The notes under the pieces: generated by a model
Seen by the model: the letters and a program-made list of their open reading frames with translations, nothing else
Told to the model about the DNA's origin: nothing
Databases searched by the model: none
Shown here: positions 1 through 64,000 of the stretch, one piece after another
Position numbering within the stretch: the stretch's first letter is position 1
Layout of the letters: each line of letters starts with the position of its first letter
Source of the DNA: a virus
Lineage: Duplodnaviria; Heunggongvirae; Uroviricota; Caudoviricetes
DNA: 64,000 nucleotides
IMG/VR virus record: IMGVR_UViG_3300043447_000086
Direction: 5' to 3' (one strand)
Position numbers and translations under genes: made by a program

Positions 1-610
1 CCTTTTGAGTGCCATTTGCGCAGCGGAGTTCGATAAAGTGAATCCAGCTGCGCAAAGTGCCATTCATATACAAACGAGAGACAGTCAGCCCCTCAGGTAA
101 TACTGCTCGGGCTTGTTCTTTAGCAATCCCGTTGGCAATAGCCCATTTATATTCTTTCTCAACAGCGAATAATACACGCTTTTGAGCACGTTCCCATTCA
201 ATCGCAAGTAGTCTTTGGGCTTCATCTGTCTTGTCTACCTCAACAGAATTTTGCCTATTTTTTGTATCTTGCCATCTCGCTTCACGAATTACAAAAGCGT
301 CGCCGATCTCTGCAGTAGGATCTGCATATCGTTGACTGAATTCTTGGAACGAGAAAGAACGATGACGTAACATCTGACGAGCGATGTCACGGGTGGTTTC
401 AACTTCAAGACAAGCACTGACCATTTCTAGTGGCGACCAGTGTTTATTCTTGACCAAATAACGAATTAACTTCTCTGCTGTCTCTGTGTTGAATTGGTTG
501 CTTGGATTACTAACACGAGCACAAAACGCAACTAACTCTTGTGCATCAACTAAACCCTCATCATACATTTCTCGGGATGGTTTACTATAACTAATCAGTT
601 TCACTTTCAT
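1..610 (-). CDS. thyX: Flavin-dependent thymidylate synthase ThyX (5' part only; gene continues past window start)
   Basis: Minus-strand ORF open to position 1. ATG at 610..608 gives MKVKLISYSKPSREMYDEGL..., and the ThyX signature RHRSFSFQEFSQRY lies downstream. Its ATG overlaps the primase stop (ATGA). Confidence 0.75.
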   Translation of the reverse strand, partial: MKVKLISYSKPSREMYDEGLVDAQELVAFCARVSNPSNQFNTETAEKLIRYLVKNKHWSPLEMVSACLEVETTRDIARQMLRHRSFSFQEFSQRYADPTAEIGDAFVIREARWQDTKNRQNSVEVDKTDEAQRLLAIEWERAQKRVLFAVEKEYKWAIANGIAKEQARAVLPEGLTVSRLYMNGTLRSWIHFIELRCANGTQK

Positions 611-1638
611 ACTTTTTTCCATGTACTAAATTTTAATTTCGCCTCAATCCCCGAAAAGGTATTTGTATTTATCGTTTCGAGAATTTCCTTTGGTGTCATA
701 CCACCTTTAATTACCATATCATTAATATCTTTTTGTTCAATATGTTCAGGGAACATACAAACTGAATACCCTGCTGATATATTCTTCTCTAATAGTTTGG
801 TAATTTCTTTTGATCTTGGTTCATTATCCATCACTAACGTAGCGTTAGTAAGGAGGCTACGAACAGTAGGGGTATCAAAACTGCTTCCTGAAACAGCCAC
901 GCAATTTGGGAGGAATAAAGAGTCGATTGGACCTTCAACCACATAAATTCGTTTGCTGTAATCAATTCTGTCGAGTCCATAAATTTTCTCCTGGGTCTCA
1001 TCGACCTTAATGGTATAATACTTAGGCTGTTCATCACCAAACGCCCTTCCTTGAAAAGCAAAACACTTTCCAGCTGGAGTGAAGTATGGGATGATTAAAC
1101 GAGGGTGTTCACCCTCAATCGGCTCTTGAAACTTTGGTGTCACCGAATTGGTGAATGCTTTAAATTTTGGAGCAAAATAAAGAAGATTCCATTTGTCACG
1201 TGGAATCTTTCTATCAATCAAAACCTTCAACGCTGGGTGATTGCTGGGCAACTTATCCATGCGTGTTAAACCACTGAGGATATCATCCTCAAGCAAATCT
1301 TCTTTGGGAGTTTCTACGATAACACTAGTGTCACTAATGTCTTTGTGATCATTGTATCTTGTTGCGCCAGCTTTGTAGCGTTCAAGAACATACTCATCAT
1401 AAAGGTTGGAGTCTACATACTTGATAAGGTTTCCAAGGTTGGCACCCTTACCACAATTATGACATTTGTAAAAAAGATCCGTCTTGGTGCGATAGAGATA
1501 ACCACGAGCCTTTAGCTTGTTAGTTGCACTATCCCCACAGAAAGGACAAGAAAAGTTCCAGTTGTAATCTTTTTTCTTTTTGAAGTTTCTTAGGCGAGCA
1601 CCCAAGAGTTGAGCGAACTTCACATCAATGTATAGCAT
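607..1638 (-). CDS. 61: DNA primase (T4 gp61-like; zinc ribbon plus TOPRIM)
   Basis: 343 aa against T4 gp61 at 342 aa. N-terminal CPFCGDS...CHNCG zinc ribbon. TOPRIM-like VVEGPIDSLF acidic motif. Confidence 0.8.
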   Translation of the reverse strand: MLYIDVKFAQLLGARLRNFKKKKDYNWNFSCPFCGDSATNKLKARGYLYRTKTDLFYKCHNCGKGANLGNLIKYVDSNLYDEYVLERYKAGATRYNDHKDISDTSVIVETPKEDLLEDDILSGLTRMDKLPSNHPALKVLIDRKIPRDKWNLLYFAPKFKAFTNSVTPKFQEPIEGEHPRLIIPYFTPAGKCFAFQGRAFGDEQPKYYTIKVDETQEKIYGLDRIDYSKRIYVVEGPIDSLFLPNCVAVSGSSFDTPTVRSLLTNATLVMDNEPRSKEITKLLEKNISAGYSVCMFPEHIEQKDINDMVIKGGMTPKEILETINTNTFSGIEAKLKFSTWKKV

Positions 1639-1696
1639 TCCAAAGTATCTCCGTAGATGATGTAATTATACACCACCTACGGTTGCAAAGCAAAAT

Positions 1697-2020
1697 TTAT
1701 TTGATAAATTTGCTGAAAAATTCTAAGTGACCTAAGATGTAACCAACAACGATTGCACCACCAACAATCATCCAGCGCCATCTTTCAAGAAGGTCAACAC
1801 GGGATTTGACTTCTTCCATCGTGCTTTTTAAGGATTGATGCTGTGCTGCGTCGGATTTTGCAAGTGCATCAATCTTTTCGTCTAATTTATCCATAATCTC
1901 ACGATTACCTGTAGTTATACGAGAATGTAATTCTTTGATGTCCTGCTTAACGTCAGCGACATCTTCTTTGATACCGTCTACTTGAGCTTCCAATTTAGCT
2001 ATTCTTTCTGAGTCGACCAT
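1697..2020 (-). CDS. Hypothetical coiled-coil protein with C-terminal transmembrane anchor
   Basis: 107 aa; long heptad-like charged helix followed by WRWMIVGGAIVVGYILGHL hydrophobic segment. Confidence 0.5.
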   Translation of the reverse strand: MVDSERIAKLEAQVDGIKEDVADVKQDIKELHSRITTGNREIMDKLDEKIDALAKSDAAQHQSLKSTMEEVKSRVDLLERWRWMIVGGAIVVGYILGHLEFFSKFIK

Positions 2021-2024
2021 AGGA

Positions 2025-2615
2025 TTACTTGTTGTAAATTTTTTGTTGCTCTCTAATCCACTCTTGTAGTGCCTTTAGTTGCTCGGCTACTTTGTGGTAG
2101 GTTGTGTAGTTTTCTGTGACTGTTGTGGCAACGCCAGAGAGTTTAACTTCGGAGGCTCCTGCATCAACGCCTCGGGTGGAGTCGGGAACTTCATTGCGAC
2201 TGGCACTGTCGTGGAGCAAGACGAAACCATTAGGGATAGTACACTGAGTGTCAGCAGCCGCAGTGATATAAACTGGTACTTCTTTGATGATTGCATCACC
2301 CTTCTCCTTGACGATTTCAACTTTATTAACATATTTAGTAACAACCTTAGTTGTCACTTCAGCAGAAGCAGTTTCCTTTTTAGCCATTTCTAGCTTAGCC
2401 TCTGCAACTTTGGCTTCCCATCGTTCTTGATTAGAGATCCCGCCTTCCATATACAAACCACAAACTACCACAAAAATTGAAATAATCTTTAATGGTAGTG
2501 CGTACTTGGAAATGAATGGAATATTGCCGAATAGGAAAGCTACGAATGTTCCTACTATACCTGCGGCAAGGATAAGGTGAAAAATCCAGAACGGAAGAAG
2601 GTCAAGTATCCACAC
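2025..2615 (-). CDS. Hypothetical membrane protein (N-terminal TM helices plus coiled coil)
   Basis: 196 aa; two or three predicted TM segments in first 60 aa (LILAAGIVGTFVAFLFG, IISIFVVVCGLYM), Lys/Glu-rich helix after. Confidence 0.5.
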   Translation of the reverse strand: MWILDLLPFWIFHLILAAGIVGTFVAFLFGNIPFISKYALPLKIISIFVVVCGLYMEGGISNQERWEAKVAEAKLEMAKKETASAEVTTKVVTKYVNKVEIVKEKGDAIIKEVPVYITAAADTQCTIPNGFVLLHDSASRNEVPDSTRGVDAGASEVKLSGVATTVTENYTTYHKVAEQLKALQEWIREQQKIYNK

Positions 2616-2616
2616 C

Positions 2617-3150
2617 TTAACACTCCACTGGAGTAGATCTGCGGGACATCACTTGGTACTTCTTGATATTTTTCTTACTGATCTTTGGTTCTTGTGTGGC
2701 TACTGGTCCACTAGTATTATTTGTTGGTGCGCCACCGATAGCTGCTGCACCTTCTTCAGAAAGAACTTTAGACACAATAAGCTGTTCTTCTGCTAGTACA
2801 ACATTGTTGTCAAGCATTCGCATAACTTCTTTGTATCGTTCTTCCATAAGAGAAGTAGTTCTAGAACCACTCTCGTAATATTCTTTAACTAACCAAAGAG
2901 CACCCACCATACTCTTCAGCTGATTCTCACCGCCTGGTAGTCTGTTGATGAGTTTCTTCATATTGAACACTAATCTGTGCAGATACGTGAATGCATCTCT
3001 CTCTTCGCTGGTGCGAAGAGTGCTAGATGGTTTTAAAGTATTACCACGTGCGTCAATAATACCAAGTTTGAATGCTTTGGTATCACTAAAGTTTGTGACC
3101 ATCATTCTAACTATCTTTAACGCCATTGCGTTATCTACAACACGAGACAT
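2617..3150 (-). CDS. Hypothetical protein
   Basis: 177 aa ORF, same strand and tight spacing with neighbours; no recognisable motif. Confidence 0.5.
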   Translation of the reverse strand: MSRVVDNAMALKIVRMMVTNFSDTKAFKLGIIDARGNTLKPSSTLRTSEERDAFTYLHRLVFNMKKLINRLPGGENQLKSMVGALWLVKEYYESGSRTTSLMEERYKEVMRMLDNNVVLAEEQLIVSKVLSEEGAAAIGGAPTNNTSGPVATQEPKISKKNIKKYQVMSRRSTPVEC

Positions 3151-3533
3151 TAGATGTTCCTTAACGTAGCTATAATTCTTTCGTCTAATTTAATATCAGA
3201 AAGTTTTATTCCATGCTGTGGTATTGTTTCTGGCATTCTCTGTAGATAAACCAAAAACGTTACTAAAGCATCCCAATTAGATTCTTCAATCTTATAGAAC
3301 AGCATATTAGTTGCTGCTTCACCAAATATGTTATAAAGAACTATGATATGATTAAGAATTAATCTTTCTCTTAGTTCACCATTAATTTTATAACGTGTTA
3401 ATAACTTCTTTAAGTATAAAATCTTTTTAAGATCGTCTTCAAACTCTGCAACACTATGACATTGTGGGTTATCATAGTGATGCATTGCGTATACTAAAAA
3501 GTTACTTTCATCCAATTTTGTTTGCATAATCAA
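3150..3533 (-). CDS. Hypothetical protein
   Basis: 127 aa ORF; ATGA-type overlap with downstream gene. Confidence 0.5.
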   Translation of the reverse strand: MIMQTKLDESNFLVYAMHHYDNPQCHSVAEFEDDLKKILYLKKLLTRYKINGELRERLILNHIIVLYNIFGEAATNMLFYKIEESNWDALVTFLVYLQRMPETIPQHGIKLSDIKLDERIIATLRNI

Positions 3534-3564
3534 ATGGAGGGACTAGCCCTCCAATATAATCTAA

Positions 3565-3855
3565 TTAAGCGTCAGCAACAACTGCGTCGTCTGCTGCGTC
3601 ACCTGTCATAGAACCCATAGCTACTAAAGTCTCAGTCTTATTACGGACGTTACCTTGTGCATCGGTATATGTAACACGACGAACCCAACCAGCGTGTTGC
3701 ATACCTTTAGCTTTATTAGAAGCTACGTTTTCTTCTACAGCGTCAACGCCGTAAGTGATTGCTACACCAGCACTACCACCGACAGTTCCGTTAGCATCTT
3801 GGCTAATGAACTTTGGTTTGCTTTGTGCGTTATCTGTATTTCCCCATAGTGCCAT
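3565..3855 (-). CDS. Hypothetical Gly/Ala/Val/Thr-rich small protein
   Basis: 96 aa ORF; no motif recognised. Confidence 0.45.
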   Translation of the reverse strand: MALWGNTDNAQSKPKFISQDANGTVGGSAGVAITYGVDAVEENVASNKAKGMQHAGWVRRVTYTDAQGNVRNKTETLVAMGSMTGDAADDAVVADA

Positions 3856-3885
3856 TTTAATCTCCTTGATTTTTGGACTGTAATC

Positions 3886-4758
3886 TTATTTATTCTTCTT
3901 TGCTGACATGTCGTCAGCATCGTCGTCTTCTTTTTCTGGCTTTTGTGCAGAGCCACCATAACGACTACCTTTTTTAACACCAGCGCCACCACCTTGTTGC
4001 TGCTTATACTTGTCACCAAATTTAGCAGTATGTTCTGGAGTACCTGGCCATAGACCTTCTTTCAATGCCTGTAGAAGTTCTTCTGCGGTAAAGGATTCTT
4101 TCTTGACTTTCTTAGCATCTTCCCACTTTTCTTCATGTGGTTTATCACCAGCTGCGTGAACCTTATCAACGTCAACAGGCTTACCCATCTTTCCTTCTTT
4201 TAATTTTGTGCGAAGAAGTTTAAAGTCTTGCTTGTCCAACTTACCGTTTTTGTTCTTATCAAGATTAACTTGACCGCCTTTTAGCTGTTCTGAAATTTGA
4301 AACTTATGCATTTCCCCTGCTCCCATCTTTCCATCTTTGTGTGCTTTAATATGGACTTCTTTATCAGACTTGTGTTTTACAACACCAGATAGTTTGTCGC
4401 CAGTGCTTGAATGATAGAAATCAGTTTCTTGACCAGATGTCATATGTTTAGCCATTGTTGGGTGCATCTTACCAGCAGAAGCGTATTCACGATGATTAAC
4501 TTCATCGATCTGTTCAACTTCTTCTTTCATGCCTAGTTTACGTAGAAGGTTAGCCACCTTACCACGTTTACGGCGTTCTTTGTTCTTAGCGTCTGCTAGT
4601 TCTTGTTTGGCCATGGCAGCACTGTCAAATGTCCAAGATTCGTTATGTTGATCTTTCATTTCTTTATCCGTTTTCTTTTTAGTTGCTACATCGGGAACAC
4701 CAAGCTCGATCTTATCTGTTCCATTTGGTTGGATAGTACCTTCGTTCGTTTGTTTCAT
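3886..4758 (-). CDS. Highly charged Lys/Glu/His/Gly-rich protein with EF-hand-like Ca-binding loop (internal-head-protein-like)
   Basis: 290 aa of low-complexity charged sequence. The DKNKNGKLDKQD loop fits the canonical EF-hand pattern (positions 1,3,5 D/N, 6 G, 8 L, 12 D). First member of the block 3886-8837. Confidence 0.5.
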   Translation of the reverse strand: MKQTNEGTIQPNGTDKIELGVPDVATKKKTDKEMKDQHNESWTFDSAAMAKQELADAKNKERRKRGKVANLLRKLGMKEEVEQIDEVNHREYASAGKMHPTMAKHMTSGQETDFYHSSTGDKLSGVVKHKSDKEVHIKAHKDGKMGAGEMHKFQISEQLKGGQVNLDKNKNGKLDKQDFKLLRTKLKEGKMGKPVDVDKVHAAGDKPHEEKWEDAKKVKKESFTAEELLQALKEGLWPGTPEHTAKFGDKYKQQQGGGAGVKKGSRYGGSAQKPEKEDDDADDMSAKKNK

Positions 4759-5366
4759 TCGTGCCCCATATGTTTACGTAAGTCGTGGTATAATGCATCT
4801 TTGTGCTCAGGCTTCATCTTAGAAGGTAAATTCTTATGGAAGTCGCCTTTGTTACCAGAAGAAGCATGCTCACGCATCTTAGTTCCAGAAACTCCAGCAG
4901 TACCTTCAGAGTCTGGATCACGTTCTCCAGAAGAGTGCACGTGGATAGACTTAAAGTTATAATGGCCATGAGCAGCTTTTTGCCCATTATATTTATGCAA
5001 CAGTTCGTGCATTGCTTCGTGACGATCAGAGCCAGCAACAACGTGAAGATGTTTCACACCAGCCTTGTGTAAGTCTGCAGCGTGATGAAGAATAGTTGGC
5101 TTTTCTTTAGAAGCACCACGAACATTTGTTCCTGGAAATGCATTCTTGGCATGCTCGACTTTCTTATCAACAGGAAGTGGATTCTTCTTTTTATCTTCGC
5201 TGTGTGACAGAACCACATGATGTTCTGCGCCATGCTCTTTAGCAACTTCGTGAACCTTATTAACAACCTGTTCGTGTCCAGCTGTCGGAGGATTCATACG
5301 ACCAAAAGCCAAGACTGCATGCTTCTCAGTCTTAGCTTCTTTTAGGAATGATAGGAAGGATAACAT
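4755..5366 (-). CDS. HxGH-family nucleotidyltransferase-like protein with T4-type capsid-targeting N-terminus and His-rich C-terminal tail
   Basis: Track start at 5378 is GTG; first ATG is at 5366 (MLSFLSFLKE-AKTE). It carries the FGRMNPPTAGHEQVV (T/H)xGH nucleotidyltransferase motif. Its N-domain is paralogous to 7992..8837. The ATG overlaps the stop of the upstream gene by 1 nt (TAATG). Confidence 0.6.
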   Translation of the reverse strand: MLSFLSFLKEAKTEKHAVLAFGRMNPPTAGHEQVVNKVHEVAKEHGAEHHVVLSHSEDKKKNPLPVDKKVEHAKNAFPGTNVRGASKEKPTILHHAADLHKAGVKHLHVVAGSDRHEAMHELLHKYNGQKAAHGHYNFKSIHVHSSGERDPDSEGTAGVSGTKMREHASSGNKGDFHKNLPSKMKPEHKDALYHDLRKHMGHE

Positions 5367-6133
5367 TAGCAGTTCCACTTTCTTAGTGCCAACGCCTTGC
5401 GTGTTGGTTCACCATTTGGTTTACGCATTGGTCCTTCTACACCACTCATACGTGCGCAGAAAGACTTACGACGATTAGCGGCTTTGCTACCCTTCTTTAA
5501 CTTAGAAGGTGGTGTAGTAACTGGAGCCTTTAGATTAGAACCTTCTTTACGATTGTAAGCATCACGACCCTTTTGAGTCAAGCCACCAGTAGAAGACTTG
5601 TAACCTTTAGCATCAACTGCTGCTTCGTCTAGTTCTGTTTCTTCTTTGACGCAAGAGTCTTCGGCACATGGCTTGGATCCAGGTTTACGTTTGTAGCCTG
5701 TCCAGCATGTGCATGCTTCTAGTAACTCTTCATCGCTAAATTCATCTAATTCTTCCCAGACTTGCTCCAGGTCCATCTCAGTCTCTAAAGCGATTTCTTC
5801 TGCCATCTGTTCGATTAAATCGAAATGCTCATCAGCAGATAACTCTTCTTTAACATTGGTTGGGTGACCATTGATCGGCTTCTTAGTTGCTTTATATGCT
5901 TTGTGCTCTGGAGTACCCTTGATGTATTTTTTATCTAAAGTAGGAGCGACTGGAGCTTGTTCCACTACACTTTCGTTTTGTGATGCCTTTAGTGCAGCTG
6001 CAGTTGGTGCACCTTCACTTCCAGGTTTACGCATACGTTCGCCAGAACCAGCTTTGATGCGTTTACGTTTGGCGTGGATATTATCCCACAATCCACGTTC
6101 GCCTTCTTGTAGATAGTCGATAAATGTTTTCAT
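5366..6133 (-). CDS. Charged internal-head-protein-like protein with capsid-targeting sequence (MKTFIDYLQE-)
   Basis: The long track ORF (to 6235) would overlap the 79 aa gene by 100 nt in another frame. The internal ATG at 6133 gives MKTFIDYLQEGERG, matching the CTS motif shared by neighbours. Lys-rich, with a CTCWTGYKRKPGSKPCAEDSC Cys cluster. Confidence 0.55.
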   Translation of the reverse strand: MKTFIDYLQEGERGLWDNIHAKRKRIKAGSGERMRKPGSEGAPTAAALKASQNESVVEQAPVAPTLDKKYIKGTPEHKAYKATKKPINGHPTNVKEELSADEHFDLIEQMAEEIALETEMDLEQVWEELDEFSDEELLEACTCWTGYKRKPGSKPCAEDSCVKEETELDEAAVDAKGYKSSTGGLTQKGRDAYNRKEGSNLKAPVTTPPSKLKKGSKAANRRKSFCARMSGVEGPMRKPNGEPTRKALALRKWNC

Positions 6134-6134
6134 T

Positions 6135-6374
6135 TTAAGTCCCGTAAGTGTCGTCGATAGCACCAGAACGGAAACCAGTTTTCTGTGGTACGTGGCGTGC
6201 TGGTGGCGGTGGGTTCTTCTTTCTTTCTTCAGCACGTTTCTTTAGTAACTCTTCTGTCTCTTTTCTCTTTTGGTCAGCAGTTACAATACGTGCACCCTTG
6301 TAGCCCTTTTCGTGAGCCATCTTTAAAAAGTCGTCGGCTAGACCTTCTTGAATGAATTCTTTAAATGTGATCAT
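6135..6374 (-). CDS. Small charged protein with capsid-targeting-like N-terminus (MITFKEFIQE-)
   Basis: 79 aa; N-terminus matches T4 IP CTS MKTYQEFIAE pattern; PPPP motif; ATGA overlap upstream. Confidence 0.5.
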   Translation of the reverse strand: MITFKEFIQEGLADDFLKMAHEKGYKGARIVTADQKRKETEELLKKRAEERKKNPPPPARHVPQKTGFRSGAIDDTYGT

Positions 6375-7546
6375 TTCTTTACCTTTAATAAGTTAGCTTT
6401 TGCGAACTCAGAACGATTAACCAGCTTGGTTGGTTCATCTCTGTGATTGACAACGAATCCTTCTGGTTTAGATTTAGTTCCGTTGATGTGGTGTTCATAG
6501 CCACCCTCATGAGTTTCTAGATGTTTAACTAGAGTATTCTTGGCTTGTTGTAAGTGATGGTGCATAGCGAACAGATTGTTGTAGTGTTCTTTGTTCGCTT
6601 CTACATGGGAAACTTGATCAGCATGTTCAGCACGTTTTGCCGACTGTGATCTTTCAGTCTTAACTTTAGCAGCAGCTTTCTCGCCTTGTGCTGTGATATG
6701 CTTTTGGAAACCTTGTGCTGTTGGCTTCTCATCATTTTTAACAGTGCTGTTAATGTAAGTAGTCATATGAGTGCTTTCGCCACGATGCATCTGAGTAGCA
6801 CTGTACATATCTTTGCCATGAGTGTCATGGATCTTCTTAGCGGCATCCATATGGCTTTGGAATTCTTTGTGAGCACTTTCTGGATAGTGAATCTTAGAAG
6901 TGTCGTGCTCAGCTGTATGATGTGCAACATCCTTGTGCGAGCCGAACTCTTTGTCGCTAACATGCGGTGTGGCTTTCATAGAAGCCATTGTCTTACCTTC
7001 ATACTTGGTATGAGTGACAACACCCAGCTTAGCGTCTTTGTGTGCCTTAGCTTGGTCGCCTTTGGCAGTATAAGTGATAGTGTTTGGTTTGAAGGATACT
7101 TCACCCTTCTTGTGTTCAACATCACCACTGTGCATAATGTCACCTTGATATACACCCTTCTTAGGTGCAACTTTAGGTAGGTGGTCAAGAGCAGCTTTTA
7201 GTTTAGTAACTAGACCTGGAGCATGGCCATGGTGCTTCTCGATATCTTCGTGGGTGTAGTTTAGTTTTGGATTCTTATTGAATGCAGACTTGGAAGCGAC
7301 GAAAAACTTTTTGGTTTCTGGGTGGTGACCATAAACAACAGATGGAGAACCATCGTACTTCATAGTAAGATCACTAGACTTCTTACCCGATTTCATATGT
7401 TGATGTGCTTGTGTCAGAGCACCATGTGCATGCTCGAAACCAGTTTTACCGTGCATCAATGGACGGTCTTCTGCATGGTGAATGTGCTTTAGTTTAGCAC
7501 CTTCTGCTTCGGCTTCTTCTTTTAGAAAGTCGATAAAAGATTTCAT
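6371..7546 (-). CDS. Histidine-rich charged protein with capsid-targeting sequence (MKSFIDFLKE-), internal-head-protein-like
   Basis: 391 aa, extremely His/Lys/Glu/Gly rich (many HH, HxH and HGH runs), with the same N-terminal motif as its neighbours. Confidence 0.55.
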   Translation of the reverse strand: MKSFIDFLKEEAEAEGAKLKHIHHAEDRPLMHGKTGFEHAHGALTQAHQHMKSGKKSSDLTMKYDGSPSVVYGHHPETKKFFVASKSAFNKNPKLNYTHEDIEKHHGHAPGLVTKLKAALDHLPKVAPKKGVYQGDIMHSGDVEHKKGEVSFKPNTITYTAKGDQAKAHKDAKLGVVTHTKYEGKTMASMKATPHVSDKEFGSHKDVAHHTAEHDTSKIHYPESAHKEFQSHMDAAKKIHDTHGKDMYSATQMHRGESTHMTTYINSTVKNDEKPTAQGFQKHITAQGEKAAAKVKTERSQSAKRAEHADQVSHVEANKEHYNNLFAMHHHLQQAKNTLVKHLETHEGGYEHHINGTKSKPEGFVVNHRDEPTKLVNRSEFAKANLLKVKK

Positions 7547-8007
7547 TATCCTACCTTTTTAGCTGATGCCTTTAAGAACCAACCATGCTTCTGGTGAGTG
7601 TCGATTCTATCTGCGATAAAGTTACAAATACCTTGTTGTTTGTTTGCATTAGCAACATCAAACACTTTGTTTAAGTTTGCCAGCACTTCATTGTTGGCTT
7701 CGATAAGTTTAGCCAAGATGTCGACAATCAGAACAACACGAGTAGTTTCTTCTTCTAATGTTTTATACTTGTACAATTCATCAATACTTACTGGAGCATA
7801 ATCATCTAGTTTACGCAGCAGTTCAGCAGTTGGATCAATTGATCCGTACACATCGCTATACAAATCACCTAGAAAATCATGGTACTGTGTAAACTCAATA
7901 CCCTCAATGTTCCAATGGAATTGATGCGCCTTATAATACATAACTGTGGCATTGGCCAACAGAATTTTAATTCTTGTTTTTAACTCATCCATTATTTGGC
8001 TCTCCAC
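7546..8007 (-). CDS. Dps-like ferritin-fold DNA-binding protein
   Basis: 153 aa. The AHQFHWNIEGIEFTQYHDFLGDLYSDV ... DPTAELLRKLDD region matches the Dps ferroxidase-site pattern (HW.V.G..F..H ... D..AE). Confidence 0.6.
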   Translation of the reverse strand: MESQIMDELKTRIKILLANATVMYYKAHQFHWNIEGIEFTQYHDFLGDLYSDVYGSIDPTAELLRKLDDYAPVSIDELYKYKTLEEETTRVVLIVDILAKLIEANNEVLANLNKVFDVANANKQQGICNFIADRIDTHQKHGWFLKASAKKVG

Positions 8008-8837
8008 TCTTTAAACGACTCTTTAAAAAAAGGATCGAAGGTTTTACCGCTAAGTGGAACTGTGCCACTTTCTGCAGGAACCGATGTGTTCCCATTTTTA
8101 AATTTAAAATTCTTTTTTACTTGTTTGACTTCCTGGATCCACTTAGACACAAGTTTACCTGTTTCGTCTTTCAAAAGCAAATGATTTGACCCACGCTTTA
8201 CAATCTCGTATTCTACTCCATCGTTTTCAACGATGTCGCCAACATTAAAGATCTCGCCTCTGAAATATTGTTCTCTCAAGTCGTCTTTTACCAAGTTTAA
8301 CTGTTCTTTGATTGGCTCTAAACCAGAACCAATACGGATATCGTTCATCAAGCGACGACTATCAAGTTCACGAATAGAGGTAGGAAGATTCTTCTTAAAC
8401 TCTTCGTATAAACCTTTTGCTGCTAGACTTCTAGCAGAGTCTTCGCTATCAGGATCCTTGTCACCAATGGATACAGTTTCAACCATATACTTCTTCAATG
8501 ATTGAACCTTATCAGCGCTAGTAACAACGATGATGTTCTTATAGCTTTCCTTCAGTTTCTTGATCACATCACCGATGTTATCACCAGACTCTACAAAATT
8601 GGTCTTAGGGAACACCAGTTCAAGATACTGAAGTTTCTTTTCTACTAATAGGGGATTCTTTTTCGCATCGCTTACATTGGATGCATAGACTACGTGGTCT
8701 GCGCCTTTAGACTCAGCCAGCTTTTTAACAGTCTTGACCATCATCTCATGGGCTAGTGTTGGAGGATTAAATCTTCCGCAAGCTAAAACGACGGTTTTGG
8801 ACGGTAATTCTCTTAGGAATTGCTTATAATCTTTCAT
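7992..8837 (-). CDS. HxGH-family nucleotidyltransferase-like protein with capsid-targeting-like N-terminus (MKDYKQFLRE-)
   Basis: 281 aa. The VVLACGRFNPPTLAHEMM motif is paralogous to 4755..5366. An unrelated domain of about 130 aa follows at the C-terminus. Confidence 0.6.
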   Translation of the reverse strand: MKDYKQFLRELPSKTVVLACGRFNPPTLAHEMMVKTVKKLAESKGADHVVYASNVSDAKKNPLLVEKKLQYLELVFPKTNFVESGDNIGDVIKKLKESYKNIIVVTSADKVQSLKKYMVETVSIGDKDPDSEDSARSLAAKGLYEEFKKNLPTSIRELDSRRLMNDIRIGSGLEPIKEQLNLVKDDLREQYFRGEIFNVGDIVENDGVEYEIVKRGSNHLLLKDETGKLVSKWIQEVKQVKKNFKFKNGNTSVPAESGTVPLSGKTFDPFFKESFKEWRAK

Positions 8838-8881
8838 TTGAATCCATCTATAAAGTAATATACAATTATTTAGGAACGGTC

Positions 8882-10258
8882 TTATTTCATTGAGAACTTA
8901 ATACCTGTGTTATCCGAGTCCTTAGCGTTCGCTCCGTAAGCGAACTTGAATTCAGCGTTAGAAAATAACTTCTTCTCGAAAGAGAGCTTGTCGCCACTAA
9001 AGTTTAGGTAGACCTGTTCAGTCTTCATCTCTCGACTGATGTTGTTTAGTATTTCTTGGTAGATCTTGTTCTTGTTCATATAGTCAACAAGAGCGTATCC
9101 CATAGGAGCTAGAACCAACGAATAGTATTTCTTGTAGCTGGCACCAGCAAAAACGATATCCAGAGAATCCTTAGAGGCAGTCTTACCCAGTTCTTCGTAG
9201 ATAGCACCAAACTCGGTCTGAAACATCTTCAGGCGATTAGCTGGAGTCTTACTAGCGCTGGCAATCTTTTGGATAGAAGCAGATACGTCCAAGATCGTGA
9301 AGTTTGGTTTACCTACAACAGACTTCAACTTATTATAAGCAGGTAGCTTAAGAGTCTCAAAAGCCTTTAGAATTTTGGTTGATGTGTTATCATCTTTACC
9401 AGCCAGAGCCTTTAAAACGTTGATAGCTTTTAGCTCTTCTACCTTTGGTGTTTTATAAACTTTATCGAGGTTATTCACGATAGCACCAATAGAAGGTGCA
9501 GCACCAGCTTCGAACTTGGCGGATACATCTGAGCGGATAGTTTTATTACCGACTTTACGATCAACGTAGAAGTCAATCAGTGCCTCGTTACTGATAACAG
9601 AGAAGCCGAACTTCGTCCAACCTGCGCCATGTGGTTGAGTTAGATACCAACGCAGAGAAAGAATCTCACCGAAGTCTTTACCGATAGCTTGACGGTCTTG
9701 CGGCTTAACTGCAGTCATCGCTTTCTTTGCTGCAGCATTCATTGGGACGTTGTCTGTTTTAGCTTTGTTGTCTGCAACAGACTTATACAGTTGAACTAGT
9801 GCAGTCTTGATATCAGAACCTACCTTCAACTTTTCTATACCATCGTAGACAGCTTTGTCGAAAGATGCTAATGAAGTGTATCCGCTGGCTGTAGTTAGTC
9901 CAAGTTTATCTGGTGCTAAGTCTTTTGTTTTTAACGTACCCTTTTCAGTGTATGTATTGACCAAGAAGAAAGACTCACCTTTGGTCACACCACCAGAAGC
10001 TGTAGTTATCTTTATAAGTTTAGCTTTGTACTTACCAGAGATAGCCTTTTCTTCTGTTGCTGTCAGGTCGTTTATGGTTGCAAGAAGACCAGTCACTTTC
10101 AGTAACTTGTCTAAGCTATCTGAGTAAGCAACCTCTACTGCTTTGATCTGAGTTTGGTAACGAGATGTCTTGATAGAAGCAGAAATGCCCTTCTTTTCTA
10201 GATGGGCTTTAATCTTCTTGGCTGTTTCAGCCATCTTCTCGTAATCGTAATTTGCCAT
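8882..10258 (-). CDS. Hypothetical protein (458 aa)
   Basis: Long ORF, Lys/Ala/Thr rich, no motif recognised. It lies between the capsid-targeted block and the modification-like operon. Confidence 0.55.
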   Translation of the reverse strand: MANYDYEKMAETAKKIKAHLEKKGISASIKTSRYQTQIKAVEVAYSDSLDKLLKVTGLLATINDLTATEEKAISGKYKAKLIKITTASGGVTKGESFFLVNTYTEKGTLKTKDLAPDKLGLTTASGYTSLASFDKAVYDGIEKLKVGSDIKTALVQLYKSVADNKAKTDNVPMNAAAKKAMTAVKPQDRQAIGKDFGEILSLRWYLTQPHGAGWTKFGFSVISNEALIDFYVDRKVGNKTIRSDVSAKFEAGAAPSIGAIVNNLDKVYKTPKVEELKAINVLKALAGKDDNTSTKILKAFETLKLPAYNKLKSVVGKPNFTILDVSASIQKIASASKTPANRLKMFQTEFGAIYEELGKTASKDSLDIVFAGASYKKYYSLVLAPMGYALVDYMNKNKIYQEILNNISREMKTEQVYLNFSGDKLSFEKKLFSNAEFKFAYGANAKDSDNTGIKFSMK

Positions 10259-10286
10259 AGTTAGTTTATTATACAGAACTAACTAT

Positions 10287-10985
10287 TTAGGTCAAGTGTC
10301 TTGAATACTTCCTGTCCCACTTGGCGATCTGTTGTATGATCTTCTGTGGTGAGATATTGTTTCTAAAGTCGTAGTCGAACGTTTTTAGAAAGTAATGAAG
10401 GGTAGAAGAATCACGGTGCCTCTTACAGCGATCTAATAGTATATGTAGTGGAACATTTGGCTTGTTCATCTTGTAGTCAAGATAGACGCAGTGGGCATAT
10501 GCTTGGATCTCATCGAACTCAGATAGGTATCTTCGCTCGGCATCCTTGAGAGAGTGTCCAACTCTTTTGTATGGAACCACATAGCTGCTGGACTCATCAT
10601 AACGACGATCGTATTGCATAAAGTGGATCATCTCGTGCATCAAGGTTTGGATAACACGGTACTTAAACTTGTCCCAAGTTTGTTGAGTGAATGCGTGTTT
10701 ATCGAAATTTACACTGTAAATGTGTATGGTACATTGGCGCTCGTCTGGCGCATACTCTCCGCCAACTGCTACATACTTTAACCAGACTTTATTCTTTTTT
10801 AGCGGATCTCTGAACTCTACTCTAGTTCGCCACTTCTTAAAGTAGTTGGAGAGACCAGTCGAGTTATTTTTATACTCGTCTAAGTCTCTCCAAATTCTAG
10901 CAGGAATGAGTTTAGCTCTAAATGGACGCTCATAGAAATTGAGCATGTCCATCCAGTCGAAGGTGGCTTTCTCTAGGAAATTCAT
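10287..10985 (-). CDS. HExxH zinc-metallopeptidase-like protein (SprT/WLM-like?)
   Basis: 232 aa, with TLMHEMIHFMQYD (HExxH) and downstream H and E residues. Last gene of the operon that follows gp41. Confidence 0.45.
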   Translation of the reverse strand: MNFLEKATFDWMDMLNFYERPFRAKLIPARIWRDLDEYKNNSTGLSNYFKKWRTRVEFRDPLKKNKVWLKYVAVGGEYAPDERQCTIHIYSVNFDKHAFTQQTWDKFKYRVIQTLMHEMIHFMQYDRRYDESSSYVVPYKRVGHSLKDAERRYLSEFDEIQAYAHCVYLDYKMNKPNVPLHILLDRCKRHRDSSTLHYFLKTFDYDFRNNISPQKIIQQIAKWDRKYSRHLT

Positions 10986-11007
10986 AGCTTCCCAGAAAGC
11001 CCTAACC

Positions 11008-11616
11008 TTAGCCTAGATGTTTGTCCAAGAAGGCTAGGACTTTCGTTTGATCCTCTAAGTTAGTGTTGCTGAACTCAGTAATATAGGGCATTAACTCAAA
11101 ATTAGATAGTAGATTACTATATTTAGTCTCTCGCCCTCTTAGGAATTGCTCAGACTGGTCGGAGCCACGATCCTTGTAGCGTTGCTCTAGAAGATCCTTG
11201 GGAGCCTTCAAATAGACCACCTGCAAATCAGTGTTCGGAAGTCCCATACAGAACTCCAAGAAAGACTGATTGAAGACTCGGTCTCCCTCGAAAAGGATGT
11301 TACAGTTATGAGAAGCGATCCACTCTTGAAGTGGAGGCTGAACTGCCATAGAAAGGCGGTCTGTTCCAGCGAAGGTTTCACCTTCCTCGTACTTTCCAAG
11401 TACATACAAATCACGGTCTACATTATAAGAAGCCGAGACTAGCTTGGCTGGCTCTCCGACGATCCAGTCTTTACCTTCCATATACTTACGGAACAAGGTA
11501 GTCTTGCCAGTTCCAGGTTGTCCACCAACGGCAATAATCTTACGTGTCTTCAACGTGTTCTTAATAAGCTGAACACTAATCTGATCTTGAACACCCAATT
11601 TATCAACAAATGACAT
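11008..11616 (-). CDS. P-loop kinase (candidate DNA/nucleotide 5-hydroxymethyl kinase)
   Basis: 202 aa with Walker A IIAVGGQPGTGKTTLF near the N-terminus and a Walker-B-like LFEGDRVF. Size and position resemble phage 5-hmdU DNA kinases, but that function is inferred only. Confidence 0.5.
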   Translation of the reverse strand: MSFVDKLGVQDQISVQLIKNTLKTRKIIAVGGQPGTGKTTLFRKYMEGKDWIVGEPAKLVSASYNVDRDLYVLGKYEEGETFAGTDRLSMAVQPPLQEWIASHNCNILFEGDRVFNQSFLEFCMGLPNTDLQVVYLKAPKDLLEQRYKDRGSDQSEQFLRGRETKYSNLLSNFELMPYITEFSNTNLEDQTKVLAFLDKHLG

Positions 11617-11626
11617 TTTATATCCT

Positions 11627-12646
11627 TTAAGCGAATGCTTCCAATCCCATTAGAACAGGTTCTTCATCATCGAACATCCATTCCAAATTTTGTAATTTAC
11701 CAGTACGAATAAAGTTAGGGAATCGTTCTTTATCAATACCACGTTTATCATCAAGTCTCAAGTCGATGGTTTCATTACGTGCATCCCACATAACCTGCCA
11801 CTCAATACCGTACCACCCATCTTTCTCAGATTGTAGAATTTCTTCTGCTTGACGATCTAGGTAGTAACCAAGATAACGCCCATGCTTTTCACGAAAGATC
11901 TTCTTGAAAGAACAAAGGCAAGTCTCCATAGTGAAGTAGTCTATTTGGTGTGCCAACTCTGGGAATCTTGATCGCATTTCTTCAAGAATACTTCTGCCAT
12001 GAGCCTCAAGTCCTGAATACTCCAATGTAGTGAGTTTTCTATCATAATCGTCATCTTTGCCAAGGGCATAAAGTAGTCCATTACGATGAGAGCGAGAGCC
12101 ATCATAATCGTCCAGCATAAGACTAGTGGGCTCAATAGCAATACCAGCAGTGTGCCTAAGATGTTGCATATAGAACCAAGTACTATAACGACCAAACTTA
12201 TGTAGGCTTCCTTTAAGAATTTCCCACAGTCTTGTAAAGTTCTGTTCTTCATTGTCTCCATAATAACTTTCCAGTTTTTCACGTTGAGTATTGTTACCGA
12301 TAAACTTCTGGTATGACTCGAACATGGATGGTAGATGTCCCTTATTCCACTTTGTATCTGTTTGATAACGAAGGCGTTTATAATTGGTCGTATTCCACTG
12401 AGTGATGCGATCTACTGTAGCTAGTTCAAAGTCTGGGAATTCGTTCTTCAATACCCATGCAGTTGGAAGCTGATACGTGTTACCGTAGAGCCATGCAAAC
12501 CAGATTCGTTCTTCGTCATTGTGGCTGTATCTGTTGTGCAGATAGTTTGTAGCCCAGACAGCTGGATCGCAATCATCATACTTCAATGACCAAGCATACC
12601 AACGGATGAATGCTTCTCTGCGGTTTTGTTTTAAACGATAATCCAT
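11627..12646 (-). CDS. Hypothetical Trp/Tyr-rich protein (candidate base-transferase partner of the kinase)
   Basis: 339 aa, no recognisable motif. Translationally coupled with both neighbours (ATGA at 12646). Confidence 0.5.
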   Translation of the reverse strand: MDYRLKQNRREAFIRWYAWSLKYDDCDPAVWATNYLHNRYSHNDEERIWFAWLYGNTYQLPTAWVLKNEFPDFELATVDRITQWNTTNYKRLRYQTDTKWNKGHLPSMFESYQKFIGNNTQREKLESYYGDNEEQNFTRLWEILKGSLHKFGRYSTWFYMQHLRHTAGIAIEPTSLMLDDYDGSRSHRNGLLYALGKDDDYDRKLTTLEYSGLEAHGRSILEEMRSRFPELAHQIDYFTMETCLCSFKKIFREKHGRYLGYYLDRQAEEILQSEKDGWYGIEWQVMWDARNETIDLRLDDKRGIDKERFPNFIRTGKLQNLEWMFDDEEPVLMGLEAFA

Positions 12647-13287
12647 TATTCTAAAAATTCTTCAAGAGAAGGTTCATTCAACAATGCGTCACGAAGCCAT
12701 GCATTACCCACAGCGTCAATTGCTGCTTGTGTCTTGGCTTTCTTCTTTTCGCCCCAAGTATAGTTTTCTAACCCTTCTTTTCTAAACTGCTCTCTAGCTT
12801 TCGATGGCGGTAGAGCTTGTTTCGGGCTAGCTGTAGCGAAGTTTCTAAATGCGATCTGTTCGACACGTGTGGGGAAAAGAGGCTGGTCAGAACGTAACGA
12901 GCCTGTGGGGTCAACTGCCCAGAAGATGAGACCATTTCTGTAATGCCATGTGACCGAAGATGGTGTACATGATATCTTAAGTCTTGTAGTATTCCTCTCT
13001 TTGACTGCATAATCAATCCATGCATCCCAGCACTTGGACGCATATCCCTTTCCTTCTTTTCCTTCTAGTGTGACAATTTCGTAGAGATTGGCGTAACCAT
13101 CTCGATTGAACGTAGCGAAAATTAAACAAACAACTTCACCATTATCCTCATAAGCCATAGGTGGACACTTCTCGTAGTTCTTGAAGCGATACCACAATGA
13201 GTGCGCAGCCGATAAGAACTTGGTGTTCTTACCAGCTGGGCTTTCTTTGATTAGTTGTTCTACTTTAGTTGAATTAACGAATAACAT
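12646..13287 (-). CDS. GNAT-fold acetyltransferase-like protein
   Basis: Start trimmed to the ATG at 13287 (GGTGGA Shine-Dalgarno, no overlap with the amidotransferase). The EGKEGKGYASK segment resembles GNAT motif A (Q/R-x-x-G-x-G/A). Confidence 0.45.
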   Translation of the reverse strand: MLFVNSTKVEQLIKESPAGKNTKFLSAAHSLWYRFKNYEKCPPMAYEDNGEVVCLIFATFNRDGYANLYEIVTLEGKEGKGYASKCWDAWIDYAVKERNTTRLKISCTPSSVTWHYRNGLIFWAVDPTGSLRSDQPLFPTRVEQIAFRNFATASPKQALPPSKAREQFRKEGLENYTWGEKKKAKTQAAIDAVGNAWLRDALLNEPSLEEFLE

Positions 13288-13990
13288 CTTGTAAATCCAC
13301 CGCACCTTTGATCTCGACATTTTCGATAGACATCGTCAGATCTCCGTCGAAAACGCAGTACATATTCATATTCATTAGATAAGGTTCTTCCTCGATACCT
13401 GCTCGTTTAATTACATCGGCAGTAGAAGTAATTATACATCCATTATCTAAGTTTGTCAAATATAATGGACGCTTACCGTTGCGGAATGCAGTAAGAGTTC
13501 GATTCTTATCGAGGACACAAACTGCAAGCGATGCATCTTTCCACTCAACTAGCGGAGACTTACCAGCTGCAAAGGTATGCAGTAACAGTTCGGTGTCATT
13601 CTTACCTTGGCACTTGTAACCATACAACTGTTCCCAATTCTCTGGAAGTTCTTGAGTGATGACACCATTGTGGGCTACACTCATATAGTTGTTCCAGATC
13701 GGTTGATTGTACTCAAGATCAGAAGTGCTATAACGACAGTGTCCGATTAGATACAAGTTACCATCATCAGCAACCATATCTGCTAAGTTGTCGTTGTGTA
13801 AAAACTTTTCAATGAACTTATCCGCTGGGATAGGTTCTACGATGTTTTCAATACCACTGGACCACCTAGGTAGGAATGAGATACCAGTGGCGTGTAAGCC
13901 ACGAATACGAGACTCGTGGAATACCCGCTTGATCATATCAAAATCATCACGTGTGGGCTTTTGAATAATAGCCCCAATTACTGCACACAT
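13274..13990 (-). CDS. Class II (Ntn) glutamine amidotransferase domain protein
   Basis: 238 aa starting MCAVIGAI (Cys at position 2 is the Ntn nucleophile). RGLHATGISF, IGHCRYSTSD, AHNGVI and NDTEL match PurF/GlmS N-domain motifs. TAATG overlap with the dioxygenase. Confidence 0.65.
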   Translation of the reverse strand: MCAVIGAIIQKPTRDDFDMIKRVFHESRIRGLHATGISFLPRWSSGIENIVEPIPADKFIEKFLHNDNLADMVADDGNLYLIGHCRYSTSDLEYNQPIWNNYMSVAHNGVITQELPENWEQLYGYKCQGKNDTELLLHTFAAGKSPLVEWKDASLAVCVLDKNRTLTAFRNGKRPLYLTNLDNGCIITSTADVIKRAGIEEEPYLMNMNMYCVFDGDLTMSIENVEIKGAVDLQDVIR

Positions 13991-15321
13991 TACATAAAGC
14001 CCTCAAGTGCACCAACAGTAGTTGTCTTTGGTGGGTGATACTTATCAACCAGATCTTGACGACCTTTGTTGATCAAGAAGTCATACCATTCTTGGTCGTC
14101 CCACATACCTTGGCTAACACCATTCCACAGATGGCGTGCAGATCCATCTTCGTTCAAGTGTCCTGGATGCTCTTTGTTTAGGCGACGAGACTCAACGTAT
14201 TCATAGCGCAAGTCTTCGTAGTCTTTAGTGCCAAGGTCAAGCATCTTCTCACGGAAATAGCAAACCAGTGAAACACGTTCTGCTTCTTCGTCCAGCAATT
14301 TAATTTCAGTATTACCGTGCATAACTTCGTGGTTGTTAATCAGCAACAAGTCACCTGGACGCACGTTAACCGCAACACGATACTCTGGAGCAACAAGGTA
14401 GCAACCAGAGTAGTTACCATTGTTGGAAAGAACCAACAGATTAGACAAACCAGTTGTCAGGTCGCCTGCATCAAAGTGGCAAGCAGTGCGGAATGTTTTG
14501 TTCACTGTAATAGTAGTGAACGGAGTTCCTGGGACTAAGAAGCCTTTATCAATCTTGCTTGCAGCTTCCATCTGTGCAGTGAAACGTTGTGGCAGCAACT
14601 CCTTAAAACCTTTAGCAAGAGTTTGTAGGAATGGGAATGCCATAGCAAACTTCTGTGGCTCACGTTGAGTGTAAGATGTAGCACGACCATAAGGGATACG
14701 TGGATAACGATCAAACCAACCAGCAATACCAGAGAACACACCATTAGCGTAAGTAGTAGAACAAACGTACTTCTTAACGATACGATCTACTTCTTTCTTC
14801 TTTTGGTCATCCGAAAGTTGCTTGGTTGCGTCTACCCAAGTTTCAAAGTCGAAGTTATCTTTCTTTACTGCTTGAATACCCCAAACGTTGTTACGTGTAG
14901 AAGGCTGTTCTTTCTTACCTTTATGCGCTGCACGGATATCTTCGATTGGGTCATCACCATACAAGTTTGCACCTGGATTTGAGAAGTAGTCGATAATATC
15001 AGACTCATACTCAGTAACCCATTCACGATTACCCAACTTCTCGCCACGTGGACCAGCAGCCATACCACGGTTCTGCGTTTCTACTGCAGCCTCACGCAGA
15101 CCAGCATAGGCTTGATCTTGTTGCTCTTTACTGAAATAGTTCTTGCGGAACTTTAAGATAATTCTTTCTTCACTGTGAGTTAGCTCAGGATGACCTGGGA
15201 TCTCAGGCATATAGACATCCATATCTTCTTCGATAAGAAGATCATAATCTTTCTCTGTAGGAAATTGCCCTTCCATATGCGAGCAATCGTGTTTGATTGG
15301 TGCTACTAATACCTTAACCAT
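13990..15321 (-). CDS. 2-oxoglutarate/Fe(II)-dependent dioxygenase, TET/JBP-like (candidate nucleic-acid base hydroxylase)
   Basis: Start trimmed to the ATG at 15321, which has an AAGGAG Shine-Dalgarno 6 nt upstream (the track ORF began inside the helicase gene). The C-terminal double-stranded beta-helix carries the facial triad CHFDAGD ... HEVMHGNT plus the Arg in VSLVCYFR. An acidic N-domain of about 170 aa precedes it. Confidence 0.55.
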   Translation of the reverse strand: MVKVLVAPIKHDCSHMEGQFPTEKDYDLLIEEDMDVYMPEIPGHPELTHSEERIILKFRKNYFSKEQQDQAYAGLREAAVETQNRGMAAGPRGEKLGNREWVTEYESDIIDYFSNPGANLYGDDPIEDIRAAHKGKKEQPSTRNNVWGIQAVKKDNFDFETWVDATKQLSDDQKKKEVDRIVKKYVCSTTYANGVFSGIAGWFDRYPRIPYGRATSYTQREPQKFAMAFPFLQTLAKGFKELLPQRFTAQMEAASKIDKGFLVPGTPFTTITVNKTFRTACHFDAGDLTTGLSNLLVLSNNGNYSGCYLVAPEYRVAVNVRPGDLLLINNHEVMHGNTEIKLLDEEAERVSLVCYFREKMLDLGTKDYEDLRYEYVESRRLNKEHPGHLNEDGSARHLWNGVSQGMWDDQEWYDFLINKGRQDLVDKYHPPKTTTVGALEGFM

Positions 15322-15331
15322 TTCTATCTCC

Positions 15332-16732
15332 TTAAAACTTCCAACCGTCAAAACTTCCCTCAGCTTTGGCTCTCTTACCGAAATCACTCTTATCGAAAAC
15401 TGGACCATCATCCTGTCCAGAATCAGAAAGACCAGTTTGCGCAGAAGCCTCTACATCATATAACTTCATCTTTGATCTGTCAATACCAATAACGAATCGT
15501 TTGAAGTAACTAGGATCATTATACCTATTTTTTAATTGCTTGACAATAATTTGATTCAATGCTTCTAGTTCTTCGTTGCTAACTAATGCAAACATAAAGT
15601 CGGCTGTCGCAGGTAGACCGAAAGATTCTGAGGTATCTTCCAAGCCTGGATCTGAATTGGTATAACCAGATCGGGTAGTTTGGGTAGCTGAGACGATTGG
15701 AACATTAAACTCGACTGCCAAACCACGCAACTCTTCTGCAATTGCCTTAACATATGTATAAGAGTTAATACTTCCACCTTGCTTCATACGTTGACTTGCA
15801 CAGATGTTCAAGTAGTCGATGAAGATAATATCAGGCATAAACTCTCGTTTCAATTTCAATTCTTCTAACAATGCACGGAAATGCCCAGAGTGCGCACCAG
15901 CAGTTGGGTACTCTTTGATGATCAACTTACCTTGAGTCTTTTTCGTAATCTTACTGATACGAGTCTCATAGATGTCCTTGTCAACTACCTTCAGTTCGTC
16001 CATCGTCAGGTTCAACAGATTAGCGTCGATACGTTCAGCGATACGTTCTTCAGCCATTTCCATTGTTATGTATAAGACATTTTTACCCTGCGTCAGACAA
16101 CCTGCAGCAACGTGACACATAAACAGCGACTTACCAACACCAGTACCAGCCAGTGCGATATTCAAAGTCTTTTTAGACAAGCCACCTTTGGTAATCTTGT
16201 TGAACATATCCAAGTCGAAGGCAATCTTCTCCTCGACCCTATGATAATATTCGTAACGAGATTGGTGGTCATCCAAATAGTCGTGACCAATATGGCTGTC
16301 GAAAGATACAGCCAACGCATCTGAAAGGATAGAAGGGATAGAGTCCTGCGTGAGAGTCTTCTCACGACCATCAATAACTTGAATGGACTTTAGAATCGCA
16401 TTGTAAACTGCACGATCCTTACAAAACTTCTCTGTGTGTTCAAGCATCCAGTCTTCATTGACTGGAGCATCAGTTAGACCATCGACATAGGAATTGACCT
16501 CAACCAACTCTTTGTCAGTGAGGTCTTTTCTATTGCCAATCTCAATCGAAAGAATTTCTTTCGTGAGTGGTTTGTTATACTTGTTGAAAAACTCTGATAC
16601 AATATTAGCTACGATGGACTCTTTCTTGTCAGCAAAATACTCTCTCTTAATAAAGGGAATTACTTTTCGGCAATAGTGTTCATCATAAATTAGTCTGCTC
16701 AGAATCTGTTGCTCAATTCTCATCAACTCCAC
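15332..16732 (-). CDS. 41: Replicative DNA helicase (T4 gp41-like, DnaB family)
   Basis: 466 aa against T4 gp41 at 475 aa. Walker A LAGTGVGKSLFMCH and other RecA-like DnaB motifs. Confidence 0.85.
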   Translation of the reverse strand: MELMRIEQQILSRLIYDEHYCRKVIPFIKREYFADKKESIVANIVSEFFNKYNKPLTKEILSIEIGNRKDLTDKELVEVNSYVDGLTDAPVNEDWMLEHTEKFCKDRAVYNAILKSIQVIDGREKTLTQDSIPSILSDALAVSFDSHIGHDYLDDHQSRYEYYHRVEEKIAFDLDMFNKITKGGLSKKTLNIALAGTGVGKSLFMCHVAAGCLTQGKNVLYITMEMAEERIAERIDANLLNLTMDELKVVDKDIYETRISKITKKTQGKLIIKEYPTAGAHSGHFRALLEELKLKREFMPDIIFIDYLNICASQRMKQGGSINSYTYVKAIAEELRGLAVEFNVPIVSATQTTRSGYTNSDPGLEDTSESFGLPATADFMFALVSNEELEALNQIIVKQLKNRYNDPSYFKRFVIGIDRSKMKLYDVEASAQTGLSDSGQDDGPVFDKSDFGKRAKAEGSFDGWKF

Positions 16733-17012
16733 CAGTATATGTTATTTCGTTTTGTTGCAGCTGTTCTAGAATAATCATCTGCAACATATCACCAAGATAG
16801 TGTTCGAGTTCATTCGCAGTATAGGTAACACCCGCATCTTCGTGCACCTCGTATTCAAAGCGCATCTTACAAGTGTCGCCCATCTCCTCAAACTTAACCT
16901 CACCGTAAGAGAAGATTATACCTGCGTATGGTCCACTTGTCAACTTTAGCCTGTAAGCTCCAGTTGATGCACTCTTGAGAACCACGAATGGTTTAGCGAG
17001 GTGTTCACCCAT
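16713..17012 (-). CDS. Hypothetical protein
   Basis: 99 aa ORF between uvsX and gene 41. Confidence 0.45.
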   Translation of the reverse strand: MGEHLAKPFVVLKSASTGAYRLKLTSGPYAGIIFSYGEVKFEEMGDTCKMRFEYEVHEDAGVTYTANELEHYLGDMLQMIILEQLQQNEITYTGGVDEN

Positions 17013-17200
17013 TATCCACCTCGCCCAGAAGCACGTTCAACTGGTCGTGCAGCAATACGATTGACTGCAGCGTTCACTTGCCTTGCAGCTTCCTTACGGG
17101 CAAAGCCTTGCTTCTGCAGTGTCTTTTTAGCTTTCTTCTTGGCACGATTAAGAAGTTTCTTGGCTTCCCACTCTTGCTTAAATTTAGATGGCTCACTCAT
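17012..17200 (-). CDS. Hypothetical small basic protein
   Basis: 62 aa, Lys/Arg/Ala rich; ATGA overlaps. Confidence 0.4.
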   Translation of the reverse strand: MSEPSKFKQEWEAKKLLNRAKKKAKKTLQKQGFARKEAARQVNAAVNRIAARPVERASGRGG

Positions 17201-18263
17201 CTACAAACTCCAATTCTTCTAATGCTCTGTCCAAGTCATCAGACTGAATCATTGAAACATTACCAACAGAATACTTGTTCTTGACAAAGTCATAGAACTT
17301 TTTGTTTGTTAAAATAGACATCCAGAAGTCTTTGGTTTCAGTATCCTTTAGGCGATACTTCTTGTCTTCAACGACACCGTCTTCGTCTACCTTTGAATAC
17401 CAACCATTGCTAGGCTTGACAACGTGTCCTGACTCGAGTGCAAGATCAAGTAGACCGCTCCACTTGCTAATACCGCCGTCAAAAGATACAGCAACAGGGA
17501 TTTTAGATTTTTCTTTAACATAACGTGACTTTTCTACATTGATAATAAAATTGTAACCAGTCACTTCAGTGCCATCTTTCTCTTGCTGACGTCCAAGAAT
17601 AAAGATGTTATCGGCAGAGTAATAAGAACCAGTACCACCACCGACGATATCTTTCGGGTACAATCCGATTTCTTTGTAGGTGTGATTCACAACTACCATC
17701 GGAATATCCTTGAGAGTCAGGTGAGGTGTGACCATACGGAATAGAGATTTCATCTGTTTAGCACGAGACATATCGGCTACAGATTTACCATCGAGCGCAT
17801 CCTCAACTTCTTTCTTAGAAGCCAAGTTACCGATGGAGTCGACTACAATCATCAAACGATCTCCACGTTCTAGATTTTGTAGCTGTTGCATAATGTCGAA
17901 CTTCAGTTGCTCAACATCTGTAATAGGAGTATGGAGCACCCTGTCAGTGTCAATGCCAAAAGCATCAAAGTAACTCTGCGGAGTACCGAACTCAGAATCG
18001 TAAAACAAAAGTGCTGCGTCTTCATATTTGTCCAAATAAGATTTCGCCATCAGCAAGCTGAAAGCAGTTTTGAAGTGCTTGGATGGACCAGCCCACATCG
18101 TAAGACCTGGAGTGAGACCACCATCAAGGCGACCAGACAGAGCCACGTTAATGACTGGAATGCTGGTAGGAATCATATCCTTCTTAGTGAAGAATTTAGA
18201 ATTCGCAAGAACAGCAGAGTCTTTGATCGTGCTGTTCTTTTTAATTTTATCAAGAATACCCAT
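17193..18263 (-). CDS. uvsX: Recombinase UvsX (RecA/Rad51 family)
   Basis: 356 aa. The N-terminus aligns with T4 UvsX (SKFFTKKD..IP.INVALSG...GG...GL...AGPSKHFK). Confidence 0.9.
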   Translation of the reverse strand: MGILDKIKKNSTIKDSAVLANSKFFTKKDMIPTSIPVINVALSGRLDGGLTPGLTMWAGPSKHFKTAFSLLMAKSYLDKYEDAALLFYDSEFGTPQSYFDAFGIDTDRVLHTPITDVEQLKFDIMQQLQNLERGDRLMIVVDSIGNLASKKEVEDALDGKSVADMSRAKQMKSLFRMVTPHLTLKDIPMVVVNHTYKEIGLYPKDIVGGGTGSYYSADNIFILGRQQEKDGTEVTGYNFIINVEKSRYVKEKSKIPVAVSFDGGISKWSGLLDLALESGHVVKPSNGWYSKVDEDGVVEDKKYRLKDTETKDFWMSILTNKKFYDFVKNKYSVGNVSMIQSDDLDRALEELEFVDE

Positions 18264-18265
18264 AA

Positions 18266-18517
18266 TTAACCTTTCAAAAATTCAAGTAATTTTTGTTCAT
18301 TGACCAAACCATTTAGCCTTTTAATTTCTTTCTCATTGTCATCAACAAGAACCATCGTTGGTACGCTACGGATACCATAGGTAATGGAAGTCGCCATATC
18401 TACATCAATATCGAACTCTACGATTTCAACATTAATCTTGTCCTTAGCATCTTGAATAACTTTAGTCAAAGCCTTGCATGGTTGGCACCATTGCGCATAA
18501 AATTTATATACTTTCAT
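18266..18517 (-). CDS. Thioredoxin/glutaredoxin-fold protein
   Basis: 83 aa with a WCQPCK CxxC active site. Confidence 0.7.
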   Translation of the reverse strand: MKVYKFYAQWCQPCKALTKVIQDAKDKINVEIVEFDIDVDMATSITYGIRSVPTMVLVDDNEKEIKRLNGLVNEQKLLEFLKG

Positions 18518-18546
18518 ATTATCTCCTAAAAATTGTTGCAGGACAA

Positions 18547-19095
18547 TTATGGATTGTTCTTGGAATGCGGTACATCGAAAACGAATGTAACACGAACACA
18601 GTCACCAATATTTTTAGTCCCATGTGGTAATTTATTATTGAACCAGAGTAATGTTCCAGGTTCTACTGTAACAGACTCATCTCCTACAGTGTATATGTAT
18701 CTGCCTTGAATAGACAGATGATAACGATCTCGAGTTTGGTAGTAACTACCAATATCGATGTGTTTTCCAACTTCGCCACCAACTGGAAGTGAAAGGAAAC
18801 CACAACGACTAAACTTTTTAAAGTTGCGTTTTAAGAATCGAACAACTTCAGTGTGTCTTTGTATTGCTGGAGTTGGAACACAAATCTCTGTGTCACCAAC
18901 GTATTGATCTATAGATTCTACACCACCCATAACAAGTTGTAGCACACCAGCTTCCACCTGAGGGAAACCACGATCAAGCATAGACTTAACCCCAGCAACA
19001 TTGAGTTGGCTTCCCCAGTCTTCTGGGTATGCGTTCAACTGTGCCAAAATCTTTGATACATTGATACCAGTTTTAATTATTCGGATATTATCCAA
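18547..19095 (-). CDS. Cupin-fold 2OG-Fe(II) oxygenase-like protein (Asp/Asn beta-hydroxylase-like)
   Basis: 182 aa with GKHIDIG ... LPHGTKNIG (HxD/H ... H metal triad). Confidence 0.5.
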   Translation of the reverse strand: MDNIRIIKTGINVSKILAQLNAYPEDWGSQLNVAGVKSMLDRGFPQVEAGVLQLVMGGVESIDQYVGDTEICVPTPAIQRHTEVVRFLKRNFKKFSRCGFLSLPVGGEVGKHIDIGSYYQTRDRYHLSIQGRYIYTVGDESVTVEPGTLLWFNNKLPHGTKNIGDCVRVTFVFDVPHSKNNP

Positions 19096-21577
19096 AGAAA
19101 TCCTCCAGCGAAGATTCTTCTTGAGTCTTCCAACCTAGCGGTTCGATGACAATCTGCAGCGCATCAAGAAAAACCTTTTCAAATTGTAAATCATAGTCTA
19201 TGTAGTCGTGCAGTCCAAGTTCTTTAGGCAACTCCTGCGGGAATGCAATAACATTCTCGTGGATTGGATTGGGTGTGCGCAAATAAACAAACTTAATCTT
19301 ATCACCGTCACGGATAGCCTGATACTTTTTATCAAGCCCATGGCGCTTACAATAATGATTGTATAACAAAGCACCACGCACTTGAATCGGTGTTCCCTTT
19401 TGATAGATAGGTGAGCCAGCATATTGCTTCACACCATTACAACTGCGAGGGAATGCGATATCTTCGATTGGAAGTTTATCGAACACCTTTCGGAAATCTG
19501 CCACATAATTATGTAGTGCTTTCTCTTCACCCAACAAGATAACATCAATAGAATCTTTCAGCTTGTCACGGATGACGGCTGGCGTAGATGACTTAACCAT
19601 CTCAAGACCCATAACCTTAATCTTAGGTTTAGCGAACTGAACACCCTCAGAGTTATGCACACGCAAGATGTAACGCTTCTTCGCAGTCCAGATACCTTTG
19701 TCGGCTAGAACCTCTCGCTTCATCTGCATCTTCTGAGCATACGCATTCATATATTGCGCAAGTTCGGTGTATCCAGAATCGATGAATGGTTGGAAAACAT
19801 CTTCGCAGATCTTGTCCATAAACTTGATCTTGCCGTTAGTGTCTTTATCCGCAGCAACAGTATCAACCAGCTTCTCTAGAGAAAGATAGATCGAGTCCGT
19901 ATCAATGGCAATAACATAATCTTGGTCAACAGTCTTTAGCGTCTTGTTCATAAACGCATTCAGTTTGTTGGACATCCAGCGAATGGACAACTGACCACTA
20001 GTTGTAATACCCTCAGCCATACGAATATCGAAGTAACGGAAATACTGATTGCCCATCGCACCGTAAGCAGAGTTTAGCGCAATCTTCATAGCCATCTGCA
20101 GGTTGTTCAGTCTGCTAATCTCTTTCAAAAGATTAACCTTGGACTTGTCGTTTTGATATTCCTGTTCAACCTTCAGCATCTGCTTCTTAAACTTACTACG
20201 GTTGGCGTACATCGTTTCCATCAACTCAGGCATAAAACCTTTGATGTCTTTACGATAACACCAGCCGTTGGCAGTAACAGCCAAGTCACGCTTGTGGCAG
20301 TAAGATGTATCAACTTCTTTGTTGAGCAACTTGTCAACCGTCACACTCAACTTTTCAGATGTTAGAGTTTCTGGTGAGATGTTGTACTGCATAATCAAGT
20401 GAGGATACAGTGAGTTCAAGTCAAAAGACGCAACCCACTTGTGACCACCGATGATTGGATCCTTAACGAATGCACCTTCAAACTGAGCATCTTTACCGCT
20501 GTGCGTCTTTTGTGGGATAACGATACCCTTTTTACGCAAGTGGTTATAGATGATAGTATCCCACATACGAACCTGAGAGTAAACATCCTCTGGATTGATC
20601 TTGGCATTGTAAGCCATGGTCAGATGCAGTTCAATCAAACGCATCTTATCTTCTAGTTTGTCAACCAACTCTACGTCGTGAATGTTATACTCTACGAATT
20701 GTTGCCAGTGGTCAGTATAAAAGTCTTTGAAAGACTCTCCAGGGTTTTCTTTCTTCTTGTCACCAAGTTCTTGCTCGGCAATGTAGTCAAGACGATAAGA
20801 CTCTTGCTTTTGATAGGTGTACTTCTTATAGAGTTCCAAATAGTCCAGCTGACTGATACCAAGAATGTCGTAATGAATTTCTTCGTTACCTTTGATAAAG
20901 GTTTTACGTTCGTTGATATAACGCCATGGGCTAATACGCTCGGCTTCTTTGTCACCAAGTTCACGAGAAATACGCCGAATCAGATATGGCATATCGAAGA
21001 AGTCCGTGTTCCAACCAGTCACAGCATCGGGATAACTCTTTTCCCAAAATGCCAAAAACTCCTGCAACAGATGACGTTCGTCGTTTGCATGGATATAGAT
21101 TAGATCTTCACGATTATGCACAAAGGTTTTAGAGCCAAACGTGATGATACGCTTGGACTGTAGATCCTTGACTGTGATCAGAAGAATTTCTTCATTGGCT
21201 GATCGGATATCTGGAAAGCCACCTTCTGTAGATGTCTCAATGTCAATGGTGAATACCTTGAACAACTCCATATCCCATTTGATATCATCGGGATACATAT
21301 CACTGATGTATTGGTATGAGTAGTTTGTGTTACCGTAAACATCAAAACCCTGTACACCTTCGTAACGCTTAACAAAGTCACGAGTCTCTTTGATGGTTCC
21401 AGGTTTTACTTCGTCAACAATAGTGCCTTCAAGTGTGCGCCACTTAGAAGAATCTTTCTTAGAAGTGACGTACAGCGTAGGGTAGAAATCCACCTTACGC
21501 TGATATGCTCGCCCCTTATCATACCCACGAACCAACATCTTGTCGCCCATTGGGTGAACGCTTGTATAAAATTCCAT
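19088..21577 (-). CDS. 43: DNA polymerase, family B (T4 gp43-like)
   Basis: Start trimmed to ATG at 21577 (MEFYTSVHPMGDKMLVRGY; T4 gp43 begins MKEFYISIE). Exonuclease motifs and polymerase motif C VIAIDTDSIY are present. About 829 aa. Confidence 0.9.
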   Translation of the reverse strand: MEFYTSVHPMGDKMLVRGYDKGRAYQRKVDFYPTLYVTSKKDSSKWRTLEGTIVDEVKPGTIKETRDFVKRYEGVQGFDVYGNTNYSYQYISDMYPDDIKWDMELFKVFTIDIETSTEGGFPDIRSANEEILLITVKDLQSKRIITFGSKTFVHNREDLIYIHANDERHLLQEFLAFWEKSYPDAVTGWNTDFFDMPYLIRRISRELGDKEAERISPWRYINERKTFIKGNEEIHYDILGISQLDYLELYKKYTYQKQESYRLDYIAEQELGDKKKENPGESFKDFYTDHWQQFVEYNIHDVELVDKLEDKMRLIELHLTMAYNAKINPEDVYSQVRMWDTIIYNHLRKKGIVIPQKTHSGKDAQFEGAFVKDPIIGGHKWVASFDLNSLYPHLIMQYNISPETLTSEKLSVTVDKLLNKEVDTSYCHKRDLAVTANGWCYRKDIKGFMPELMETMYANRSKFKKQMLKVEQEYQNDKSKVNLLKEISRLNNLQMAMKIALNSAYGAMGNQYFRYFDIRMAEGITTSGQLSIRWMSNKLNAFMNKTLKTVDQDYVIAIDTDSIYLSLEKLVDTVAADKDTNGKIKFMDKICEDVFQPFIDSGYTELAQYMNAYAQKMQMKREVLADKGIWTAKKRYILRVHNSEGVQFAKPKIKVMGLEMVKSSTPAVIRDKLKDSIDVILLGEEKALHNYVADFRKVFDKLPIEDIAFPRSCNGVKQYAGSPIYQKGTPIQVRGALLYNHYCKRHGLDKKYQAIRDGDKIKFVYLRTPNPIHENVIAFPQELPKELGLHDYIDYDLQFEKVFLDALQIVIEPLGWKTQEESSLEDFFG

Positions 21578-22149
21578 TAAACTTGTTTTCCGTACATTAA
21601 CATCATTGCATCCAACGCACAATCGTGCACAGGATGGTGCTTAATAACATTATGCCTTAAAAAGAGTGGGTGGTCAACTTCGCAATATCCATTAGTTGAA
21701 CCGTACATAATATCAACGGCAGTGCGTACATCACGCCATTGTGCGTAGTCTGTAATCTCTACTGCTCCAATTTTTACAGCAAGGGAGTCGATTACAAGTT
21801 GATCGAGTGAGCCACGTGCCCACATAGTTTGTTTCCTAGCATTCGGAAACTTATTCATATAGTTATGAAGGATATTAAGACCCTCTGCGGCAGTCACATC
21901 AGTGCTAGAAGGATCGAGCGATACACTCTTTACATACTCATGCTGATTTGCCCACCACTCAAGAGTAGATTTTGAAATAGTGCGACTATACTCGACAACC
22001 TGTTCCTTTGCTTTAAACTTTACAAAACAAGCATCATCAAGTAAGTCTTGATACGTTGGACGTTTCTCTGGGTCGAAATGAATCAAAGCTGCCGATAAAA
22101 CGACAGCATTTGATTCGACACCTAAACTCTCTATGTCAAAAATGAACAT
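21577..22149 (-). CDS. DEDDh 3'-5' exonuclease (DexA-like)
   Basis: 190 aa. Exo I motif MFIFDIESLG and Exo III motif HPVHDCALDA (H-x4-D). Confidence 0.6.
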   Translation of the reverse strand: MFIFDIESLGVESNAVVLSAALIHFDPEKRPTYQDLLDDACFVKFKAKEQVVEYSRTISKSTLEWWANQHEYVKSVSLDPSSTDVTAAEGLNILHNYMNKFPNARKQTMWARGSLDQLVIDSLAVKIGAVEITDYAQWRDVRTAVDIMYGSTNGYCEVDHPLFLRHNVIKHHPVHDCALDAMMLMYGKQV

Positions 22150-22478
22150 TAATATTCCTTAGGTTTATAACCAATCTCAGTGACAAAGACTTCCATCTTT
22201 TTATCATCACTCCATGGCTCTCCAAACTTACCATTGCAGTAATCGTTGTCTTCATTTACCAAAGCAAGAACTTCTTCTCTGGTCACTTCTCGAGAACCGA
22301 TGATCGTTTCACCAAGCCACTTCTGAGAGAACTCTTTCATCTCTTCCAGCGTTACAGTATCTTCTGCCCAAGTTACTGCAGAGCAAGGAAACTCGCCATC
22401 ATTATGATTATCGGGCACTTCAATAACATAGCGCATACGATACTGCGATAGTGTTTCAACTAAAACATACTTACTCAT
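22149..22478 (-). CDS. Hypothetical protein
   Basis: 109 aa ORF. Confidence 0.45.
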   Translation of the reverse strand: MSKYVLVETLSQYRMRYVIEVPDNHNDGEFPCSAVTWAEDTVTLEEMKEFSQKWLGETIIGSREVTREEVLALVNEDNDYCNGKFGEPWSDDKKMEVFVTEIGYKPKEY

Positions 22479-23070
22479 CTTCGCTCCTCATATTTTGTTT
22501 GCGTGCCTGATGTTCTGCTTCGTGTGTGTCACAAAGAGTACGAATCCAACCACCGCCACGTTGCACACCTTTGTTACCGCAAGTCTCGCAAGTTCGATGT
22601 GCCCAAGACTCAGCCATAGTTACCATACCAGAGATGTGTTCATCTCCACCATCATAATAGAAACGCAGTCCACCAAATTTCTCTTTGATCTGCGCAACAC
22701 GAATCCATTCAACACGTGGGATGATTTCGTGTGGAGTTGCCATAATATCATCTGCACGATCTTCGTCCCAATGATTTGGGGCTTTATCTTTGCAGATAAA
22801 CTTTAGCACAGCGTCACGACCCCTGTCACGTGCACGATCTAGGCGTAGTTGATATGCACGAGTACCACGCTTCCACTTAGTGTAGTGATCAATCTGACCA
22901 ATCAATGCTTTGATGATAGGATACCAACCTTCACCAATTGCAAACCCACCATATTGTTTACCCTCGCCAAAATAACGAGGGTATTCTTCAGCCATGTGCT
23001 TTTCAAATTCTTCGTAATTCATAACAACCCCAAATAGGTATATTCTATCGCCAATGGTGCTCTCGGTCAA
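22471..23070 (-). CDS. Hypothetical protein with C-terminal Cys/His cluster
   Basis: 199 aa with HRTCETCGNKG ... CDTHEAEH, a possible Zn-binding site. Confidence 0.45.
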   Translation of the reverse strand: MTESTIGDRIYLFGVVMNYEEFEKHMAEEYPRYFGEGKQYGGFAIGEGWYPIIKALIGQIDHYTKWKRGTRAYQLRLDRARDRGRDAVLKFICKDKAPNHWDEDRADDIMATPHEIIPRVEWIRVAQIKEKFGGLRFYYDGGDEHISGMVTMAESWAHRTCETCGNKGVQRGGGWIRTLCDTHEAEHQARKQNMRSEDE

Positions 23071-23269
23071 ATGTAATTCCGAGAACCTTGTGAATCAATT
23101 TGTCTTTAATCATATCAGGAACAGACACATAGGGATACTCTAGAATAAACGGACATCCTTTATCGTGTCCCCAACTATGATTGCTAAAAAATTCTCTAGC
23201 AGATTGAATGTCAGCTTTTTTATTTGGGTCGAAATACCGCTTTTGTCTCACAAGTGTTTCTAAAATCAT
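23045..23269 (-). CDS. Hypothetical protein
   Basis: 74 aa ORF. Confidence 0.4.
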   Translation of the reverse strand: MILETLVRQKRYFDPNKKADIQSAREFFSNHSWGHDKGCPFILEYPYVSVPDMIKDKLIHKVLGITFDREHHWR

Positions 23270-24585
23270 TTCACATCCTCAATAGAATCTGCAACGTCTT
23301 TATCGGAACGCACTTCAACAAAGATTGGAAGGAACAAAGATTCCTCGCCTTGTTTGTTTTTGATACGCATATTATATTTCACTGCAACAATTTTACCAAT
23401 GAGAGTATCACGAATAGCCCAAAGGTTATTTCGATGATCATCATTAAAACCAGAGCCAACAGAGACGGTAATACGCTTCCCGTCTTTGGATCTGCTTGCA
23501 CATACAATAGCACCCAGTTTTCCAGCGTACTTGCCAGTACCTTCTTCAACTGCGATAATTTCCAGGTCACACTCTAGCTCCCCTTTGAATTTAATCTGGT
23601 GCTTTGCACGTTTATCCTCCCAGATACCAGAACGATCTTTGAGGATAATACCTTCTTCACCACGAAGCAGCAGTTCTTCGAATAGTGCCTTTGCAGTATC
23701 GTAGTTCTCCACTTCCCAGCTTTGAACAACAGAAACCTTCTTAGGTTTGTGGGTGTTGACCAGAATATTCAATGAGTCCCAACGCTTTCCGTAAGGAACA
23801 TTACACTTACCTTCGGAGAATTGAATGAATGGAATTACATCCCAAACAGTCGCACGAACCTTGTGTGCTTCCAGATCAGAGATTGTTCCCTTGTTGGCTT
23901 TGTTCAGGATACCGTTACCAGTTTGACGATCTAGGATCAAACCCTTGTCTTTGACGATGAGTTCTCCATCGAACACGCAGTCGATGTCTCCAGCCAAAGC
24001 AATAAAATCTTCATCAAGATTTCCTAGCAGTTGGATTTCTTTGCCATTGCGAGAGCGGTATTCCACTTTGCCATTCCGAACGATTGCGTTGAACCGCATT
24101 CCATCCATTTTGGTTTGTGCCAGTGCTGGGTACTTTACCTTGTCCACTAGTTTCTGCTCGAACTGGCTGCACAACATCACTGGATACTCTTGGAGTAAGC
24201 CAGTCCACACTGCGTTTGCGGTTGAAATTGCTACCCCACATTTTAGATCCTTTTGAATGATACGTTCGATAACCTTAGCGTCATCAGCTGGCAGACCAGA
24301 AAGAATGGCACGCAGATGAGCAATAGCAGCGTTGCCTGTGACTTCCCGTGAAGAAAGGTAATACAGATTTTCTAGAGCCATCTCCAAACAAGTTTGATGC
24401 TCAGAGTCTTCTCCAACGAAAGTGTATTCTGGAATCTTACGGATGTAGAATTGAGTGAATGGATCTAGAGCCAAGCGCACAACTTCACGCAAGGTCGAGT
24501 TGTCACGATTCGCTTCCAGCTGCTCAATTTTGTAATTGCGAGAATTATTAGCAGCAAGCTGATTGAAAAAATCGTGTAGGTTCAT
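23266..24585 (-). CDS. 30: ATP-dependent DNA ligase
   Basis: 439 aa with motif I AQTKMDGMRF (KxDG adenylation lysine). Size and position resemble T4 gp30. Confidence 0.8.
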   Translation of the reverse strand: MNLHDFFNQLAANNSRNYKIEQLEANRDNSTLREVVRLALDPFTQFYIRKIPEYTFVGEDSEHQTCLEMALENLYYLSSREVTGNAAIAHLRAILSGLPADDAKVIERIIQKDLKCGVAISTANAVWTGLLQEYPVMLCSQFEQKLVDKVKYPALAQTKMDGMRFNAIVRNGKVEYRSRNGKEIQLLGNLDEDFIALAGDIDCVFDGELIVKDKGLILDRQTGNGILNKANKGTISDLEAHKVRATVWDVIPFIQFSEGKCNVPYGKRWDSLNILVNTHKPKKVSVVQSWEVENYDTAKALFEELLLRGEEGIILKDRSGIWEDKRAKHQIKFKGELECDLEIIAVEEGTGKYAGKLGAIVCASRSKDGKRITVSVGSGFNDDHRNNLWAIRDTLIGKIVAVKYNMRIKNKQGEESLFLPIFVEVRSDKDVADSIEDVK

Positions 24586-24776
24586 TTGCGTTTCAATTCT
24601 TTAAAGGTGCGATAGCGAGGATCAAATCCAATAGGTTTCTTGAATGTCTTCACAGAGCCAGTGTTAACATTGTAGAATGCGTAGAGTTTACGCTTGTCGT
24701 CAGACAGGTAGTAGATGTGATTGGCCACATCACCTACCCAGTCCTTAGTGGTTTCTTGGTATGCTTTCATTACCAA
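24582..24776 (-). CDS. Hypothetical protein
   Basis: 64 aa ORF, ATGA overlap. Confidence 0.4.
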   Translation of the reverse strand: MVMKAYQETTKDWVGDVANHIYYLSDDKRKLYAFYNVNTGSVKTFKKPIGFDPRYRTFKELKRK

Positions 24777-25237
24777 CTCGATTGGTAGTAGAAGTCAGTA
24801 CCCTTACCGAATGCGGGATCGTTCAAAACTTTCTCCAGTCTATCGGCAGTAAACTGCAGCTGTCCCATATACCACTCATCATACTCAGTGGAACCGAAAA
24901 AGAAACCACTGCGAGTGGGCAACAGTTCTTCAGCTTTCTTCGGGTCAGCAATAATCTGTCGGCAGATATCAATTAGCTCTTGCATCTGTTCACGGCTGAC
25001 CCATGCCTCTTGGCATTCATCTCGACCATCTTGACAGTTACGAACAAACCATTCGTGGATGGCATTGGCTTTGCGCCAGTAGGCTACACGGAAAGTTACT
25101 TCTTGTGCACCATAGTCTTCGTCTTCAATGCCAACGACACCAAAGATGTCATTGACTTTTTCAATTCGCTCAACGTCAGCCTTGTCGAAATACTTACTCA
25201 TATATTTCTTAGCCGAAAAGTACATATCGAGACCCAT
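24770..25237 (-). CDS. Hypothetical protein
   Basis: Track start 25255 is TTG. The ATG at 25237 has an AAGGAG Shine-Dalgarno 8 nt upstream, giving 155 aa. An early promoter sits upstream (25270..25297). Confidence 0.5.
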   Translation of the reverse strand: MGLDMYFSAKKYMSKYFDKADVERIEKVNDIFGVVGIEDEDYGAQEVTFRVAYWRKANAIHEWFVRNCQDGRDECQEAWVSREQMQELIDICRQIIADPKKAEELLPTRSGFFFGSTEYDEWYMGQLQFTADRLEKVLNDPAFGKGTDFYYQSSW

Positions 25238-25269
25238 AACAAAGCTCCTTTTCAATTCATCATAAGATA

Positions 25270-25297
25270 TATTATACCCTAATCTGCAAAAAAGTCA
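25270..25297 (-). promoter_or_regulatory. sigma70-type early promoter (TTGACT-N16-TATAAT)
   Basis: -35 at 25297..25292, -10 at 25275..25270. Preceded by a terminator hairpin (25313..25332) and the 16 nt palindrome (25337..25352). Confidence 0.55.
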
Positions 25298-25336
25298 ACA
25301 CCTAAATGACAAAACCCTACACTCGGTAGGGTCTTT

Positions 25337-25352
25337 AAAAGTAATACTTTAG
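25337..25352. repeat. 16 nt near-palindromic motif AAAAGTAATACTTTAG (copy 1 of 4; the others are at 34551..34566, 41202..41217 and 43931..43946)
   Basis: Exact 16-mer present four times, in either orientation. Each copy is at or overlapping the stop codon of a minus-strand gene and upstream of an early-type promoter. Confidence 0.7.
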
Positions 25353-25354
25353 GT

Positions 25355-25657
25355 TTACATTTTGATGGATCCAGCGGATACCACCTGAATACCAGAGCCA
25401 AAAACCCTACGATATTCATTTTCCATCTTTTCATCTGCACTAGCTTCGCTGGCAATTGCATGCTTAAAAAGATAAATCTTATCTTTTGCATATGGCATAT
25501 ATGGTGCAATACCAACGCCAACACCTTGAGCAGTTTGCTGCAACTGAATTGACGCTGGTTTATCTAAGAAATAACCAGCCTGTGAATCTGAAGTAACTTC
25601 ACTAATAACTTCTTCACCATTAATCAATTTGAACACTTTAATCATACTATTCCTCAA
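25355..25657 (-). CDS. Hypothetical protein
   Basis: 100 aa ORF. The stop at 25355 abuts the 16 nt palindrome. Confidence 0.45.
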   Translation of the reverse strand: MRNSMIKVFKLINGEEVISEVTSDSQAGYFLDKPASIQLQQTAQGVGVGIAPYMPYAKDKIYLFKHAIASEASADEKMENEYRRVFGSGIQVVSAGSIKM

Positions 25658-25850
25658 CTAATCTTTCAATAAAATCTGCAGCAGCATTTTGATCTTCAAA
25701 AAACTTAATAATAAACTTATCCAAGTCAATTGTATGATGCGCTGCAACCATTATGTATTTGTTTTTAAAAACAGATACTTTGAGATGCCATTCCCCTCTT
25801 CGCACTAAGACGAATGAAATTAGATTTGGGGATAGTCTTGCTCTCATCAT
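25647..25850 (-). CDS. Hypothetical protein
   Basis: 67 aa ORF. Confidence 0.4.
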   Translation of the reverse strand: MMRARLSPNLISFVLVRRGEWHLKVSVFKNKYIMVAAHHTIDLDKFIIKFFEDQNAAADFIERLVEE

Positions 25851-25906
25851 AGAAATTATTTAGGGGGATCAAAGTCCCCCTAAGTTTCTACGACGATTTA
25901 TTTTTT

Positions 25907-25981
25907 ATCACTAGGGTTTGGTGGAACTTTTCCATTCACCCAATCCCAGTCTTCGTCGGTCATTGGTATCCAGTTGTTCAT
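25907..25981 (-). CDS. Small hypothetical ORF (24 aa)
   Basis: MNNWIPMTDEDWDWVNGKVPPNPS. Its ATG overlaps the stop of the preceding small ORF (ATGA). Below the ORF-track size cutoff. Confidence 0.25.
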
Positions 25982-26124
25982 AATGTGAATCCCTTTCTTT
26001 CAGAATATCTTCTAGCCCAATGCTCTACATCAGCTGTAGATTGTGGATTCTTAGAAATGATATAATTTTCTAGAGGGGACTTTTGCTCAAATAACTTGGA
26101 CAGTTTCTTGAGCAAGTTTTTCAT
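25978..26124 (-). CDS. Small hypothetical ORF (48 aa)
   Basis: MKNLLKKLSKLFEQKSP..., chained by ATGA to the next small ORF. Confidence 0.3.
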   Translation of the reverse strand: MKNLLKKLSKLFEQKSPLENYIISKNPQSTADVEHWARRYSERKGFTL

Positions 26125-26190
26125 TTTACCTTACCTTGTTTGTAAGTTTTAAACTGGTTAATACCATCGGCAATACCTAGAATGATTTCT

Positions 26191-26697
26191 TTACAGGCTT
26201 TCAGCAGCTTTGTCATAACCATCCTCCTGTAGGAATTGCTTTCCCTTACCTGCCTTGACTGGAACCTTCTTAGCTTTTTGCTCTTCTGGAACTAGCTTGT
26301 CAAGTGCGATCTTGAGGATGCCGTTGAACAACTCAGCGTCTTTGACTTCATAAGAATCACCAAGAGCCCATGCACGAGTGAATGCACGGTTAGCAATACC
26401 TTTGAACACAAACGTTTCATCTGGTTCTACAGATTCAGAGTTACCTTTAACGATTAGCTTACCGCCATCGATAGTGATGTCGATTTCGTTTTGTGCGAAA
26501 CCAGCAACCGCAATCTCGATTGTGTAAGTATTACCGTTTTTACGGACGTTGAATGGAGGATAGTTTGGAATGTTTTTTGTCAAATCATCATGCAGTGCTT
26601 GCATGCGTTTGAATTGGTCATCGAAACCCAAGAAAAGTTTATCGATGTCTTTGAATGCATCTTGCGAAAAGAATGCAGGAACGAACTGTTTGTTCAT
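26191..26697 (-). CDS. Small heat-shock protein (Hsp20/alpha-crystallin family)
   Basis: 168 aa with an alpha-crystallin-like beta core (FNVRKNGNTYTIEIAVAGF ... GILKIAL). AGGAG Shine-Dalgarno upstream. Confidence 0.8.
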   Translation of the reverse strand: MNKQFVPAFFSQDAFKDIDKLFLGFDDQFKRMQALHDDLTKNIPNYPPFNVRKNGNTYTIEIAVAGFAQNEIDITIDGGKLIVKGNSESVEPDETFVFKGIANRAFTRAWALGDSYEVKDAELFNGILKIALDKLVPEEQKAKKVPVKAGKGKQFLQEDGYDKAAESL

Positions 26698-26923
26698 AGT
26701 TTTCTCCTATTAAGCGAGTTAATTAAATTGTAGTTACCCCGAAGGCATAACATGCTGGTTACTTTATCCAGCGACTACTACGAGAGTCAGTGCAATTGCT
26801 CGGACGCCTGTTACCGTAGACTTCAGAACGGATCCTAAGGTGGATTCTTAAATTCAGTACCTGTGGACATTTAACCAGCCTTCGCAGGTATGCTGGTTCC
26901 CATCCCGAGGGATGCAAATTTAT

Positions 26924-27100
26924 TTAGGCAGCTGGTGCTTCTGCTTTAGCAGCTTCAGCTTGGCGGACGATTTCTTCCACCTGTGGCTCACCTTGTTGTT
27001 TGATCTTTACGATAAGATTAGCAATCTCATCAAAGGGGTGCTTACCCAAAGAACGTAGAATAGTGTTTACTTCTTCAATAGTCAAATCAAGTTTAATCAT
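26924..27100 (-). CDS. Small hypothetical ORF (58 aa)
   Basis: MIKLDLTIEEVNTILRSLGKHPFDEIANLIVKIKQQGEPQVEEIVRQAEAAKAEAPAA. ATGA overlap with the regA stop. Confidence 0.35.
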   Translation of the reverse strand: MIKLDLTIEEVNTILRSLGKHPFDEIANLIVKIKQQGEPQVEEIVRQAEAAKAEAPAA

Positions 27101-27516
27101 TTTACCTTTTTCCCAATATTATATTTTGGCACAAGTTCCCATTGGTCTTTCTCTTTATAAGAGACCACTTTAATTTGAGACAGAGATGCTTTCTGTTCTG
27201 CCTGCTGTGTATTTAGAATCTTTAATAGATCCCAGTCAGCTAACAGTCCAGCAATTGCATTTCGTCTCTCGATATCACCGCTAGTGATATTCGATTCTTT
27301 ACCGTCCAAAGCAAACAATTCTTTGAAATGGACGATGAAATATCTACCCTGCTTATGTAAGATATGGCAGGATTGATACAATTTGTTTTCTTTTCTGGAT
27401 GCGATGCCGATGCGAGTAAGAGTCTCTCGAACCTTTAAAAAGTTATCTGGTTCTGGCAGCGTCACTTCAAGCATGGACTCAGGCGTCCAGTCGTAGTAAA
27501 TCATCTCTACAGACAT
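27097..27516 (-). CDS. regA: Translational repressor RegA
   Basis: 139 aa. DNFLKVRETLTRIGIASRKENKLYQSCHILHKQGRYFIVHFKE aligns with T4 RegA (DFLKVKETLTRMGIANNKDKVLYQSCHILQKKGLYYIVHFKE). Confidence 0.9.
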   Translation of the reverse strand: MSVEMIYYDWTPESMLEVTLPEPDNFLKVRETLTRIGIASRKENKLYQSCHILHKQGRYFIVHFKELFALDGKESNITSGDIERRNAIAGLLADWDLLKILNTQQAEQKASLSQIKVVSYKEKDQWELVPKYNIGKKVK

Positions 27517-27899
27517 TATTTTCCACCTTTATATAATTTTTCCTCTATCACTTTCAAGTCTTGTTCGGAGAGGATTAGCAACGCTTCCTTCGCCCTTTCG
27601 CTTGAATAGCCGAAATATTCTTTTACAAGAGCTAATGCCTCTGTCGTAGGTTCTTTTTTGACCCACTCGCTTCGACGTTTACCTTTTGTAATTGTATTTA
27701 GGAAAAAATTAAATTGCCACTTAGCTGGAATATACCAACGCTCATTCATTGCATTGGCTGGCATAATTGTATCTGGAAAATAACTAAATGCTTTGTTGAT
27801 GATCCACTTACTTTTATCGTACTCCTTTTCTGCTTGAGGGTCTTCTGCTAAAAGATTTTTCTTATAGTTAATAGCGTTGACAAAATCAAATGGGGACAT
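27516..27899 (-). CDS. 62: Clamp-loader small subunit (gp62-like)
   Basis: 127 aa, positioned between gene 44 and regA as in T4; ATGA coupling. Shorter than T4 gp62. Confidence 0.55.
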   Translation of the reverse strand: MSPFDFVNAINYKKNLLAEDPQAEKEYDKSKWIINKAFSYFPDTIMPANAMNERWYIPAKWQFNFFLNTITKGKRRSEWVKKEPTTEALALVKEYFGYSSERAKEALLILSEQDLKVIEEKLYKGGK

Positions 27900-28074
27900 C
27901 TTTATTCACCCAGTCTTCTGCAAAATTCTCGGCGGTTTCCAAGAAATCAAAACTATCAAAACCATTGTAATCATCCTGAGAATCGTAAACTACAACGCCA
28001 TAGTCGCCATTCTGGGTTTTATAGATTCTAGCGTTACGTGTACCCTCTTGATATTCACTCAAAATTTTCATCAT
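27886..28074 (-). CDS. Hypothetical acidic small protein
   Basis: 62 aa ORF. Confidence 0.4.
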   Translation of the reverse strand: MMKILSEYQEGTRNARIYKTQNGDYGVVVYDSQDDYNGFDSFDFLETAENFAEDWVNKDVPI

Positions 28075-28075
28075 A

Positions 28076-28399
28076 TTATTTAAATCCTACTTCTTTTAAG
28101 TTTTCAGGAGTAGCAAAGAATTTTTTTCCTGGATGAACTTTTGCCAAAGCCTTTTCCAATTCTATGCGATTCTTACCTTGTGCTATAAAAGAACTGTCTT
28201 CCTTGTGAAAGACGTAGTACATCTCGCCGTGTTTCTCGATTAGAATATTAACTGAAGGTTCTTCGGAATTACGTTCTAACTCTTCTAAGTTTTCTTCGAG
28301 AAACTTTTCAACATACTTGCGTGCTGCACGTTCACGCATTTCCCATCCACACAAGAAACCTACTGCAAAGACTGCAAAAACTAGAAAGATTTCTTCCAT
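28076..28399 (-). CDS. Hypothetical protein with N-terminal TM helix
   Basis: 107 aa, begins MEEIFLVFAVFAVGFLCGW. Confidence 0.45.
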   Translation of the reverse strand: MEEIFLVFAVFAVGFLCGWEMRERAARKYVEKFLEENLEELERNSEEPSVNILIEKHGEMYYVFHKEDSSFIAQGKNRIELEKALAKVHPGKKFFATPENLKEVGFK

Positions 28400-28406
28400 A
28401 TCAACC

Positions 28407-29357
28407 TCACTTAAATTTACACTGCATCATAATTTCGGTTAGCGCAGCCATAGTATTTAGCTCGTGGTCTGCTACGAACGCAGCTTTGTATTGATAGTCT
28501 GCAAGAATCAAAACCAAATTAGGGATTGTAGAAGGTTCGATCTTCTCGCTAGATGTATCGTACAGCTCTCTGAAAAGTTGAATCGTATCGATATCGGTAT
28601 TCTTACCAACCCACTTACGAACTCCAGGATAGTCACGAGTCTTCATAGCGGTGATCAGAGAGTTATAGGAATCTTCGCTAAGGTTAGCGAGGATACCAGT
28701 ATCAATCTTACCAGAAACGCTGTAACGTTGCAACTCATTCAAAACACGACGCCAGTCAGGAAAGTGTTTTGTGATAAGTTCGGCTACAACTTTAGAATCG
28801 AACTCAACTTGCTCAGCAGTAAGGATATCTACAGCACGACGATAGAATGCAGTAGCAATCTTACCCTTGTCAGCAGTATCAATCTTAAACTCAATCACAG
28901 CACAACGACTGTGGAGCGGTTCAATAATCTTTTGCTTGTAGTTACAGGTGAAGATGAATCGGCAGTTAGCAGAAAACTCTTCCATATAGTTACGCAGTGC
29001 TGGTTGCGTAGAGTTTGCTTGCATATAGTCAGCCTCATCCATAATGATGACTTTCTTAGCGTCAGTCAAGGATACAGAAGTGGCGAAACCTTTAACAAGG
29101 TCACGAAGGGTGTCGATGTGACCACCAGTGTCAGAGCCGTTAAGAACGATATACTCTGCACCAATCTCATTACACAGTGCTTTAGCGATAGTAGTTTTAC
29201 CTACACCAGCAGTACCGCACAGTAGCATATGTGGCAGTTCACCCTGTGCCACATAGTCCTTGAAAGTCTTTTTCAGACGCTCAGGGAGAATACAATCATC
29301 AATAGTCTGAGGGCGATACTTCTCAACCCACAGAAACTGTCCATCACGAATATCCAT
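28407..29357 (-). CDS. 44: Clamp-loader large subunit (gp44-like, RFC/AAA+)
   Basis: 316 aa with Walker A LLCGTAGVGKTT, DEAD-like IIMDEADYM and the SRC motif LHSRCAVIEF. Confidence 0.9.
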   Translation of the reverse strand: MDIRDGQFLWVEKYRPQTIDDCILPERLKKTFKDYVAQGELPHMLLCGTAGVGKTTIAKALCNEIGAEYIVLNGSDTGGHIDTLRDLVKGFATSVSLTDAKKVIIMDEADYMQANSTQPALRNYMEEFSANCRFIFTCNYKQKIIEPLHSRCAVIEFKIDTADKGKIATAFYRRAVDILTAEQVEFDSKVVAELITKHFPDWRRVLNELQRYSVSGKIDTGILANLSEDSYNSLITAMKTRDYPGVRKWVGKNTDIDTIQLFRELYDTSSEKIEPSTIPNLVLILADYQYKAAFVADHELNTMAALTEIMMQCKFK

Positions 29358-29378
29358 AATTACTCCATAATAAAAAAG

Positions 29379-29400
29379 AGAGGGAGATTATACTCCCTCT
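29379..29400 (-). terminator. Intrinsic terminator-like hairpin between genes 45 and 44
   Basis: 8 bp stem AGAGGGAG/CTCCCTCT with a 6 nt loop. On the minus-strand RNA it is followed by CUUUUUUAUUAUGGAG, which leads straight into the gene 44 Shine-Dalgarno and ATG. Confidence 0.5.
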
Positions 29401-29404
29401 TCAA

Positions 29405-30076
29405 TCAAAAGTCAAAGGTGGAATCTGCTTCGACAGCTACATAATAAACCAAGTCACCAGCACCCTTGAAGCGAGAGATCTTCTTGCTAGAGATGCTAAC
29501 GGTATAATCTCCTGGGAGCATTTTAAGGTTTTCTACCTTCAGGTTAACTTTGAAAGTCTTATCGGTAGAACCAACAGGCTCGCTAAACGAGTTGCCAGTT
29601 GCGTTCTTCTTGTCGCCTACAACTGCAGTAATAGTAGAACCATCACCAACGATAGTCAAGTCAGACGCACGTAGAACAGACGAGGTACGCTGAACCATAC
29701 TCAACATAGCGGCGCTAATGTTAAATTGGATTTCTGCATCTGGGAAAGTGATGCTCTTTTGGGGAGCAGTCAGAACAGATGCATCTGCAGCGAAATACTT
29801 GATGCTCATGCTACCTTGTTTGATGGTAACATACTTCTCGCTGAAGTCCAATTCAGGATCTTCAAACAACGACATTGCACCCAAGAACTCATTGAGGTCA
29901 TAGATGCCAAAGTCTGGGAACGTTTCGCTAACAGTTGCGTCAGCCATAACGTTCTTCTGTGCGCTGATTGTAGCCAGCTTATTGCCACTCTTCAAAAGAA
30001 GGTTGCTATTAATGCCAGCGAAGTTCTTAAACAGCCCGACAGTTTCTTTACTAAGTTTCATATTTTCTCCATTCAA
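29405..30076 (-). CDS. 45: Sliding clamp (gp45-like)
   Basis: 223 aa. The N-terminus MKLSKETVGLFKNFAGINSNLLLKSG aligns with T4 gp45 MKLSKDTTALLKNFATINSGIMLKSG. Confidence 0.9.
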   Translation of the reverse strand: MNGENMKLSKETVGLFKNFAGINSNLLLKSGNKLATISAQKNVMADATVSETFPDFGIYDLNEFLGAMSLFEDPELDFSEKYVTIKQGSMSIKYFAADASVLTAPQKSITFPDAEIQFNISAAMLSMVQRTSSVLRASDLTIVGDGSTITAVVGDKKNATGNSFSEPVGSTDKTFKVNLKVENLKMLPGDYTVSISSKKISRFKGAGDLVYYVAVEADSTFDF

Positions 30077-30101
30077 ATGAACACATTACTATGTATAAAA
30101 G

Positions 30102-30130
30102 ATTATACCCGAAACCGAAGTTTCAGGCAA
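30102..30130 (-). promoter_or_regulatory. sigma70-type promoter for gene 45 (TTGCCT-N17-TATAAT); the spacer forms a UUCG-loop hairpin
   Basis: -35 at 30130..30125, -10 at 30107..30102; the predicted start is about 20 nt upstream of the gene 45 ATG. Confidence 0.5.
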
Positions 30131-30137
30131 ATTATTT

Positions 30138-30644
30138 TTAAGAATTTAGAACCTTTGCACATGCGTTCATTACTGAAGCGATTCGCCCAATATCACGCAA
30201 TTGTTCAACAGTGTATCCCATCTTCTTCAATCCATCGTAGTGTGCTTTGACGCAGAAGTGACACTTACCGACGATAGATGCAGCCAGAGAGTACGATTCG
30301 AATCTCTCTTTTGTAGTTCCGCCATGCGTTGCAATCGCATTCATACGCAATTGTGCAGGTAGACCTTTCAGTTGTTCGTCGTCAGCCATCTCAACATATG
30401 GATACCATACATTGTTCTGAGCCATCAGACTTGCAGCAGTCATTGCAGCATTTGCATCTGCAGGATTATCTGCGAGCATAACGCTCAACAGTTTACCATT
30501 ACCTGTTGCTGCCAAAGCAGCAACAGCGCAACCCATAGCCTCATCGGCATCAAGAGTACTACGCAGTAGGACAGCGTCCAAGTTTAGCTTGGTGTCCTTT
30601 GCGTAGTCTGGCAACGCACCTTTTACTGATTCAATAAAACTCAT
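30138..30644 (-). CDS. AhpD-like / carboxymuconolactone decarboxylase family protein
   Basis: 168 aa with a CHFCVKAH (CxxCxxxH) AhpD-type motif. Confidence 0.65.
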   Translation of the reverse strand: MSFIESVKGALPDYAKDTKLNLDAVLLRSTLDADEAMGCAVAALAATGNGKLLSVMLADNPADANAAMTAASLMAQNNVWYPYVEMADDEQLKGLPAQLRMNAIATHGGTTKERFESYSLAASIVGKCHFCVKAHYDGLKKMGYTVEQLRDIGRIASVMNACAKVLNS

Positions 30645-31039
30645 TTCGTTTTCTCCGCTAGTTCTTTATAACCATTATATGTTGGATGAATACCGTCAGC
30701 AGACATTTCCTTGGGGCGATCAATCACTGTGTCACCAAATTCATTAGCAATCTCTCTTACCACTTGACGTTCTTGCGGTTTACGAGTTAATGAAGGTAGT
30801 ATCCAATAGACCTTACCATCAATCTTGCTACGAATAGCGTGTAAGTTATTCGCAGTCATCTTATCCCAATCATTACTACCAAGAGAAATGATGGTCGTCT
30901 TAGCATTCGGCATAGAAGCAAGATGCTTCTTTTTCCAGTCTGTTGAATTGATTCCAGACTTAGCGATAACTGCACACTCCTTACGGAAATGTGCAGTACC
31001 AACAGCAATGGAATCGCCCATCACTAAGCAATCAAGCAT
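30641..31039 (-). CDS. SGNH/GDSL hydrolase-like protein
   Basis: 132 aa with an N-terminal GDSIAVG (GDS block I) and a DGIHP-like block V. Confidence 0.55.
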   Translation of the reverse strand: MLDCLVMGDSIAVGTAHFRKECAVIAKSGINSTDWKKKHLASMPNAKTTIISLGSNDWDKMTANNLHAIRSKIDGKVYWILPSLTRKPQERQVVREIANEFGDTVIDRPKEMSADGIHPTYNGYKELAEKTK

Positions 31040-31581
31040 TACAGAGTCTCACCACCAACAGTGCGGTTGCAAGCGCAAAGTTCGCCAGTCTGCAACGCAT
31101 CAAGGATACGCAGAGTTTCTTCTGGGCTACGACCAACGTTCAAGTTGTTCACAGTAACGTGTTGGATAACGTTCTCTGGGTCAACGATGAATGTAGCACG
31201 GAGTGCTGCGCCAGCAGGATTGTAGAATACACCAAGCTGGTCGATCAGAGACTTATCCCATTCACGCTGAGTGTCAGCGAACTGGATGTGCTTGATCTTA
31301 GCCAGATCAGGGTGGGCTTTCTGCCAAGCTAGTTTACAGAATTCGTTATCTGTAGAACCAGTCAACAGAACCGCATCACGGTCTGCAAAGTCTTGGAACA
31401 ACTTATCGTATGCTACGATTTCTGTAGGACATACAAAAGTAAAGTCCTTAGGGTAGTAAACGATAATCTTCCACTTGCCTTCGAAAGAGGCTTCTGTAAT
31501 ATCAAAGAATTGGTCGCTTCCTGGGTTTACACCAGTAACAACGAACTTCTCGATTTTATCTCCAACTGTCATCATATTCAA
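31039..31581 (-). CDS. Peroxiredoxin (AhpC/TSA family)
   Basis: 180 aa with FTFVCPTE peroxidatic Cys motif and C-terminal CAC resolving-Cys region. Confidence 0.85.
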   Translation of the reverse strand: MNMMTVGDKIEKFVVTGVNPGSDQFFDITEASFEGKWKIIVYYPKDFTFVCPTEIVAYDKLFQDFADRDAVLLTGSTDNEFCKLAWQKAHPDLAKIKHIQFADTQREWDKSLIDQLGVFYNPAGAALRATFIVDPENVIQHVTVNNLNVGRSPEETLRILDALQTGELCACNRTVGGETL

Positions 31582-31598
31582 TTTCCTTTTTGTTAAAA

Positions 31599-32396
31599 TT
31601 ATTTTGGCATCATCAGAGCATTGAAGTTCGCTGGAACAACAATAGTCTGAACCTTACCTTGCTTAATACCTTCGGAGATATTAATCATCGCTTGAGCTTG
31701 CATATAAGCAATAGATTGTGCTCCTTGATTAGAAAGAGCTTGCATACGTTCAGCTTCCATCTTGGCAGTCTTCACTTCCACTTCTTTTTGCTTCAGTTCG
31801 TTCTTAGCACGAACCAAATCATTAGCAGAGGCAACAACAGAGTCAGCTGGCACAACATTACGAATCAACACTTGACCAACCATCAAACTACCGTCGAGCT
31901 TTTCGTCAGCCAATGACTTCTGGATCTGCTCTTTGATAGCGGCTTCCATTGCCTGTCGATTGTCTGCCATATCCAGTGCTTCATACTTACGTGCTTCTTT
32001 GTAGATAGCATTACGAGCAGCCTGTGTGATGTAGTTGTACATCAAGTAGATGTCGCCGTTATGACGAGCATGGAATGCCTGACTCTTAGTTGAGTACAGT
32101 TCAGCAACCTGTGCTTGGTTGATGTTGTAGATAACCACAGCATCAAAGTCTTTCATAGTGCTATTATCTTTAGCCACGGGAGTCATGTCATCAAGTTTGA
32201 CATTAACGTCCTTGATAGGAAATGTCAGCACATCGCCAATCAACACTTGATTAAATGAACCTGGCAGCAGTTCACCGCTTTGCACCTGTTTGTCAAAGCC
32301 AACACGAACACCGACTTCACCAGTTTCGATACGAGTGCAACCAGTAGCAAGAACAGCAGCAACAACCAGAGCAGAAATTTTCAAAACGCTTTTCAT
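31599..32396 (-). CDS. SPFH/band-7 (prohibitin-like) lipoprotein
   Basis: 265 aa. Signal peptide with lipobox LATGC. SPFH core followed by a coiled coil. Confidence 0.65.
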   Translation of the reverse strand: MKSVLKISALVVAAVLATGCTRIETGEVGVRVGFDKQVQSGELLPGSFNQVLIGDVLTFPIKDVNVKLDDMTPVAKDNSTMKDFDAVVIYNINQAQVAELYSTKSQAFHARHNGDIYLMYNYITQAARNAIYKEARKYEALDMADNRQAMEAAIKEQIQKSLADEKLDGSLMVGQVLIRNVVPADSVVASANDLVRAKNELKQKEVEVKTAKMEAERMQALSNQGAQSIAYMQAQAMINISEGIKQGKVQTIVVPANFNALMMPK

Positions 32397-32406
32397 AATT
32401 TATCCT

Positions 32407-32583
32407 TCAAAACAAAATAACAAACACAGTAAGAAAAACCATAGCGAGAGTAGAACATAAAATACTGTAACCAGTAAGTTTAGCTAGACTCCACTTGTCC
32501 TTTAGAGTTAGATTTCTATATCCTTTGATACCGAACCAACAGATACCGAAAGATATTAGAAATGCAAGAAGCATTTTTACCAT
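32407..32583 (-). CDS. Small membrane protein (58 aa, 2 TM)
   Basis: MVKMLLAFLISFGICWFGIK ... ILCSTLAMVFLTVFVILF. Below the ORF-track cutoff. Confidence 0.35.
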   Translation of the reverse strand: MVKMLLAFLISFGICWFGIKGYRNLTLKDKWSLAKLTGYSILCSTLAMVFLTVFVILF

Positions 32584-32831
32584 TACTTTGTAATCTTCTC
32601 GTACAACTCTTCGAATTCTTCGTTCTCAGCAACAGCTTGAGTGAAGTTTTGTTTGTGGTAAGTTTTAGCAATCTTACTAATGGTCTTCTTAGGGATCTGG
32701 AAGGCATCAGAAAGATCCTTCACAGTTTCCTTAATCAAGTCACGCTCACCTTCAATACGAGTCATTGAATTACTAATTTCCACGATAGCTGCGTGGAGTT
32801 TCTTTTTATCTGCATCAGATGACAGTGTCAT
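32583..32831 (-). CDS. Hypothetical protein
   Basis: 82 aa ORF, Lys/Glu rich. Confidence 0.45.
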   Translation of the reverse strand: MTLSSDADKKKLHAAIVEISNSMTRIEGERDLIKETVKDLSDAFQIPKKTISKIAKTYHKQNFTQAVAENEEFEELYEKITK

Positions 32832-33223
32832 TATTGATTACCTTTCACATATTCATTAAATTGTTTCACCAGTCGTTGGTGTTCATCATGGGTGCAATAT
32901 AGAGTCCATTCACGAACTACATCTTTATAAGTCACTTTAGACTCACCTTCACCCTCAGTAGTTACAACAGGATCATGCTGCATATAACCAATCACAGTCT
33001 TTTGATTACCGTTGTCCCACATTCTTTCGATAGAAAAAGCATTGATCTTTTTCCAATCAATAGAATAACTAGCTTTAGAATACTCATCTTCTAGTCGCTT
33101 TTTGTATTCTCCAACAGCATAAGAAAGATTCTTGTTTTCGGTTTCCAGTTCTTTAATACGCTTCAGCGCATCAGCTTGGTTACCGACAACACTGTCATCA
33201 GTAGTTTTTCTCCAAAACAACAT
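32831..33223 (-). CDS. Hypothetical protein
   Basis: 130 aa ORF. Confidence 0.45.
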   Translation of the reverse strand: MLFWRKTTDDSVVGNQADALKRIKELETENKNLSYAVGEYKKRLEDEYSKASYSIDWKKINAFSIERMWDNGNQKTVIGYMQHDPVVTTEGEGESKVTYKDVVREWTLYCTHDEHQRLVKQFNEYVKGNQ

Positions 33224-33224
33224 A

Positions 33225-33557
33225 TTATTCCTTAGAGTATTTCACATCGTGTTCATAAAGAAACATCAGGCAACACATTGCATGCGCCAGATGGTGGATA
33301 CCAGATTCAGGATCCAGTTCTTCACCTGCTTTGTAAGCCCACAGGTGACGTTGTAGTGCATCGAAATAGCGACGTTTGGAATCAGGCACTTGCTTCCAAT
33401 TGTCTGGCTCATATTTCTCTGCACCGAATGTCAGAACCTTTACAGTTTCTGCCAATGCTAGGGGTGGCAGTAAACCATACTGCAGCTTACCACCATCAAA
33501 CTTTCGACCACCAGCGGTGGCTTTTTGGGACGCTTTAACTTCTTCTAGTGTAGCCAT
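33225..33557 (-). CDS. Hypothetical protein (possible all-alpha NTP pyrophosphohydrolase-like)
   Basis: 110 aa with KYEPDNW ... RHLWAY ... HHLAHAMCCLMFLYEHD; the assignment is weak. Confidence 0.4.
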   Translation of the reverse strand: MATLEEVKASQKATAGGRKFDGGKLQYGLLPPLALAETVKVLTFGAEKYEPDNWKQVPDSKRRYFDALQRHLWAYKAGEELDPESGIHHLAHAMCCLMFLYEHDVKYSKE

Positions 33558-33612
33558 CTTTTCTCTCCATTAAACAGGTAATGGGTACTCAGAGAATACC
33601 CATTGGCTGTGA

Positions 33613-33876
33613 TTAACGACGAGCCATAAATGCGTCTGCGCCTAGAACCGCATTAGCGATCTGGACCATACGCTTGCTAGGTGCACCGATCTTGTACTTG
33701 ATGGTGGAAGTGCCATCAGCAAGTTTAGAACGATTAGAATAAATGCAATTACCCTGTGAGCGCAACTGGTGAATTGCATCATGGGGGTTTTTCAAACCAA
33801 AGGATCCGTGGATCTGGCGAGCAGTAACTTCAGCACCAGTCTTCAGGTAGGAAAGCAACTTTGCTTGTCTAGACAT
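33613..33876 (-). CDS. Small winged-helix-like DNA-binding protein
   Basis: Track ORF trimmed. A terminator hairpin (33900..33939) lies inside the annotated N-terminal extension. The ATG at 33876 has a GGAG Shine-Dalgarno, giving 87 aa. Confidence 0.45.
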   Translation of the reverse strand: MSRQAKLLSYLKTGAEVTARQIHGSFGLKNPHDAIHQLRSQGNCIYSNRSKLADGTSTIKYKIGAPSKRMVQIANAVLGADAFMARR

Positions 33877-33899
33877 AAATTTCTCCATTATAAAACCAT

Positions 33900-33939
33900 C
33901 AAACGAAAAAGAGCCGATGAGGGGATGGCGTCCCTCATC
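33900..33939 (-). terminator. Intrinsic terminator after the AKP-repeat gene
   Basis: Stem GATGAGGG/CCCTCATC with an 8 nt loop, then UCUUUUUCGUUUGAUGGUUUU on the minus-strand RNA. Confidence 0.55.
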
Positions 33940-33959
33940 AGCCAGTTGAAACAAGTCAA

Positions 33960-34445
33960 TTAGACTTCGATGCCATTCTCACGCAGGATCTGATTGAAAT
34001 CTTCGACTTCATCGTCCATGGAGATGGATTCATCAATAACTTTCTGGAGGCGAGTGCCTTCCAGAGTCTTCTCTGCTTTGGGAGCAGGTGCAGCCTTTGC
34101 TGTCTTCACTTTAACAACTTTGGCTGCGGTAGCCTTAGCTGCTTTTGCAGTAGCCTTGGGAGCAGCTTTAGCAGCAACTTCCTTGGTGAATGCAGTCATT
34201 TCGGTTGCGTTAGGCACGGGTACTTGGTACACGCCACGCTCAACCTTGTTCTTGTTGAACAGCCAGTTAGGATAACCAATCTTCTCACCCTTAACACCAG
34301 TGCGTTGGTCACGCATCTCGTAATAGAATGCAGCGCATTCCTTCAGGGTAATTTGAGGGGTCTTCTTGTACTGGGGATTAGCTTCCAAAAGAGCCACAAC
34401 GAAACGCTTTTGAGACAGAGTCAGATCAGCAAACTTCAACATACT
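33960..34445 (-). CDS. Histone H1-like Ala/Lys/Pro-repeat DNA-binding protein
   Basis: Start trimmed to the ATG at 34445 (AAGGA Shine-Dalgarno); 161 aa. The central AAKAAPKATAKAAKATAAKVVKVKTAKAAPAPKAEK tract is H1/AlgP-like. Confidence 0.5.
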   Translation of the reverse strand, partial: SMLKFADLTLSQKRFVVALLEANPQYKKTPQITLKECAAFYYEMRDQRTGVKGEKIGYPNWLFNKNKVERGVYQVPVPNATEMTAFTKEVAAKAAPKATAKAAKATAAKVVKVKTAKAAPAPKAEKTLEGTRLQKVIDESISMDDEVEDFNQILRENGIEV

Positions 34446-34482
34446 ATATTTCCTTTCGGGGTTTTTCAACGATTCAGAGACT

Positions 34483-34513
34483 ATATTATACACCAACTTG
34501 CACTAAAAGTCAA
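34483..34513 (-). promoter_or_regulatory. sigma70-type early promoter (TTGACT ... TATAAT, spacer about 19 nt) in the cassette downstream of cobS
   Basis: -35 at 34513..34508, -10 at 34488..34483; preceded by a hairpin at 34525..34549 and the palindrome at 34551..34566. Confidence 0.4.
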
Positions 34514-34565
34514 CACTTTTTTGCAATCCCCTACAACTTGTAAGGGATTACTAAAGTATTACTTT

Positions 34566-35726
34566 TTAGAACGGAATTTCCTCAGAAGGAGAGGGAGTCG
34601 GCGCTTCCACTACAGGCGGTGCTTCGGGAGCAGGGTTTGCAATGTTATCGTACAACTTCAGGAAGGCATCCTTAGTTGCAGAATCGAAACGATTGCAGCA
34701 CAGTTCCACAGCCTTCTCACGCTTCTTAAAGATAGCAAAGGCACGAACGATGTGAATCATACGACGAGTCGTAATCGTCTCATCTACACCACCATCTTCG
34801 AATGTGCGACGAATTGCATCAGCCCACTTAACGAGAGTCTCTGCAAATTCTTCATCCGCACAACCGTAAGATTCCATAAGATTCTGAACAATCTTAACTT
34901 CAACCTTAGCTGAAGGATACTCTTGTTCGAAGGTTACAGCGAATCGCTCCAAGAACGCTTCGTTCAGCACGTTAGTACCCATGTAGCGACCATCGTCTGA
35001 ACCCTTACCCTTAGTGTTGGCAGTGGCGCAGATATTGAAACCCTTGGCAGGAATGATCATCTCATTCTTCAGCTTAAAGTAGTAGGGTTTACCTTCGAGA
35101 ATCGGCTGCAAGCACAACAGAGTGTTGGCAGAGCCAGCGTCAATTTCGTCAAGCAGCAGAGTAGTACCAGTGCGCATAGCAATCAGCACTGGACCTTCTA
35201 CAACTTCTACGTTTCCATTCTGGAGAGTCTTAGAACCGATGAGTTGTTCCTCATCAGTCATCATGTTAAGGTTAACACGAATTAGGGGGCGGTTGTGCTT
35301 GGCACAAATCTGTTCGACCATCGTGGACTTACCGTTACCAGTTGGACCACTGATGTATGCGGGATAGAAGATACCCGACTTGATGATGTTCTCCAAATCA
35401 GTGAAGTTACCGAAGGGAACAAAGTTAGGATCTTTGACTGGAATGAGTGATTCTACATTAGTGTAGTCAACGATATATGATTCCACAGGTTCATCTTTCA
35501 ATGCGGTATTGCCATCAACAGGTGCAGTCTTGCCACCATCAATGGCGTAAATACCACGACCAACTTTATTCTTCATCAACCAAAGAGGATACTTCTCAGT
35601 CTTCAGTTTCGTCATCACATCAATCAGTTGTGGGCGAGTAACCTGCCCAGATGACTGGGTATCAGGATACATCTCGGCAAGTTTTGCCTCAAACGTAGCA
35701 CGGAAAGCATCATCAACCTTACTCAT
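34566..35726 (-). CDS. cobS: CobS/MoxR-like AAA+ ATPase
   Basis: Start trimmed to the second ATG (GGAG Shine-Dalgarno). Walker A SGPTGNGKST and Walker B LLLDEID. Paired with a downstream vWA protein, as in cobS/cobT modules. Confidence 0.7.
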   Translation of the reverse strand: MSKVDDAFRATFEAKLAEMYPDTQSSGQVTRPQLIDVMTKLKTEKYPLWLMKNKVGRGIYAIDGGKTAPVDGNTALKDEPVESYIVDYTNVESLIPVKDPNFVPFGNFTDLENIIKSGIFYPAYISGPTGNGKSTMVEQICAKHNRPLIRVNLNMMTDEEQLIGSKTLQNGNVEVVEGPVLIAMRTGTTLLLDEIDAGSANTLLCLQPILEGKPYYFKLKNEMIIPAKGFNICATANTKGKGSDDGRYMGTNVLNEAFLERFAVTFEQEYPSAKVEVKIVQNLMESYGCADEEFAETLVKWADAIRRTFEDGGVDETITTRRMIHIVRAFAIFKKREKAVELCCNRFDSATKDAFLKLYDNIANPAPEAPPVVEAPTPSPSEEIPF

Positions 35727-35756
35727 AACAAAATCTCCATTCACATCAATAAAATA

Positions 35757-35784
35757 ATTATACTACAACTAGCCAAAAAGTCAA
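35757..35784 (-). promoter_or_regulatory. sigma70-type early promoter for cobS (TTGACT-N16-TATAAT)
   Basis: -35 at 35784..35779, -10 at 35762..35757; an 11 bp hairpin (35797..35823) lies just upstream. Confidence 0.5.
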
Positions 35785-35843
35785 CATCTTTTTGGAAATA
35801 ACCCCACAAAAAGTAGGGTTATTTTCCCTGTAGTATCAACAAC

Positions 35844-38030
35844 TTAGGCTACCAAAGCCACGAAACGATTGAGTAGCACCCTAGAAGTCTTCTTGACGTT
35901 AAGGTATTTGCTGAAGTTGCGAGCAATGCTAGCAGCTTTTGCATCAGACTTTACCTCAAGTTCACCCTCTTGGATCTTCGTAGAAGATTGAGGAATCAAG
36001 AACAAGTCATCACGACCAGTATTCTTCACAGAAGCAAAGTCTTGATCACGGAATTGTTTTCTCCAGTTCTCAATCAAAACCTCTGCACTACCAGTGTAGC
36101 CTGGAAGGTTTGCCGCAATAACAGATTGCAAATCACGACGAGCATTACGACAGATGTAGAAACCAACAGTACGAACATTGTGGCGATCTTTGATCATTCG
36201 CAGAATCGCTTCAGTCTGTTGCGCAGAGTTGCCTTCCAACTCATAGGTTTTCTTCGTAACATCGTCACGGATGAAGTGACGTAGTTTGGTACGCACATAC
36301 TTGCCACCAATATATTCGTTACGCACAGGATCAAGACGACGACCATCACCACACAACTGACCACCTTCACCATCAGTAAGAGTGATGAATGTAGTCTTCT
36401 CTAGATTGTGCTTCTTGATAAAGTCACCAAGATTCAGATAGCACCAAGCCAACGCCTCATTCAGTGGTGTGCCACTGGTGCTGTAACCTTCATTCCATCG
36501 GAAACGATAGTCCAGTAGACGTTTAGCCATCTCATTAAACTCAGTAGAAGACATCTTGTCATTGAAGAATTCTAACATGTGAAAGTTTCTGGCATTGCTC
36601 AGCAAATCTTTCTGCACACCAAACTTTGCGTTGTACTCACGAATCTTACGATCACGTTCCAGACGTTCGTCATAAGACATATCTTTTTGATAGTCAGTGG
36701 TGAAGGCATACACACGATATGGAACTTGGATACGCTGGCAGAACATAGCAAGGTTGATAACCTGTTTGATAGTGTCCTGAAGAACATTTTCCATAGAACC
36801 AGACCAGTCCAGCAGCATAACCATACCATGGTTTTTACCTTGCGGTAAGGTGGTAACACGTTTGAACAAATCTTCTTGAAGTTTGTAAGCCCACACCTTA
36901 CGCATATCCAGAGAACCAACCTTGGAAACCTGAGCACGTTTGTAGAGTTGAGCAGACTTCTTCATCTCGAATTCTTTGACAAGGTAGTTTACCGTACGCA
37001 TAGAATCAGTTTTGAATTGATCGAATTCCTTAATGAAAGAACCAAAGAATTGCTTGCGAGCGGTGTCGTCCATATAGCGAGTCTTGTAGTCATTCATCTG
37101 ATACAAGTCAGCATTCCATTCGTTGAGAGACTTAGTCTCTTTCAAGATGGTTTTGTAACCAACAACAGGATCTTCGAAATAATTGGTGTCGAATTTCCAG
37201 TAAAGATACTCTGTAGAATCGTCAGCCAATTCTTCCAAACGTTTCTGGAAAACACGGTCAGTCTTAGCTTCCAAGTCTTCGCTTTGTTCTTCAGATGCAG
37301 CTTCGTCGTTTTCTTTGTTAGAACCAGACTTAGAAGATTTTAGCTTTTCGTCGCCAGCATCTTCGTCTTCATCAAAGTCATCCATATCATCGATATCAAA
37401 GTCGCCAGTGATAGGATCATCGAGGTCATCACCTTCTTCTACTTCTTCGCCAGCTTCCATGCGTTGTTTCTTACGCTCTTCAGCTTGCTGTTTGGAATAA
37501 GCATAAATTTCCTGAGCCAGCTGGACGATTTCTTCCATGGTCTCAGTGCGTTCTGCACGATTGACAAATACCTTTTCTTCGGGTGTGAATTTAACACCAC
37601 AGTCGAAACCAACTTTAAAGTACAAGTTGATGCGGTCAATCAACAGCAATTCGTTGAAGTCTTGGATAGCTTTGACGCCAAAGAAGTCACGCTCATTGAG
37701 TTGCTTATAACCTTCGTTCATGCGCTTACGAATCCCAGGATACTTGCGCTTCATCATCTTTTCGATACGCACATCTTCCAGCACGTTCATATAAGACTTC
37801 AGCTTAGGATTCTCCATAATGGGAGTCATATACTCCACACCAGTGTACAATGCGTGACCAACTTCGTGACCGATGAGCATGTCTTCGATCTCGGGAGTCA
37901 TATCTTTCCACAGGGGCAAAGTCAGAACACGAGACTTGATGTCGAAAGACGCAGTAATTGAGTTGGCACGAACAACAGAAAGGTTTTCGGTTGCAAGCAG
38001 TCGTGCGCTGAGATCAGAAGATTTCATCAT
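35844..38030 (-). CDS. von Willebrand factor A domain protein (CobT-like partner of the AAA+ ATPase)
   Basis: 728 aa with the MIDAS motif MVMLLDWSGSM and a long poly-acidic tract (EVEEGDDLDDPITGDFDIDDMDDFDEDEDAGDE). Confidence 0.7.
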   Translation of the reverse strand: MMKSSDLSARLLATENLSVVRANSITASFDIKSRVLTLPLWKDMTPEIEDMLIGHEVGHALYTGVEYMTPIMENPKLKSYMNVLEDVRIEKMMKRKYPGIRKRMNEGYKQLNERDFFGVKAIQDFNELLLIDRINLYFKVGFDCGVKFTPEEKVFVNRAERTETMEEIVQLAQEIYAYSKQQAEERKKQRMEAGEEVEEGDDLDDPITGDFDIDDMDDFDEDEDAGDEKLKSSKSGSNKENDEAASEEQSEDLEAKTDRVFQKRLEELADDSTEYLYWKFDTNYFEDPVVGYKTILKETKSLNEWNADLYQMNDYKTRYMDDTARKQFFGSFIKEFDQFKTDSMRTVNYLVKEFEMKKSAQLYKRAQVSKVGSLDMRKVWAYKLQEDLFKRVTTLPQGKNHGMVMLLDWSGSMENVLQDTIKQVINLAMFCQRIQVPYRVYAFTTDYQKDMSYDERLERDRKIREYNAKFGVQKDLLSNARNFHMLEFFNDKMSSTEFNEMAKRLLDYRFRWNEGYSTSGTPLNEALAWCYLNLGDFIKKHNLEKTTFITLTDGEGGQLCGDGRRLDPVRNEYIGGKYVRTKLRHFIRDDVTKKTYELEGNSAQQTEAILRMIKDRHNVRTVGFYICRNARRDLQSVIAANLPGYTGSAEVLIENWRKQFRDQDFASVKNTGRDDLFLIPQSSTKIQEGELEVKSDAKAASIARNFSKYLNVKKTSRVLLNRFVALVA

Positions 38031-38046
38031 AATGTAATTATCCCAA

Positions 38047-38075
38047 GTAGACCACTATTATACCCTAAGTTCAAA
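38047..38075 (-). promoter_or_regulatory. sigma70-type early promoter for the vWA gene (TTGTCT-N17-TATAAT)
   Basis: -35 at 38075..38070, -10 at 38052..38047. Confidence 0.45.
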
Positions 38076-38096
38076 TAAAAGACAAGCCCTATTTTC
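38073..38096 (-). terminator. Intrinsic terminator after rIIB
   Basis: 9 bp stem CAAGCCCTA/TAGGGCTTG with a 6 nt loop, followed by UCUUUUAUUUG on the minus-strand RNA. It overlaps the -35 of the next promoter. Confidence 0.55.
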
Positions 38097-38114
38097 ATAG
38101 GGCTTGCTAAAGTT

Positions 38115-38888
38115 TTACTCTACAGGAGTCCAAGCAGGACGAACGTTGTTACCGTTTTCTTGCACAGGAGCAGTAAATGCATCCTCTGGTGCTTCTTCGG
38201 CATTCAGTTCGCCAATCACTTCGTATCGGCAAGCACGACCCTTGGCTTCGTTGTAGTCAGTTGGGATAGACACAACATCACGAGGGTTGATCTTGACGAT
38301 CATAATACGCTCACCACCAAAGTGGTTCAGGTAAGACAGACCACAGAAGTGCAGACCAGAAGAGCAGGTACGATTCTTGTCGTCATCAACTTCGTTACGT
38401 TCCATCTCCACAATCTTACCGACAGAGTTATCCATCGTGTTAGTGTGGCAATCAAAGTAGTTGTCACGCACTTTCTTGTAAGCAAGGAAGTGACCATCGG
38501 GAGTGATGGGCAGTTGGTTCTTTTCCAAGAATCCATACAGTTCGTCAACTGCACGCTTAGAAGGATTCTTGTAAAGATTCTCCATAAAGTTGACCATAGG
38601 CTCGATGGGGAAACCATCTTGCAGCATCTGGATCATGCGCACAGACATAGTGCTATGGAGTTCCTTACCTTTCCAGAAAAGAGTCTCGCCTTGGACAGAG
38701 ACATTACCCTGTCCGTAATTGAGAACAACCTTCTTGGGTTCGATGATATCTTTCACCGTATCCCAATCTTGTGCCTTGATAGCATCAAGAACTTTCTGGT
38801 ATGTAATATGGGTTTTGGAGATAGTGTGGCTCTTGTTACCAATTACCACGACGATGTTGCTACCTTGGATCAGAAAAGGGTAAGCCAT
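38115..38888 (-). CDS. rIIB: rIIB-like protein
   Basis: 257 aa immediately downstream of rIIA, arranged as in T4. Called by position and pairing only. Confidence 0.55.
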   Translation of the reverse strand: MAYPFLIQGSNIVVVIGNKSHTISKTHITYQKVLDAIKAQDWDTVKDIIEPKKVVLNYGQGNVSVQGETLFWKGKELHSTMSVRMIQMLQDGFPIEPMVNFMENLYKNPSKRAVDELYGFLEKNQLPITPDGHFLAYKKVRDNYFDCHTNTMDNSVGKIVEMERNEVDDDKNRTCSSGLHFCGLSYLNHFGGERIMIVKINPRDVVSIPTDYNEAKGRACRYEVIGELNAEEAPEDAFTAPVQENGNNVRPAWTPVE

Positions 38889-38890
38889 GA

Positions 38891-41068
38891 TTAAATACCT
38901 TTCACATTGTCAATAAGATTCACATACTCTGCAACTGCCGAAGCCTTTGCTTCACCGATGCTATCCAAAAGAGGATAGCGAGAGCACACGCTGGTGTATT
39001 CACCAACGATAGCTTTTACTGCTGCATTCAGGTCGAAGTTAATCTTCTTGCCGTAGGCAGAGTACAATTGACGGAGAGCATAGTCGCTAAAATCAACTCG
39101 CTTGTAACCATCAAATTTTTTGATATAGTTCTTGAAGGGGCTACCATCTTGAACCAGACTATGATCAAATTTAACAGGATCGCCATAACGACCACAGAGA
39201 AAAGAGAACACAGTAACCTGATCACGAGCAAGGTTCATGAGCAGGTTGTCGTCGGGAATACCGATAGAACTAGCAATGTAGTCTTCGATATTTACCCAAT
39301 TTGGTTGAGCCTTGACAGCTTCCAAATCAGTTTTACGAACACCGTAAAATTCTGTAGTGACCAGATTGCGCAGACCGCAACGCTTCATCCACTCACGCAG
39401 TTCTTTTGCATCAGTGATTCCTGCATCAGACACCATATTATAACCCGAAAGCGGGATGTAATAGTGAGTCGTGTTAGCGTCGAAAGAAGACAAGCTACCA
39501 GCATCAGCCCAAACAACAGTGTCGCTACGGTATCCACGACTGCGAGTTTCCATGCGCAGAAGGCTAACATTTCGACCAATACTAGAATCCTTACGTGGCT
39601 TCTGCAGCAGATCGCTAGCAATCATAACACGATCGCTTGGAGGGCTGGCAATGTCCGCAAAGAATTGCTTGAGTTCCATATCCTTCGTAGGATCTGCCTT
39701 GTCCAGAATGTAAACGTTCTTGGAATATGTAAGCAGATCTTTCTGACGATAGTGATACTTTGCTCTCTCACCAACACCAACTTTAGTGTCATTGACCACA
39801 AAATCAGAATTATCCGAAACAGGAAACTCCCAATATGCGACAGTCATATGACCACCCTGAGCATTTCGGCTATGGTCAGACCCATGCTTAAGATTACTGC
39901 AAGTTGGAGACCCACGGCTACGAGAGAATGCACGGATGTCGATGTTATACTTAGTCTTCAGATCTTCAACGGTAATCTTGAATCGCTTTAGGAATGCATA
40001 ACGTCCAGCATTTGGATCTACGGTTTGCAGTTTAGTATCAACTGCATACTGTTGAACTGCGGCAGTCCACAGAGGATGATCAATCTTCTTGGAAAGAAAG
40101 ATGGCACGATCCCACAAGTTAGGAATAGCCTCAGCATCTGCTTTGACACGAACAGAAAGTGCGTCACGGACAGCGGTAAGTTTGTTCTTGATAGCCTCAA
40201 CAGTCTGAGGAATATAAGACAGACCTTCACGGCTGGCTTGGAAGTCAACTTCGCCAATACCAAAGTGAATTTCCAGACCACATTGCAGCATGGACTGAAG
40301 ACCACCAAGCTGCTCAGCGTTTGGCACTTCGATAGGATACGCAATGTTACCCATCACAGCCCTGCTGGTGTTTCGACCATGGCGATCAGCCAACACATGC
40401 ACACCAGCAATCAGGTTTTCAGTTTCATACTGAATTAAGTCAAAACGAAATTCTGAGCAACCCCTGATAACAGGCTTCAGCTTGAAGTAACGATAGACAG
40501 ATCTAGCTTCGTCACGAAACTTGTTGTAGTCATAGCGATCATTGACAGAGAATTTAATCTCTACGCCAGCAGGGTCATCAGTCTGCTCTTCCATCATCAG
40601 TGCGATAGATGGCACACCTTCTGCATTGATGAATGCAGAGTAGATACCCTTGCGACCATCTTTGATGGCAGTCACCGTAAAGTTGTCAGTGTAGCTGAAT
40701 GGAGACTTGGAGCCAAGACCCAGCGCACCGATGAAATCATTGGATGCAGTCTTAGTAGACTCAAAGTAAGTAGTATAGATGTTGGTGACTTGTTCGTGGC
40801 TCAAACCAGTACCAAAATCACGGATGCTGAAGTGCGGTTCAAGAGCATTGGGCAGATGAACCTCGAACGGAACATCTGATTTTCCAGCAGCAGTGTGCGA
40901 GTCAACTGCATTGCAGGACAACTCACGCACAATCGCTTTGATCTTGTTCGCATACAGACCACTCGAAAGAATGTTGAATGCTTTAGCAGAGTTACGAATA
41001 CGGAATTCGCCGATCTCGCCTACGTTAGACAGGATCGCTTGGTTGTCGGGGGCAGTGTTCAGTATCAT
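38891..41068 (-). CDS. rIIA: rIIA-like protein (N-terminal GHKL/Bergerat ATPase fold)
   Basis: 725 aa, the same length as T4 rIIA. N-terminal VRELSCNAVDSH and DFGTGLS GHKL motifs. Confidence 0.75.
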   Translation of the reverse strand: MILNTAPDNQAILSNVGEIGEFRIRNSAKAFNILSSGLYANKIKAIVRELSCNAVDSHTAAGKSDVPFEVHLPNALEPHFSIRDFGTGLSHEQVTNIYTTYFESTKTASNDFIGALGLGSKSPFSYTDNFTVTAIKDGRKGIYSAFINAEGVPSIALMMEEQTDDPAGVEIKFSVNDRYDYNKFRDEARSVYRYFKLKPVIRGCSEFRFDLIQYETENLIAGVHVLADRHGRNTSRAVMGNIAYPIEVPNAEQLGGLQSMLQCGLEIHFGIGEVDFQASREGLSYIPQTVEAIKNKLTAVRDALSVRVKADAEAIPNLWDRAIFLSKKIDHPLWTAAVQQYAVDTKLQTVDPNAGRYAFLKRFKITVEDLKTKYNIDIRAFSRSRGSPTCSNLKHGSDHSRNAQGGHMTVAYWEFPVSDNSDFVVNDTKVGVGERAKYHYRQKDLLTYSKNVYILDKADPTKDMELKQFFADIASPPSDRVMIASDLLQKPRKDSSIGRNVSLLRMETRSRGYRSDTVVWADAGSLSSFDANTTHYYIPLSGYNMVSDAGITDAKELREWMKRCGLRNLVTTEFYGVRKTDLEAVKAQPNWVNIEDYIASSIGIPDDNLLMNLARDQVTVFSFLCGRYGDPVKFDHSLVQDGSPFKNYIKKFDGYKRVDFSDYALRQLYSAYGKKINFDLNAAVKAIVGEYTSVCSRYPLLDSIGEAKASAVAEYVNLIDNVKGI

Positions 41069-41100
41069 TACAAAGTCTCTTTCTCAATCACAATAAAGTT

Positions 41101-41128
41101 ATTATACACCAATCTGCAAAAAAGACAA
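41101..41128 (-). promoter_or_regulatory. sigma70-type early promoter for rIIA (TTGTCT-N16-TATAAT)
   Basis: -35 at 41128..41123, -10 at 41106..41101. The core sequence is nearly identical to the promoter at 25270..25297. Confidence 0.5.
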
Positions 41129-41140
41129 GCATTAAATGAT

Positions 41141-41164
41141 AATCCCCTCAAAAGATGAGGGGAT
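41141..41164 (-). terminator. Hairpin after nadV (10 bp stem, AAAG loop), terminator-like
   Basis: AATCCCCTCA/TGAGGGGATT, followed by a U-rich tract on the minus-strand RNA. Confidence 0.45.
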
Positions 41165-41209
41165 TAAGTGCTGTAAAATCAACAACTTACGAAAAGTAAA
41201 CCTAAAGTA

Positions 41210-42604
41210 TTACTTTTTGGCGGTTGCTCGGACTTCCTCGAAGGTGTATTCCTTAACAAGTTTGCCGTCACGGAACACTTCTTGCAAGACTGGAGCCCAT
41301 GTAAAGCCACGATCAGTCCAAGTATTTGGACGAGAGACAGAAGAGATATACTCACCACCACTTTCCCAAAGTTGCACACGACCTGCTTTAGACTTTTTAC
41401 CACTATCAGTGATAGGGTCTTTTTGGACATCCACCCATTCACCATTGATAAGAGCAGCAGAACACTTCATTGCGAACTTCTGAGTGTCACGATCCACTTG
41501 TTGAAGCAGAGCACCACCCATACCAAAAGCAATGTTGTCGGCACTCCAACCATATGCTTGGAATCCACCAAGGATCATACGAATTGTGTGTTCGTTAACA
41601 CCGTCACCTTGGATAAGACGAACGTTGTTCAAGACTTTATAGCCTTTGTCGTTAGTAGTGTAACCGAACTTATCGCCGAGGATGGCCACAAGTTTTCTAC
41701 ATACAGTGTCAGGATCCCCAGAGTCTGGACGGATGACAACAGTAGCGCCACTATCAATAACCTTCTGCTTGAGTTCTTCACCCCAGAGTTTAGATGCAGC
41801 GTTGAAGATATCATAACTATCGCTAACCACTGCAAGAATAGAACCAGGCTTAGCAAATTGATCAACCATGTTGGCATATGCTTTTACCTCATTGTCACGA
41901 CCCCAGCTAGTGATTGTGCTATGCTCAGCAGCAGGGATGGAGAAGCCAGCAATACCAGCGCTGTAGTACTCACGAGCATACAAAATCCCAGAAAGGGTAT
42001 CTGTACCCATGAAGTTGACAAGGTGCGCTGCTCCGCCAATTCCAGCAGACTCCATACTAGAGACACCACGAGCACCAAAGTCATGCAACTTAAAATCAAT
42101 AGTTGTAGGATCACCAGTTTTCTCCAGATAGTCAAGAATCACTTTGCGGATTGTGTAGCTTTGCGTAGCCACAGTCACAGGGTACCACACAGCACGCAGC
42201 AGAGCAGTTTCCAGATAAGTGGTCAACCAAAACGCTTTTGGATCAGTGTTTTCAATAGTTGCCAAAACGTTTTTAACAGGAACCACTGTGCCTTCAGGAA
42301 CAGCCCGAATAACGACAGGAAGGAAACCTCCGTGTGCTGATAGAATGTATTCCCATCCTTCTCGGTTGAAAGGTTCGCCATGGGCTGTAAGAATTTCATC
42401 AGCAATATCAATATCGGCTTGGGTGATTGGTTCAAGCAGGTACTCCTTAATGAATGCTTGTAGACCGAACATCACGGTTTCGTCGTAACGACCACCACGA
42501 GATTCGATGTAGCTGTAGACGCCAGTTGTACCAGCGGGATATTGTTTGAACATGCTAGTCTTGTAGCTGTCAGTGTTCAAAAGAATGTTTTTTGCGAGTT
42601 TCAT
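41210..42604 (-). CDS. nadV: Nicotinamide phosphoribosyltransferase (NadV/NAMPT)
   Basis: 464 aa with a type II PRTase fold, size and conserved blocks typical of NAMPT (e.g. GDGV, HTIRMILGGF). Confidence 0.8.
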   Translation of the reverse strand: MKLAKNILLNTDSYKTSMFKQYPAGTTGVYSYIESRGGRYDETVMFGLQAFIKEYLLEPITQADIDIADEILTAHGEPFNREGWEYILSAHGGFLPVVIRAVPEGTVVPVKNVLATIENTDPKAFWLTTYLETALLRAVWYPVTVATQSYTIRKVILDYLEKTGDPTTIDFKLHDFGARGVSSMESAGIGGAAHLVNFMGTDTLSGILYAREYYSAGIAGFSIPAAEHSTITSWGRDNEVKAYANMVDQFAKPGSILAVVSDSYDIFNAASKLWGEELKQKVIDSGATVVIRPDSGDPDTVCRKLVAILGDKFGYTTNDKGYKVLNNVRLIQGDGVNEHTIRMILGGFQAYGWSADNIAFGMGGALLQQVDRDTQKFAMKCSAALINGEWVDVQKDPITDSGKKSKAGRVQLWESGGEYISSVSRPNTWTDRGFTWAPVLQEVFRDGKLVKEYTFEEVRATAKK

Positions 42605-42619
42605 GATTAGCTCCTAATC

Positions 42620-43594
42620 TTAGAGTTTTACAAAAGCAGGCATCGGCATGACACCTGTTACTTTGGAAACGATGTCCTTGTGGTCATCGTACATTTCAAT
42701 GTTGTTCAGCGCATCAGTAAGTGGCACCCACTTGCACAGAGCAGCATCATCAGCACCATTGGCACGTGGCAGCGAGTTGTCAGGATTCGGACTAATTCGC
42801 ATATACACAGCCATAGTGTTTCGGGGAATACCGAATGAACGATTCGGATTATCGAACAATTCGGTCTTCACGATAGAGCCACGGAGAACTTTCTCTGGGA
42901 CTCGCACGTTGGTTTCTTCAATCAATTCACGGATGGCGCAGTCAAGAAATGTTTCACGCTGATTGCGAAAACCTCCTGGAAGTGCCCATGCACCTCGTCC
43001 TGGACTAAACTTGCGTTGAATAAGCAAGATGTGTCCTTGACATTCGAGGATAGCATCGGAACAGTTGAAGTTGAGTGTTTCGGGGAATGGATAATCTTTG
43101 AAGAGTTGTTTTTCTTTTTGGTAGAAAGCATAGTCGCCTCTGACAGTTTCTGGCATTAGAGGGTCATCGTTCTTAAACATTTCTTCACGAATCATCGTGG
43201 CGTTGATCTGATATTGAGCCTCAATGCTCTTAAATTTTAGTTCTGGGAACCACTTGAGATAATCGTTACCTTCTTTCATGTGCCCGAACAGAATCGGCGA
43301 GCCCATGGTGTAATGTTCGATAGTTGCACGGACGTCAGACATCCATTGCGTATCGCTGTAACGATAATCGTTAATTGGGAGAATTTCGTAGTTTGTGATT
43401 CGCTCAGCGTGCAGTCTCAGTTGGAGCATTTGCTTACGCTCTTGAAACGACCAAGGATTCTTGATACTACGGCATTGGTTAGCGGAACCAATGAGGATGT
43501 ACAGTTTTTGTACTTGGGATGCAGCCACTCCGAGTGCATGGATGTGACCTTGATGTACGGGCTGGAAACGCCCAATGAAGATACCAGTTTTCAT
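42620..43594 (-). CDS. natV: Bifunctional NMN adenylyltransferase / Nudix hydrolase (NatV/NadM-like)
   Basis: Track start 43630 is GTG. The ATG at 43594 has an AAGGAG Shine-Dalgarno. NMNAT motif GIFIGRFQPVHQGH and Nudix box GGFRNQRETFLDCAIRELIEETNV. Confidence 0.8.
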   Translation of the reverse strand: MKTGIFIGRFQPVHQGHIHALGVAASQVQKLYILIGSANQCRSIKNPWSFQERKQMLQLRLHAERITNYEILPINDYRYSDTQWMSDVRATIEHYTMGSPILFGHMKEGNDYLKWFPELKFKSIEAQYQINATMIREEMFKNDDPLMPETVRGDYAFYQKEKQLFKDYPFPETLNFNCSDAILECQGHILLIQRKFSPGRGAWALPGGFRNQRETFLDCAIRELIEETNVRVPEKVLRGSIVKTELFDNPNRSFGIPRNTMAVYMRISPNPDNSLPRANGADDAALCKWVPLTDALNNIEMYDDHKDIVSKVTGVMPMPAFVKL

Positions 43595-43649
43595 TCTAAA
43601 CTCCTTAGAATCTTGTAGGGTGACCACCACCCTACAATTTATATATCGA

Positions 43650-43678
43650 ATTCTACTCTTGAATCAGCTAAAAGTCAA
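43650..43678 (-). promoter_or_regulatory. sigma70-type promoter for natV (TTGACT-N17-TAGAAT) with a 5'-UTR hairpin (43613..43637)
   Basis: -35 at 43678..43673, -10 at 43655..43650. Confidence 0.45.
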
Positions 43679-43869
43679 CTAATTTTTTGGATAGTTGCTC
43701 GCCAGAAGTAATCTGGTGTTCCACCTTTTTCCCAGTGGGCTTTATACGCCTCAGCTTCTTCAAGAGTTGTAAAGAACTTGGTGTCATTTTCGTCAACACG
43801 CTGTCCCCAACCACGTTCATATTCGGTAACAGTGACTTTGTAAAGACCAGACAGTTTGACTTCAGACAT
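43675..43869 (-). CDS. Hypothetical small protein
   Basis: Track start is TTG. The ATG at 43869 has an AAGGAG Shine-Dalgarno, giving 64 aa. Confidence 0.45.
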   Translation of the reverse strand: MSEVKLSGLYKVTVTEYERGWGQRVDENDTKFFTTLEEAEAYKAHWEKGGTPDYFWRATIQKIS

Positions 43870-43895
43870 TTCCAACTCCTTTCCTATGTAACTTT

Positions 43896-43924
43896 AGTAT
43901 ACAGTAGGCGAGGGTAAAAGTCAA
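43896..43924 (-). promoter_or_regulatory. sigma70-type early promoter (TTGACT-N17-TATACT) directly downstream of gene 46
   Basis: -35 at 43924..43919, -10 at 43901..43896. The 16 nt palindrome (43931..43946) lies 6 nt upstream of the -35. Confidence 0.5.
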
Positions 43925-43942
43925 CACCTTAAAAGTAATACT

Positions 43943-45661
43943 TTAGTTTGTAACTATTACCGAGAAGTCGTTACGCTTTTCAAACTTAATAACTGAACGA
44001 AACTTATCGAACAGCTGGTCACCCTTGTGACTGATAACGAAGATGTTAGAGTTTTCACCAAAGGTGTTCATCAGGTTCAAGAAGTAATCAGTACCAGCTG
44101 TATCCAAACTTGAGTCGAAGATCTCATCAAGCAGCAGAAGGTTAGTGTTGACGCTGTTCTTCATCTTAGCAATCTGACGCCACGTGAAAAGGATAGCCAA
44201 GTCAATACGCATCTTCTCACCTTCAGAGAAGCTGGCGTAAGTAAATTCATCACGATGTCGAGACTTGACAATCTCGTTGAAAGACTCATCAAGTTCAAAG
44301 TGGATGTAGGCATCCATAGCATTCAGGTACTTGTTGATCATTTTATTCATAATCGGCAGATACTCACGAATGATAGCTGTCTTGATGCCAGTGTCTTTCA
44401 ACAGAATGTTAGCAACCTCTTCCAAGTTACGTTGTTCTTGTAGTTGAGTTTTCTCTTTAATCTTAGAAACAGCATCTTGTGCAAGTTGCTTTAGCTTATT
44501 CTTTTCTTCATCGATGTTAGTCGTGTCAGATTGAATCGCTAGAACTTCAGCTTCTGCTTCTTTGATCTGTCGATTGAGTAAGGTGATAGATGAGTTCTTT
44601 GTAGACAGTTCAATGTTCTTGTCGGAAATCTTCTGTAGAACTTCATTAATTGAAGAAAGTTTTTCTTGAAGTTTGGTGTGGACTGCGTTGAGTTCATCAA
44701 CCTTGCTGTTTTGTTCTGACAGTTTCTGATTAAGATCTTTGAGAATACTCTCTTTGTATTGTTCAGATATATCTTGGTTGCAAGACGGGCATACATCGTG
44801 TTCTCCAAAGAACTCAACGTGATGCTCACAAGTTTCGACTTTTTGTAGCAGTCGCTGTTGTAGTTGATCTGCTTTGGCGAGATCTTCTTTGATCTTGTCT
44901 TTGTCTGCAACCTGATCCTTAAGCGTTGTAATTTGTCGGACAAGCTCATCAATCTCCGATTGATTTCGGCTAATTTCTTCATTGCTGCTCGAGATTTTCG
45001 CCTGTATGGATCTAATATTATCTGCTTTCGCTTCCGAGATAGTTTTAATAATAGCAGTTTGTGCTTCGACTTTAGTCTTAGCATTCGCAACTTCATTTTC
45101 AATCCTTTGGATCGCATCTTTAGTCTCCTGAGCCTTTTCTTTTAGAATGTGATTCATCGTTGAGAAAATGCGAATATCAAGGATGTCTTCAATAACATCA
45201 CGACGTTGACCAGATGGTAACTGCATAAATGGAACGAAAGAAGCAGATCCCAAGATAACCACCTGAGTGAATGTCTTGTAGTTCAACTTTAGAATCTGTT
45301 GCTCCAAAACTTTCTGGTAGTCACGTGATGCTGCATCCTGATTGATCAATTCATCGTTCAGATAGATCTCAAAGATGTTTGGTTTAATACCACGAACGAT
45401 TTTATAGTTGCGTGGACCGATAGAGAACTCAATCGTAACAACACACTTTTTACCATTGATAGAGTTTACCAATTGTCCTTTGTTGATGTTACGGAACGGT
45501 TTACCGAAAAGCGAAAAGCACAATGCATCTAAGATTGTGCTCTTACCTTCACCATTCTTACCGATGATCAGTGTTGTTGTAGACTTATCCAGTAATACTT
45601 TGTTAGGGGTATTTCCTGTAGACAGAAAGTTCATCCATTCAACGCTCTTGAAAACAATCAT
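43943..45661 (-). CDS. 46: Recombination endonuclease subunit gp46 (SbcC/Rad50-like ATPase)
   Basis: 572 aa with Walker A GKNGEGKST, central coiled coil, CPSC zinc hook and LLLDEIFDSSLD Walker B/D-loop. Confidence 0.9.
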   Translation of the reverse strand: MIVFKSVEWMNFLSTGNTPNKVLLDKSTTTLIIGKNGEGKSTILDALCFSLFGKPFRNINKGQLVNSINGKKCVVTIEFSIGPRNYKIVRGIKPNIFEIYLNDELINQDAASRDYQKVLEQQILKLNYKTFTQVVILGSASFVPFMQLPSGQRRDVIEDILDIRIFSTMNHILKEKAQETKDAIQRIENEVANAKTKVEAQTAIIKTISEAKADNIRSIQAKISSSNEEISRNQSEIDELVRQITTLKDQVADKDKIKEDLAKADQLQQRLLQKVETCEHHVEFFGEHDVCPSCNQDISEQYKESILKDLNQKLSEQNSKVDELNAVHTKLQEKLSSINEVLQKISDKNIELSTKNSSITLLNRQIKEAEAEVLAIQSDTTNIDEEKNKLKQLAQDAVSKIKEKTQLQEQRNLEEVANILLKDTGIKTAIIREYLPIMNKMINKYLNAMDAYIHFELDESFNEIVKSRHRDEFTYASFSEGEKMRIDLAILFTWRQIAKMKNSVNTNLLLLDEIFDSSLDTAGTDYFLNLMNTFGENSNIFVISHKGDQLFDKFRSVIKFEKRNDFSVIVTN

Positions 45662-45990
45662 TTATCTTTCCACTCCCAACCAAAGAAAACTTTGGTCATT
45701 TTCTTAACGAACCAATTCGGTTCTTTAGATACATAGTAGTTCAACTCTGGGCTAACTGCCCAGCAACCAACACTGTTTGAAGTTGGTCTAAATTCAGTAA
45801 TGTGTTGTAGCGATATATTATTTGAAGTAACAGCACCCCAAGTACCACCATTACCGATAGAAATTGCAGTGCTATTACTATAAAGTTGGCGCTGCCGTTC
45901 AGCAGCATACTCTTGACATGGTGTATAATCTAGGTCAAGACTGATCTGCTCAGTTAATGGGAAAAAGAAGTCAATTTCTAACTGTTTCAT
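45658..45990 (-). CDS. Hypothetical protein
   Basis: 110 aa ORF between genes 47 and 46, ATGA overlaps. Confidence 0.45.
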   Translation of the reverse strand: MKQLEIDFFFPLTEQISLDLDYTPCQEYAAERQRQLYSNSTAISIGNGGTWGAVTSNNISLQHITEFRPTSNSVGCWAVSPELNYYVSKEPNWFVKKMTKVFFGWEWKDK

Positions 45991-47039
45991 ACTTCAACAT
46001 TCACTGCTTCGGTGTAAAGGCTACGCATAAAGGTTTTAATCTGTTCTTTGTCAACGTCAGTCTCAATGCTATCAACATAATGAGTCAAGACAGACAAAGT
46101 ATCTTCTAAACTAATTTCTTCGCCGATCTCACCATCACCAAACTCTGATAAATCTTCGATGATCTTAATGTCAGCACAACCTTTATTATACAACTTCTGA
46201 ACGAACTTGTCAAACTTATAGTAGTCAGTTTTATTGACTACAATCAATCTAACATATAAACCTTTTAGATCGATGGTGTCGAGGTCAATGGGGTCTTGTT
46301 CTTTGTCGTTATATTCAATTCGCTCAAACATGCTATAATGATTTTCGACGAACTCAAGCCCTCGTGTACTAAGATCGAACAGGTGAAATCCTCTGGGGTC
46401 ATTATAATCTTGCCATGTGAGTTCGTAGGGATTACCGAGGTAATAAATGTGACCATCGTCGCTGCGGTGATGGTAATGCCCGCTAAAAACCAAATCAAAT
46501 TTGTCGAATATTTCTTTACCCATTCCTTCATGGCTTTCCATTCCTCTGTACATTGAGAAGCCAGCAATTTCGAAATGCCCCATACAAATTTCAGCTTTGG
46601 TGTCTTTCAGAGTATCAATAGAATCTTGATAGTTTTCTGGGCAGATCCAAGGCATCATACAAATGGGAACATCATCAACGTAGATTGTAGCTGGGTGATC
46701 AATCACATTGATGTTAGTATACTCCCGCAGAAGTAAATCTGGGGAGTTAACTTCGTTGGTATTTTTGAAATACGTATCGTGGTTTCCTGCAAGCATATGA
46801 ACTTTGATGTTGCGGTTTGCCAATTTATCAAAGAACATTTTCTTGGCTCTGTCGAGAGCGTAGAAGTTTACATACTTGCGACGATCAAATGTATCACCAA
46901 GAATAAGAACAGTGTCGATATTGTTTGCATCTATCGTAGGAAAGAAGATGTTATCATAAAACTTCTCAAAAAAGTCTAAAAAAGCAACACTGTCATTACG
47001 AGCACCAAAATGCTGGTCAGTGATAATAGCCACCTTCAT
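45987..47039 (-). CDS. 47: Recombination endonuclease subunit gp47 (SbcD/Mre11-like nuclease)
   Basis: 350 aa with phosphoesterase motifs ITDQHFG, LILGDTFD, GNHD and GHYHH. Confidence 0.9.
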   Translation of the reverse strand: MKVAIITDQHFGARNDSVAFLDFFEKFYDNIFFPTIDANNIDTVLILGDTFDRRKYVNFYALDRAKKMFFDKLANRNIKVHMLAGNHDTYFKNTNEVNSPDLLLREYTNINVIDHPATIYVDDVPICMMPWICPENYQDSIDTLKDTKAEICMGHFEIAGFSMYRGMESHEGMGKEIFDKFDLVFSGHYHHRSDDGHIYYLGNPYELTWQDYNDPRGFHLFDLSTRGLEFVENHYSMFERIEYNDKEQDPIDLDTIDLKGLYVRLIVVNKTDYYKFDKFVQKLYNKGCADIKIIEDLSEFGDGEIGEEISLEDTLSVLTHYVDSIETDVDKEQIKTFMRSLYTEAVNVEV

Positions 47040-47200
47040 GTGCGATCCTCTTTCTTAACCTGATCTTTAGGGTACAGTTTAATTTCAATAACATTACCAG
47101 TTGGCACTTTTAGAGAAAACTCACTCGCTTCATGAAAGGTGTCAAACCACTTGAAAGCTACATGAGTGCCACCTGTGACATAGTAACTAACTTTATACAT
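47038..47200 (-). CDS. Small hypothetical ORF (53 aa)
   Basis: MYKVSYYVTGGTHVAFKWFDTFHEASEFSLKVPTGNVIEIKLYPKDQVKKEDRT, with ATGA and TAATG overlaps on both sides. Confidence 0.3.
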
Positions 47201-48405
47201 TAGATAAAACCTACCTTTCGATTAGCTGTAGATTTCTCAGAATGTGTCTGTTCATTAAACACTTCTGCAATAGAATACTTCTGCATTTCTTTGCCACGTG
47301 GACGAACAGGCAGCTTAACATTAAGTTTATCAGCCAACGCTTGTGCTTCTGCTACAGAAAGTAGATCGAATGTCAGGATGTCAAAGCAACGCCCTGGACG
47401 AACCAATGCAGAGTCAATGTCACGAATGCTTGGAAGGTTGGTAGAGAATACCATCTTCTTTCCTTTGGTTGTAACAAGACCGTCACCAACGTTAAGGAAT
47501 CGGTGCATCATTGTGTTGCCATCAGATCGGCTCTTCAAGAAGGCATCAGAGTCTTCCAGAACCATAATGCTTGCGTCATCTTCAATGAAGCGAGCGAAGA
47601 ATCCATCCTTGTCAAGAATGTTGGCGTCGTAAGAAACGATGGCAGAAGAGTCTGTGTGCGCAAGCAGACCACGGATAAACGTAGTCTTACCAGTTCCTGG
47701 AGGTCCAATCAACAACAGGATGTTGGCGTTAGATTCCATATAACGTTGGTAGTAGGAGCTAAGGGATTCGCCATTCAAGAATGGATACATCTCATCAACT
47801 GGCAGACGCTCACGGTTCAGCGGTACGTTCACAGAATTACCATCGCTGGAGTAGATCCACTCGATGTAAGACGTCACAACAGAGAACTTAGATTCAACCA
47901 AGGCTGTGACATAATCAACGAACGCTTCGTCGCCAGAGGCACGAACATCAGTCGTGTTGCTGTTCACATTGTAGGAAATGTAGTTGTCAGTTTCACGCTC
48001 AATGATAAAACCAGTAGACTCATTACCCTGTACGATGAGGTTGTTCTTAAACTGTTCTTCCATCCAACCAGCCCAAGTGGCACGATTACATAGAACATTA
48101 GTTTGACGATGCAGTGTATTCTTACCTGCGTGGATTCGACGTTCCAGAAGTTGAGACTTGATCAAGTCATCAAAATCAGAAGTGCCTAAAAAGATTTTAT
48201 TTTCTGTGTCACCAGTGTTCATAATTTTACTCAAGTTAAAAATATTATCATAAGAATCCCATGGATACCGTTTAAGGATTCTTTTCTTCCTGTTCCTACG
48301 TTTAGGTCTATGATATCTTAAAGCACGATCAGTTATCGATTGGCTCGATGTCCCCGCTGCCAAATCCCTGATCAATTGTTGGATCGAGTTCGCCATTTTC
48401 TTCAC
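47200..48405 (-). CDS. AAA+ ATPase domain protein (unknown function)
   Basis: 401 aa with Walker A LLIGPPGTGKTTF and Walker B IMVLEDSD. The first 77 nt overlap the 3' end of gene 55 in another frame, so the true start may be internal. Confidence 0.55.
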   Translation of the reverse strand: MKKMANSIQQLIRDLAAGTSSQSITDRALRYHRPKRRNRKKRILKRYPWDSYDNIFNLSKIMNTGDTENKIFLGTSDFDDLIKSQLLERRIHAGKNTLHRQTNVLCNRATWAGWMEEQFKNNLIVQGNESTGFIIERETDNYISYNVNSNTTDVRASGDEAFVDYVTALVESKFSVVTSYIEWIYSSDGNSVNVPLNRERLPVDEMYPFLNGESLSSYYQRYMESNANILLLIGPPGTGKTTFIRGLLAHTDSSAIVSYDANILDKDGFFARFIEDDASIMVLEDSDAFLKSRSDGNTMMHRFLNVGDGLVTTKGKKMVFSTNLPSIRDIDSALVRPGRCFDILTFDLLSVAEAQALADKLNVKLPVRPRGKEMQKYSIAEVFNEQTHSEKSTANRKVGFI

Positions 48406-48925
48406 CTATGAAATTATCTAAATTGGCTTGTTTCTTTTTCTTCTTTTCTTTTTTACGTTCAATGAACGAATCATCGAATGTATGGTTGTTCTGCATAAAC
48501 TCAAGATATGCATTGTGGAACTCACCACTCTCATCTTGCTCTTGCAACTCAAACGCCTCGAATGGCATATCCTGAATCAGCTTACCTTTAATGTACGCTT
48601 GTTTCTTTTCCTTAGCAATCCTGCGAAGAAATGCGTAGTAGATAATCTGAGTGAAGTAAGCGAACGGATTGTTCGACTTAGAAGGATCAAAGTTATCGAT
48701 GTATTGAATACAGTTCTCGATACCATCGAGAATCATATCATCACGATATGAATAGTTAATAAAGTTGGGTTTGTATGATAGACCGTTAGCAATCTTTAAG
48801 ATACATTCGCCAATGTAGTTGCTAACGATCGGTTTATCAAGACCCTTTTCCTTAGCTTCTTTTACTTGTAGTTTGTATTCTGAAATTGCTTTTAAAAAGT
48901 CAGCGTTGTTTACGTAATGTGCCAT
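48329..48925 (-). CDS. 55: Late-transcription sigma factor gp55
   Basis: Start trimmed to MAHYVNNADFLKAISEY (AAGGAAA Shine-Dalgarno). It aligns with T4 gp55 (YVNN..L..I......GL......NF..Y......M..DGIE.....NFD......NP.AY.TQ....F..RI.KE.K). Has an acidic C-terminal extension. Confidence 0.85.
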   Translation of the reverse strand: MAHYVNNADFLKAISEYKLQVKEAKEKGLDKPIVSNYIGECILKIANGLSYKPNFINYSYRDDMILDGIENCIQYIDNFDPSKSNNPFAYFTQIIYYAFLRRIAKEKKQAYIKGKLIQDMPFEAFELQEQDESGEFHNAYLEFMQNNHTFDDSFIERKKEKKKKKQANLDNFIGEENGELDPTIDQGFGSGDIEPIDN

Positions 48926-49071
48926 AGCATATATTTTCCTTTGTTTCCACAAAGCAAGGACAAGTATACAACATCTAGTAAGAAAAGACAAATCTTATTT
49001 CTCTTACAAAATATATTTGCTTTCCCCTTGACTTTAGTGCATAATAACGGAGTTAGGGTTGATCGTTACTA

Positions 49072-49536
49072 CTAGTGTTTAGTATCGTTACCTTCGACAA
49101 ACACTCTGTGTTTCTCTTCTTCTGTTTCGTCTGCGATAGGACGTAACTGTTCGATGGCTGACAATACGTTAGCGACATCTTTTAGATGTTGAAATTCGTC
49201 TTGGTTTAAAACTTCTCTTGGATCTCTACCTTTTGGAGTAAACCTGATTGCTTCGCTCTCTCTAACAACATTTAGATAGTGAGGAACGAAAGTCTCTTTG
49301 AGAGGTTTGATAAAAAGAATGTTTTTCTTATCTAGTACGAAGGATTCTTCGTCTGTGAATGCGCAGAATGGAGCAGCTGTGATGTGCTCTTTACCTGTTT
49401 CAAAATTGGGGATTGTTCTTACAAGCATTGGATGTAGCAACTGTATGTAGTTGTCATCCTCTTGTTGTAGAGCAGACATAATCTGCTCACCAGATGTTAA
49501 TTTAATTACAACGTAAAATTCATTACCTGTTAGCAT
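49072..49536 (-). CDS. Hypothetical protein
   Basis: 154 aa ORF between uvsW and gene 55. Confidence 0.45.
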   Translation of the reverse strand: MLTGNEFYVVIKLTSGEQIMSALQQEDDNYIQLLHPMLVRTIPNFETGKEHITAAPFCAFTDEESFVLDKKNILFIKPLKETFVPHYLNVVRESEAIRFTPKGRDPREVLNQDEFQHLKDVANVLSAIEQLRPIADETEEEKHRVFVEGNDTKH

Positions 49537-51011
49537 TACAAATTCACCTCAACAACTTTAATGTCGAATTCTTCTTCAGCGTAAGTTTTGTAGCGTTCAG
49601 CAGCGTGATTCAATGTATGGTTCTTCCAAGATTTCCAATGTAAATCATCAGCAAGGTCGTAAAGGTTACAACCAACTTTGCCGTCTTTCTTTCGCAATCC
49701 TCTACCGATAGATTGCAAGTTACGAATTTTACTCTTAGATGGCGAAGCAAAAACTACATTCTCAATAGATGGAATGTTAATGCCAGTCGAAAATGTTCCA
49801 TAAGATGCGATGATAATTGCATCATCTTCACCTTCTGTTATATGCCGAATCGCCTCACGATCAGAAGTCTCAGTACCACCATAAACGAAAAATACTTTTC
49901 GCCCATCGTGCACCTTTTCTTTGATCATATCGTATAGGACTTTGCCGTGCTTTTCAACGTATTGAAAAAGGACCAGCGTGTTACCTTTAGAATTTACTGC
50001 CAGATTACGGATGAATTTGTTTCTAGGATAATAAGAAACTAACCAATCCATTTCTTCTTGGTATGTATTTTTATTCCGTCCCTTACGAATCTCATCATCA
50101 TACTTAAAAACTACACACGTTATATTTAGGTCAGCCAATCTTCCAGACTGAATTAAACTTTTTGTAGTAACAACTTTATGTACTGGACCAAAGATACCTT
50201 CAAGAACTAGACGATGAACCTTTTTATTGTCGAGTGTGCCAGTAGTCCCGATACGATAGCGAATTGTGTCCATCTTTTCCATAACAGTTGTCAGTGACTT
50301 GGCTTTGAAGCTATGCGCCTCATCACCAAAGATTACATCAAACTGTCTGAACCAAGATTTTGGTTGTAGGTAGATGGACTGCCACGTGGTTATCAAAACA
50401 TCCTTGGTGAATTCTTTAGAGAATCCACTGTAAAGTTTTTGGCAGTGAGAATTGACAGACCATTTATTGACATTTGAATAATCTTCAAAGTCAGAATACA
50501 TCTGCTCAACGAGAGAAGTTGTTGGTACGATAAGGATACACTTATTGCCCTTAGCCACCAACCAACGCATAACTGTATAAATGATAAAGGATTTACCAGA
50601 GCCAGTAGGAGAAAGTAGTAATGTTCTCTCTGTGTCTAACGCTTTTTGTATAGCATCGATCTGGTAATCACGGATCTCAATTTTTTCTGGGAGATTAAGG
50701 GCTTTGATAAACCCTTCTACAATTTCTGGAGATATATCATTCGTCTTATTGAAGTCATCTTTCAAAGTAAGAGAATAATCATTGCGTTCGCAGAATTGCT
50801 CTACGTAACTAATTAGACCAACATAAAGAGTTTTTCTTAGTTGATCATACAGGCGAACCTTACCATCCCACAATCTTGCTCTATACTGTGGTGTAAATTT
50901 TGCACCTGGATATTCATAGGTGAAGAAGTCGGCAAGTTCTTGCTCAACACTCGGGTCAGAAAAGACACGAACATATACTTCATCTAATTTTTCAATTGTT
51001 ACATTAACCAA
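49536..51011 (-). CDS. uvsW: UvsW-like SF2 DNA helicase
   Basis: 491 aa. The N-domain aligns with T4 UvsW (F.Y.......P.FR...WDG..RL). Walker A LLLSPTGSGKS, DEAH box IFGDEAHSF and a C-terminal helicase domain. Confidence 0.85.
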   Translation of the reverse strand: MVNVTIEKLDEVYVRVFSDPSVEQELADFFTYEYPGAKFTPQYRARLWDGKVRLYDQLRKTLYVGLISYVEQFCERNDYSLTLKDDFNKTNDISPEIVEGFIKALNLPEKIEIRDYQIDAIQKALDTERTLLLSPTGSGKSFIIYTVMRWLVAKGNKCILIVPTTSLVEQMYSDFEDYSNVNKWSVNSHCQKLYSGFSKEFTKDVLITTWQSIYLQPKSWFRQFDVIFGDEAHSFKAKSLTTVMEKMDTIRYRIGTTGTLDNKKVHRLVLEGIFGPVHKVVTTKSLIQSGRLADLNITCVVFKYDDEIRKGRNKNTYQEEMDWLVSYYPRNKFIRNLAVNSKGNTLVLFQYVEKHGKVLYDMIKEKVHDGRKVFFVYGGTETSDREAIRHITEGEDDAIIIASYGTFSTGINIPSIENVVFASPSKSKIRNLQSIGRGLRKKDGKVGCNLYDLADDLHWKSWKNHTLNHAAERYKTYAEEEFDIKVVEVNL

Positions 51012-51449
51012 TTACATACCTGCTAAAAACTTCTTCCATTCTACGTGGGTCTTGATCTGCCAATCACGTGCTTTGATTTGACCCAAAATGGATTCAAGGA
51101 AATAAATCATTGTCTCAAGGTATTCAATTTTTACCTTCATTGTATTTAGTTCGTTATCTCCAGTAAGAAATTCATCCATCTCATTCTTGAGAGGCTTGAC
51201 TCCTTGCCACTGTGGCCATCCATATCCTTGTAGCTCTTCACGACCCATTTCACCACGATAGTAGCGAAACTTATTTTTACGTAGGATGTTATAGTCCGAA
51301 CTCAACTTAGTGTGTTTGAGTTTTACATTAACCAAAAGTTTAATGTACTTGGCGTGGAGTTTGGGAGTTGCTGTGGATTGTTCGCCGAGAAAGTTATCGT
51401 TGATCTCGGAATCGGCGTCCCACATTTCTTGCAGTTGTTCAATGTTCAT
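51012..51449 (-). CDS. uvsY: UvsY-like recombination mediator
   Basis: Start trimmed to MNIEQLQEMW (TGAGGT Shine-Dalgarno), about 145 aa. Position between gene 3 and uvsW matches marine T4-like synteny. Sequence support is weak. Confidence 0.5.
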   Translation of the reverse strand: MNIEQLQEMWDADSEINDNFLGEQSTATPKLHAKYIKLLVNVKLKHTKLSSDYNILRKNKFRYYRGEMGREELQGYGWPQWQGVKPLKNEMDEFLTGDNELNTMKVKIEYLETMIYFLESILGQIKARDWQIKTHVEWKKFLAGM

Positions 51450-51509
51450 AATGTACCTCAATTTAACTCTACCATTATATCGTAGAGTTGCAAACAAATC
51501 AAATTTGAT

Positions 51510-52028
51510 TTATAGAAGTTTATACCATCCGAATCTAAACGTTACATTACCCACAAGGTATTGAACGTCTTCGTTCGTAGATGCAAATTGCAAAGAGCTA
51601 ATATTTGTAGGGAACACATCATAAAACTGAATGGTCTGTACTGCCTGATTGTTGCTATCTAGAATTTGCAAAGTTGCGTCAGAATAGTTTTTGGCAAGTT
51701 CACCGTAAGCCGTAGTATCATTACTGTTGTTTGTAATATACTGGTCATAGCTTTCTGGAAACCCTAACGCAACGATCCAATTATAGAGTGTGCGGTAGTT
51801 CTGCATATTCTCATCGACCAAGAATTGTAACTGCAGTGGTTCGTATGATAACGTATCACCTGGAATCGGTTGCTTTGAGAATGGTGTAAAGAATTCTGGT
51901 TCACCTAGTAAAATTCCTGGCAGGTTGGCTGACTGACAAAAGAATGTGATGTCAGGCAGTTTCTGCACAGAGAACTGGAAGCCGTTTGGTGATAACGGAT
52001 TTAACTGAGAAGGTAGTGATAGAGCCAT
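51510..52028 (-). CDS. 3: Tail completion / sheath stabiliser gp3-like
   Basis: 172 aa against T4 gp3 at 176 aa. Located immediately downstream of gene 23, as in marine T4-like phages. Confidence 0.5.
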   Translation of the reverse strand: MALSLPSQLNPLSPNGFQFSVQKLPDITFFCQSANLPGILLGEPEFFTPFSKQPIPGDTLSYEPLQLQFLVDENMQNYRTLYNWIVALGFPESYDQYITNNSNDTTAYGELAKNYSDATLQILDSNNQAVQTIQFYDVFPTNISSLQFASTNEDVQYLVGNVTFRFGWYKLL

Positions 52029-52046
52029 AACATTATTTAGGAAATA

Positions 52047-52071
52047 AAAAAGGGATCCGAAGATCCCTTTT
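52047..52071 (-). terminator. Intrinsic terminator after the major capsid gene
   Basis: Perfect 10 bp stem AAAAGGGATC/GATCCCTTTT with a CGAA tetraloop, followed by UUUUUUAUUUCC on the minus-strand RNA. Confidence 0.7.
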
Positions 52072-52094
52072 GATACTGACCAGTCGGTCTCGTA

Positions 52095-53402
52095 TTACAT
52101 TAGGTTTGTAACACGAACCTTGCGGTAGTAGTAGTTGTTACCAGAAGCAAGACCATCAGCGCCAGCGTCGATAGTAGTGAATGGGTTAGCAACTAGACCG
52201 TAACGAGTCTTGAAACCAATCTTTGGTTGGAAAGATTGTGGATCAACTGCACGAACCATTTGTAGAGGAACGTATGGGCAGTAGAACATACCTGCGTCGA
52301 ACGCAGAAGTACCCTTGTAACCAACAACGAAGAATTGGTTAGCAGATACGTTAGCAGTATATGGGTCAACATACACTTTGTACTTGCCGTTTAGAATACC
52401 AGCGAAAGTAGTAGAAGTGTCGTCAACAGTCAGGTTATTCTTGCCAGTTAGGGCAGAAGAATAGTCTAGAACACCAGCCATCGCCAATGCAGAAGCAACG
52501 TCTGCAGAAGTGATGATGATGTTACCACGACCACGACGTGTTTGTTGACCGATAGCATTGGCTTCACGTTCGATTTGGAACATTAGACCTTTGAACTTTT
52601 CAACAGACCAACGACCGTTAGAGTCAACGTCCAAGTCGAAAGTACCAGCAGTAGCAGTACCAACTGCAGCACCTTGCTTAGCAGCAGTGTAAACAGTACG
52701 AACAACTTCACGGTTGATTTCAGAAAGGATTTCTGTAGAAAGGATGTTGCTCAATTCGCCTTCAGCGTCAAGACCGTGAACAGATTTCAAGTCTTGTGCC
52801 AATTCGATAGAGTATTCAGCCTTCAAAGCACGAGTCTTTGCAGTTACAGAAGTCTTTTCGATAGAGAATGCCATCTCACCGAAAGCACCGTCACCGTTAC
52901 CGCCTTGACCAAGACGCTCAGCAGCGGCAGTAGCCATACCAGTACCAGTAGTGTTGTTTGCTGGATCCCAAGAAGAACCAGCGTGAGTGCCAGTACCAGA
53001 GAAGTCAGTATCTGCTTCGTTGAACAACGCTTCAGTACCGTTTTGAGCAGCGTAGCGAGACTTCATTGCGAAGATCAAGCCAGTTGGCTGAGTCATTGGC
53101 TGAACACCAGCGATATCATAAGCGATAAGCTGTGGCATTGCACGACGAACTAGGGAGATCAATACTGGGTCGAAACCAGCCATTTGACCGTTAGTACCTG
53201 CACCGCCCATGGAGACGCCAGTACCACCAAAGTTAGTTGGAGCAGTTTCGAAAAGTGCTTCAGCTTGCTTTTGCATTTCACGTTCTTGGTTTTCCAAAAG
53301 AACGGCAGTAACCTCTTTACGGTACTGATCTTTGAAAGCTGGTGCACCTTCGTGATTCAACACTGGTGCCCATTTTTCCATTAGAGCTTGACGAGTTGTC
53401 AT
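52095..53402 (-). CDS. 23: Major capsid protein gp23
   Basis: 435 aa. Follows the gp20-gp21-gp22 morphogenesis block. Composition and length typical of T4-like gp23. Confidence 0.85.
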   Translation of the reverse strand: MTTRQALMEKWAPVLNHEGAPAFKDQYRKEVTAVLLENQEREMQKQAEALFETAPTNFGGTGVSMGGAGTNGQMAGFDPVLISLVRRAMPQLIAYDIAGVQPMTQPTGLIFAMKSRYAAQNGTEALFNEADTDFSGTGTHAGSSWDPANNTTGTGMATAAAERLGQGGNGDGAFGEMAFSIEKTSVTAKTRALKAEYSIELAQDLKSVHGLDAEGELSNILSTEILSEINREVVRTVYTAAKQGAAVGTATAGTFDLDVDSNGRWSVEKFKGLMFQIEREANAIGQQTRRGRGNIIITSADVASALAMAGVLDYSSALTGKNNLTVDDTSTTFAGILNGKYKVYVDPYTANVSANQFFVVGYKGTSAFDAGMFYCPYVPLQMVRAVDPQSFQPKIGFKTRYGLVANPFTTIDAGADGLASGNNYYYRKVRVTNLM

Positions 53403-53419
53403 TTTTGTTTTCCTTTAAA

Positions 53420-54436
53420 TTAGATTTTGTTGAGTGCTGATAGATATGCAGACATTTTTGGATCGACAGGGGCTACCTTCTTTTCCTCAGTCAACACTTC
53501 TACTGGAGCGTCAGTAACAACAGATGCTACTTCAGTCTTCTTACCAGAGAAATAATTCTCACGGATAGTCTTGACTTTAGTCTCATAAGTTCCTGCGTCT
53601 TCATAAGAAAGTTCTTCAACTAGGCTCATGAACTTTTCAGTTTCAGAGTCAGTCAAACCTTCGCTGATTTGTTTAACAATCTCTTGACGCTTAGCTTCTG
53701 CCAAAGTCTTAGTCAACTCAACGTTGGTTTCGACTTGTTCATTTAGCTTAGCTTCCAAAGCAGTAATTTTTTCTTCCATTTCGCCAAGTACATCGTACTT
53801 TTCTTCTGGAATATCAATATAATGCTCTTCAAAGAGACCTTTCAAGCCAGTAATGAAACCTTCTAAGATCTCAGACTTGATACCACGCTCAAGGGCTAAT
53901 TCATTCTGTGCAATCCACTGCTCGGCAATATAGCCAAGATATCCATCAACTTGTTCAACAATTCCCTGAGTATTCTGCTCGACTTGCTCAGCAAGTTTAG
54001 CTTCGAATTCTTCGCTAATACGTGCAACTTCTTCGTTAACACGTGCTAAAACAGCTGCTTCATAAATTGTAGCTGCTTTAGATTTAAAATCTTCTGTTAG
54101 CTCTTCACCATTGAAAAGAGCATCCATATCTTCTTTCATGCCTTTAGAGGCAGTTCCTTGACGGATAGGAGCTTGGTCACCATTTTTAGGATTTTGAGAT
54201 CCTTGTGGTGCAACTTCAGCTTGCTTCTCGTCGTCCACGTTATTACGTGCAGAGTCTGGATTAGGTGTTTCACCACCGCTTGGTACTGCGTCACCTTGAC
54301 GGATGACAGCTTTCTCACCAGATGCGCCAGCAGCAACATCTTTAGCGCCTGTCTCAGCACCACCTAGTTTTGCTTCATCTAGTTTTTGCTTTTTAGATTC
54401 AGCTAGAATCTGTGCAATCTTTTGTTCGATAGACAT
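53420..54436 (-). CDS. 22: Prohead core scaffold protein gp22
   Basis: 338 aa, highly acidic coiled coil with multiple L/IxE protease sites. Between genes 21 and 23. Confidence 0.75.
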   Translation of the reverse strand: MSIEQKIAQILAESKKQKLDEAKLGGAETGAKDVAAGASGEKAVIRQGDAVPSGGETPNPDSARNNVDDEKQAEVAPQGSQNPKNGDQAPIRQGTASKGMKEDMDALFNGEELTEDFKSKAATIYEAAVLARVNEEVARISEEFEAKLAEQVEQNTQGIVEQVDGYLGYIAEQWIAQNELALERGIKSEILEGFITGLKGLFEEHYIDIPEEKYDVLGEMEEKITALEAKLNEQVETNVELTKTLAEAKRQEIVKQISEGLTDSETEKFMSLVEELSYEDAGTYETKVKTIRENYFSGKKTEVASVVTDAPVEVLTEEKKVAPVDPKMSAYLSALNKI

Positions 54437-54482
54437 TCGTTATCTCCTGTAACTGGATTAGTTCTATTAAATTATTTATTAT

Positions 54483-55136
54483 TTATCTGATTTTACTCAG
54501 AAAATTTTGGAAAGCGTGCAATTTAGCTTCCTCTAGTTGTCGAGTAGAAGCCTTTCTGATTGAAGCCTTAGCAGCTTCGATTTGTTGCTCCACAAACTTT
54601 CCATCAATATAAATCCACTCTTTGTTTTCCATAATACCACGGACAAAAGCGTCTGGGGCAGATGGGTCTGCCACGATGTCCGCAGCAGTGGATAACATAA
54701 AGTCATCCTGAACAACATTAACCCCTTCTTTATTTAATTGAAGAGAGCCAAGTGCTCTTGAAGAAACACCAAGATTAGCGCCACCGTCTAGAAGACCTCT
54801 AGCGATGTTGCCCATTGGAGTCTCTAAAATCTTTGCCTTACCGATGTAGTTAGTACCTTCTTTGCGAAGGTCAACGATAAGATGGGAGACACGGTCCAAG
54901 TTAATAGATGGAGTGTCTGGGTGACCAAGTTCACCGTAAGCACGGTTGTTCTGAACTTGTTCTTGTAAGTAACGTGCAACTTCCTTGTCCATAACATGCT
55001 CTGGGTACATACGCTTGTTACGGTTCTGGATGTTTGACTGTAGGAAGACACCTTCAATAAAGTATGTCTTGCCTTTGCCTAGCTTCTCTTCAACGATCAG
55101 CTTGGCTTCTTGGATGTCTTCTCTAATTAGTTTCAT
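54483..55136 (-). CDS. 21: Prohead protease gp21
   Basis: Start trimmed to MKLIREDIQ. GKGKTYFIEGVFLQSNIQNRNKRMYPEHVM aligns with T4 gp21 GEYKGLFIEGIMMQSNVVNRNKRIYKKEIL. Confidence 0.85.
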   Translation of the reverse strand: MKLIREDIQEAKLIVEEKLGKGKTYFIEGVFLQSNIQNRNKRMYPEHVMDKEVARYLQEQVQNNRAYGELGHPDTPSINLDRVSHLIVDLRKEGTNYIGKAKILETPMGNIARGLLDGGANLGVSSRALGSLQLNKEGVNVVQDDFMLSTAADIVADPSAPDAFVRGIMENKEWIYIDGKFVEQQIEAAKASIRKASTRQLEEAKLHAFQNFLSKIR

Positions 55137-55137
55137 T

Positions 55138-55599
55138 TTAGACCTTATCTGGAGAACCTGACACAGTAGTAGAAGCACCAACACGAGTCACATCATCGTA
55201 AGAACCGTAAGTAGCAGTTTCAACTTTAGTGTTCCAACCAGCAAGTTTACGAAGAACTAACCATCCAGTAACATCTTTTGCTGAGTGGTTATCAATAACA
55301 ATGTCAGATGTGTTGTCGTTATTAACAGGGATGCCAACTGTATTGAATTCAATATTAATATCGTTCTCAGGAGCGCAAGAAATAACACGTTTGTTATTTC
55401 TATCAATTCTAACATGCGCACCCAATTCACCTGAACATACAAATTTAACTATGTCAACTTTTGGTGCGTCAGAGTTTCTTTGCTGTGTTGGCGCAGTTAG
55501 ATCAGCGATAGTAATAGTGCCTGTTTCTGCAGCAGAAGATGAGAAATGAATCACAGTCTCCTGGTTTGTGTTTTTGGTTGTTGTGAAAATGACAGCCAT
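55138..55599 (-). CDS. Hypothetical (likely structural) protein
   Basis: 153 aa, beta-rich and Thr/Asn/Val rich, between genes 20 and 21. Confidence 0.45.
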   Translation of the reverse strand: MAVIFTTTKNTNQETVIHFSSSAAETGTITIADLTAPTQQRNSDAPKVDIVKFVCSGELGAHVRIDRNNKRVISCAPENDINIEFNTVGIPVNNDNTSDIVIDNHSAKDVTGWLVLRKLAGWNTKVETATYGSYDDVTRVGASTTVSGSPDKV

Positions 55600-55601
55600 T
55601 T

Positions 55602-56147
55602 TTATTCCTCTATTTGTTCAAGCACATGAAGGAAATTGCTACTGCTTTCTCTCATGTACTCGATAATCTCTGCTTGATCAGATAATAAGTTATTTAGGCG
55701 TTCTTGCGTTTGTTCAGAGATTGCGATGATACATTCGTCATTAAGTACATAATGAAGTTTCCCCTCAACAATCTTATCTAACTTATTAAGCTGACGGATT
55801 CTTTGTACGACTGGGTCTACTGTAAAAATGTTGGAAGAAGCCAGTTTAATATAATTCTCTATAAGTGTATCTGTTACTTTGATTTCGTAATATTCTTTAA
55901 TAATACTAGCTACTTTGTTGCCAGATAGTTCTTCATATAAATCTTTTGATACTTGTTGTTCTAATTTTTCACTAATATATTCTTGCTTAACGTATTGTCT
56001 AGCTTCTTCCAAACTTTTGAATTGAGTTTCAGATCCATCAATTAGCACTTTTCCTTCATCTGTTTTTTCAATCAGATGCATATAAGAACGAACACTCTCT
56101 GCGATGTTCGCTTTTTTAACTGACTTTGTGAACTCTGAGTAGTACAT
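55602..56147 (-). CDS. Hypothetical protein
   Basis: 181 aa ORF between genes 20 and 21. Confidence 0.45.
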   Translation of the reverse strand: MYYSEFTKSVKKANIAESVRSYMHLIEKTDEGKVLIDGSETQFKSLEEARQYVKQEYISEKLEQQVSKDLYEELSGNKVASIIKEYYEIKVTDTLIENYIKLASSNIFTVDPVVQRIRQLNKLDKIVEGKLHYVLNDECIIAISEQTQERLNNLLSDQAEIIEYMRESSSNFLHVLEQIEE

Positions 56148-56536
56148 TACTTGTTAGACTTTTCTGGATGTTTAGCGTAATATGCACCTAGTGCCATTTT
56201 GATTCGCTCTTTTTTAGACTTACCTTCAAATTTAGGATTGTCACTGTGAACGAAATCTTTAATAACATTACTTGCTGGAGTTTTCTTAGTTAAAACTTCA
56301 TCAAGTTGTTCTTCAGTCAAAGAATCAATGGTTTCTAAATCGTAATCTTCTTCAACAACTGTATTACCAGATGATTCTTCTGTAGGAGATCTGAACATAC
56401 TTTGCGCCATATTTTGACGCATATCATCTAATTTAGCAGAAATCTTTTCTGCCATGGCTGCTTGAAATGCATTCTCTGTTCGAGTAGCATCTTTAGCCAT
56501 CATCGCATTCACTAGTTCTTGTACATTTTGGTTCAT
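56147..56536 (-). CDS. Hypothetical acidic protein (possible prohead core component)
   Basis: 129 aa, ATGA-coupled to gene 20. Occupies the slot of T4 genes 67/68. Confidence 0.45.
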   Translation of the reverse strand: MNQNVQELVNAMMAKDATRTENAFQAAMAEKISAKLDDMRQNMAQSMFRSPTEESSGNTVVEEDYDLETIDSLTEEQLDEVLTKKTPASNVIKDFVHSDNPKFEGKSKKERIKMALGAYYAKHPEKSNK

Positions 56537-58122
56537 TTGTTATCTCCTGTTTGTGTGTCGCTCGTTGGGGCTTCAAGTGCCTGTGGAGCATTCGCTTGTA
56601 AATAATTTTGCTGAGCAGCTTGAGTAGCACCTGCTATCTCACCATCACGTGAAGCAAAGTCCATATGGAAGTCTTCTTCAGCATCCATTTCTTTTTGCAT
56701 CTGCTCGATATCTTCTTCAGTCTGTTGAAGAACATTCTTCTTAACCCAGTTCATAGAGAAGAACTTGCCGATGTATGGCTCCATCTGTTGGATAGTAGCA
56801 ATACGAGCCATCATCACTTCATTGTCTTTCAACTCTGAATAGTGGTTGTCTTCTACGAAGTCATAGCGGATATCTTGTTTGATCTCGTCCCACTCTTCTG
56901 GGCGCATGATATTCTTTGCAGCCAACTGAACACGTAGTGCGTCAGTGAACATAGTTGCAAATTTCTTACGCAAACGAGAAACAAACTTGTGAAACTTAAT
57001 TTCATCTCTAGAGATTTCAACAGAACGACCAATAGAGAACCCTTGTTGTTCTTGCAAACGACCAACTGGTACGTTGAGTGCGTGATACAACTTGTTCTGG
57101 AAGTATTGAATATCTTCGATATCACCAAGATTTTGTCCACCTGGAAGTGTAGTAATTTCTGTACCTTTACCACCTTCACGGCGAGGCATCCAGAAGTCTT
57201 CCATCATAGACATATGTTTACGATCGTCACGCACTTCGCCAGTTGTAGCGTCATAAACAATCTTATTACGGAACTTATTCATAATGTCCGTAACATATTG
57301 CTCAGCCTTAACCTTAGGTAAGTTACCAACGTCGATGTAGAAAATACGACGTTCTGGTGCACGAGAAATACGATAGATGACCAATGCGTCTTCAATCATC
57401 TTCAGCTGATTAACAGCTTTAATTGCTTTGTGTAGGTATGACATCATCATACCAGTATTCTGGTCTAGATAACCAGATGGAACATAAACGATAGAGTCAA
57501 TGGATAACTTGATCCCTTGTGTCGTTTGTTCAGTAATACCTTTGTCGTTAAACAGATAGAACTCTTCAACAGCTTTGATAACTTCAACACCTTGTTGGTT
57601 CTTTTCTTTAATAACGTTTTTAATACGACGAATCTTACGTGGGTCAATGTATCGCAATTCAACGATACCTTGCTTTAAATTCTTTTCGTCGATTAGAATC
57701 TGATAGTAAAGGCGTCCATCAATATACCAAGAACGGAAGATGTCGTGTGCACGCTCTTCAAACTTTAGAACTTTGAGTACGTTCTCAAACTCTTCGTTAA
57801 TCTTTTTCTTGATATTTGGGGAAACATCTACAGCGTCCAAGTTCATCTTGACGCACTTACCCTGCTCGTCTACAACGATTGCCTCGTTGACGATGTCTTC
57901 AATTGCTGAATCGCAATCGGAATATTGTGCGACTTCACGATAGCGGCGGATAAGGTCATTTTCGTTTTTAACGACGCCTTCGACGTCCATAACCATACCG
58001 TAATAACCACCAGCATTAACACCAGTGTTTATTACGGTACTGCCGTCAACTGGAGGGGGAGCTACGACACTGTCAAGCTCCCTCTCTTTTTTACGTGTAA
58101 TCTCGAATCCAAAAAATTGCAT
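56533..58122 (-). CDS. 20: Portal protein gp20
   Basis: 529 aa against T4 gp20 at 524 aa. Immediately upstream of the prohead genes. Confidence 0.85.
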   Translation of the reverse strand: MQFFGFEITRKKERELDSVVAPPPVDGSTVINTGVNAGGYYGMVMDVEGVVKNENDLIRRYREVAQYSDCDSAIEDIVNEAIVVDEQGKCVKMNLDAVDVSPNIKKKINEEFENVLKVLKFEERAHDIFRSWYIDGRLYYQILIDEKNLKQGIVELRYIDPRKIRRIKNVIKEKNQQGVEVIKAVEEFYLFNDKGITEQTTQGIKLSIDSIVYVPSGYLDQNTGMMMSYLHKAIKAVNQLKMIEDALVIYRISRAPERRIFYIDVGNLPKVKAEQYVTDIMNKFRNKIVYDATTGEVRDDRKHMSMMEDFWMPRREGGKGTEITTLPGGQNLGDIEDIQYFQNKLYHALNVPVGRLQEQQGFSIGRSVEISRDEIKFHKFVSRLRKKFATMFTDALRVQLAAKNIMRPEEWDEIKQDIRYDFVEDNHYSELKDNEVMMARIATIQQMEPYIGKFFSMNWVKKNVLQQTEEDIEQMQKEMDAEEDFHMDFASRDGEIAGATQAAQQNYLQANAPQALEAPTSDTQTGDNK

Positions 58123-58141
58123 TATATAATCCTTCTATCAA

Positions 58142-58729
58142 TTATAGAGGAATAGAGCCAACTGGTGTATCAATAGAAACATTAACTCCGAATCCAGAAG
58201 AAGCACCAGTGCCAGATGTGAAGAAGTTGTATGTAAACTCTACATCAAACTGCTCAATCGCATTTTGTTGCTCATAATCCAAACCGATAGCAGAGATTGA
58301 TGTTGGGAATGCATCAACGAACTTATATGTTTTGATAATAGAACCAGAACGGTCTAGTTGGTGAACCTGTAAGTCTACTTGGTAGTCAGTTGGGTTTACC
58401 TTACCACGAGTACTGTCATAGTTCTGGATACCAGATTGCCACTGTTCTAGTGCATTACGGATACCGAAAGTAGTATCGTTGTAAATCGTAACAGTCCACG
58501 GTGCGAAAGTACGCTCACCAGCAAAGTTTACTGGACGACCCTTGAATAATACAGGGATAGTCTCAATAGTAGAAGCTGGTAGTTGGGCAGCTTTACACAA
58601 AAATTGTGCACGTTGTCCTGCTACTGCACCAAGAGTTACGAATGATGGGAATGTCAGTTCAACACGGAACTGATTAGGGCGAGCACCGCCCCCAATCATT
58701 TGTGACTTAAAATCAGCAATATTTGCCAT
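58142..58729 (-). CDS. 19: Tail tube protein gp19
   Basis: 195 aa, between sheath and portal genes. Confidence 0.75.
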   Translation of the reverse strand: MANIADFKSQMIGGGARPNQFRVELTFPSFVTLGAVAGQRAQFLCKAAQLPASTIETIPVLFKGRPVNFAGERTFAPWTVTIYNDTTFGIRNALEQWQSGIQNYDSTRGKVNPTDYQVDLQVHQLDRSGSIIKTYKFVDAFPTSISAIGLDYEQQNAIEQFDVEFTYNFFTSGTGASSGFGVNVSIDTPVGSIPL

Positions 58730-58764
58730 TTAATTCTCCTTTGTTCTTCTTATTTATTCTCTAA

Positions 58765-60936
58765 TTACGCACCTAGCTCAGTGAAGCTAATGCTAGAACG
58801 AGCAGCCACGAAGTTCAGAGTAATAAAGTTGATAGAACGGTTTGGCTTGACGAAGATGTCTGCAACAAATTGGTTGGAGTCAATGACTTGACCAGTGTTG
58901 TTAGACTCATCGCACTTAACAGCGAAATCTGTAATACCACGGCGACCTTGAATGTCACGTAGGAATGGTTCGATCAAATTCTTGAACTGAGCACGTGTGA
59001 ACGGATCGTTGAATTCGAACAGCTGGAACTTGGCAGCAGTAGCGATAGCCTTTTCCATAACGATGAACAGACGACGAACGTTGATACGATCGAAAGCACT
59101 TGGCTTAGCCAATAGAGTCTTGTCACCGAATAGAACAGTACCTTCACCTGGGAAGGAAACCACTGGGTTAACGCCAATCTTGTACAGAACATCACGGTCT
59201 GCTTTAGTTGGGTTGTGAGCCAATTTAACAACGTTCTTGATCTGACCACGGTTTAGACCAGATGGAGAGAACCATGGGTCATTAGTGTAATCAGTACGAG
59301 CACATAGACCAGCAGTATCACCGTTCAATGGGATCCAACGGTACTTGTCGTTGTAACGGTCGTACTGGTACTTGTAACCAGAGTCAAGCACAGCGTAAGA
59401 AGTGCTTGGTAGAGCGTTACGGTAAGCAACGATCTTGTCAGTAGCAGCAGAGCCAGTACCGATAACTGGGTCACCAGAAGATACATCTTGTGCAGATACA
59501 AACACAACGCAGTCTAGGCGAGATTCTGCAATACCGATAACGTAGTTAGCAACAGTTGGAGAAGCCTTACCTACTGGAATTAAAGAAATGTCGTATTGCA
59601 CATCGTCAGCAAATTGAGCGAACGCAGTCATTGTTTCGCCGTCAGTAGCAGTCAAGCTATCAACGCCACCACCTAGAGAGCGAGTAACCGCAGCACTCAA
59701 AGAAGAGAATGCTTTAGCTGCAGCTTGTGTACCCCAGTTAGCTGCAACAGCTGCTGGGTGATCCATCCAATAGATGTATTCAGAACCTGCGTTAATAGCG
59801 TCTTTGTAGTAGTTGTTAGTACCATCAGATTTCTTAGCATCAGATGCTTTAGAAACGAATGCAAATTTTTCTAGAACAGTTCCTGGAGTACCAGTCCATA
59901 GACCATCTTCGTCGATAACTACAACGTGTACTTCGTCGTTAGAACCATTAACAGAAGCAGAGTATGTAGATGTGCTTGGGGCGCTATCGAAGTTAGCTTT
60001 GTATGCCCAAGTAGCAAATGTTGCAGAGTCAGCCATAGAAACTAACAAAGAGTTTCCTAGAGCACCTGGATAACGAGCAGCCCACTCACCAAACACGCCA
60101 GCACCGTTAGCGAAAGATGTTAGGTAATCTTGAGAGTTATTGATCTTAACGCCAGATACCGCAGCAGTTGCAGTAGCAGTAGCAGTAGTTCCAGAAGCTG
60201 GAGCAGCGATAGTAACTGTTGGAGCAGAAGTGTAACCAGAACCAGCGTTAGTGATAGTGAAACCAACAACACTAGAACCAGAAATAGTTACTGTACCAAC
60301 TGTTGCACCAGTACCAGTACCAGTGATGCTTACTGTTGGAGCAGAAGTGTAACCAGAACCAGCGTTAGTGATAGTGATACCAGTAACTGCACCACCTGCT
60401 ATAGTCACTGTACCAGTAGCAGCAACACCACCTTGAGTTTGTGGATTGCTAAATGTTGCAGTAGCAGTACCACTGTAACCAGATCCACCAGAAGCGATAG
60501 TTACCGCAGTAACACCACCACCAGAAATAACAGCAGTAGCAGTTGCTTGAGTTCCACCTGCGTCTTGAGGGGCAGAAAGAGAAACTGCTGGAATGCTAGT
60601 GTAACCAGAACCAGCAACGTTAATTGCAATACTAGAAACGCTACCAGACTGAATAGCGACAGAATTTCTTGCTGCTGCGCTATCAGTACGGCTGATAAGC
60701 ATACTGTTTGTGTAAGATAGGAAGTTAGCAGCAGTAAAGAATGCCTGAGCGTTAGCATCAGATGGCTTACCGAAGATACGAACTAATTCATTCTCGGAAG
60801 TGACACTAGTAGGAGCCAAGACTGGACCCCACGCAAAAGGACCAGCGAAAGCGCCACGAGAGCTAGAAACAGCTGGAACGATTGCTGAAAAATCTTTTTC
60901 AACGACTGCAACGCCTGGAGATAGTTGGAAAGGCAT
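58765..60936 (-). CDS. 18: Tail sheath protein gp18 with inserted tandem GSGYTSAPTV repeat domain
   Basis: 723 aa with a conserved sheath C-terminal domain. Residues 80-270 hold four to five units of a roughly 30 aa repeat (...ITNAGSGYTSAPTVSITG...). Confidence 0.85.
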   Translation of the reverse strand: MPFQLSPGVAVVEKDFSAIVPAVSSSRGAFAGPFAWGPVLAPTSVTSENELVRIFGKPSDANAQAFFTAANFLSYTNSMLISRTDSAAARNSVAIQSGSVSSIAINVAGSGYTSIPAVSLSAPQDAGGTQATATAVISGGGVTAVTIASGGSGYSGTATATFSNPQTQGGVAATGTVTIAGGAVTGITITNAGSGYTSAPTVSITGTGTGATVGTVTISGSSVVGFTITNAGSGYTSAPTVTIAAPASGTTATATATAAVSGVKINNSQDYLTSFANGAGVFGEWAARYPGALGNSLLVSMADSATFATWAYKANFDSAPSTSTYSASVNGSNDEVHVVVIDEDGLWTGTPGTVLEKFAFVSKASDAKKSDGTNNYYKDAINAGSEYIYWMDHPAAVAANWGTQAAAKAFSSLSAAVTRSLGGGVDSLTATDGETMTAFAQFADDVQYDISLIPVGKASPTVANYVIGIAESRLDCVVFVSAQDVSSGDPVIGTGSAATDKIVAYRNALPSTSYAVLDSGYKYQYDRYNDKYRWIPLNGDTAGLCARTDYTNDPWFSPSGLNRGQIKNVVKLAHNPTKADRDVLYKIGVNPVVSFPGEGTVLFGDKTLLAKPSAFDRINVRRLFIVMEKAIATAAKFQLFEFNDPFTRAQFKNLIEPFLRDIQGRRGITDFAVKCDESNNTGQVIDSNQFVADIFVKPNRSINFITLNFVAARSSISFTELGA

Positions 60937-60993
60937 TGTAATTCTCCTTATTTGATAAGTTTTACTCTAGACAGGTTTTATGTCTACATATTT

Positions 60994-61001
60994 TATTTAT
61001 G
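60994..61001 (-). promoter_or_regulatory. Late-promoter-like element (CATAAATA; T4 late consensus TATAAATA) upstream of gene 18
   Basis: On the minus strand, 57 nt upstream of the gene 18 ATG. Confidence 0.3.
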
Positions 61002-61016
61002 ATTTACAAGTTTTCA

Positions 61017-62591
61017 TTAGAAGTTTAATGGGGCAGCTTCCTGCCCATCATCATAAAACCCAAATGGAGTCAATTCTTCTTCGATAGCCTGAATTTTCTT
61101 TTCATACATAACTCGTCGAAGATCTACATTATTTAGCTCTTTGAAATACGGCTGGGTTGTTAGCCAACCGAATAGCACAAGAGGCATAACTAAGTCATCG
61201 TGATATCCTTCATCCGCCTCATAAGAACCCTTCTTTTCGATAAAAGTAGAGATTTCGGAGATGGTATCTGCATCACTAATAATCATCTTTTTCTCTTCAA
61301 CCATAGACTTAAAGTTATGGCATCCGATTCTTTTAACACGTCTGTCTGTATTAACACCTAAACGTGTCTTTCCTCCACCAAATCCACCACCGACTTGTTG
61401 ACCAGTAGATGAACTGTTAACCATCAGGATATTTTCATATTCTAGTTCGGCGTGAAGGATATATGCAACCTGTTCACTGATATTGGTTTCGATCAGGACA
61501 TAGGCTTCATTGTATTCTTTTGCAACCTTGTGTATAACGTTAGGATACAATAGTGGGCTAATCTCATTATTTCTATACTTAGCCACGATTCTGTACGGCG
61601 TTTCTGTAATATCGACTACTTGGAACGCAGAGTGGTCACCGCCAACACCCTTTGCAACGTCTGCGACTAAACAGTAAGTGTGACCAGCTGATGGTCTAAC
61701 ATAAACATCCAACCCTTCTTTCTGATAGATTGTTGGGTCTATGGACATCTGAGCGATAGTGTCGGCATTGATTAGGGTTAAGCTAGAACCCAAGAACTTA
61801 CAAGCAACCTCTTGGTTGTACTTGAGTTCACCAAGCATAGCCTTTTGTTCTTCAGCCCACTTCTCATCACGACCTGGAATTTCCCAGTAAGGAATGAATA
61901 ATGGGACGAATCCATTACGACCATTCTCAGCGTCATTCCAGAACTTCCAGAAATGGTTATAACCTAGTGGAGTTGAAGAAAGTAGAATCTTGGTTGTCTG
62001 TCCAGCAGAAATGGTTGGGTAAACAGAAGTGAAGAATTGCTCAGCTACGCCATTTGGAATGATCGCAGCTTCGTCAACGTATAGTAAGTTAACAGACTTA
62101 CCACGAATACCAGACGCAGAAGTTGCTGCAGTAAATACCTTAGAGCCGTTTTCCAATTCAATGTCACCCTTGTTCCAAGTAGTGACACCTTGTTGAAGCC
62201 ATATAGGTAATGCTTCATACATAATCTGATAGCGGTCTAAAACTTCTCTAGCAGCAGTAGCTTTGTTAGCTAAGATGGCTACGTTCTTATTTGGTTGGAA
62301 TAAAGTATACCACAGGATATATGCTGCAGATGTAGTGGTTTTACCTTGTTGACGACCTTCCATAAGAATAACTCGACGGTTATTATGGATAACATCAATT
62401 TTCTTTTTCTGGCAGTCGTACAGTGCAAATTTAACTAAACCATGATCAAGAGAAACAATGTAGCAATAATTTTCAATAAAGTAAACTGGATCTTGCGAGC
62501 ACTTAATGTATTCTTGGATCTGTTCTGGCGTAAAGCTAATCTGAACGCCAGCTGCTTTCAGGTTCGGGTTGTTATTATAAAACTCAGCCAT
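61017..62591 (-). CDS. 17: Terminase large subunit gp17
   Basis: 524 aa with Walker A MEGRQQGKTT (T4 LSRQLGKTT). ATPase and nuclease domains. Lacks the N-terminal extension of about 100 aa found in T4. Confidence 0.9.
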   Translation of the reverse strand: MAEFYNNNPNLKAAGVQISFTPEQIQEYIKCSQDPVYFIENYCYIVSLDHGLVKFALYDCQKKKIDVIHNNRRVILMEGRQQGKTTTSAAYILWYTLFQPNKNVAILANKATAAREVLDRYQIMYEALPIWLQQGVTTWNKGDIELENGSKVFTAATSASGIRGKSVNLLYVDEAAIIPNGVAEQFFTSVYPTISAGQTTKILLSSTPLGYNHFWKFWNDAENGRNGFVPLFIPYWEIPGRDEKWAEEQKAMLGELKYNQEVACKFLGSSLTLINADTIAQMSIDPTIYQKEGLDVYVRPSAGHTYCLVADVAKGVGGDHSAFQVVDITETPYRIVAKYRNNEISPLLYPNVIHKVAKEYNEAYVLIETNISEQVAYILHAELEYENILMVNSSSTGQQVGGGFGGGKTRLGVNTDRRVKRIGCHNFKSMVEEKKMIISDADTISEISTFIEKKGSYEADEGYHDDLVMPLVLFGWLTTQPYFKELNNVDLRRVMYEKKIQAIEEELTPFGFYDDGQEAAPLNF

Positions 62592-63335
62592 TTAAAATGT
62601 GTCTAACCAATTCTCACTAGTTACAGTTACAGTTTGTGTATCACCTTCAGCGGTATATGCTCTATTCGGGTTTGAATAATCTTCGTTATTACCGACAGAA
62701 GCATTAACTTGAGTGATAACTCCTTGTCCAGATACTGGACCAAACAGGTTCATCTTCATCGTGAAATTAAGTGTATGAGTAACGAATCTTCTTTCTTGGA
62801 AAGTTCCATCATATTCGTCTTGAACTGAAACTGCGTTTAAAACGATAGGTATATCAGTTTTTATACCTAAAGAATCTATTGTATTGATCGTCAGAGTATA
62901 TTCTGGAGTGAATGTTGGTAGAATCTGCTCAAGAATTTGTAGACCATCTTCTTGAGTTTTTGTTAAAATATACAGATTAACACTAACATTGTATGGCACT
63001 GGCGTGTAAACAGTAGACTGTATTGAAGAGTCGCCAGACTTAATCTTTTGCATACGATTTGTTTTACGAGAAGAATCGTATGAATAGTCTGTAATCTCGA
63101 AAGACATTCGAGGTAGAGAAATCATTGTGTTGTTCTCTAGGTTTGGATCAGAATCTAGTCTGACTAACCATTTTTCCTTAGGTGCGTATGCTAGCGGAAC
63201 TTGTAATCGCTGTAGAGTAGTTCCATTGACAGAATCACCTTGTTTACGATCGATATAGATGTCACTAAACAAACGACCAAATGCAACAATACCCTTTCGG
63301 ATAGTACCGTGATAATAAACGCTTCCATTAAGCAT
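62592..63335 (-). CDS. 15: Tail sheath stabiliser / tail terminator gp15
   Basis: 247 aa. FGRLFSDIYIDRK, VPLAYAPKEKWLVRL, LPRMSFEITDYSYDSSRKTN and ILEQILP align with T4 gp15 (MGDLFSNIQIKRQ, VPITYASKEHFMMKL, LPRINLHLVDFSYNAPFKTN, IVEQILPYF). Confidence 0.7.
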   Translation of the reverse strand: MLNGSVYYHGTIRKGIVAFGRLFSDIYIDRKQGDSVNGTTLQRLQVPLAYAPKEKWLVRLDSDPNLENNTMISLPRMSFEITDYSYDSSRKTNRMQKIKSGDSSIQSTVYTPVPYNVSVNLYILTKTQEDGLQILEQILPTFTPEYTLTINTIDSLGIKTDIPIVLNAVSVQDEYDGTFQERRFVTHTLNFTMKMNLFGPVSGQGVITQVNASVGNNEDYSNPNRAYTAEGDTQTVTVTSENWLDTF

Positions 63336-63987
63336 TGTTTATCTCTCCGAATGGGTTAGAGTCGTCAAAGTTGATAACACCAGAAGACTGTTTTTTAAAT
63401 TTGTTATTGTCGCCGAATGAATCTGCTTTGTCGATATCGATCTCTATGTTGGCTTGCGCTTGGGCACCAATTCCACCACCGCCGACAAAATTTATAACAG
63501 GTGCAGTTTGATATCCAGTGCCACCATCGATGACATTAACAGAAGTCACTTTACCATTATTAATAACAGCTTGTGCAACAGCACCTGATCCACTAGAGCT
63601 AACAAAAGATACTGCTGGCGCAGATGTGTATCCAGAACCATTAGATGTCATAGTGATAGACTTAACCTCGCCTGTGCGGTTTCTAGTGGTATTAGTATTG
63701 AATGTTTTAAGACTTTCAAACGTATCCACGGCAGCAATACCAGTATCGATCTGTTCTGATGCATACTGGAACAGTTCTACTTGTAGTTTGTAGACGTATA
63801 GTTTACCCAACTGATAGAACGGGTCTTGATGTTGTACGAACTTGATCTCGAACAAACCTTTAGAAAGAGGGAAATAAATTAGGTCACCTTCGTTTGGTCT
63901 ATTTGGAACAGTTGTTACACCATAACGACCAACGAATTGTTCCCAACGACGACGAGCAACTACTAACGTAGCAGATTGCTCCATCAT
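63328..63987 (-). CDS. Neck protein gp14-like with C-terminal GSGYTSAP repeats (may extend 5' beyond the window)
   Basis: 219 aa from the first in-window ATG. There is no in-frame stop upstream within the window, so the gene may be 5'-truncated. The C-terminus carries two GSGYTSAPAV/GTGYQTAPVI repeat units like those in gp18. Confidence 0.45.
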   Translation of the reverse strand: MMEQSATLVVARRRWEQFVGRYGVTTVPNRPNEGDLIYFPLSKGLFEIKFVQHQDPFYQLGKLYVYKLQVELFQYASEQIDTGIAAVDTFESLKTFNTNTTRNRTGEVKSITMTSNGSGYTSAPAVSFVSSSGSGAVAQAVINNGKVTSVNVIDGGTGYQTAPVINFVGGGGIGAQAQANIEIDIDKADSFGDNNKFKKQSSGVINFDDSNPFGEINNA

Positions 63988-64000
63988 TAAACCAAACTTC

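Follow-up and report, generated by a model that had tools for sequence, protein, structure and literature searches.

A late operon in the window, the whole stretch of phage DNA analysed here (64,000 nucleotides), is likely to encode proteins that are loaded into the head by T4-type N-terminal leaders, cleaved by a gp21-type protease and injected with the DNA. Five of its seven products begin with a decapeptide resembling the capsid targeting sequence (CTS) of T4, MKTYQEFIAE (bioRxiv 10.1101/2021.01.19.427310), and since this is the head-loading label of T4, the phage probably brings ready-made enzymes into the cell. If the packaging reading is true, these would be delivered before phage genes are expressed. 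The leader itself is well established, and some of the cargo has previously been detected in the virions of relatives.

Phage affiliation and operon organization

A T4-like gp21 protease, noted in a preliminary description of this DNA, was recovered at 54483-55136 on the minus strand (Pfam Peptidase_S77, E=2e-39; its start, MKLIREDIQE..., was placed at 55136 because the gene upstream ends at 55138), together with a gp22-type scaffolding core protein (53420-54436, minus strand; Pfam T4_CASP, E=2e-71) and the gp23 major capsid protein (52095-53402, minus strand; Pfam Gp23, E=1e-140). The gp23 is 62-64% identical to Kyanoviridae capsid proteins (cyanomyoviruses, Melnitz and HTVC008M), and the window comes from an uncultured marine Kyanoviridae-like myovirus of the T4 superfamily.

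The tightly packed operon runs from 8837 to 3886 on the minus strand and is surrounded by replication genes, with the helicase side on one flank and the primase on the other. Stop and start codons overlap or abut in six of the seven genes, gene 7 being the last of the overlapping set. The preliminary description had spoken of six consecutive genes; there are seven, and the 148-aa and 290-aa products (genes 2 and 7) lack the motif. At 30 nt upstream of gene 1 stands CCTAAATA (8867-8874, minus strand). Late promoters of the T4 type read TATAAATA, and the CCTAAATA element is presumably one of these. The (C/A)TAAATA element also lies upstream of the gp18, gp19 and gp22 genes, of two genes with starts at 10258 and 52028, and of a 96-aa head protein gene (3565-3855, minus strand; MALWGNTD..., PHROG 613 'head protein'; own motif ATAAATA), which forms the end of the conserved block. 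Its homologs S-SZBM1_136 and S-PM2d145 are both annotated 'virion structural protein', the former having been seen by mass spectrometry.

Leader sequences and their conservation

The five T4-like leaders were confirmed exactly as first described, all on the minus strand: MKDYKQFLRE/L (8808-8837; gene 1, 281 aa), MKSFIDFLKE/E (7517-7546; gene 3, 391 aa), MITFKEFIQE/G (6345-6374; gene 4, 79 aa), MKTFIDYLQE/G (6104-6133; gene 5, 255 aa) and MLSFLSFLKE/A (5337-5366; gene 6, 203 aa), the slash marking the predicted cut. The genes start at 8837, 7546, 6374, 6133 and 5366, respectively, of which 6133 is an internal ATG of a longer listed open reading frame. A regular expression built from these leaders themselves, M..[FY]..[FY][LI].E, had five matches when all six frames of the window were searched, each at a gene start of this operon and none elsewhere; a looser expression added only one match, internal to the NAMPT gene. 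In 200 shuffled windows a mean of 0.1 and a maximum of 1 match were found, and among 77 N-termini about 0.006 would be expected (P of five or more about 4e-14). The recurrence of the leader is real and far beyond chance. As a positive control, 150 kb of T4 sequence was scanned with the expression, and ipII, ipIII and gene 61.1 were its sole matches.

Positions 4, 7, 8 and 10 are invariant in the five leaders. The pattern was found in 111 of 120 homologs of the gene 3 product (DUF6267) and in 101 of 120 homologs of the gene 6 product (CTase-S); among these matching homologs F4 and E10 are each present in 98-100%, Leu or Ile at position 8 in 98-100% and Phe or Tyr at position 7 in 99-100%, with free variation at positions 2, 3, 5, 6 and 9. 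The DUF6321 family, to which gene 5 belongs, has the same position-specific conservation. Suppressor mutagenesis in T4 has assigned targeting to residues 4 and 7 and processing to residues 8 and 10 (PMC9026906), determinants that are independent of how the expression was chosen. In AF2 models of the DUF6267 protein and CTase-S, residues 4-13 form a short helix apart from the fold, modelled with very low confidence in the former (pLDDT 34-40) and low to moderate confidence in the latter (61-85).

The leader was also considered as a shared translation-initiation signal, which was ruled out because neither the upstream DNA nor the codons are conserved: the 20 nt before the five starts are unrelated (3-11/20 identical) and the codons differ, so that the likeness is one of peptide, not of DNA.

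Short amphipathic N-terminal helices have many targeting roles, and this block lies among replication genes. The helix could accordingly direct proteins to the membrane, to the replisome or to a phage compartment, or act as a degron, its likeness to the T4 CTS being convergent, a reading that we hold to be highly improbable. The leaders stand in a T4-superfamily phage with homologous gp21, gp22 and gp23, match those of T4 at as many as 8 of 10 residues, and carry a motif associated with virion proteins. T4 gene 61.1 bears the same leader and is found in the syntenic location, with gene 41 on one side and gene 61 on the other, which argues for common descent with T4 rather than convergence.

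Predicted functions of the operon products

Two of the leader-bearing products had been described as carrying paralogous (T/H)xGH domains, and a profile search bears this out: both exceed the cut-off of Pfam CTP_transf_like (21 bits), and the two share 33% identity. The HIGH-type nucleotidyltransferase-like protein of gene 1, CTase-L (7992-8837, minus strand; 25.7 bits; PHROG 395/3041 'cytidyltransferase'), has a small C-terminal domain; it may be a catalytically degenerate paralog, because TLAH replaces TxGH and a 7-residue stretch holding the ISxTxxR-like motif is missing. CTase-S, from gene 6 (4755-5366, minus strand; 23.0 bits; 13% His), retains both motifs (PTAGH and VSGTKMR) and is likely a HIGH-motif adenylyltransferase-like enzyme. 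The HIGH-motif nucleotidyltransferases nearest to it are NMN/NaMN adenylyltransferases and phosphopantetheine adenylyltransferase; it was rejected as an NMNAT ortholog because NCBIfam NMNAT equivalogs, which have cut-offs of 112-341 bits, match it at 15-19 bits. The window has, at another locus (42620-43630), a gene for a genuine NadM-like NMNAT/Nudix enzyme.

The 391-aa product of gene 3 (6371-7546, minus strand), rightly called His-rich before (11% His), belongs to Pfam DUF6267 (E=1e-93) and contains an invariant KYDG motif. Its AF2 model has a modest RNA-ligase-like fold (Foldseek not significant), and the protein is probably a ligase-type (lysine) nucleotidyltransferase, which would make it the third nucleotidyltransferase of the operon, one that the preliminary description overlooked. 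No paper proposing such a fold for it was found in a literature search. Compared with the nick-sealing RNA ligases (Naegleria NgrRnl/Rnl5, T4 Rnl2 and trypanosome REL1), to which it has no sequence-level or profile-level match, it differs in a helical bundle of about 120 residues inserted before putative motifs IV and V and in lacking an OB or other C-terminal domain. In other phages the DUF6267 and adenylyltransferase-like families are fused. A leader is missing from many DUF6267 homologs, among them those of most cyanophages, so the enzyme needs no packaging to work.

Gene 5 (5366-6133, minus strand) encodes a protein with an acidic middle and a C-terminal DUF6321 domain (E=2e-25), homologs of which have the leader pattern in 65 of 120 cases, most others differing only by His at position 7; S-SZBM1_192, a homolog of this domain, starts MKTFKQYITE. 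The gene 4 product (6135-6374, minus strand) is the operon member most like the T4 internal proteins (IPs): the mature protein would be basic (69 aa, pI 9.7) and its leader is 8/10 identical to that of T4 gene 61.1 and 6/10 to those of IPII and IPIII. It has no family match in Pfam or PHROG, and its counterpart in the relative L003 has the leader MISFKEYVTE. The two products without a leader are a Dps/ferritin-like protein (gene 2, 7546-7992, minus strand; Pfam Ferritin E=2e-19, NCBIfam Dps models below cut-offs), whose start overlaps the gene 1 stop (TAATG) and whose L003 counterpart likewise has none, and a Lys/Glu-rich, basic protein (gene 7, 3886-4758, minus strand) that had no PHROG match and only sub-threshold Pfam matches and that has its C-terminal part in common with a 643-aa protein of L003.

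Virion association in related phages

Synteny of the CTS-tagged block extends to L003, Melnitz, DLP6 and S-CRM01. In S-CREM2, 52 of 221 CDS are in the published virion proteome, including all five whose annotated N-termini carry the motif (gp6, gp13, gp14, gp136 and gp154; P=6e-4, rising to P=0.009 when two loose-only matches are scored as failures). This test, too, is independent of the choice of expression. The proteome also contains gp137, which has the same C-terminal domain as gene 5. The core of the preliminary description, a gp21-cut T4-type CTS marking head-packaged cargo, has strong indirect support from the matching T4 determinants, the specificity in T4 and the S-CREM2 virion.

Its further statement that a packaged nucleotidyltransferase-like enzyme is not a described T4-type cargo was overstated. 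'Cytidylyltransferases' were found by mass spectrometry in S-SZBM1 and S-CREM2 virions, and the S-CREM2 authors themselves note the 'frequent detection' of such proteins when cyanophage virions are analysed (PMC9146016, PMC10665884); they also cite the S-CRM01 proteome among the cytidylyltransferase/kinase cases. The two CTase-like proteins of the window are homologs of these (26-38% identity, E=1e-20 to 1e-35). The two papers report virion detection only, the leader and gp21 processing going unmentioned, and our literature search found no paper linking virion cytidylyltransferases to the leader or showing its gain or loss within one enzyme family. The S-SZBM1 virion proteome includes the CTase, whose leader is a 9-residue variant (MRFRQFIIE), but not the adjoining DUF6267 protein, which has no leader.

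It is quite improbable that the products are ordinary cytoplasmic metabolic or repair enzymes, with virion detection due to carry-over and the leader a relic or a translation-initiation feature. Many homologs function without it, the literature classes CTase as an auxiliary metabolic gene, and the S-CREM2 authors themselves warn that non-structural proteins of high abundance may be purified along with the particles. Contamination, however, would not pick exactly the five leader proteins of 221, and in a relic positions 4, 7, 8 and 10 would not stay invariant over hundreds of homologs of 60-90% identity while the positions between them drift; initiation is countered by the unconserved upstream DNA and codons.

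We also regard it as unlikely that the leaders target the prohead core but that the proteins are assembly-time parts, like T4 gp67, gp68 or the scaffold, which are degraded or expelled and not injected. CTase and DUF6321-domain homologs occur in mature CsCl-purified virions, folded enzymes with conserved catalytic motifs make poor disposable scaffolding, and a single cut after the CTS leaves T4 cargo in the head. These points outweigh, in our reading, that gp21 degrades most T4 core proteins, that the operon adjoins a head protein gene, and that the small proteins S-SZBM1_191 and 192, with perfect leaders, are missing from the 30 detected, so that this proteome holds only one of three leader proteins.

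For packaging followed by injection we infer the following steps by analogy with T4, where the CTS brings cargo to the scaffolding core (PMC10229621). The leader, a short amphipathic helix at the extreme N-terminus with aromatic residues at 4 and 7, would dock the cargo on the gp22 core during prohead assembly. The gp21-type protease is predicted to cut off the leaders after Glu10, recognising Leu/Ile 8 (P3) and Glu 10 (P1); the decapeptide would leave and the mature proteins would remain in the head with the DNA, entering the host with it ahead of any phage gene expression. The cargo would be mostly enzymatic, comprising the DUF6267 protein, the intact adenylyltransferase-like enzyme and its possibly degenerate paralog, the DUF6321 protein and the 69-aa basic protein. 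Our guess is that the ligase-like and adenylyltransferase-like members work at entry on the ends of nucleic acids or on nucleotide cofactors, and, equally as a guess, that the small basic protein is an inhibitor of a restriction enzyme aimed at modified DNA. The anti-defence or host-takeover functions put forward for the cargo in the preliminary description are likewise conjectural.

Comparison with known head-carried proteins

T4 IPI, IPII and IPIII and their CTS (Mullaney & Black, 1996; reviewed in PMC9026906 and PMC3012670) share with the window a 10-residue N-terminal leader with aromatic residues at 4 and 7, Leu/Ile at 8 and Glu at 10, and the same protease and scaffold families are encoded. 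The cargo proteins are unrelated, only the leader being in common, although the 79-aa member is likewise small and basic. The T4 IPs are small and inhibit GmrSD type IV restriction enzymes (PMC12373910), whereas four of the five window proteins are large (203-391 aa) and three are enzyme-like. The five leader genes here form one operon, unlike the scattered hyperplastic loci of the T4 IPs, and the phage is Kyanoviridae-like, not T-even.

T4 Alt, an ADP-ribosyltransferase that is packaged in the head, undergoes gp21 processing and enters with the DNA to be active before phage gene expression, has an N-terminus (MELITELFDE) with the same pattern of hydrophobic residues at 4, 7 and 8 and Glu at 10. 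Its catalytic family is unrelated to the ligase-type and HIGH-type nucleotidyltransferase-like cargo, and it is also processed C-terminally.

The virion 'cytidylyltransferases' and kinases of cyanomyoviruses (S-CREM2 gp154/gp14, S-SZBM1_140 and, as cited by the S-CREM2 authors, S-CRM01) are homologs of the window CTases with leaders of the same type (MKNFSSFLTE, MKLFNQFFKE, MRFRQFIIE), and the same conserved block of DUF6267, CTase, head protein and DUF7207 is present. The window has two CTase paralogs where the cyanomyoviruses have one, and in its clade DUF6267 and DUF6321 are also tagged, whereas DUF6267 of the examined cyanophages has no leader.

Results

Five of the seven genes in a minus-strand operon at 8837-3886 encode proteins that begin with a decapeptide of the form M..[FY]..[FY][LI].E, referred to here as the leader. 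From the first gene on, the tagged products are CTase-L, a 281-aa CTP_transf_like protein (7992-8837, MKDYKQFLRE); a 391-aa DUF6267 protein (6371-7546, MKSFIDFLKE); a 79-aa basic protein without family (6135-6374, MITFKEFIQE); a 255-aa protein with a C-terminal DUF6321 domain (5366-6133, MKTFIDYLQE); and CTase-S, a 203-aa CTP_transf_like protein (4755-5366, MLSFLSFLKE). The two untagged genes, likewise on the minus strand, encode a 148-aa Dps/ferritin-like protein (7546-7992) and a 290-aa Lys/Glu-rich protein (3886-4758). The preliminary description had counted five tagged genes among six consecutive ones; its five decapeptides stand, while the gene count is corrected to seven. Most adjacent genes overlap at their stop and start codons (TAATG or ATGA) or are separated by a 1-base gap. 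An element reading CCTAAATA precedes the first gene by 30 nt, and (A/C)TAAATA elements are likewise present before gp18, gp19, gp22 and the head protein gene at 3855; all of these we take to be putative T4-type late promoters. A 458-aa protein encoded upstream (MANYDYEKMAE) was considered as a sixth cargo protein and rejected, as it does not fit the pattern and its Glu is replaced by Asp in L003, a 92%-identical metagenomic relative.

The source of the window is a T4-superfamily myovirus with nearly all of its genes on the minus strand. Its gp23 (major capsid protein) is 62-64% identical to counterparts in Kyanoviridae (cyanomyoviruses, Methylophilales phage Melnitz and Pelagibacter phage HTVC008M). 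A near-identity DNA search against phage records gave no match, the closest relatives of this uncultured phage being metagenomic contigs.

The leader is specific to the operon. When all frames of the 64 kb were searched with the above expression, matches were confined to the five operon gene starts; a looser pattern added a single match, internal to the NAMPT gene. Shuffled sequence yielded 0.1 matches per window, and about 0.006 would be expected among 77 N-termini (P of five or more ~4e-14), a probability to be read with the fact that the expression came from the tested sequences themselves, whereas neither the T4 determinants nor the S-CREM2 test described below depends on that choice. Residues 1-10 are the sole part common to these five otherwise unrelated or paralogous proteins. 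An origin as a repeated DNA cassette, produced by duplication of a promoter or ribosome-binding site, was rejected because the five leaders differ in codon usage and the 20 nt upstream of them are unrelated, which indicates that the common element is a peptide under selection.

The capsid targeting sequence (CTS) of T4 reads MKTYQEFIAE (bioRxiv 10.1101/2021.01.19.427310). Amber-suppressor mutagenesis of the T4 internal protein IPIII assigned capsid targeting to residues 4 and 7 (Tyr4 and Phe7) and processing to residues 8 and 10, with Asp10 keeping targeting and blocking cleavage (PMC9026906). In each of the five window leaders, positions 4 and 7 are F or Y, position 8 is L or I and position 10 is E. 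Sets of 120 close homologs each were compared for the DUF6267, CTase-S and DUF6321 proteins. Among the leader-matching homologs of the first two, F4 is conserved in 98-100%, F/Y7 in 99-100%, L/I8 in 98-100% and E10 in 100%, and positions 2, 3, 5, 6 and 9 accept many residues. Position 7 of the DUF6321 homologs is Y, F, L or H, His7 being the sole systematic deviation. The conserved positions are thus exactly those functional in T4. In the AF2 models of DUF6267 and CTase-S, residues 4-13 form a short helix apart from the fold, predicted with very low confidence in the former and low-to-moderate confidence in the latter.

The window also encodes the matching machinery: a Peptidase_S77 protease (E=2e-39), which agrees with the T4-like gp21 prohead protease reported earlier for this DNA, a T4_CASP scaffold of the gp22 core (E=2e-71) and Gp23. 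There is strong indirect support for regarding the window leaders as probable T4-type capsid targeting sequences. As a control, the same expression was applied to the first 150 kb of T4 (all but the last 19 kb) and retrieved only ipII, ipIII and gene 61.1. The related leader of T4 IPI is longer, at 19 residues (MKTFKEF...ITE|A).

In cultured relatives the leader is linked to virion proteins. The cyanomyovirus S-CREM2 has 221 CDS, 52 of which were seen by mass spectrometry (PMC10665884, Table 3), and its genome was scanned with the expression set in advance. Five annotated N-termini carry the leader, and all five belong to the virion proteome (P=6e-4): gp6, a 'SAM hydrolase' (MKDFDSFLEE); gp13 (MKDLHSFLTE); gp14, a kinase (GTG start, KRFDAFLTE); gp136 (MQTFSMFFSE); and gp154, a cytidylyltransferase (MKNFSSFLTE). 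Counting two undetected loose-only matches as failures gives 5/7 (P=0.009). The S-CREM2 authors regarded co-purification with virions as possible (PMC10665884). They drew attention to four non-lytic 'non-structural' virion proteins, three of which bear the leader; the fourth, gp12 ('Cas9-like', also in the proteome; 7704-10313 of L012, S-CREM2), has a 25-residue leader ending in LRFASFMAE|A. Another virion protein of this phage, gp137, ends in a DUF6321 domain, as does the 255-aa protein of the window.

A leader of similar length, about 25 residues, that closes with a CTS-like element (LSLDSFIKE|A) was also observed on g128 of the cyanomyovirus S-CRM01 (L006 5953-6504), which has the start M..xRW..WS.G in common with S-CREM2 gp12. 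These may represent a second, extended class, comparable with the leader of IPI. In S-CRM01 the standard leader is present on the 821-aa kinase g130 (MISFDQFLSE) and the CTase g127 (MKLFNQFFKE); according to the S-CREM2 authors, a homolog of S-CREM2 gp14, described as a putative protein kinase, was found in S-CRM01 virions (PMC10665884). The tagged block is also found in L003, Melnitz and Stenotrophomonas phage DLP6.

The proteome of a further cyanomyovirus, S-SZBM1, adds little support and is no contradiction, since one of its three leader proteins was detected in an underpowered list of only 30 proteins. The detected one is its CTase, with a 9-residue variant leader (MRFRQFIIE), and the adjoining leaderless DUF6267 protein was undetected. 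The other two, 191 and 192 (L008/L009, S-SZBM1; record 122311-123125), have perfect leaders (MKSFKSFLSE and MKTFKQYITE) and are absent from the 30-protein list. Their genes map close to those for the large terminase and the neck, next to a 'virion structural protein' and outside the helicase-primase block, so cyanophage cargo genes are not confined to a single locus. The gene order DUF6267, CTase, head protein, DUF7207 is conserved, and most relatives examined have the cargo block flanked by the helicase (gp41) side and the primase (gp61).

Leader presence varies within a single family. Among 150 DUF6267 representatives from clustering at 50% identity, 58 have the 10-residue leader and eight a 9-residue leader; many others begin at a conserved KLxHLEHxED, as do the proteins of S-PM2, S-SZBM1 and S-CRM01. 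The leader therefore behaves as a detachable module, gained or lost on one enzyme. The possibility that leader-bearing homologs are more basic or His-rich, as an adaptation to a DNA-filled head, gave no signal: all homologs are basic (pI 8.8-9.4, with one exception) and His-richness is limited to the window's clade. Histidine makes up 11% of the DUF6267 protein (6371-7546) and 13% of CTase-S (4755-5366), compared with 1-6% in the Melnitz, DLP6 and cyanophage homologs, and many of these residues are invariant within the clade. Metal binding and pH-dependent behaviour in the head are possibilities.

CTase-L and CTase-S are 33% identical and score 25.7 and 23.0 bits on Pfam CTP_transf_like (PF01467; cut-off 21), the family of HIGH-motif nucleotidyltransferases, whose Rossmann-like fold they share. 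The preliminary description had proposed a paralogous pair with a (T/H)xGH motif; the pair is borne out, and its two members differ in the motif. CTase-S contains PTAGH and VSGTKMR, both conserved in the family, and CTase-L (7992-8837) has TLAH instead of TxGH (Ala for Gly; TLGH in L003) and is missing the stretch that bears the second nucleotide-binding motif. For these reasons CTase-L may be inactive, and it may serve as a non-catalytic partner of CTase-S. Its C-terminal domain of about 60 residues is a separate small gene, S-PM2d141, in S-PM2 and matches PHROG 4808. Orthology of the CTases to the NMN/NaMN adenylyltransferases NadD, NadM or NadR was rejected, the best NCBIfam scores (19.4 and 15.7 bits) falling below the respective cut-offs (112 and 341).

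The DUF6267 protein has features that suggest a possible ligase. K63-Y64-D65-G66, corresponding to motif I (KxDG) of lysine nucleotidyltransferases, is invariant among 55 homologs, and those of S-PM2, S-SZBM1, Melnitz and DLP6 read KWDGAP or KYDGAP. D136, E362-G363 and K374 are also invariant and are candidates for ligase motifs III, IV (EG) and V (K..K). Pfam returned no ligase match and a search of the PDB with the DUF6267 profile no match; single-sequence PDB searches with the DUF6267 and CTase enzymes were uninformative. DUF6267 and CTase domains are joined in a single polypeptide of S-PM2 (591 aa), in PHROG 455 and in 25 of the 150 family representatives, which argues that the two would work together.

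The Dps/ferritin-like gene (7546-7992, minus strand) lies within the cargo operon, joined to it by stop and start codons that overlap, an arrangement that is the same in L003. Its product, putatively a protein for DNA protection or iron storage, scores 70 bits on Pfam Ferritin (cut-off 24.5) and 31-45 bits on the NCBIfam Dps equivalogs, below their cut-offs of 114-300. Elsewhere on the minus strand, an AhpD-like carboxymuconolactone decarboxylase family protein (30138-30644) is encoded close to an AhpC/TSA peroxiredoxin (31039-31581), and the two look like a phage-borne peroxide-detoxification pair. On either strand, a stretch of about 1.3 kb at 15412-16712 holds short ORFs only; a tRNA scan found no tRNA gene there or elsewhere in the window.

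Also on the minus strand (41210-43630), a NAMPT gene (656 bits on NCBIfam PRK09198, cut-off 405) adjoins one for a bifunctional NadM-type NMN adenylyltransferase/Nudix protein (42620-43630), which scores 241 bits on the NadM-type model, below its cut-off. Such a pair is reported to serve NAD+ reconstitution against defences that deplete NAD (Osterman et al. 2024). The two CTS-tagged adenylyltransferase-like proteins are not part of this pair.

Discussion

By analogy with the internal proteins and Alt of T4, the leader would dock each cargo protein onto the scaffolding core and gp21 would cleave after Glu10, whereupon the mature protein would stay in the head and enter the cell along with the DNA. 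For what the cargo would do on entry, we can offer guesses. All three T4 internal proteins are inhibitors of restriction enzymes directed against modified DNA (PMC12373910). Directly upstream of the cargo operon lies a minus-strand thymidine hypermodification cluster, made up of a Tet_JBP oxygenase (13990-15411), a glutamine amidotransferase (13274-13990), a GNAT protein (12646-13320), the amino-acid:DNA transferase ADDT (11627-12646) and P-loop nucleotide kinase 3 (11008-11616). L003 has radical-SAM and Trp-halogenase-like enzymes at this site instead, so the modification chemistry is not constant between close relatives. The 79-aa protein, whose predicted mature form of 69 aa (pI 9.7) is small and basic, is the member most like the T4 internal proteins. 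Given the adjacent cluster and the role of those proteins, it is a reasonable candidate, by analogy and as a guess, for an inhibitor of a restriction enzyme against modified DNA.

As a further guess, the ligase-like DUF6267 protein and the adenylyltransferase-like pair may have nucleic-acid ends or an adenylylated cofactor as their target at entry, and their fusion in other phages suggests one functional unit. A more specific proposal, which we consider improbable, is that this unit is preloaded in the head, injected, and used within seconds of infection, before transcription, either to reseal or adenylylate ends cut by host nucleases (of the incoming DNA, or of tRNA/RNA) or to rebuild a defence-depleted adenylylated cofactor. 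If true, it would represent a new class of counter-defence, enzymatic and injected, and would give a function to two families seen in hundreds of cyanomyovirus records.

These families are among the most widespread role-less genes of ocean myoviruses: 468 phage records were matched for DUF6267 and 558 for 'cytidyltransferase', mostly from cyanophages. Both are currently classed as auxiliary metabolic genes. Read as CTS-tagged cargo, they would be factors of the first minute of infection whose packaging has been repeatedly gained and lost, and the existence of cultured carriers of the same enzyme with and without the leader makes the comparison testable. If the T4 leader functions throughout the marine members of the T4 superfamily, a motif of ten residues would foretell the injected proteins of uncultured phages from sequence only; the S-CREM2 proteins so picked include a SAM hydrolase-like protein, a kinase and a 'cytidylyltransferase'.

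A packaged nucleotidyltransferase-like enzyme had initially been taken as an undescribed kind of cargo. That claim falls, since cytidylyltransferases have been repeatedly reported in cyanomyovirus virions (PMC10665884). In the literature searched, with subscription journals mostly outside its coverage, nothing was found that ties virion-associated enzymes to a conserved CTS, uses the CTS as a predictor beyond the T-evens, describes modular gain or loss of the leader or proposes a ligase-like fold for DUF6267; a search under the spelling 'cytitidyltransferase' also found nothing. The CTS system itself has been known since the 1990s, and 'an array of proteins' has been expected as its cargo in T4 relatives (PMC9026906).

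The comparison extends to T4 itself. Gene 61.1 (18966-19130 of L016, T4) encodes a hypothetical protein of 54 aa that starts with a perfect CTS (MKTFKEFIKE|D), to which the window leaders are identical at up to eight of ten residues. It is located between genes 41 and 61, as is the cargo block in most relatives examined. Gene 61.1 may encode an unrecognised fourth T4 internal protein, and it may be a remnant of the cargo locus that these relatives possess.

Follow-up and report, generated by a model that had tools for sequence, protein, structure and literature searches.

REP and BIME elements are short imperfect palindromes that lie at the 3' ends of genes in both orientations, some of them bound by protein, and in integrons the attC site, an imperfect palindrome of 55-140 nt, directly follows the stop codon of the last gene of a cassette. 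Arc and MetJ are dimer-of-dimer repressors, whose operators contain two short palindromic subsites one helical turn apart. In phages, PeSLs (promoter-early stem-loops) have been described as mobile regulatory cassettes of the T4-like phages RB49/phi1, PST/T4 and nt-1/KVP40 (Arbiol et al. 2010, PMC2839356; Comeau et al. 2014, PMC4122927). A PeSL combines an AT-rich region, in which the preceding gene has its stop codon, with a stem-loop and sigma70-like promoter; these cassettes are found at the boundaries of indels and replacements and were proposed to recombine in their AT-rich part (PMC2839356; PMC4122927). Recombination between them leads to deletions and the formation of minicircles. Until now, the modular shuffling of T4-like phages has been ascribed to such loosely defined promoter/stem-loop cassettes, known from a few pairs of cultured phages. 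Here we describe a precise sequence of 16-26 nt that appears as the gene-side edge of cassettes in uncultured aquatic phages of different lineages. We suggest, with a probability of roughly 0.45, that its 16-nt core serves as the junction module at the upstream end of PeSL-type mobile regulatory cassettes and as a crossover point in modular shuffling.

The motif was noticed in a 64-kb stretch of DNA, here called the window, out of a genome of ~170 kb that belongs to an uncultured T4-like myovirus from an estuary metagenome. The window encodes UvsX, gp43, DNA ligase, Hsp20, RegA, gp62/44/45, a DsbA-family protein and MazG, as well as CobS/CobT-like proteins, rIIB/rIIA, NadV, NadM-Nudix, gp46/47, UvsW, UvsY and gp23/22/21, and thus includes the recombination genes for UvsX, UvsY, gp46/47 and UvsW. 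A megablast search with 12 kb found no close DNA relative among cultured phages, and gp46 of the window is at most 49% identical to its counterparts in Methylophilales phage Melnitz, cyanophages and pelagiphage HTVC008M. An identical NadV is encoded on contigs from the estuary metagenome. RegA (27097-27516, minus strand) is 93-97% identical to its homologues in the loci L071, L057, L002 and L004, where the neighbouring proteins are only 40-90% identical, and is therefore unusually conserved.

AAAAGTAATACTTTAG occurs in the window as four exact matches (Table 1), all re-found at the positions and in the orientations given in the preliminary description, and a search allowing up to two mismatches returned no further site in the window. 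The 16-mer has an A+T content of 75%, and its core AAAGTA-N-TACTTT, read directly in the sequence, is the perfect 6-1-6 inverted repeat that had been claimed. The two copies at 25337 and 41202 have 22 identical nt in common (the motif plus GTTTAC), and outside these 16-22 nt the flanks of the copies are unrelated. The earlier assertion that four copies exceed chance is borne out by 100 dinucleotide-preserving shuffles, which gave 0.08 expected copies and none of which reached four. That the copies are chance repeats or belong to a longer recent duplication has the A+T richness of the motif in its favour and nothing else; given these numbers, the unrelated flanks and the recurrence of the same architecture in dozens of independent contexts from other phages, we regard its probability as practically nil. 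The heptad GTANTAC by itself shows no enrichment there, with 21 sites in the window against 20 expected. One such heptad, GTAATAC, lies directly past the stop of the major head protein gene (52095-53402) within CTAATGTAATAC at 52088-52098 on the minus strand and is probably there by chance.

All genes next to the four copies lie on the minus strand, so that the transcribed strand reads AAAAGTAATACTTTAG at 34551 and 41202 and its reverse complement at 25337 and 43931. A stop codon is found at the motif or within 2 nt of it at all four sites, which agrees with the earlier statement that every copy sits at the TAA of a minus-strand gene (a 100-aa ORF, CobS, NadV and gp46). Copy 1 begins 2 nt past the TAA of the 100-aa ORF (25355-25657) and holds a further in-frame TAA of that ORF; the stop of the CobS-like AAA_5/CbbQ_C protein (34566-35744) shares the first A of copy 2; positions 6-8 of copy 3 are the TAA of NadV (NAPRTase/NAMPT_N, 41210-42604); and gp46 (SbcC-like, 43943-45661) ends with the TAA of CTAAAG inside copy 4. 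Downstream of each copy lies a promoter of the type TTGACT/TTGTCT-16/17-TATAAT/TATACT, at the distances listed in Table 1, the preliminary description having placed the -35 boxes 6 to 75 nt away. The promoter behind copy 1 heads an operon that ends with DNA ligase (23266-24585), and the one behind copy 4 heads the 66-aa ORF, NadM-Nudix and NadV. The window contains ~12 early promoters, four of which have the motif. GC-rich stem-loops separate motif and promoter at three of the four sites, copy 4 being the exception, and only that at 25313-25333 has a clear U-rich tail. The stem-loop behind CobS is followed by an A-tract in place of a U-tract and hence is not a canonical intrinsic terminator; in many CobS relatives the stem-loop behind the CobS end likewise carries an A-tract and not a U-tract. 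At the rIIB stop codon, ahead of the stem-loop and promoter of the CobT-like gene, there is in addition TAAAACTTTAG, possibly a truncated copy.

Table 1. Motif copies and neighbouring elements in the 64-kb window
Feature	Position	Strand	Remarks
Motif copy 1	25337..25352	+	CTAAAGTATTACTTTT in the direction of transcription (minus strand)
22 nt shared exactly with copy 3 and its flank (41196-41217)	25337..25358	+	GGTTTAC part is a degenerate second heptad
Stem-loop, GC-rich, U-rich tail (gaccctaccgagtgtagggtt)	25313..25333	-	Between copy 1 and its promoter
Sigma70-type early promoter TTGACT-16-TATAAT	25271..25298	-	38 nt downstream of copy 1
Motif copy 2	34551..34566	-	Forward on the transcribed strand; 1-nt overlap with TAA of the CobS-like gene
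Stem-loop after copy 2	34523..34551	-	Followed by A-tract (GCAAAAAAG), no U-tract
Early promoter TTGACT-17-TATAAT	34485..34513	-	37 nt downstream of copy 2
Second copy of the TAAGTTGTTGATNNTACAG module	35828..35846	-	Its TAA is the stop of the CobT-like gene
Possible truncated motif copy TAAAACTTTAG	38107..38117	-	Motif minus GTAATA; low confidence
Motif copy 3	41202..41217	-	Forward on the transcribed strand
Extended 26-nt quasi-palindrome at copy 3	41192..41217	-	AAAAGTAATAC-TTTA-GGTTTAC-TTTT, arms AAAAGTAA/TTACTTTT
Second module TAAGTTGTTGATTTTACAG (quasi-palindrome TTGTNGANTCNACAA)	41171..41189	-	Between copy 3 and the stem-loop
Stem-loop upstream of the rIIA promoter	41140..41166	-	
Early promoter TTGTCT-16-TATAAT for rIIA-rIIB	41101..41128	-	73 nt downstream of copy 3
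Motif copy 4	43931..43946	+	Reversed on the transcribed strand; without stem-loop
Early promoter TTGACT-17-TATACT	43896..43924	-	6 nt downstream of copy 4

Two further early-type promoters of the minus strand show other arrangements, with a stem-loop overlapping the -10 box at 29379-29415 (AGAGGGAGTATAATCTCCCTCT) and one between -35 and -10 at 30102-30130 (TTGCCTGAAACTTCGGTTTCGGGTATAAT); both layouts are those described for the PeSL subclasses of RB49/phi1. The window also carries, at 35828-35846 and 41171-41189 on the minus strand, a second repeated intergenic module of the pattern TAAGTTGTTGAT(NN)TACAG with the quasi-palindrome TTGTNGANTCNACAA, which is found at 31 related loci as well (for instance at 457-475 and 2874-2892 of L184). 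Its TAA, too, can act as the stop of the upstream gene; it occurs in opposite orientation in L005/L050, and at the CobT-CobS junction it is more conserved in position than the 16-mer. A T4 late promoter was rejected as an identity for the 16-mer, since the ATAAATA-type motifs upstream of structural genes differ from it.

In IMG/VR the exact 16-mer is present in at least 118 loci, which reduce to 81 non-redundant contexts. Among the matches listed, 51 of the 81 contexts have a sigma70-type promoter downstream, with the motif forward in 42 and reversed in 9, and ~15-19 of the 81 lie inside long ORFs; the latter look like chance hits. The motif is a genuine, non-random feature with a wide distribution among uncultured aquatic phages. 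Its bearers among the matches listed extend from close relatives of the window (~90% amino-acid identity) to phages that share only a 30%-identical ligase, and they include T4-like contigs and one contig of 354 kb (L056); another bearer, L010, carries a protein family otherwise found largely on contigs of 300-365 kb. Of 185,579 bacterial and archaeal genomes, two contain the 22-mer, one of these two being a phage-like contig in a MAG, and a host motif in the exact 22-mer form was rejected because that form is essentially absent from these genomes. Among cultured phages (INPHARED) no motif system was found, short-query blastn with the cassette and a 31-mer giving only scattered single chance hits, and a literature search for the motif string returned unrelated primers only. 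Two neighbouring protein families were considered as cognate or regulon partners and discarded: relatives of FAM3 (a 161-aa protein, phrog_7971) have no motif in 80 loci or 465 kb, and relatives of FAM0 (phrog_27048), which are largely encoded on 300-365 kb contigs, have it in 1 of 80 loci.

Two observations from these searches concern neighbouring genes. In a distinct lineage, a phage protein of 180-187 aa ends exactly at the motif (L021 8824-9378, L042 4057-4602, L120 2915-3457 and relatives); with its signal peptide and C-terminal ...YTRGF/YTRSF it resembles an outer-membrane beta-barrel, and L120 is binned in a Haliscomenobacter MAG. In L117 (~7300-8662) a gene with a match to an HNH endonuclease family (phrog_1314) directly follows a promoter that is preceded by two tandem GTA-N-TAC heptads (GTAGTACTTGAGTACTACTTGACC).

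Across contexts the fuller consensus is A-AAAAGTAATAC-TTTA-GTA(N)TAC, that is, two GTA-N-TAC heptads 11 bp apart with flanking A/T runs. For the forward sites among the matches listed it reads A-AAAAGTAATACTTTAG-TA(N)TAC, with A at -1 in 83%, T at +1 in 83%, A at +2 in 76%, T at +4 in 90%, A at +5 in 76% and C at +6 in 86%; position +3 varies (C 21, T 12, A 5, G 4). Some loci have a 26-nt quasi-palindrome, AAAAGTANTAC-TTTA-GTANTACTTTT, in an 11-4-11 layout, and in the window copies the second arm is degenerate, GGTTTAC standing as second heptad at 41202 and 25337. Most often the elements follow one another as gene stop, motif, stem-loop (which may be absent) and promoter. The motif lies 5-80 nt from the -35 box, with modes at 6 and at 36-42 nt, and the stem-loop is mostly found in between; in cassettes without a stem-loop the -35 box directly adjoins the 22-mer. 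At 42 of 47 forward sites among the matches listed the stop codon of the upstream ORF lies inside or overlaps the motif, and in 29 of those 42 it is the internal TAA, as a result of which unrelated proteins end in Lys-Lys. Abutment of a stop codon is not specific to the motif, since other modules and bare stem-loops also abut stops in these compact genomes: in relatives that lack the motif, the stem-loop, the second module or the -35 box itself adjoins the stop codon.

The invariable location at the 3' end of the upstream cistron, overlapping its stop, might mean that the element acts in the message, as a weak AU-rich hairpin, as a protein-binding 3'-UTR motif or through the strong termination context AAG-UAA-U. 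An orientation bias of ~4:1 among the matches listed, folding of the 26-mer with a T4 tail at -4.8 kcal/mol and a terminator in L081 built from the same heptads would fit such a role. However, folding yields -0.7 kcal/mol for the 16-mer by itself and -2.0 kcal/mol (z = -0.2) for the common 22-mer with AAAA, and at the centres of the two heptads A stands opposite C, A or G and never opposite a complementary base, which leaves no compensatory changes; these are also the grounds on which function as a hairpin or intrinsic terminator was rejected. Moreover, two of the four window copies and ~18% overall among the matches listed are in reverse orientation, the motif flips in place with nothing else changed, no Rfam family matches it, and the overlap with stops is unspecific for the reason given above. 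An RNA element thus seems quite improbable to us. A programmed frameshift at A-AAA-AG was dismissed as well, because the -1 frame stops at the motif's TAG after four codons and the heptamer is incomplete.

How constant is the motif at one and the same junction? As an unbiased test, we compared 80 relatives retrieved with the CobS protein (78-94% identity), in all of which the downstream genes are the same. The exact motif stands at the CobS stop in 6 of the 80, ~5 have a decayed form, some show partial deletions, and most have nothing or another module at this place. One precise indel is seen in the comparison of TTC[TAAAAAGTAATACTTTAG]TAATCCC with TTCTAATCCC. Decayed forms include AAAAGTAATACCTAAG in the closest relatives, ...CTTAAG and GTAGTAC; their mutations are concentrated in the non-coding right half, the left half being coding sequence plus stop, which looks like relaxed constraint. 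The 505 kb of this set contain 6 exact copies and a further 7 that differ at one position and 5 that differ at two, where chance predicts ~0, 0 and 1.2, and the lineages that have the motif are scattered across at least six clades of a CobS tree. Given the 6 of 80 CobS ends, no copy in the 465 kb of FAM3 relatives and 1 of 80 FAM0 loci, the motif is an optional feature of any given site, and within each lineage its presence is sporadic. The preliminary description had proposed counting the motif in related phages and had regarded its absence beside conserved neighbour genes as speaking against it. Such absence is largely what is seen, and it speaks against a positionally conserved operator: at the CobS end, with its conserved neighbours, the motif is for the most part missing, and over the tree it is scattered.

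These data bear on the first of two alternatives offered in the preliminary description, namely an operator. The motif could be the binding site of a dimeric or tetrameric DNA-binding protein, encoded by the phage or its host, that regulates the downstream early promoter or serves as a roadblock or insulator against read-through, recombination then being a by-product of the conservation. The 6-1-6 palindrome of the core and the second GTA-N-TAC heptad exactly 11 bp away with its free central base argue for such a site, as do variants such as GTAGTAC, which retain the arms while the centre changes. In addition, the 22-mer adjoins the -35 box in the cassettes without stem-loop, tandem heptads precede TTGAC in 8 loci, and phage lineages that are unrelated and differ in promoters and stem-loops carry the identical sequence, which would fit a shared host or factor. 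Against this, there is no fixed geometry towards the promoter (the distance ranges from 5 to 80 nt, and a stem-loop mostly intervenes), the motif is missing at most orthologous junctions despite conserved promoter and genes and is present at only 4 of the ~12 early promoters of the window, the mutational bias of the decayed orthologues towards the right half points to relaxed constraint, and the exact 22-mer is essentially absent from the bacterial and archaeal genomes. The symmetry that suggested an operator therefore stands, but geometry and conservation do not support one, and we consider this possibility doubtful. UP elements have the consensus AAAWWTWTTTT...AAAA; a canonical UP element was excluded, as its position would fit the cassettes without stem-loop but its sequence does not, and most copies lie away from the promoter.

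Candidate binders are encoded in the window itself, a DsbA-family protein (32583-32831; PF11126, 48.8 bits) and a winged-helix protein (33613-33954; weak HTH_39 match). The winged-helix gene is however present in 80 of 80 relatives, with or without the motif, and the sequence of the DsbA-like protein had no significant match in the PDB. DsbA of T4 binds A/T-rich sites (PMC2988020) and has been called a homologue of GapR (PMC7824862), a protein that associates with the 3' ends of highly expressed genes (PMC8510090). We take this literature and the binder candidates as leads, not as evidence. The DsbA-family ORF overlaps a 58-aa ORF (32407-32583) which, by analogy with the dsbA-33 pair of T4, may be gp33.

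For the other alternative, that of a recombination site employed in modular shuffling, there is direct comparative support, as the motif is located at the joints of modules that vary among relatives and homology stops exactly at its edges. The CobT-like gene comes straight after gp46 in 40 of 74 relatives, and in the window and two estuary contigs the NadM-NadV and rIIA-rIIB modules lie between the two genes, which places rIIA/rIIB in a variable region (the inserted region, 38115-43946, was compared with L121-L199). Copies 4 and 3 bound the module of promoter, 66-aa ORF, NadM and NadV, and copy 3 and the possible truncated copy TAAAACTTTAG bound that of rIIA and rIIB. NadV together with the motif is joined to different downstream modules in the window, L077 and L015, homology stopping a few bases past the motif, and in L025 the motif, second module and rIIA are preceded by another upstream gene. 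In at least six independent pairs (L034/L111, L063/L107/L030, L031/L107, L042/L095, L009/L016 and L017/L067), found in a search that was anchored on the motif and thus is biased towards breaks there, identity of 85-97% in one flank is combined with an unrelated second flank, the break falling at an edge of the 16-22-mer. Variants of the motif are also found at the gp46 end of relatives without insert, in both orientations, and at the CobS junction the motif varies with gene content unchanged. Finally, L047 (~1628-1663) and L103 (~6909-6934) are ~99% identical over 350 nt, and their sole cluster of differences consists of four changes by which the inner part of the 26-mer is exactly inverted. 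This natural flip polymorphism implies that orientation is not critical and that the quasi-palindrome rearranges as a unit. A second variable region, with seven ORFs between MazG and gp45 (30138-33223), contains no copy of the 16-mer, from which it follows that shuffling does not need the motif.

Would such a site be cut or joined by an enzyme of its own? Exchange of cassettes might be initiated at the motif by a site-specific enzyme, be it a homing-type nuclease, a nickase or a serine or tyrosine recombinase, in a system akin to integron attC sites or homing sites. The 26-nt pseudo-palindrome with its 11-nt arms and asymmetric 4-nt centre is built like many sites of recombinases and homodimeric nucleases; the motif is all-or-nothing in the window, with four exact copies and none with one or two mismatches, and sporadic within lineages; inverted copies of 19 nt bracket the NadM-NadV module, and a copy lies at the 3' end of each inserted module. 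Yet among the ~60 ORFs scanned in the window, which is part of the genome, there is no recombinase, transposase or homing endonuclease, and neither target-site duplications nor an inserted nuclease gene between the halves of a split site were seen. Furthermore, the window copies have no good second arm, decayed copies persist, and variants at the gp46 end occur without an insert. Taken together, these points make an enzyme target unlikely. A transposon or MITE was rejected since the bases flanking the 19-nt inverted copies around NadM-NadV are not duplicated and the gp46-end copy is also found in relatives without the insert.

We therefore favour, at the odds given at the outset, the reading of the motif as a junction between gene and cassette. 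The 16-mer would be the conserved core of a short, AT-rich, near-palindromic gene-end module that forms the upstream edge of composite cassettes of stop codon, optional stem-loop and sigma70 early promoter. It would act as DNA and provide the stop codon for whichever gene is upstream, and the recombination system of the phage would join gene modules at it during mixed infection. That modules are joined at this place is suggested by the presence of the same sequence at many gene/cassette junctions in many co-occurring phages. At any single junction the motif would be dispensable and could be gained, lost, decayed or flipped. We infer that crossovers occur within the motif via short homology, that no dedicated enzyme takes part and that the motif has no essential regulatory role.

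But why would the W (window) clade, whose promoters and stem-loops are lineage-specific, carry the same 16-mer as unrelated phages? This is hard to account for by transfer of cassettes alone. Nor does recombination by short homology explain the dyad symmetry of the element, and 16-22 nt is short for recombination of the UvsX type. The second heptad, moreover, keeps its G-T-A/T-A-C positions at 76-90% while the centre varies, as is typical of recognition by a protein; the heptad pattern suggests that the sequence may also be read by one. A bolder version holds that a dedicated protein marks the boundaries of gene cassettes in large aquatic phages, either in an integron-like, enzyme-driven exchange that extends over T4-like and jumbo phages, or as a GapR-like DsbA clamp (the protein at 32583-32831) loading at gene 3' ends. 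We rate this as improbable, to about the same degree as the enzyme target; the motif would gain in interest if such a protein were found. The motif occurs naturally in alleles with and without it, in flipped alleles and in mosaics that are exact to the junction, and it provides a concrete, searchable marker for mapping the exchange of gene modules among phages in nature as well as a defined DNA probe to find out whether cassette boundaries are read by a protein.

How, then, does the motif compare with the known systems? With the operators of Arc and MetJ it has in common two short palindromic subsites one helical turn apart, and with sites of the T4 DsbA/GapR type the AT-rich sequence, the location of GapR at gene 3' ends and a DsbA-family gene in the window (PMC2988020, PMC7824862, PMC8510090). 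It differs from all of these in having no fixed relation to a promoter and no conservation at orthologous sites, and DsbA and GapR themselves show low sequence specificity. Like REP/BIME elements, it lies at gene 3' ends in both orientations, is present or absent at orthologous sites and coincides with sites of rearrangement. Different from these, however, it is much shorter, AT-rich and located in phage rather than host genomes, no RAYT-type transposase was seen, and the REP hallmarks, GTAG and a GC-rich hairpin, are not contained in the 16-mer. The palindrome at the stop codon and the arrays of optional cassettes separated by sites recall attC, but here there is no integrase, the cassettes have their own promoters, the site measures 16-26 nt as compared to 55-140 nt, and there is no evidence for single-strand folded recombination. 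At the level of sequence features, the closest known system is the PeSL, all such features of which appear here: an intergenic composite with an AT-rich start and upstream stop, followed by stem-loop and sigma70-like early promoter, that is repeated within the genome and sits at indel and replacement boundaries between relatives. Whereas the AT-rich part of PeSLs is generic, it is here a defined and exactly conserved quasi-palindrome of 16-26 nt with two GTA-N-TAC heptads, usually upstream of the stem-loop, present in either orientation and flipping in place, and common to unrelated lineages of uncultured aquatic phages with differing promoters and stem-loops. The motif is thus best filed as a sharply defined variant of a PeSL-type cassette boundary.

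Follow-up and report, generated by a model that had tools for sequence, protein, structure and literature searches.

A probable NARP2-type NAD+ reconstitution operon, natV-nadV, in an uncultured estuarine T4-like phage

Several systems are known by which phages rebuild NAD+ in the course of infection. In the case of NARP2, the Nampt and Nmnat of KVP40, a T4-like myovirus of Vibrio, make NAD+ and abolish defence by Thoeris and DSR2; among phages that carry a KVP40-type Nampt, 94% also have an Nmnat (bioRxiv 10.1101/2024.02.11.579819). NARP1 (Adps and Namat) and NARP3 (PnuC and NadR) achieve the same outcome with other components: NARP1, whose Namat is a homologue of NadV, requires a PRPS-like Adps and uses ADPR-pyrophosphate (ADPR-PP), while NARP3 imports nicotinamide riboside (bioRxiv 10.1101/2024.02.11.579819). 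A survey of viral NAD+ metabolism likewise found that all NadM-carrying phages also have NadV (PMC9503650).

The DNA analysed here, a stretch of 64,000 nucleotides referred to as the 64-kb window, comes from an uncultured T4-like phage of an estuary and carries natV and nadV, both intact and adjacent. The chemistry and the anti-defence role of such a pair are already known from KVP40 NadV/NatV and from NARP2, and the locus adds a further example. Judged from its sequence, it very probably represents a NARP2-type NAD+ reconstitution operon that would keep NAD+ levels up and blunt NAD+-depleting defences. Indeed, the two genes that characterise NARP2, one of the Nampt type and an Nmnat homologue, lie on the same strand with 15 nt between them. 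Domains of the Prs/Adps, PnuC and NadR types, and with them the partner genes of NARP1 and NARP3, were not found by Pfam among the approximately 55 ORFs of about 130 aa or more in the 64-kb window of this ~170-kb genome.

A sequence-only reading of this DNA had stated that such pairs occur in some large vibriophages and related T4-like phages, which is correct, the protein-level matches including KVP40 and Acidovorax phage ACP17. KVP40 encodes enzymes of both families, with NMNAT and Nudix fused in the same way; however, the sequences are diverged, its natV has no annotated nadV within 4 kb, whereas the two form one operon here, and its natV leader lacks the two-hairpin motif described below. 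With no nadV annotated close to KVP40 natV, the tight operon of the estuarine phage is nearer to that of ACP17 (Busanvirus), the closest cultured phage with both genes. ACP17 likewise has natV next to nadV, with order and strand as here, among small hypothetical genes, yet identity is only moderate (49.5% for NatV, 59.7% for NadV), the leader hairpin motif is missing, and the GC-rich genome has a different backbone. Since a megablast search of positions 41000-43900 against 50,697 phage records returned no match, there is no close cultured relative among those records, and the relationship is visible at the protein level only. The bacterial NadV and NadM-Nudix enzymes (Xanthomonas 7yqo, Synechocystis slr0787 2qjo, Francisella 2qjt) show full-length homology and share the motifs; unlike them, the present genes are phage-borne and lie behind phage early-type promoters, and NatV falls under the NCBIfam cut-offs.

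The adjacent genes for proteins of 464 and 324 aa that the sequence-only reading had announced were both recovered as ORFs on the minus strand (Table 1). The natV start codon is the ATG at 43594, with AAGGAG 7 nt upstream, and public gene calls likewise give a 324-aa product. A mechanical ORF list begins natV at a GTG at 43630 (336 aa); this start was rejected, being inside hairpin HP1 and lacking a Shine-Dalgarno sequence, and relatives use the ATG. The operon layout comprises a single promoter before natV, a Shine-Dalgarno sequence for nadV in the spacer and a stem-loop after nadV, which is probably a weak terminator of the operon. Equivalents of the natV promoter stand at the same place in relatives L006, L011-L013, L015, L017-L028 and L033, and most relatives have an equivalent stem-loop after nadV. 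Under the NARP2-type explanation favoured above, with the same high degree of confidence, natV and nadV would be transcribed early as a bicistronic unit. The region holds 17 promoter-like matches against 20.9 expected from shuffling, i.e., no excess, and 8 terminator-like matches against 8.1, among them one inside natV (42657-42637). With a stricter promoter pattern, 11 of the 16 matches on the coding strand are intergenic, although intergenic DNA makes up roughly 9-10% of the window.

Table 1. Features of the natV-nadV locus (positions in the 64-kb window)
Feature	Position	Strand	Description
Small-ORF promoter, sigma70-like	43924-43896	-	Pattern match
Small ORF	43675..43869	-	64 aa; own promoter 43896-43924; upstream of natV
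natV promoter, sigma70-like	43650..43678	-	TTGACT, 17 nt, TAGAAT; -35 overlaps the small-ORF stop codon
HP1 hairpin	43613..43637	-	10-bp stem, loop GTGGT; structure-conserved, natV-specific
HP2 hairpin	43593..43611	-	Stem ATTCTAA/TTAGAAT; loop holds Shine-Dalgarno GGAG; stem holds first two bases of natV ATG
natV	42620..43594	-	324 aa; bifunctional NMN adenylyltransferase fused to a Nudix hydrolase domain
natV-nadV spacer	42605..42619	-	15 nt; holds nadV Shine-Dalgarno AGGAG
nadV	41210..42604	-	464 aa; nicotinamide phosphoribosyltransferase (NAMPT)
Stem-loop after nadV	41141..41165	-	AATCCCCTCA/TGAGGGGATT; stem-loop half of PeSL-type element
rIIA promoter, sigma70-like	41101..41128	-	TTGTCT, 16 nt, TATAAT; promoter half of PeSL-type element

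NadV is a clear NAMPT, predicted to form NMN from nicotinamide and PRPP, and family models, homologues of solved structure and residue checks agree on the identification that had been proposed for it. The Pfam domains NAMPT_N (PF18127, 5e-27, residues 6-99) and NAPRTase (PF04095, 2e-61, residues 171-410) are matched far beyond chance, the protein belongs to PHROG 448 (2.7e-166), and it passes the threshold of the NCBIfam equivalog NF006629/PRK09198 with 656 bits against a cut-off of 405; the product name of this model says 'nicotinate', yet its members are NadV-type enzymes. Alignment to solved NAMPTs is full-length, with an E-value of 5e-176 for Xanthomonas NAMPT (7yqo) and of 1e-129, at 48% identity, for the mammalian enzyme. 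All the catalytic residues checked in the mammalian alignment are present: Y14, F176, R179, D202, H228 and R292 are identical to Y18, F193, R196, D219, H247 and R311 of human NAMPT, and D294, D334, G363/G364, R372 and K380 to its D313, D354, G383/G384, R392 and K400. The position of human S275 is occupied by Ala in NadV, as it is in Xanthomonas NAMPT. In the human enzyme, Y18 and F193 presumably provide stacking, D219 selects nicotinamide, H247 is the phospho-histidine, and the Arg, Lys and Gly-Gly residues are taken to bind the phosphoribosyl moiety.

NatV combines an NMN adenylyltransferase domain (residues ~1-150) with a Nudix domain (residues ~180-310), and both are recognised by Pfam far beyond chance (CTP_transf_like PF01467, 2.8e-11; NUDIX, 3.1e-17). 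The GRFQPVHQGH motif that had been read from the sequence occupies residues 8-17, its HxGH being H14-Q-G-H17. The N-terminal domain, of the HIGH superfamily, also has the second nucleotidyltransferase motif, (I/F)-x-(S/A)-T-x-x-R, as I130-N-A-T-M-I-R136, aligned with FSSTAIR in Synechocystis and FNATEFR in Francisella. The Nudix box, also pointed out earlier, runs from G207 to V229 (GFRNQRETFLDCAIRELIEETNV) and follows the consensus GX5EX7REUXEEXGU as G207-X5-E213-X7-R221-E222-L-I-E225-E226-T-N228-V229. Far from being degenerate, it is intact save for the replacement of G by N at 228, which it has in common with Francisella NadM 2qjt (EETNI); Synechocystis has R there. The protein matches Synechocystis NadM-Nudix 2qjo (E 3.8e-50) and Francisella 2qjt over its full length, the NCBIfam models for bifunctional NMNAT/Nudix proteins with E-values of up to 7e-71, and KVP40 natV, the comparison suggested at the outset, with 41% identity. 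Pfam and NCBIfam family models, solved homologues and motif checks thus converge on the bifunctional NMNAT/Nudix assignment. NatV nevertheless scores below the cut-offs of all seven PRK05379.x sub-models, the best being NF003786 with 239.3 bits against 397, and because it is under every bacterial NadM-Nudix equivalog cut-off it is a diverged member: by these scores it has the NadM-Nudix architecture, yet is no equivalog of those bacterial NadM-Nudix lineages. Two further ORFs resembling HIGH-motif nucleotidyltransferases (4755-5366 and 7992-8837) were considered as extra NMNATs and rejected, with marginal Pfam values (~1e-4 to 1e-5) and no link to NAD+.

In the proposed mechanism, NadV would convert nicotinamide and PRPP to NMN, from which the N-terminal domain of NatV would form NAD+ with ATP. 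The Nudix domain would most likely cleave ADP-ribose to AMP and ribose-5-phosphate, which host Prs would turn into PRPP again. With these steps of NadV, NatV and host Prs, both products of NAD+ cleavage would be recyclable by the pair. NAD+ would then stay available during infection, and the Thoeris, DSR, SIR2-HerA and SEFIR defences would be blunted. The complete nicotinamide-NMN-NAD+ route, like that of KVP40, which the sequence-only reading had proposed, is borne out in that both enzyme families and their catalytic residues are present. With this locus, the carriers of NARP2 come to include an environmental estuarine T4-like lineage together with dozens of related viral contigs, which speaks for NAD+ reconstitution being widespread wherever NAD+-depleting defences are common.

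The selective reason for the pair could differ while its chemistry stayed the same as in the NARP2-type explanation: natV and nadV might be a general auxiliary metabolic module that raises NAD+ for phage replication in estuarine or marine hosts short of nutrients, affecting NADase defences, if at all, only incidentally. The window is rich in metabolic and stress accessory genes (AhpC, CMD, ferritin-like, Hsp20, SPFH, CobS-like), a set that fits a broad remodelling of host physiology. Because NARP2 also increases NAD+ in cells that have no defence system (bioRxiv 10.1101/2024.02.11.579819), anti-defence and general metabolic support are inseparable from the sequence. However, the KVP40 homologues counter defence in direct experiments (bioRxiv 10.1101/2024.02.11.579819), and the Nudix fusion makes best sense if there is ADP-ribose, which NADase effectors produce, so that a purely metabolic role is considered possible though unlikely. 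Metabolic and anti-defence roles are not mutually exclusive.

Other chemistry is less probable still. It is rather improbable that the Nudix domain of NatV, instead of recycling ADP-ribose, limits or regulates NAD(H) by hydrolysing NAD+ or NADH, or decaps NAD-RNA. The Nudix box alone cannot tell the substrate range, and the Nudix domain of NadM has been described as cleaving NAD+ to regulate its levels (PMC9503650); the nearest solved homologues, however, are annotated as NMNAT/ADP-ribose pyrophosphatases, and the entire C-terminal domain of NatV, including the part after the Nudix box, aligns with them. That NadV would be a Namat of the NARP1 type, joining nicotinamide to ADPR-PP instead of PRPP with NatV as an accessory, hardly seems credible. 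Nampt and Namat do share homology, and the Nampt of KVP40 has a weak side activity on ADPR-PP; against this, nadV is paired here with an Nmnat gene, which is the hallmark of the Nampt/NARP2 clade, and no phage with both pathways has been found (bioRxiv 10.1101/2024.02.11.579819). In addition, no PRPS-like Adps partner was found among the ORFs scanned in the 64-kb window, and NadV resembles the genuine NAMPTs of bacteria and mammals far more closely, keeping all residues of the PRPP/NMN site.

The order natV-then-nadV is kept in 33/33 IMG/VR loci that hold both genes, while the neighbours change: about ten families occur upstream of the pair and seven downstream. In unrelated contexts, nucleotide homology ends near 43611 and 41193, no more than ~17 nt from either end of the pair, and promoter and stem-loop elements are found at these ends in nearly every locus. 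Comparison of the loci suggests that natV-nadV acts as a portable module of the hyperplastic region that lies, in this T4-like genome, between gp46 and gp45, and that related phages have probably been rearranged by recombination at the bounding promoter/stem-loop elements. Indeed, a block of rIIA and rIIB is present or absent between two PeSL-type elements, with homology breaking at the elements. Relatives L004, L005, L016 and L020 have insertions of 1.5-2.2 kb exactly at the natV-nadV spacer. The variable neighbours could also stem from the usual turnover of genes beside a pair that is inherited vertically, with no PeSL-mediated mobility of the pair itself, and relatives with the same backbone (L003-L006, L011, L013 and L033) do keep the pair between gp46 and a CobT-like gene while its neighbours change. 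Such turnover is a reasonable possibility, albeit not the expected one, as the sharp homology ends in unrelated contexts, the elements at nearly all pair ends and the number of neighbour families argue against it. A compact and sharply bounded module with fixed inner order and changing neighbours would constitute a clean natural example of shuffling at promoter/stem-loop elements.

In a PeSL element, the stem-loop comes first, then a sigma70-like promoter and finally a Shine-Dalgarno sequence and ATG (PMC4122927). As in the T4-like phages in which they were described (Arbiol 2010; Comeau 2014, PMC4122927), repeated composites of stem-loop and promoter are concentrated here in the hyperplastic region and coincide with indels. 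The 3' flank of the pair has the canonical PeSL order, with the stem-loop at 41165-41141, the -35 at 41128-41123, the -10 at 41106-41101 and the rIIA ATG at 41068. The same anatomy precedes the genes starting at 38030, 35726, 34442 and 25237, and the rIIA promoter belongs to repeat families D3/D4, further copies of which lie at 25270-25318, 34484-34507, 35756-35804 and 38056-38079. On the 5' flank, the promoter (43678-43650) comes before the hairpin (43637-43613), and the gap between hairpin and Shine-Dalgarno sequence is too small for a promoter. The natV leader is not a canonical PeSL because its promoter precedes the hairpin, and its hairpin, unlike a generic repeat, is natV-specific. The PeSL-like cassette context with promoters on both sides that had been described for the pair therefore stands as regards a promoter on each side and a canonical PeSL 3' of nadV, but not for the 5' side, where the order is reversed.

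The leader RNA of natV contains two hairpins. Across 15 distinct variants of HP1, 97.5% of cells are paired and 7/8 pairs have changed on both sides, against 29-49% for slid controls; the top of the hairpin is invariant (G|GYRGT|C), and RNAalifold predicts HP1 independently. In HP2, one pair flips between UA and AU (9:8). HP1 is the sole intergenic hairpin of its type in the window; further hairpins with GYRGT loops were rejected, all being in coding regions and their count near chance. An Rfam scan of 40900-44100 with E-values up to 10 gave three chance-level matches only (E 1.5-8) and no nadA or pnuC NAD+ riboswitch motif; with no known family in that scan, the leader is not a known riboswitch. 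Whether it is a dedicated, previously undescribed cis-regulatory RNA for the NAD+ operon, travelling with the cassette between backbones, is a speculative and somewhat doubtful proposition. For instance, a protein of the phage or of its host could use the leader as an operator; alternatively, the leader could act as a switch of stability or translation that is coupled to the stage of infection or to NAD+/ADP-ribose status. As a natV-specific structure, it offers a testable candidate regulator of counter-defence expression; such by-products, the module and the leader, leave the known biochemistry unchanged.

The small ORF upstream of natV has only a weak PHROG match. It is found with 84-88% identity in relatives L003, L006, L008 and L036, its linkage to the cassette being frequent, not constant.

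The natV and nadV genes, which encode a bifunctional NMN adenylyltransferase/Nudix protein and a nicotinamide phosphoribosyltransferase (NAMPT), respectively, constitute the NadV/NatV salvage route known initially from vibriophage KVP40, to which the name NARP2 was later given. Both genes, together with the motifs quoted for them in the sequence-only reading, are present on the minus strand, and their products have the lengths listed in the table. The natV ATG at 43594 is preceded 7 nt upstream by AAGGAG, while the AGGAG serving nadV is carried in the 15-nt intergenic spacer. A longer, GTG-started natV ORF was rejected, as it would begin within a hairpin and lacks a ribosome-binding site.

Coordinates and gene order of the features described in the window
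Feature	Coordinates	Strand	Description
nadV	41210-42604	-	464 aa
natV	42620-43594	-	324 aa
natV 5′ leader	43593-43637	-	two conserved hairpins, HP1 and HP2
HP2	43593-43611	-	stem ATTCTWA/TWAGAAT
Promoter 5′ of natV	43678-43650	-
Hairpin 5′ of natV	43637-43613	-	SD directly after
64-aa ORF	43675-43869	-	own promoter; immediately 5′ of natV
rIIA-rIIB block	38115-41068	-
PeSL-type element before rIIA	41101-41165	-	stem-loop 41165-41141, promoter 41128-41101
PeSL-type element	38057-38107	-	before gene starting at 38030
PeSL-type element	35757-35830	-	before gene starting at 35726
PeSL-type element	34485-34560	-	before gene starting at 34442
PeSL-type element	25271-25340	-	before gene starting at 25237
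Hypermodification cluster	11008-15411	-
Tet/JBP 2OG-Fe oxygenase	13990-15411	-	hypermodification cluster
Glutamine amidotransferase	13274-13990	-	hypermodification cluster
Amino acid:DNA transferase ADDT	11627-12646	-	hypermodification cluster
P-loop nucleotide kinase 3	11008-11616	-	hypermodification cluster
Host-like accessory genes	26191-26697, 30138-32396, 7546-7992, 34566-38030	-	Hsp20, carboxymuconolactone decarboxylase-family protein, AhpC/TSA peroxiredoxin, SPFH/Band 7, ferritin-like protein, CobS-like AAA_5 ATPase
Block 1, coding-strand order			neck protein, gp15, terminase, tail sheath, tail tube, portal, prohead protease, scaffold, gp23 capsid protein, UvsY, UvsW-type helicase
Block 2, coding-strand order			gp47 and gp46 (SbcD/SbcC-like), 64-aa ORF, natV, nadV, rIIA, rIIB, 728-aa protein, CobS-like AAA ATPase
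Block 3, coding-strand order			SPFH, AhpC, CMD, gp45, gp44, RegA, Hsp20
Block 4, coding-strand order			DNA ligase, DNA polymerase, UvsX, DNA-hypermodification cluster

The enzyme identities of NadV and NatV are well supported. NadV matches the Pfam NAMPT_N and NAPRTase domains, passes the NCBIfam PRK09198 equivalog threshold (656 bits against 405), hits PHROG 448 (nicotinamide phosphoribosyl transferase) at 2.7e-166, and aligns end to end with both the Xanthomonas NAMPT (E 5e-176) and the mammalian NAMPT (E 1e-129, 48% identity). With residues numbered via the alignment to 2gvl_A, a chain that has native mammalian numbering, NadV is identical at mammalian Y18, F193, R196, D219, H247, R311, D313, D354, G383/G384, R392 and K400, which, from established structural work on NAMPT, we take to line the nicotinamide/PRPP site; the short mammalian insertion 42-51 is missing from NadV, as it is from the bacterial enzymes. 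Since every site residue checked is identical, NadV does not lack catalytic residues on alignment, and its initial assignment as a NAMPT holds. NatV combines an N-terminal cytidylyltransferase-like (HIGH) domain with a C-terminal Nudix domain, and is matched over its full length by the Synechocystis 2qjo (E 3.8e-50) and Francisella 2qjt proteins, both of which are solved bifunctional NMN adenylyltransferase/ADP-ribose pyrophosphatases. Its HxGH motif occupies residues 14-17, and a second signature, INATMIR (130-136), aligns to FSSTAIR and FNATEFR. The Nudix box (G207-V229) retains the G, E, RE, L and EE positions and is not degenerate: its sole departure from the textbook consensus, N228 in place of the penultimate G, is common to the Francisella enzyme. 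NatV is nonetheless a diverged member of this enzyme type: it reaches the curated cut-off of none of the seven NCBIfam equivalog models for bacterial NadM-Nudix proteins (the highest score is 239, against 397), and it shares 41% identity with KVP40 NatV and 49.5% with that of Acidovorax phage ACP17, its closest cultured homologue.

The KVP40 Nampt converts PRPP and nicotinamide into NMN, from which Nmnat produces NAD+, and the gene pair abolishes Thoeris and DSR2 defence and raises NAD+ in infection (bioRxiv 10.1101/2024.02.11.579819). Nmnat is co-encoded in 94% of the phages that carry this Nampt, and ~1.1% of sequenced phages have NARP2 (bioRxiv 10.1101/2024.02.11.579819); a survey of viral NAD+ systems put NadV at 22% among medium-sized phages and 33% among jumbo phages, with NadV present in all that carry NadM (PMC9503650). 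The two other reconstitution pathways require partner genes, i.e., a PRPS-like Adps for NARP1, and PnuC and NadR for NARP3. No PRPS-like Adps, PnuC or NadR domains were found among the scanned ORFs of the 64-kb window. The locus is read as a putatively functional NARP2-type operon. From the KVP40 experiments, we infer by analogy that the pair may confer an anti-defence benefit, which is not separable here from general NAD+ support. The NAD+ salvage pair proposed in the sequence-only reading is real and was correctly interpreted, and the locus adds one more case of a pathway already established in both its chemistry and its counter-defence role. Since natV and nadV are adjacent in ACP17, in the same order as in the window, the tight operon is not new either. 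In KVP40, by contrast, the annotation places no nadV closer than 4 kb to natV, whereas the window genes are 15 nt apart.

Queried with NatV, IMG/VR yielded 35 loci; amino-acid identity is 78-94% for 33 of these. In every IMG/VR locus holding both genes, natV precedes nadV. A group of these loci has the same backbone as the window (gp47 and gp46 through to the CobT-like and CobS-like genes) and differs in accessory content. The rIIA-rIIB block, which in the window has a stem-loop/promoter element on either side (41165-41101 and 38107-38057), is also present in the related loci L012 and L033 and is absent from the otherwise syntenic L003-L005, L011 and L013; genomes without the block carry a copy of the 41100-41199 element at a different position. 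For the remaining loci, no similarity was detectable between the neighbours of their natV-nadV pair and those of the window. Across loci, the nearest genes belong to ~10 upstream and ~7 downstream unrelated families, including an HD-domain protein, a phosphatase-like protein, an AAA ATPase and an RNA ligase. In the unrelated contexts, nucleotide similarity to the window runs from ~43611 to ~41193, that is, at most ~17 nt beyond both coding regions. In nearly all loci, nadV is followed by stem-loop and promoter composites, including a compact variant in which the -35 box is flanked by the stem arms. These variable neighbours, sharp edges and flanking elements in relatives support and extend the earlier idea of a cassette, and suggest that the pair behaves as a discrete module within a region that would be reshuffled at stem-loop/promoter elements. 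Some relatives also carry genes inserted between natV and nadV: a 2.2-kb insert with ~7 small ORFs in L004 and L005 (8992-11093), and a 1.5-kb insert with a radical-SAM protein in L016 (8986-9948) and L020 (7224-8638), the latter additionally with a nucleoside 2-deoxyribosyltransferase-like protein. This makes the natV-nadV spacer an insertion hot spot in its own right.

In PeSL (promoter-early stem-loop) elements, a stem-loop lies directly 5′ of a sigma70-like promoter, after which come the SD and start codon of the downstream gene; such elements recur in hyperplastic regions and are located at indel boundaries (PMC4122927). A strict promoter pattern gives 16 coding-strand matches in the window, 11 of which fall in the ~9-10% of sequence that is intergenic; in five of these 11, a G+C-rich stem-loop with a CCC(C)...GGG(G) core stands 5′ of the promoter. 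The promoter parts of the PeSL-type elements form a repeat family (65-83% identity) with a common extended promoter, TTGWCTTTT...TATAAT, and every member lies within the accessory region between gp46 and gp45. With its stem-loop followed by the promoter of rIIA, the 3′ flank of the pair thus has a PeSL-type element of canonical order. The description of a PeSL-like cassette with promoters on both sides thus stands 3′ of nadV, but on the 5′ side the promoter comes before the hairpin, which is not the canonical order.

HP1, the hairpin between the natV promoter and the SD, is no generic repeat. In 15 distinct variants, almost the entire stem sequence is replaced, yet pairing is retained, with 97.5% of cells paired and changes on both sides in seven of eight pairs. 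Sliding the partner columns by 1-3 positions lowers the covariation score from 0.92 to 0.03-0.19, and none of 500 shuffles reached the observed paired cells or covariation score, in an alignment whose anchoring on the loop somewhat favours the structure. RNAalifold, applied to an unanchored MAFFT alignment of whole leaders, again returned HP1, together with HP2, a second hairpin that holds the SD GGAG in its loop and the first two ATG bases in its stem, and in which one pair alternates between U-A and A-U (9:8). The window leader folds at -19.8 kcal/mol (z = -4.6). Over the 504 kb searched, a covariance model of the leader found one copy per locus, always directly 5′ of natV, and nothing else convincing; this model, built from the leaders themselves, is biased towards the natV start because the SD and the first four codons of natV are part of it. 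The motif is natV-specific in at least 28 related loci, a direct scan found no other intergenic GYRGT-loop hairpins in the window, and the leader has no Rfam match. Unlike the window, KVP40 and ACP17 do not have the two-hairpin motif.

In loci with a promoter, the -10 box lies 8-12 nt 5′ of HP1, so that HP1 would stand at the extreme 5′ end of the transcript. The simplest reading of HP1 is that of a 5′ stabiliser. At its top, G(GYRGT)C, neither the closing G-C pair nor the GYRGT pattern of the pentaloop varies, and this invariant loop hints at a specific ligand. That the structured leader serves as a dedicated regulator of the operon seems unlikely.

Pfam and PHROG scans identify the window as belonging to a T4-like myovirus, with nearly all ORFs on the minus strand. 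Its DNA polymerase shares only ~55% identity with the enzymes of cyanomyoviruses and with those of uncultured marine viruses, and the natV-nadV locus has no nucleotide-level match among cultured phages; an identical NadV protein with the same neighbours is recorded in estuary and other metagenome assemblies. Located between gp46 and gp45, the pair lies in accessory (hyperplastic) sequence. The 64-aa ORF stays next to natV, on its 5′ side, at 84-88% identity in L003, L006, L008 and L036, is diverged (40-44%) in L004 and L005, and is absent from other contexts. The window also carries several host-like accessory genes and a gene cluster typical of phage DNA hypermodification, and the 728-aa protein encoded beside the CobS-like AAA_5 ATPase has no Pfam match. 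Two paralogous minus-strand ORFs (4755-5366 and 7992-8837), which flank DUF6267, DUF6321 and ferritin-like genes, contain the HIGH-type nucleotidyltransferase motifs GRMNPPTAGH and GRFNPPTLAH; their CTP_transf_like matches are weak, and no connection to NAD+ was found for them. Finally, the gp18-like tail sheath gene (58765-60936) contains ~117-nt tandem direct repeats at 60167-60504, with sub-repeats of 45-50 nt.
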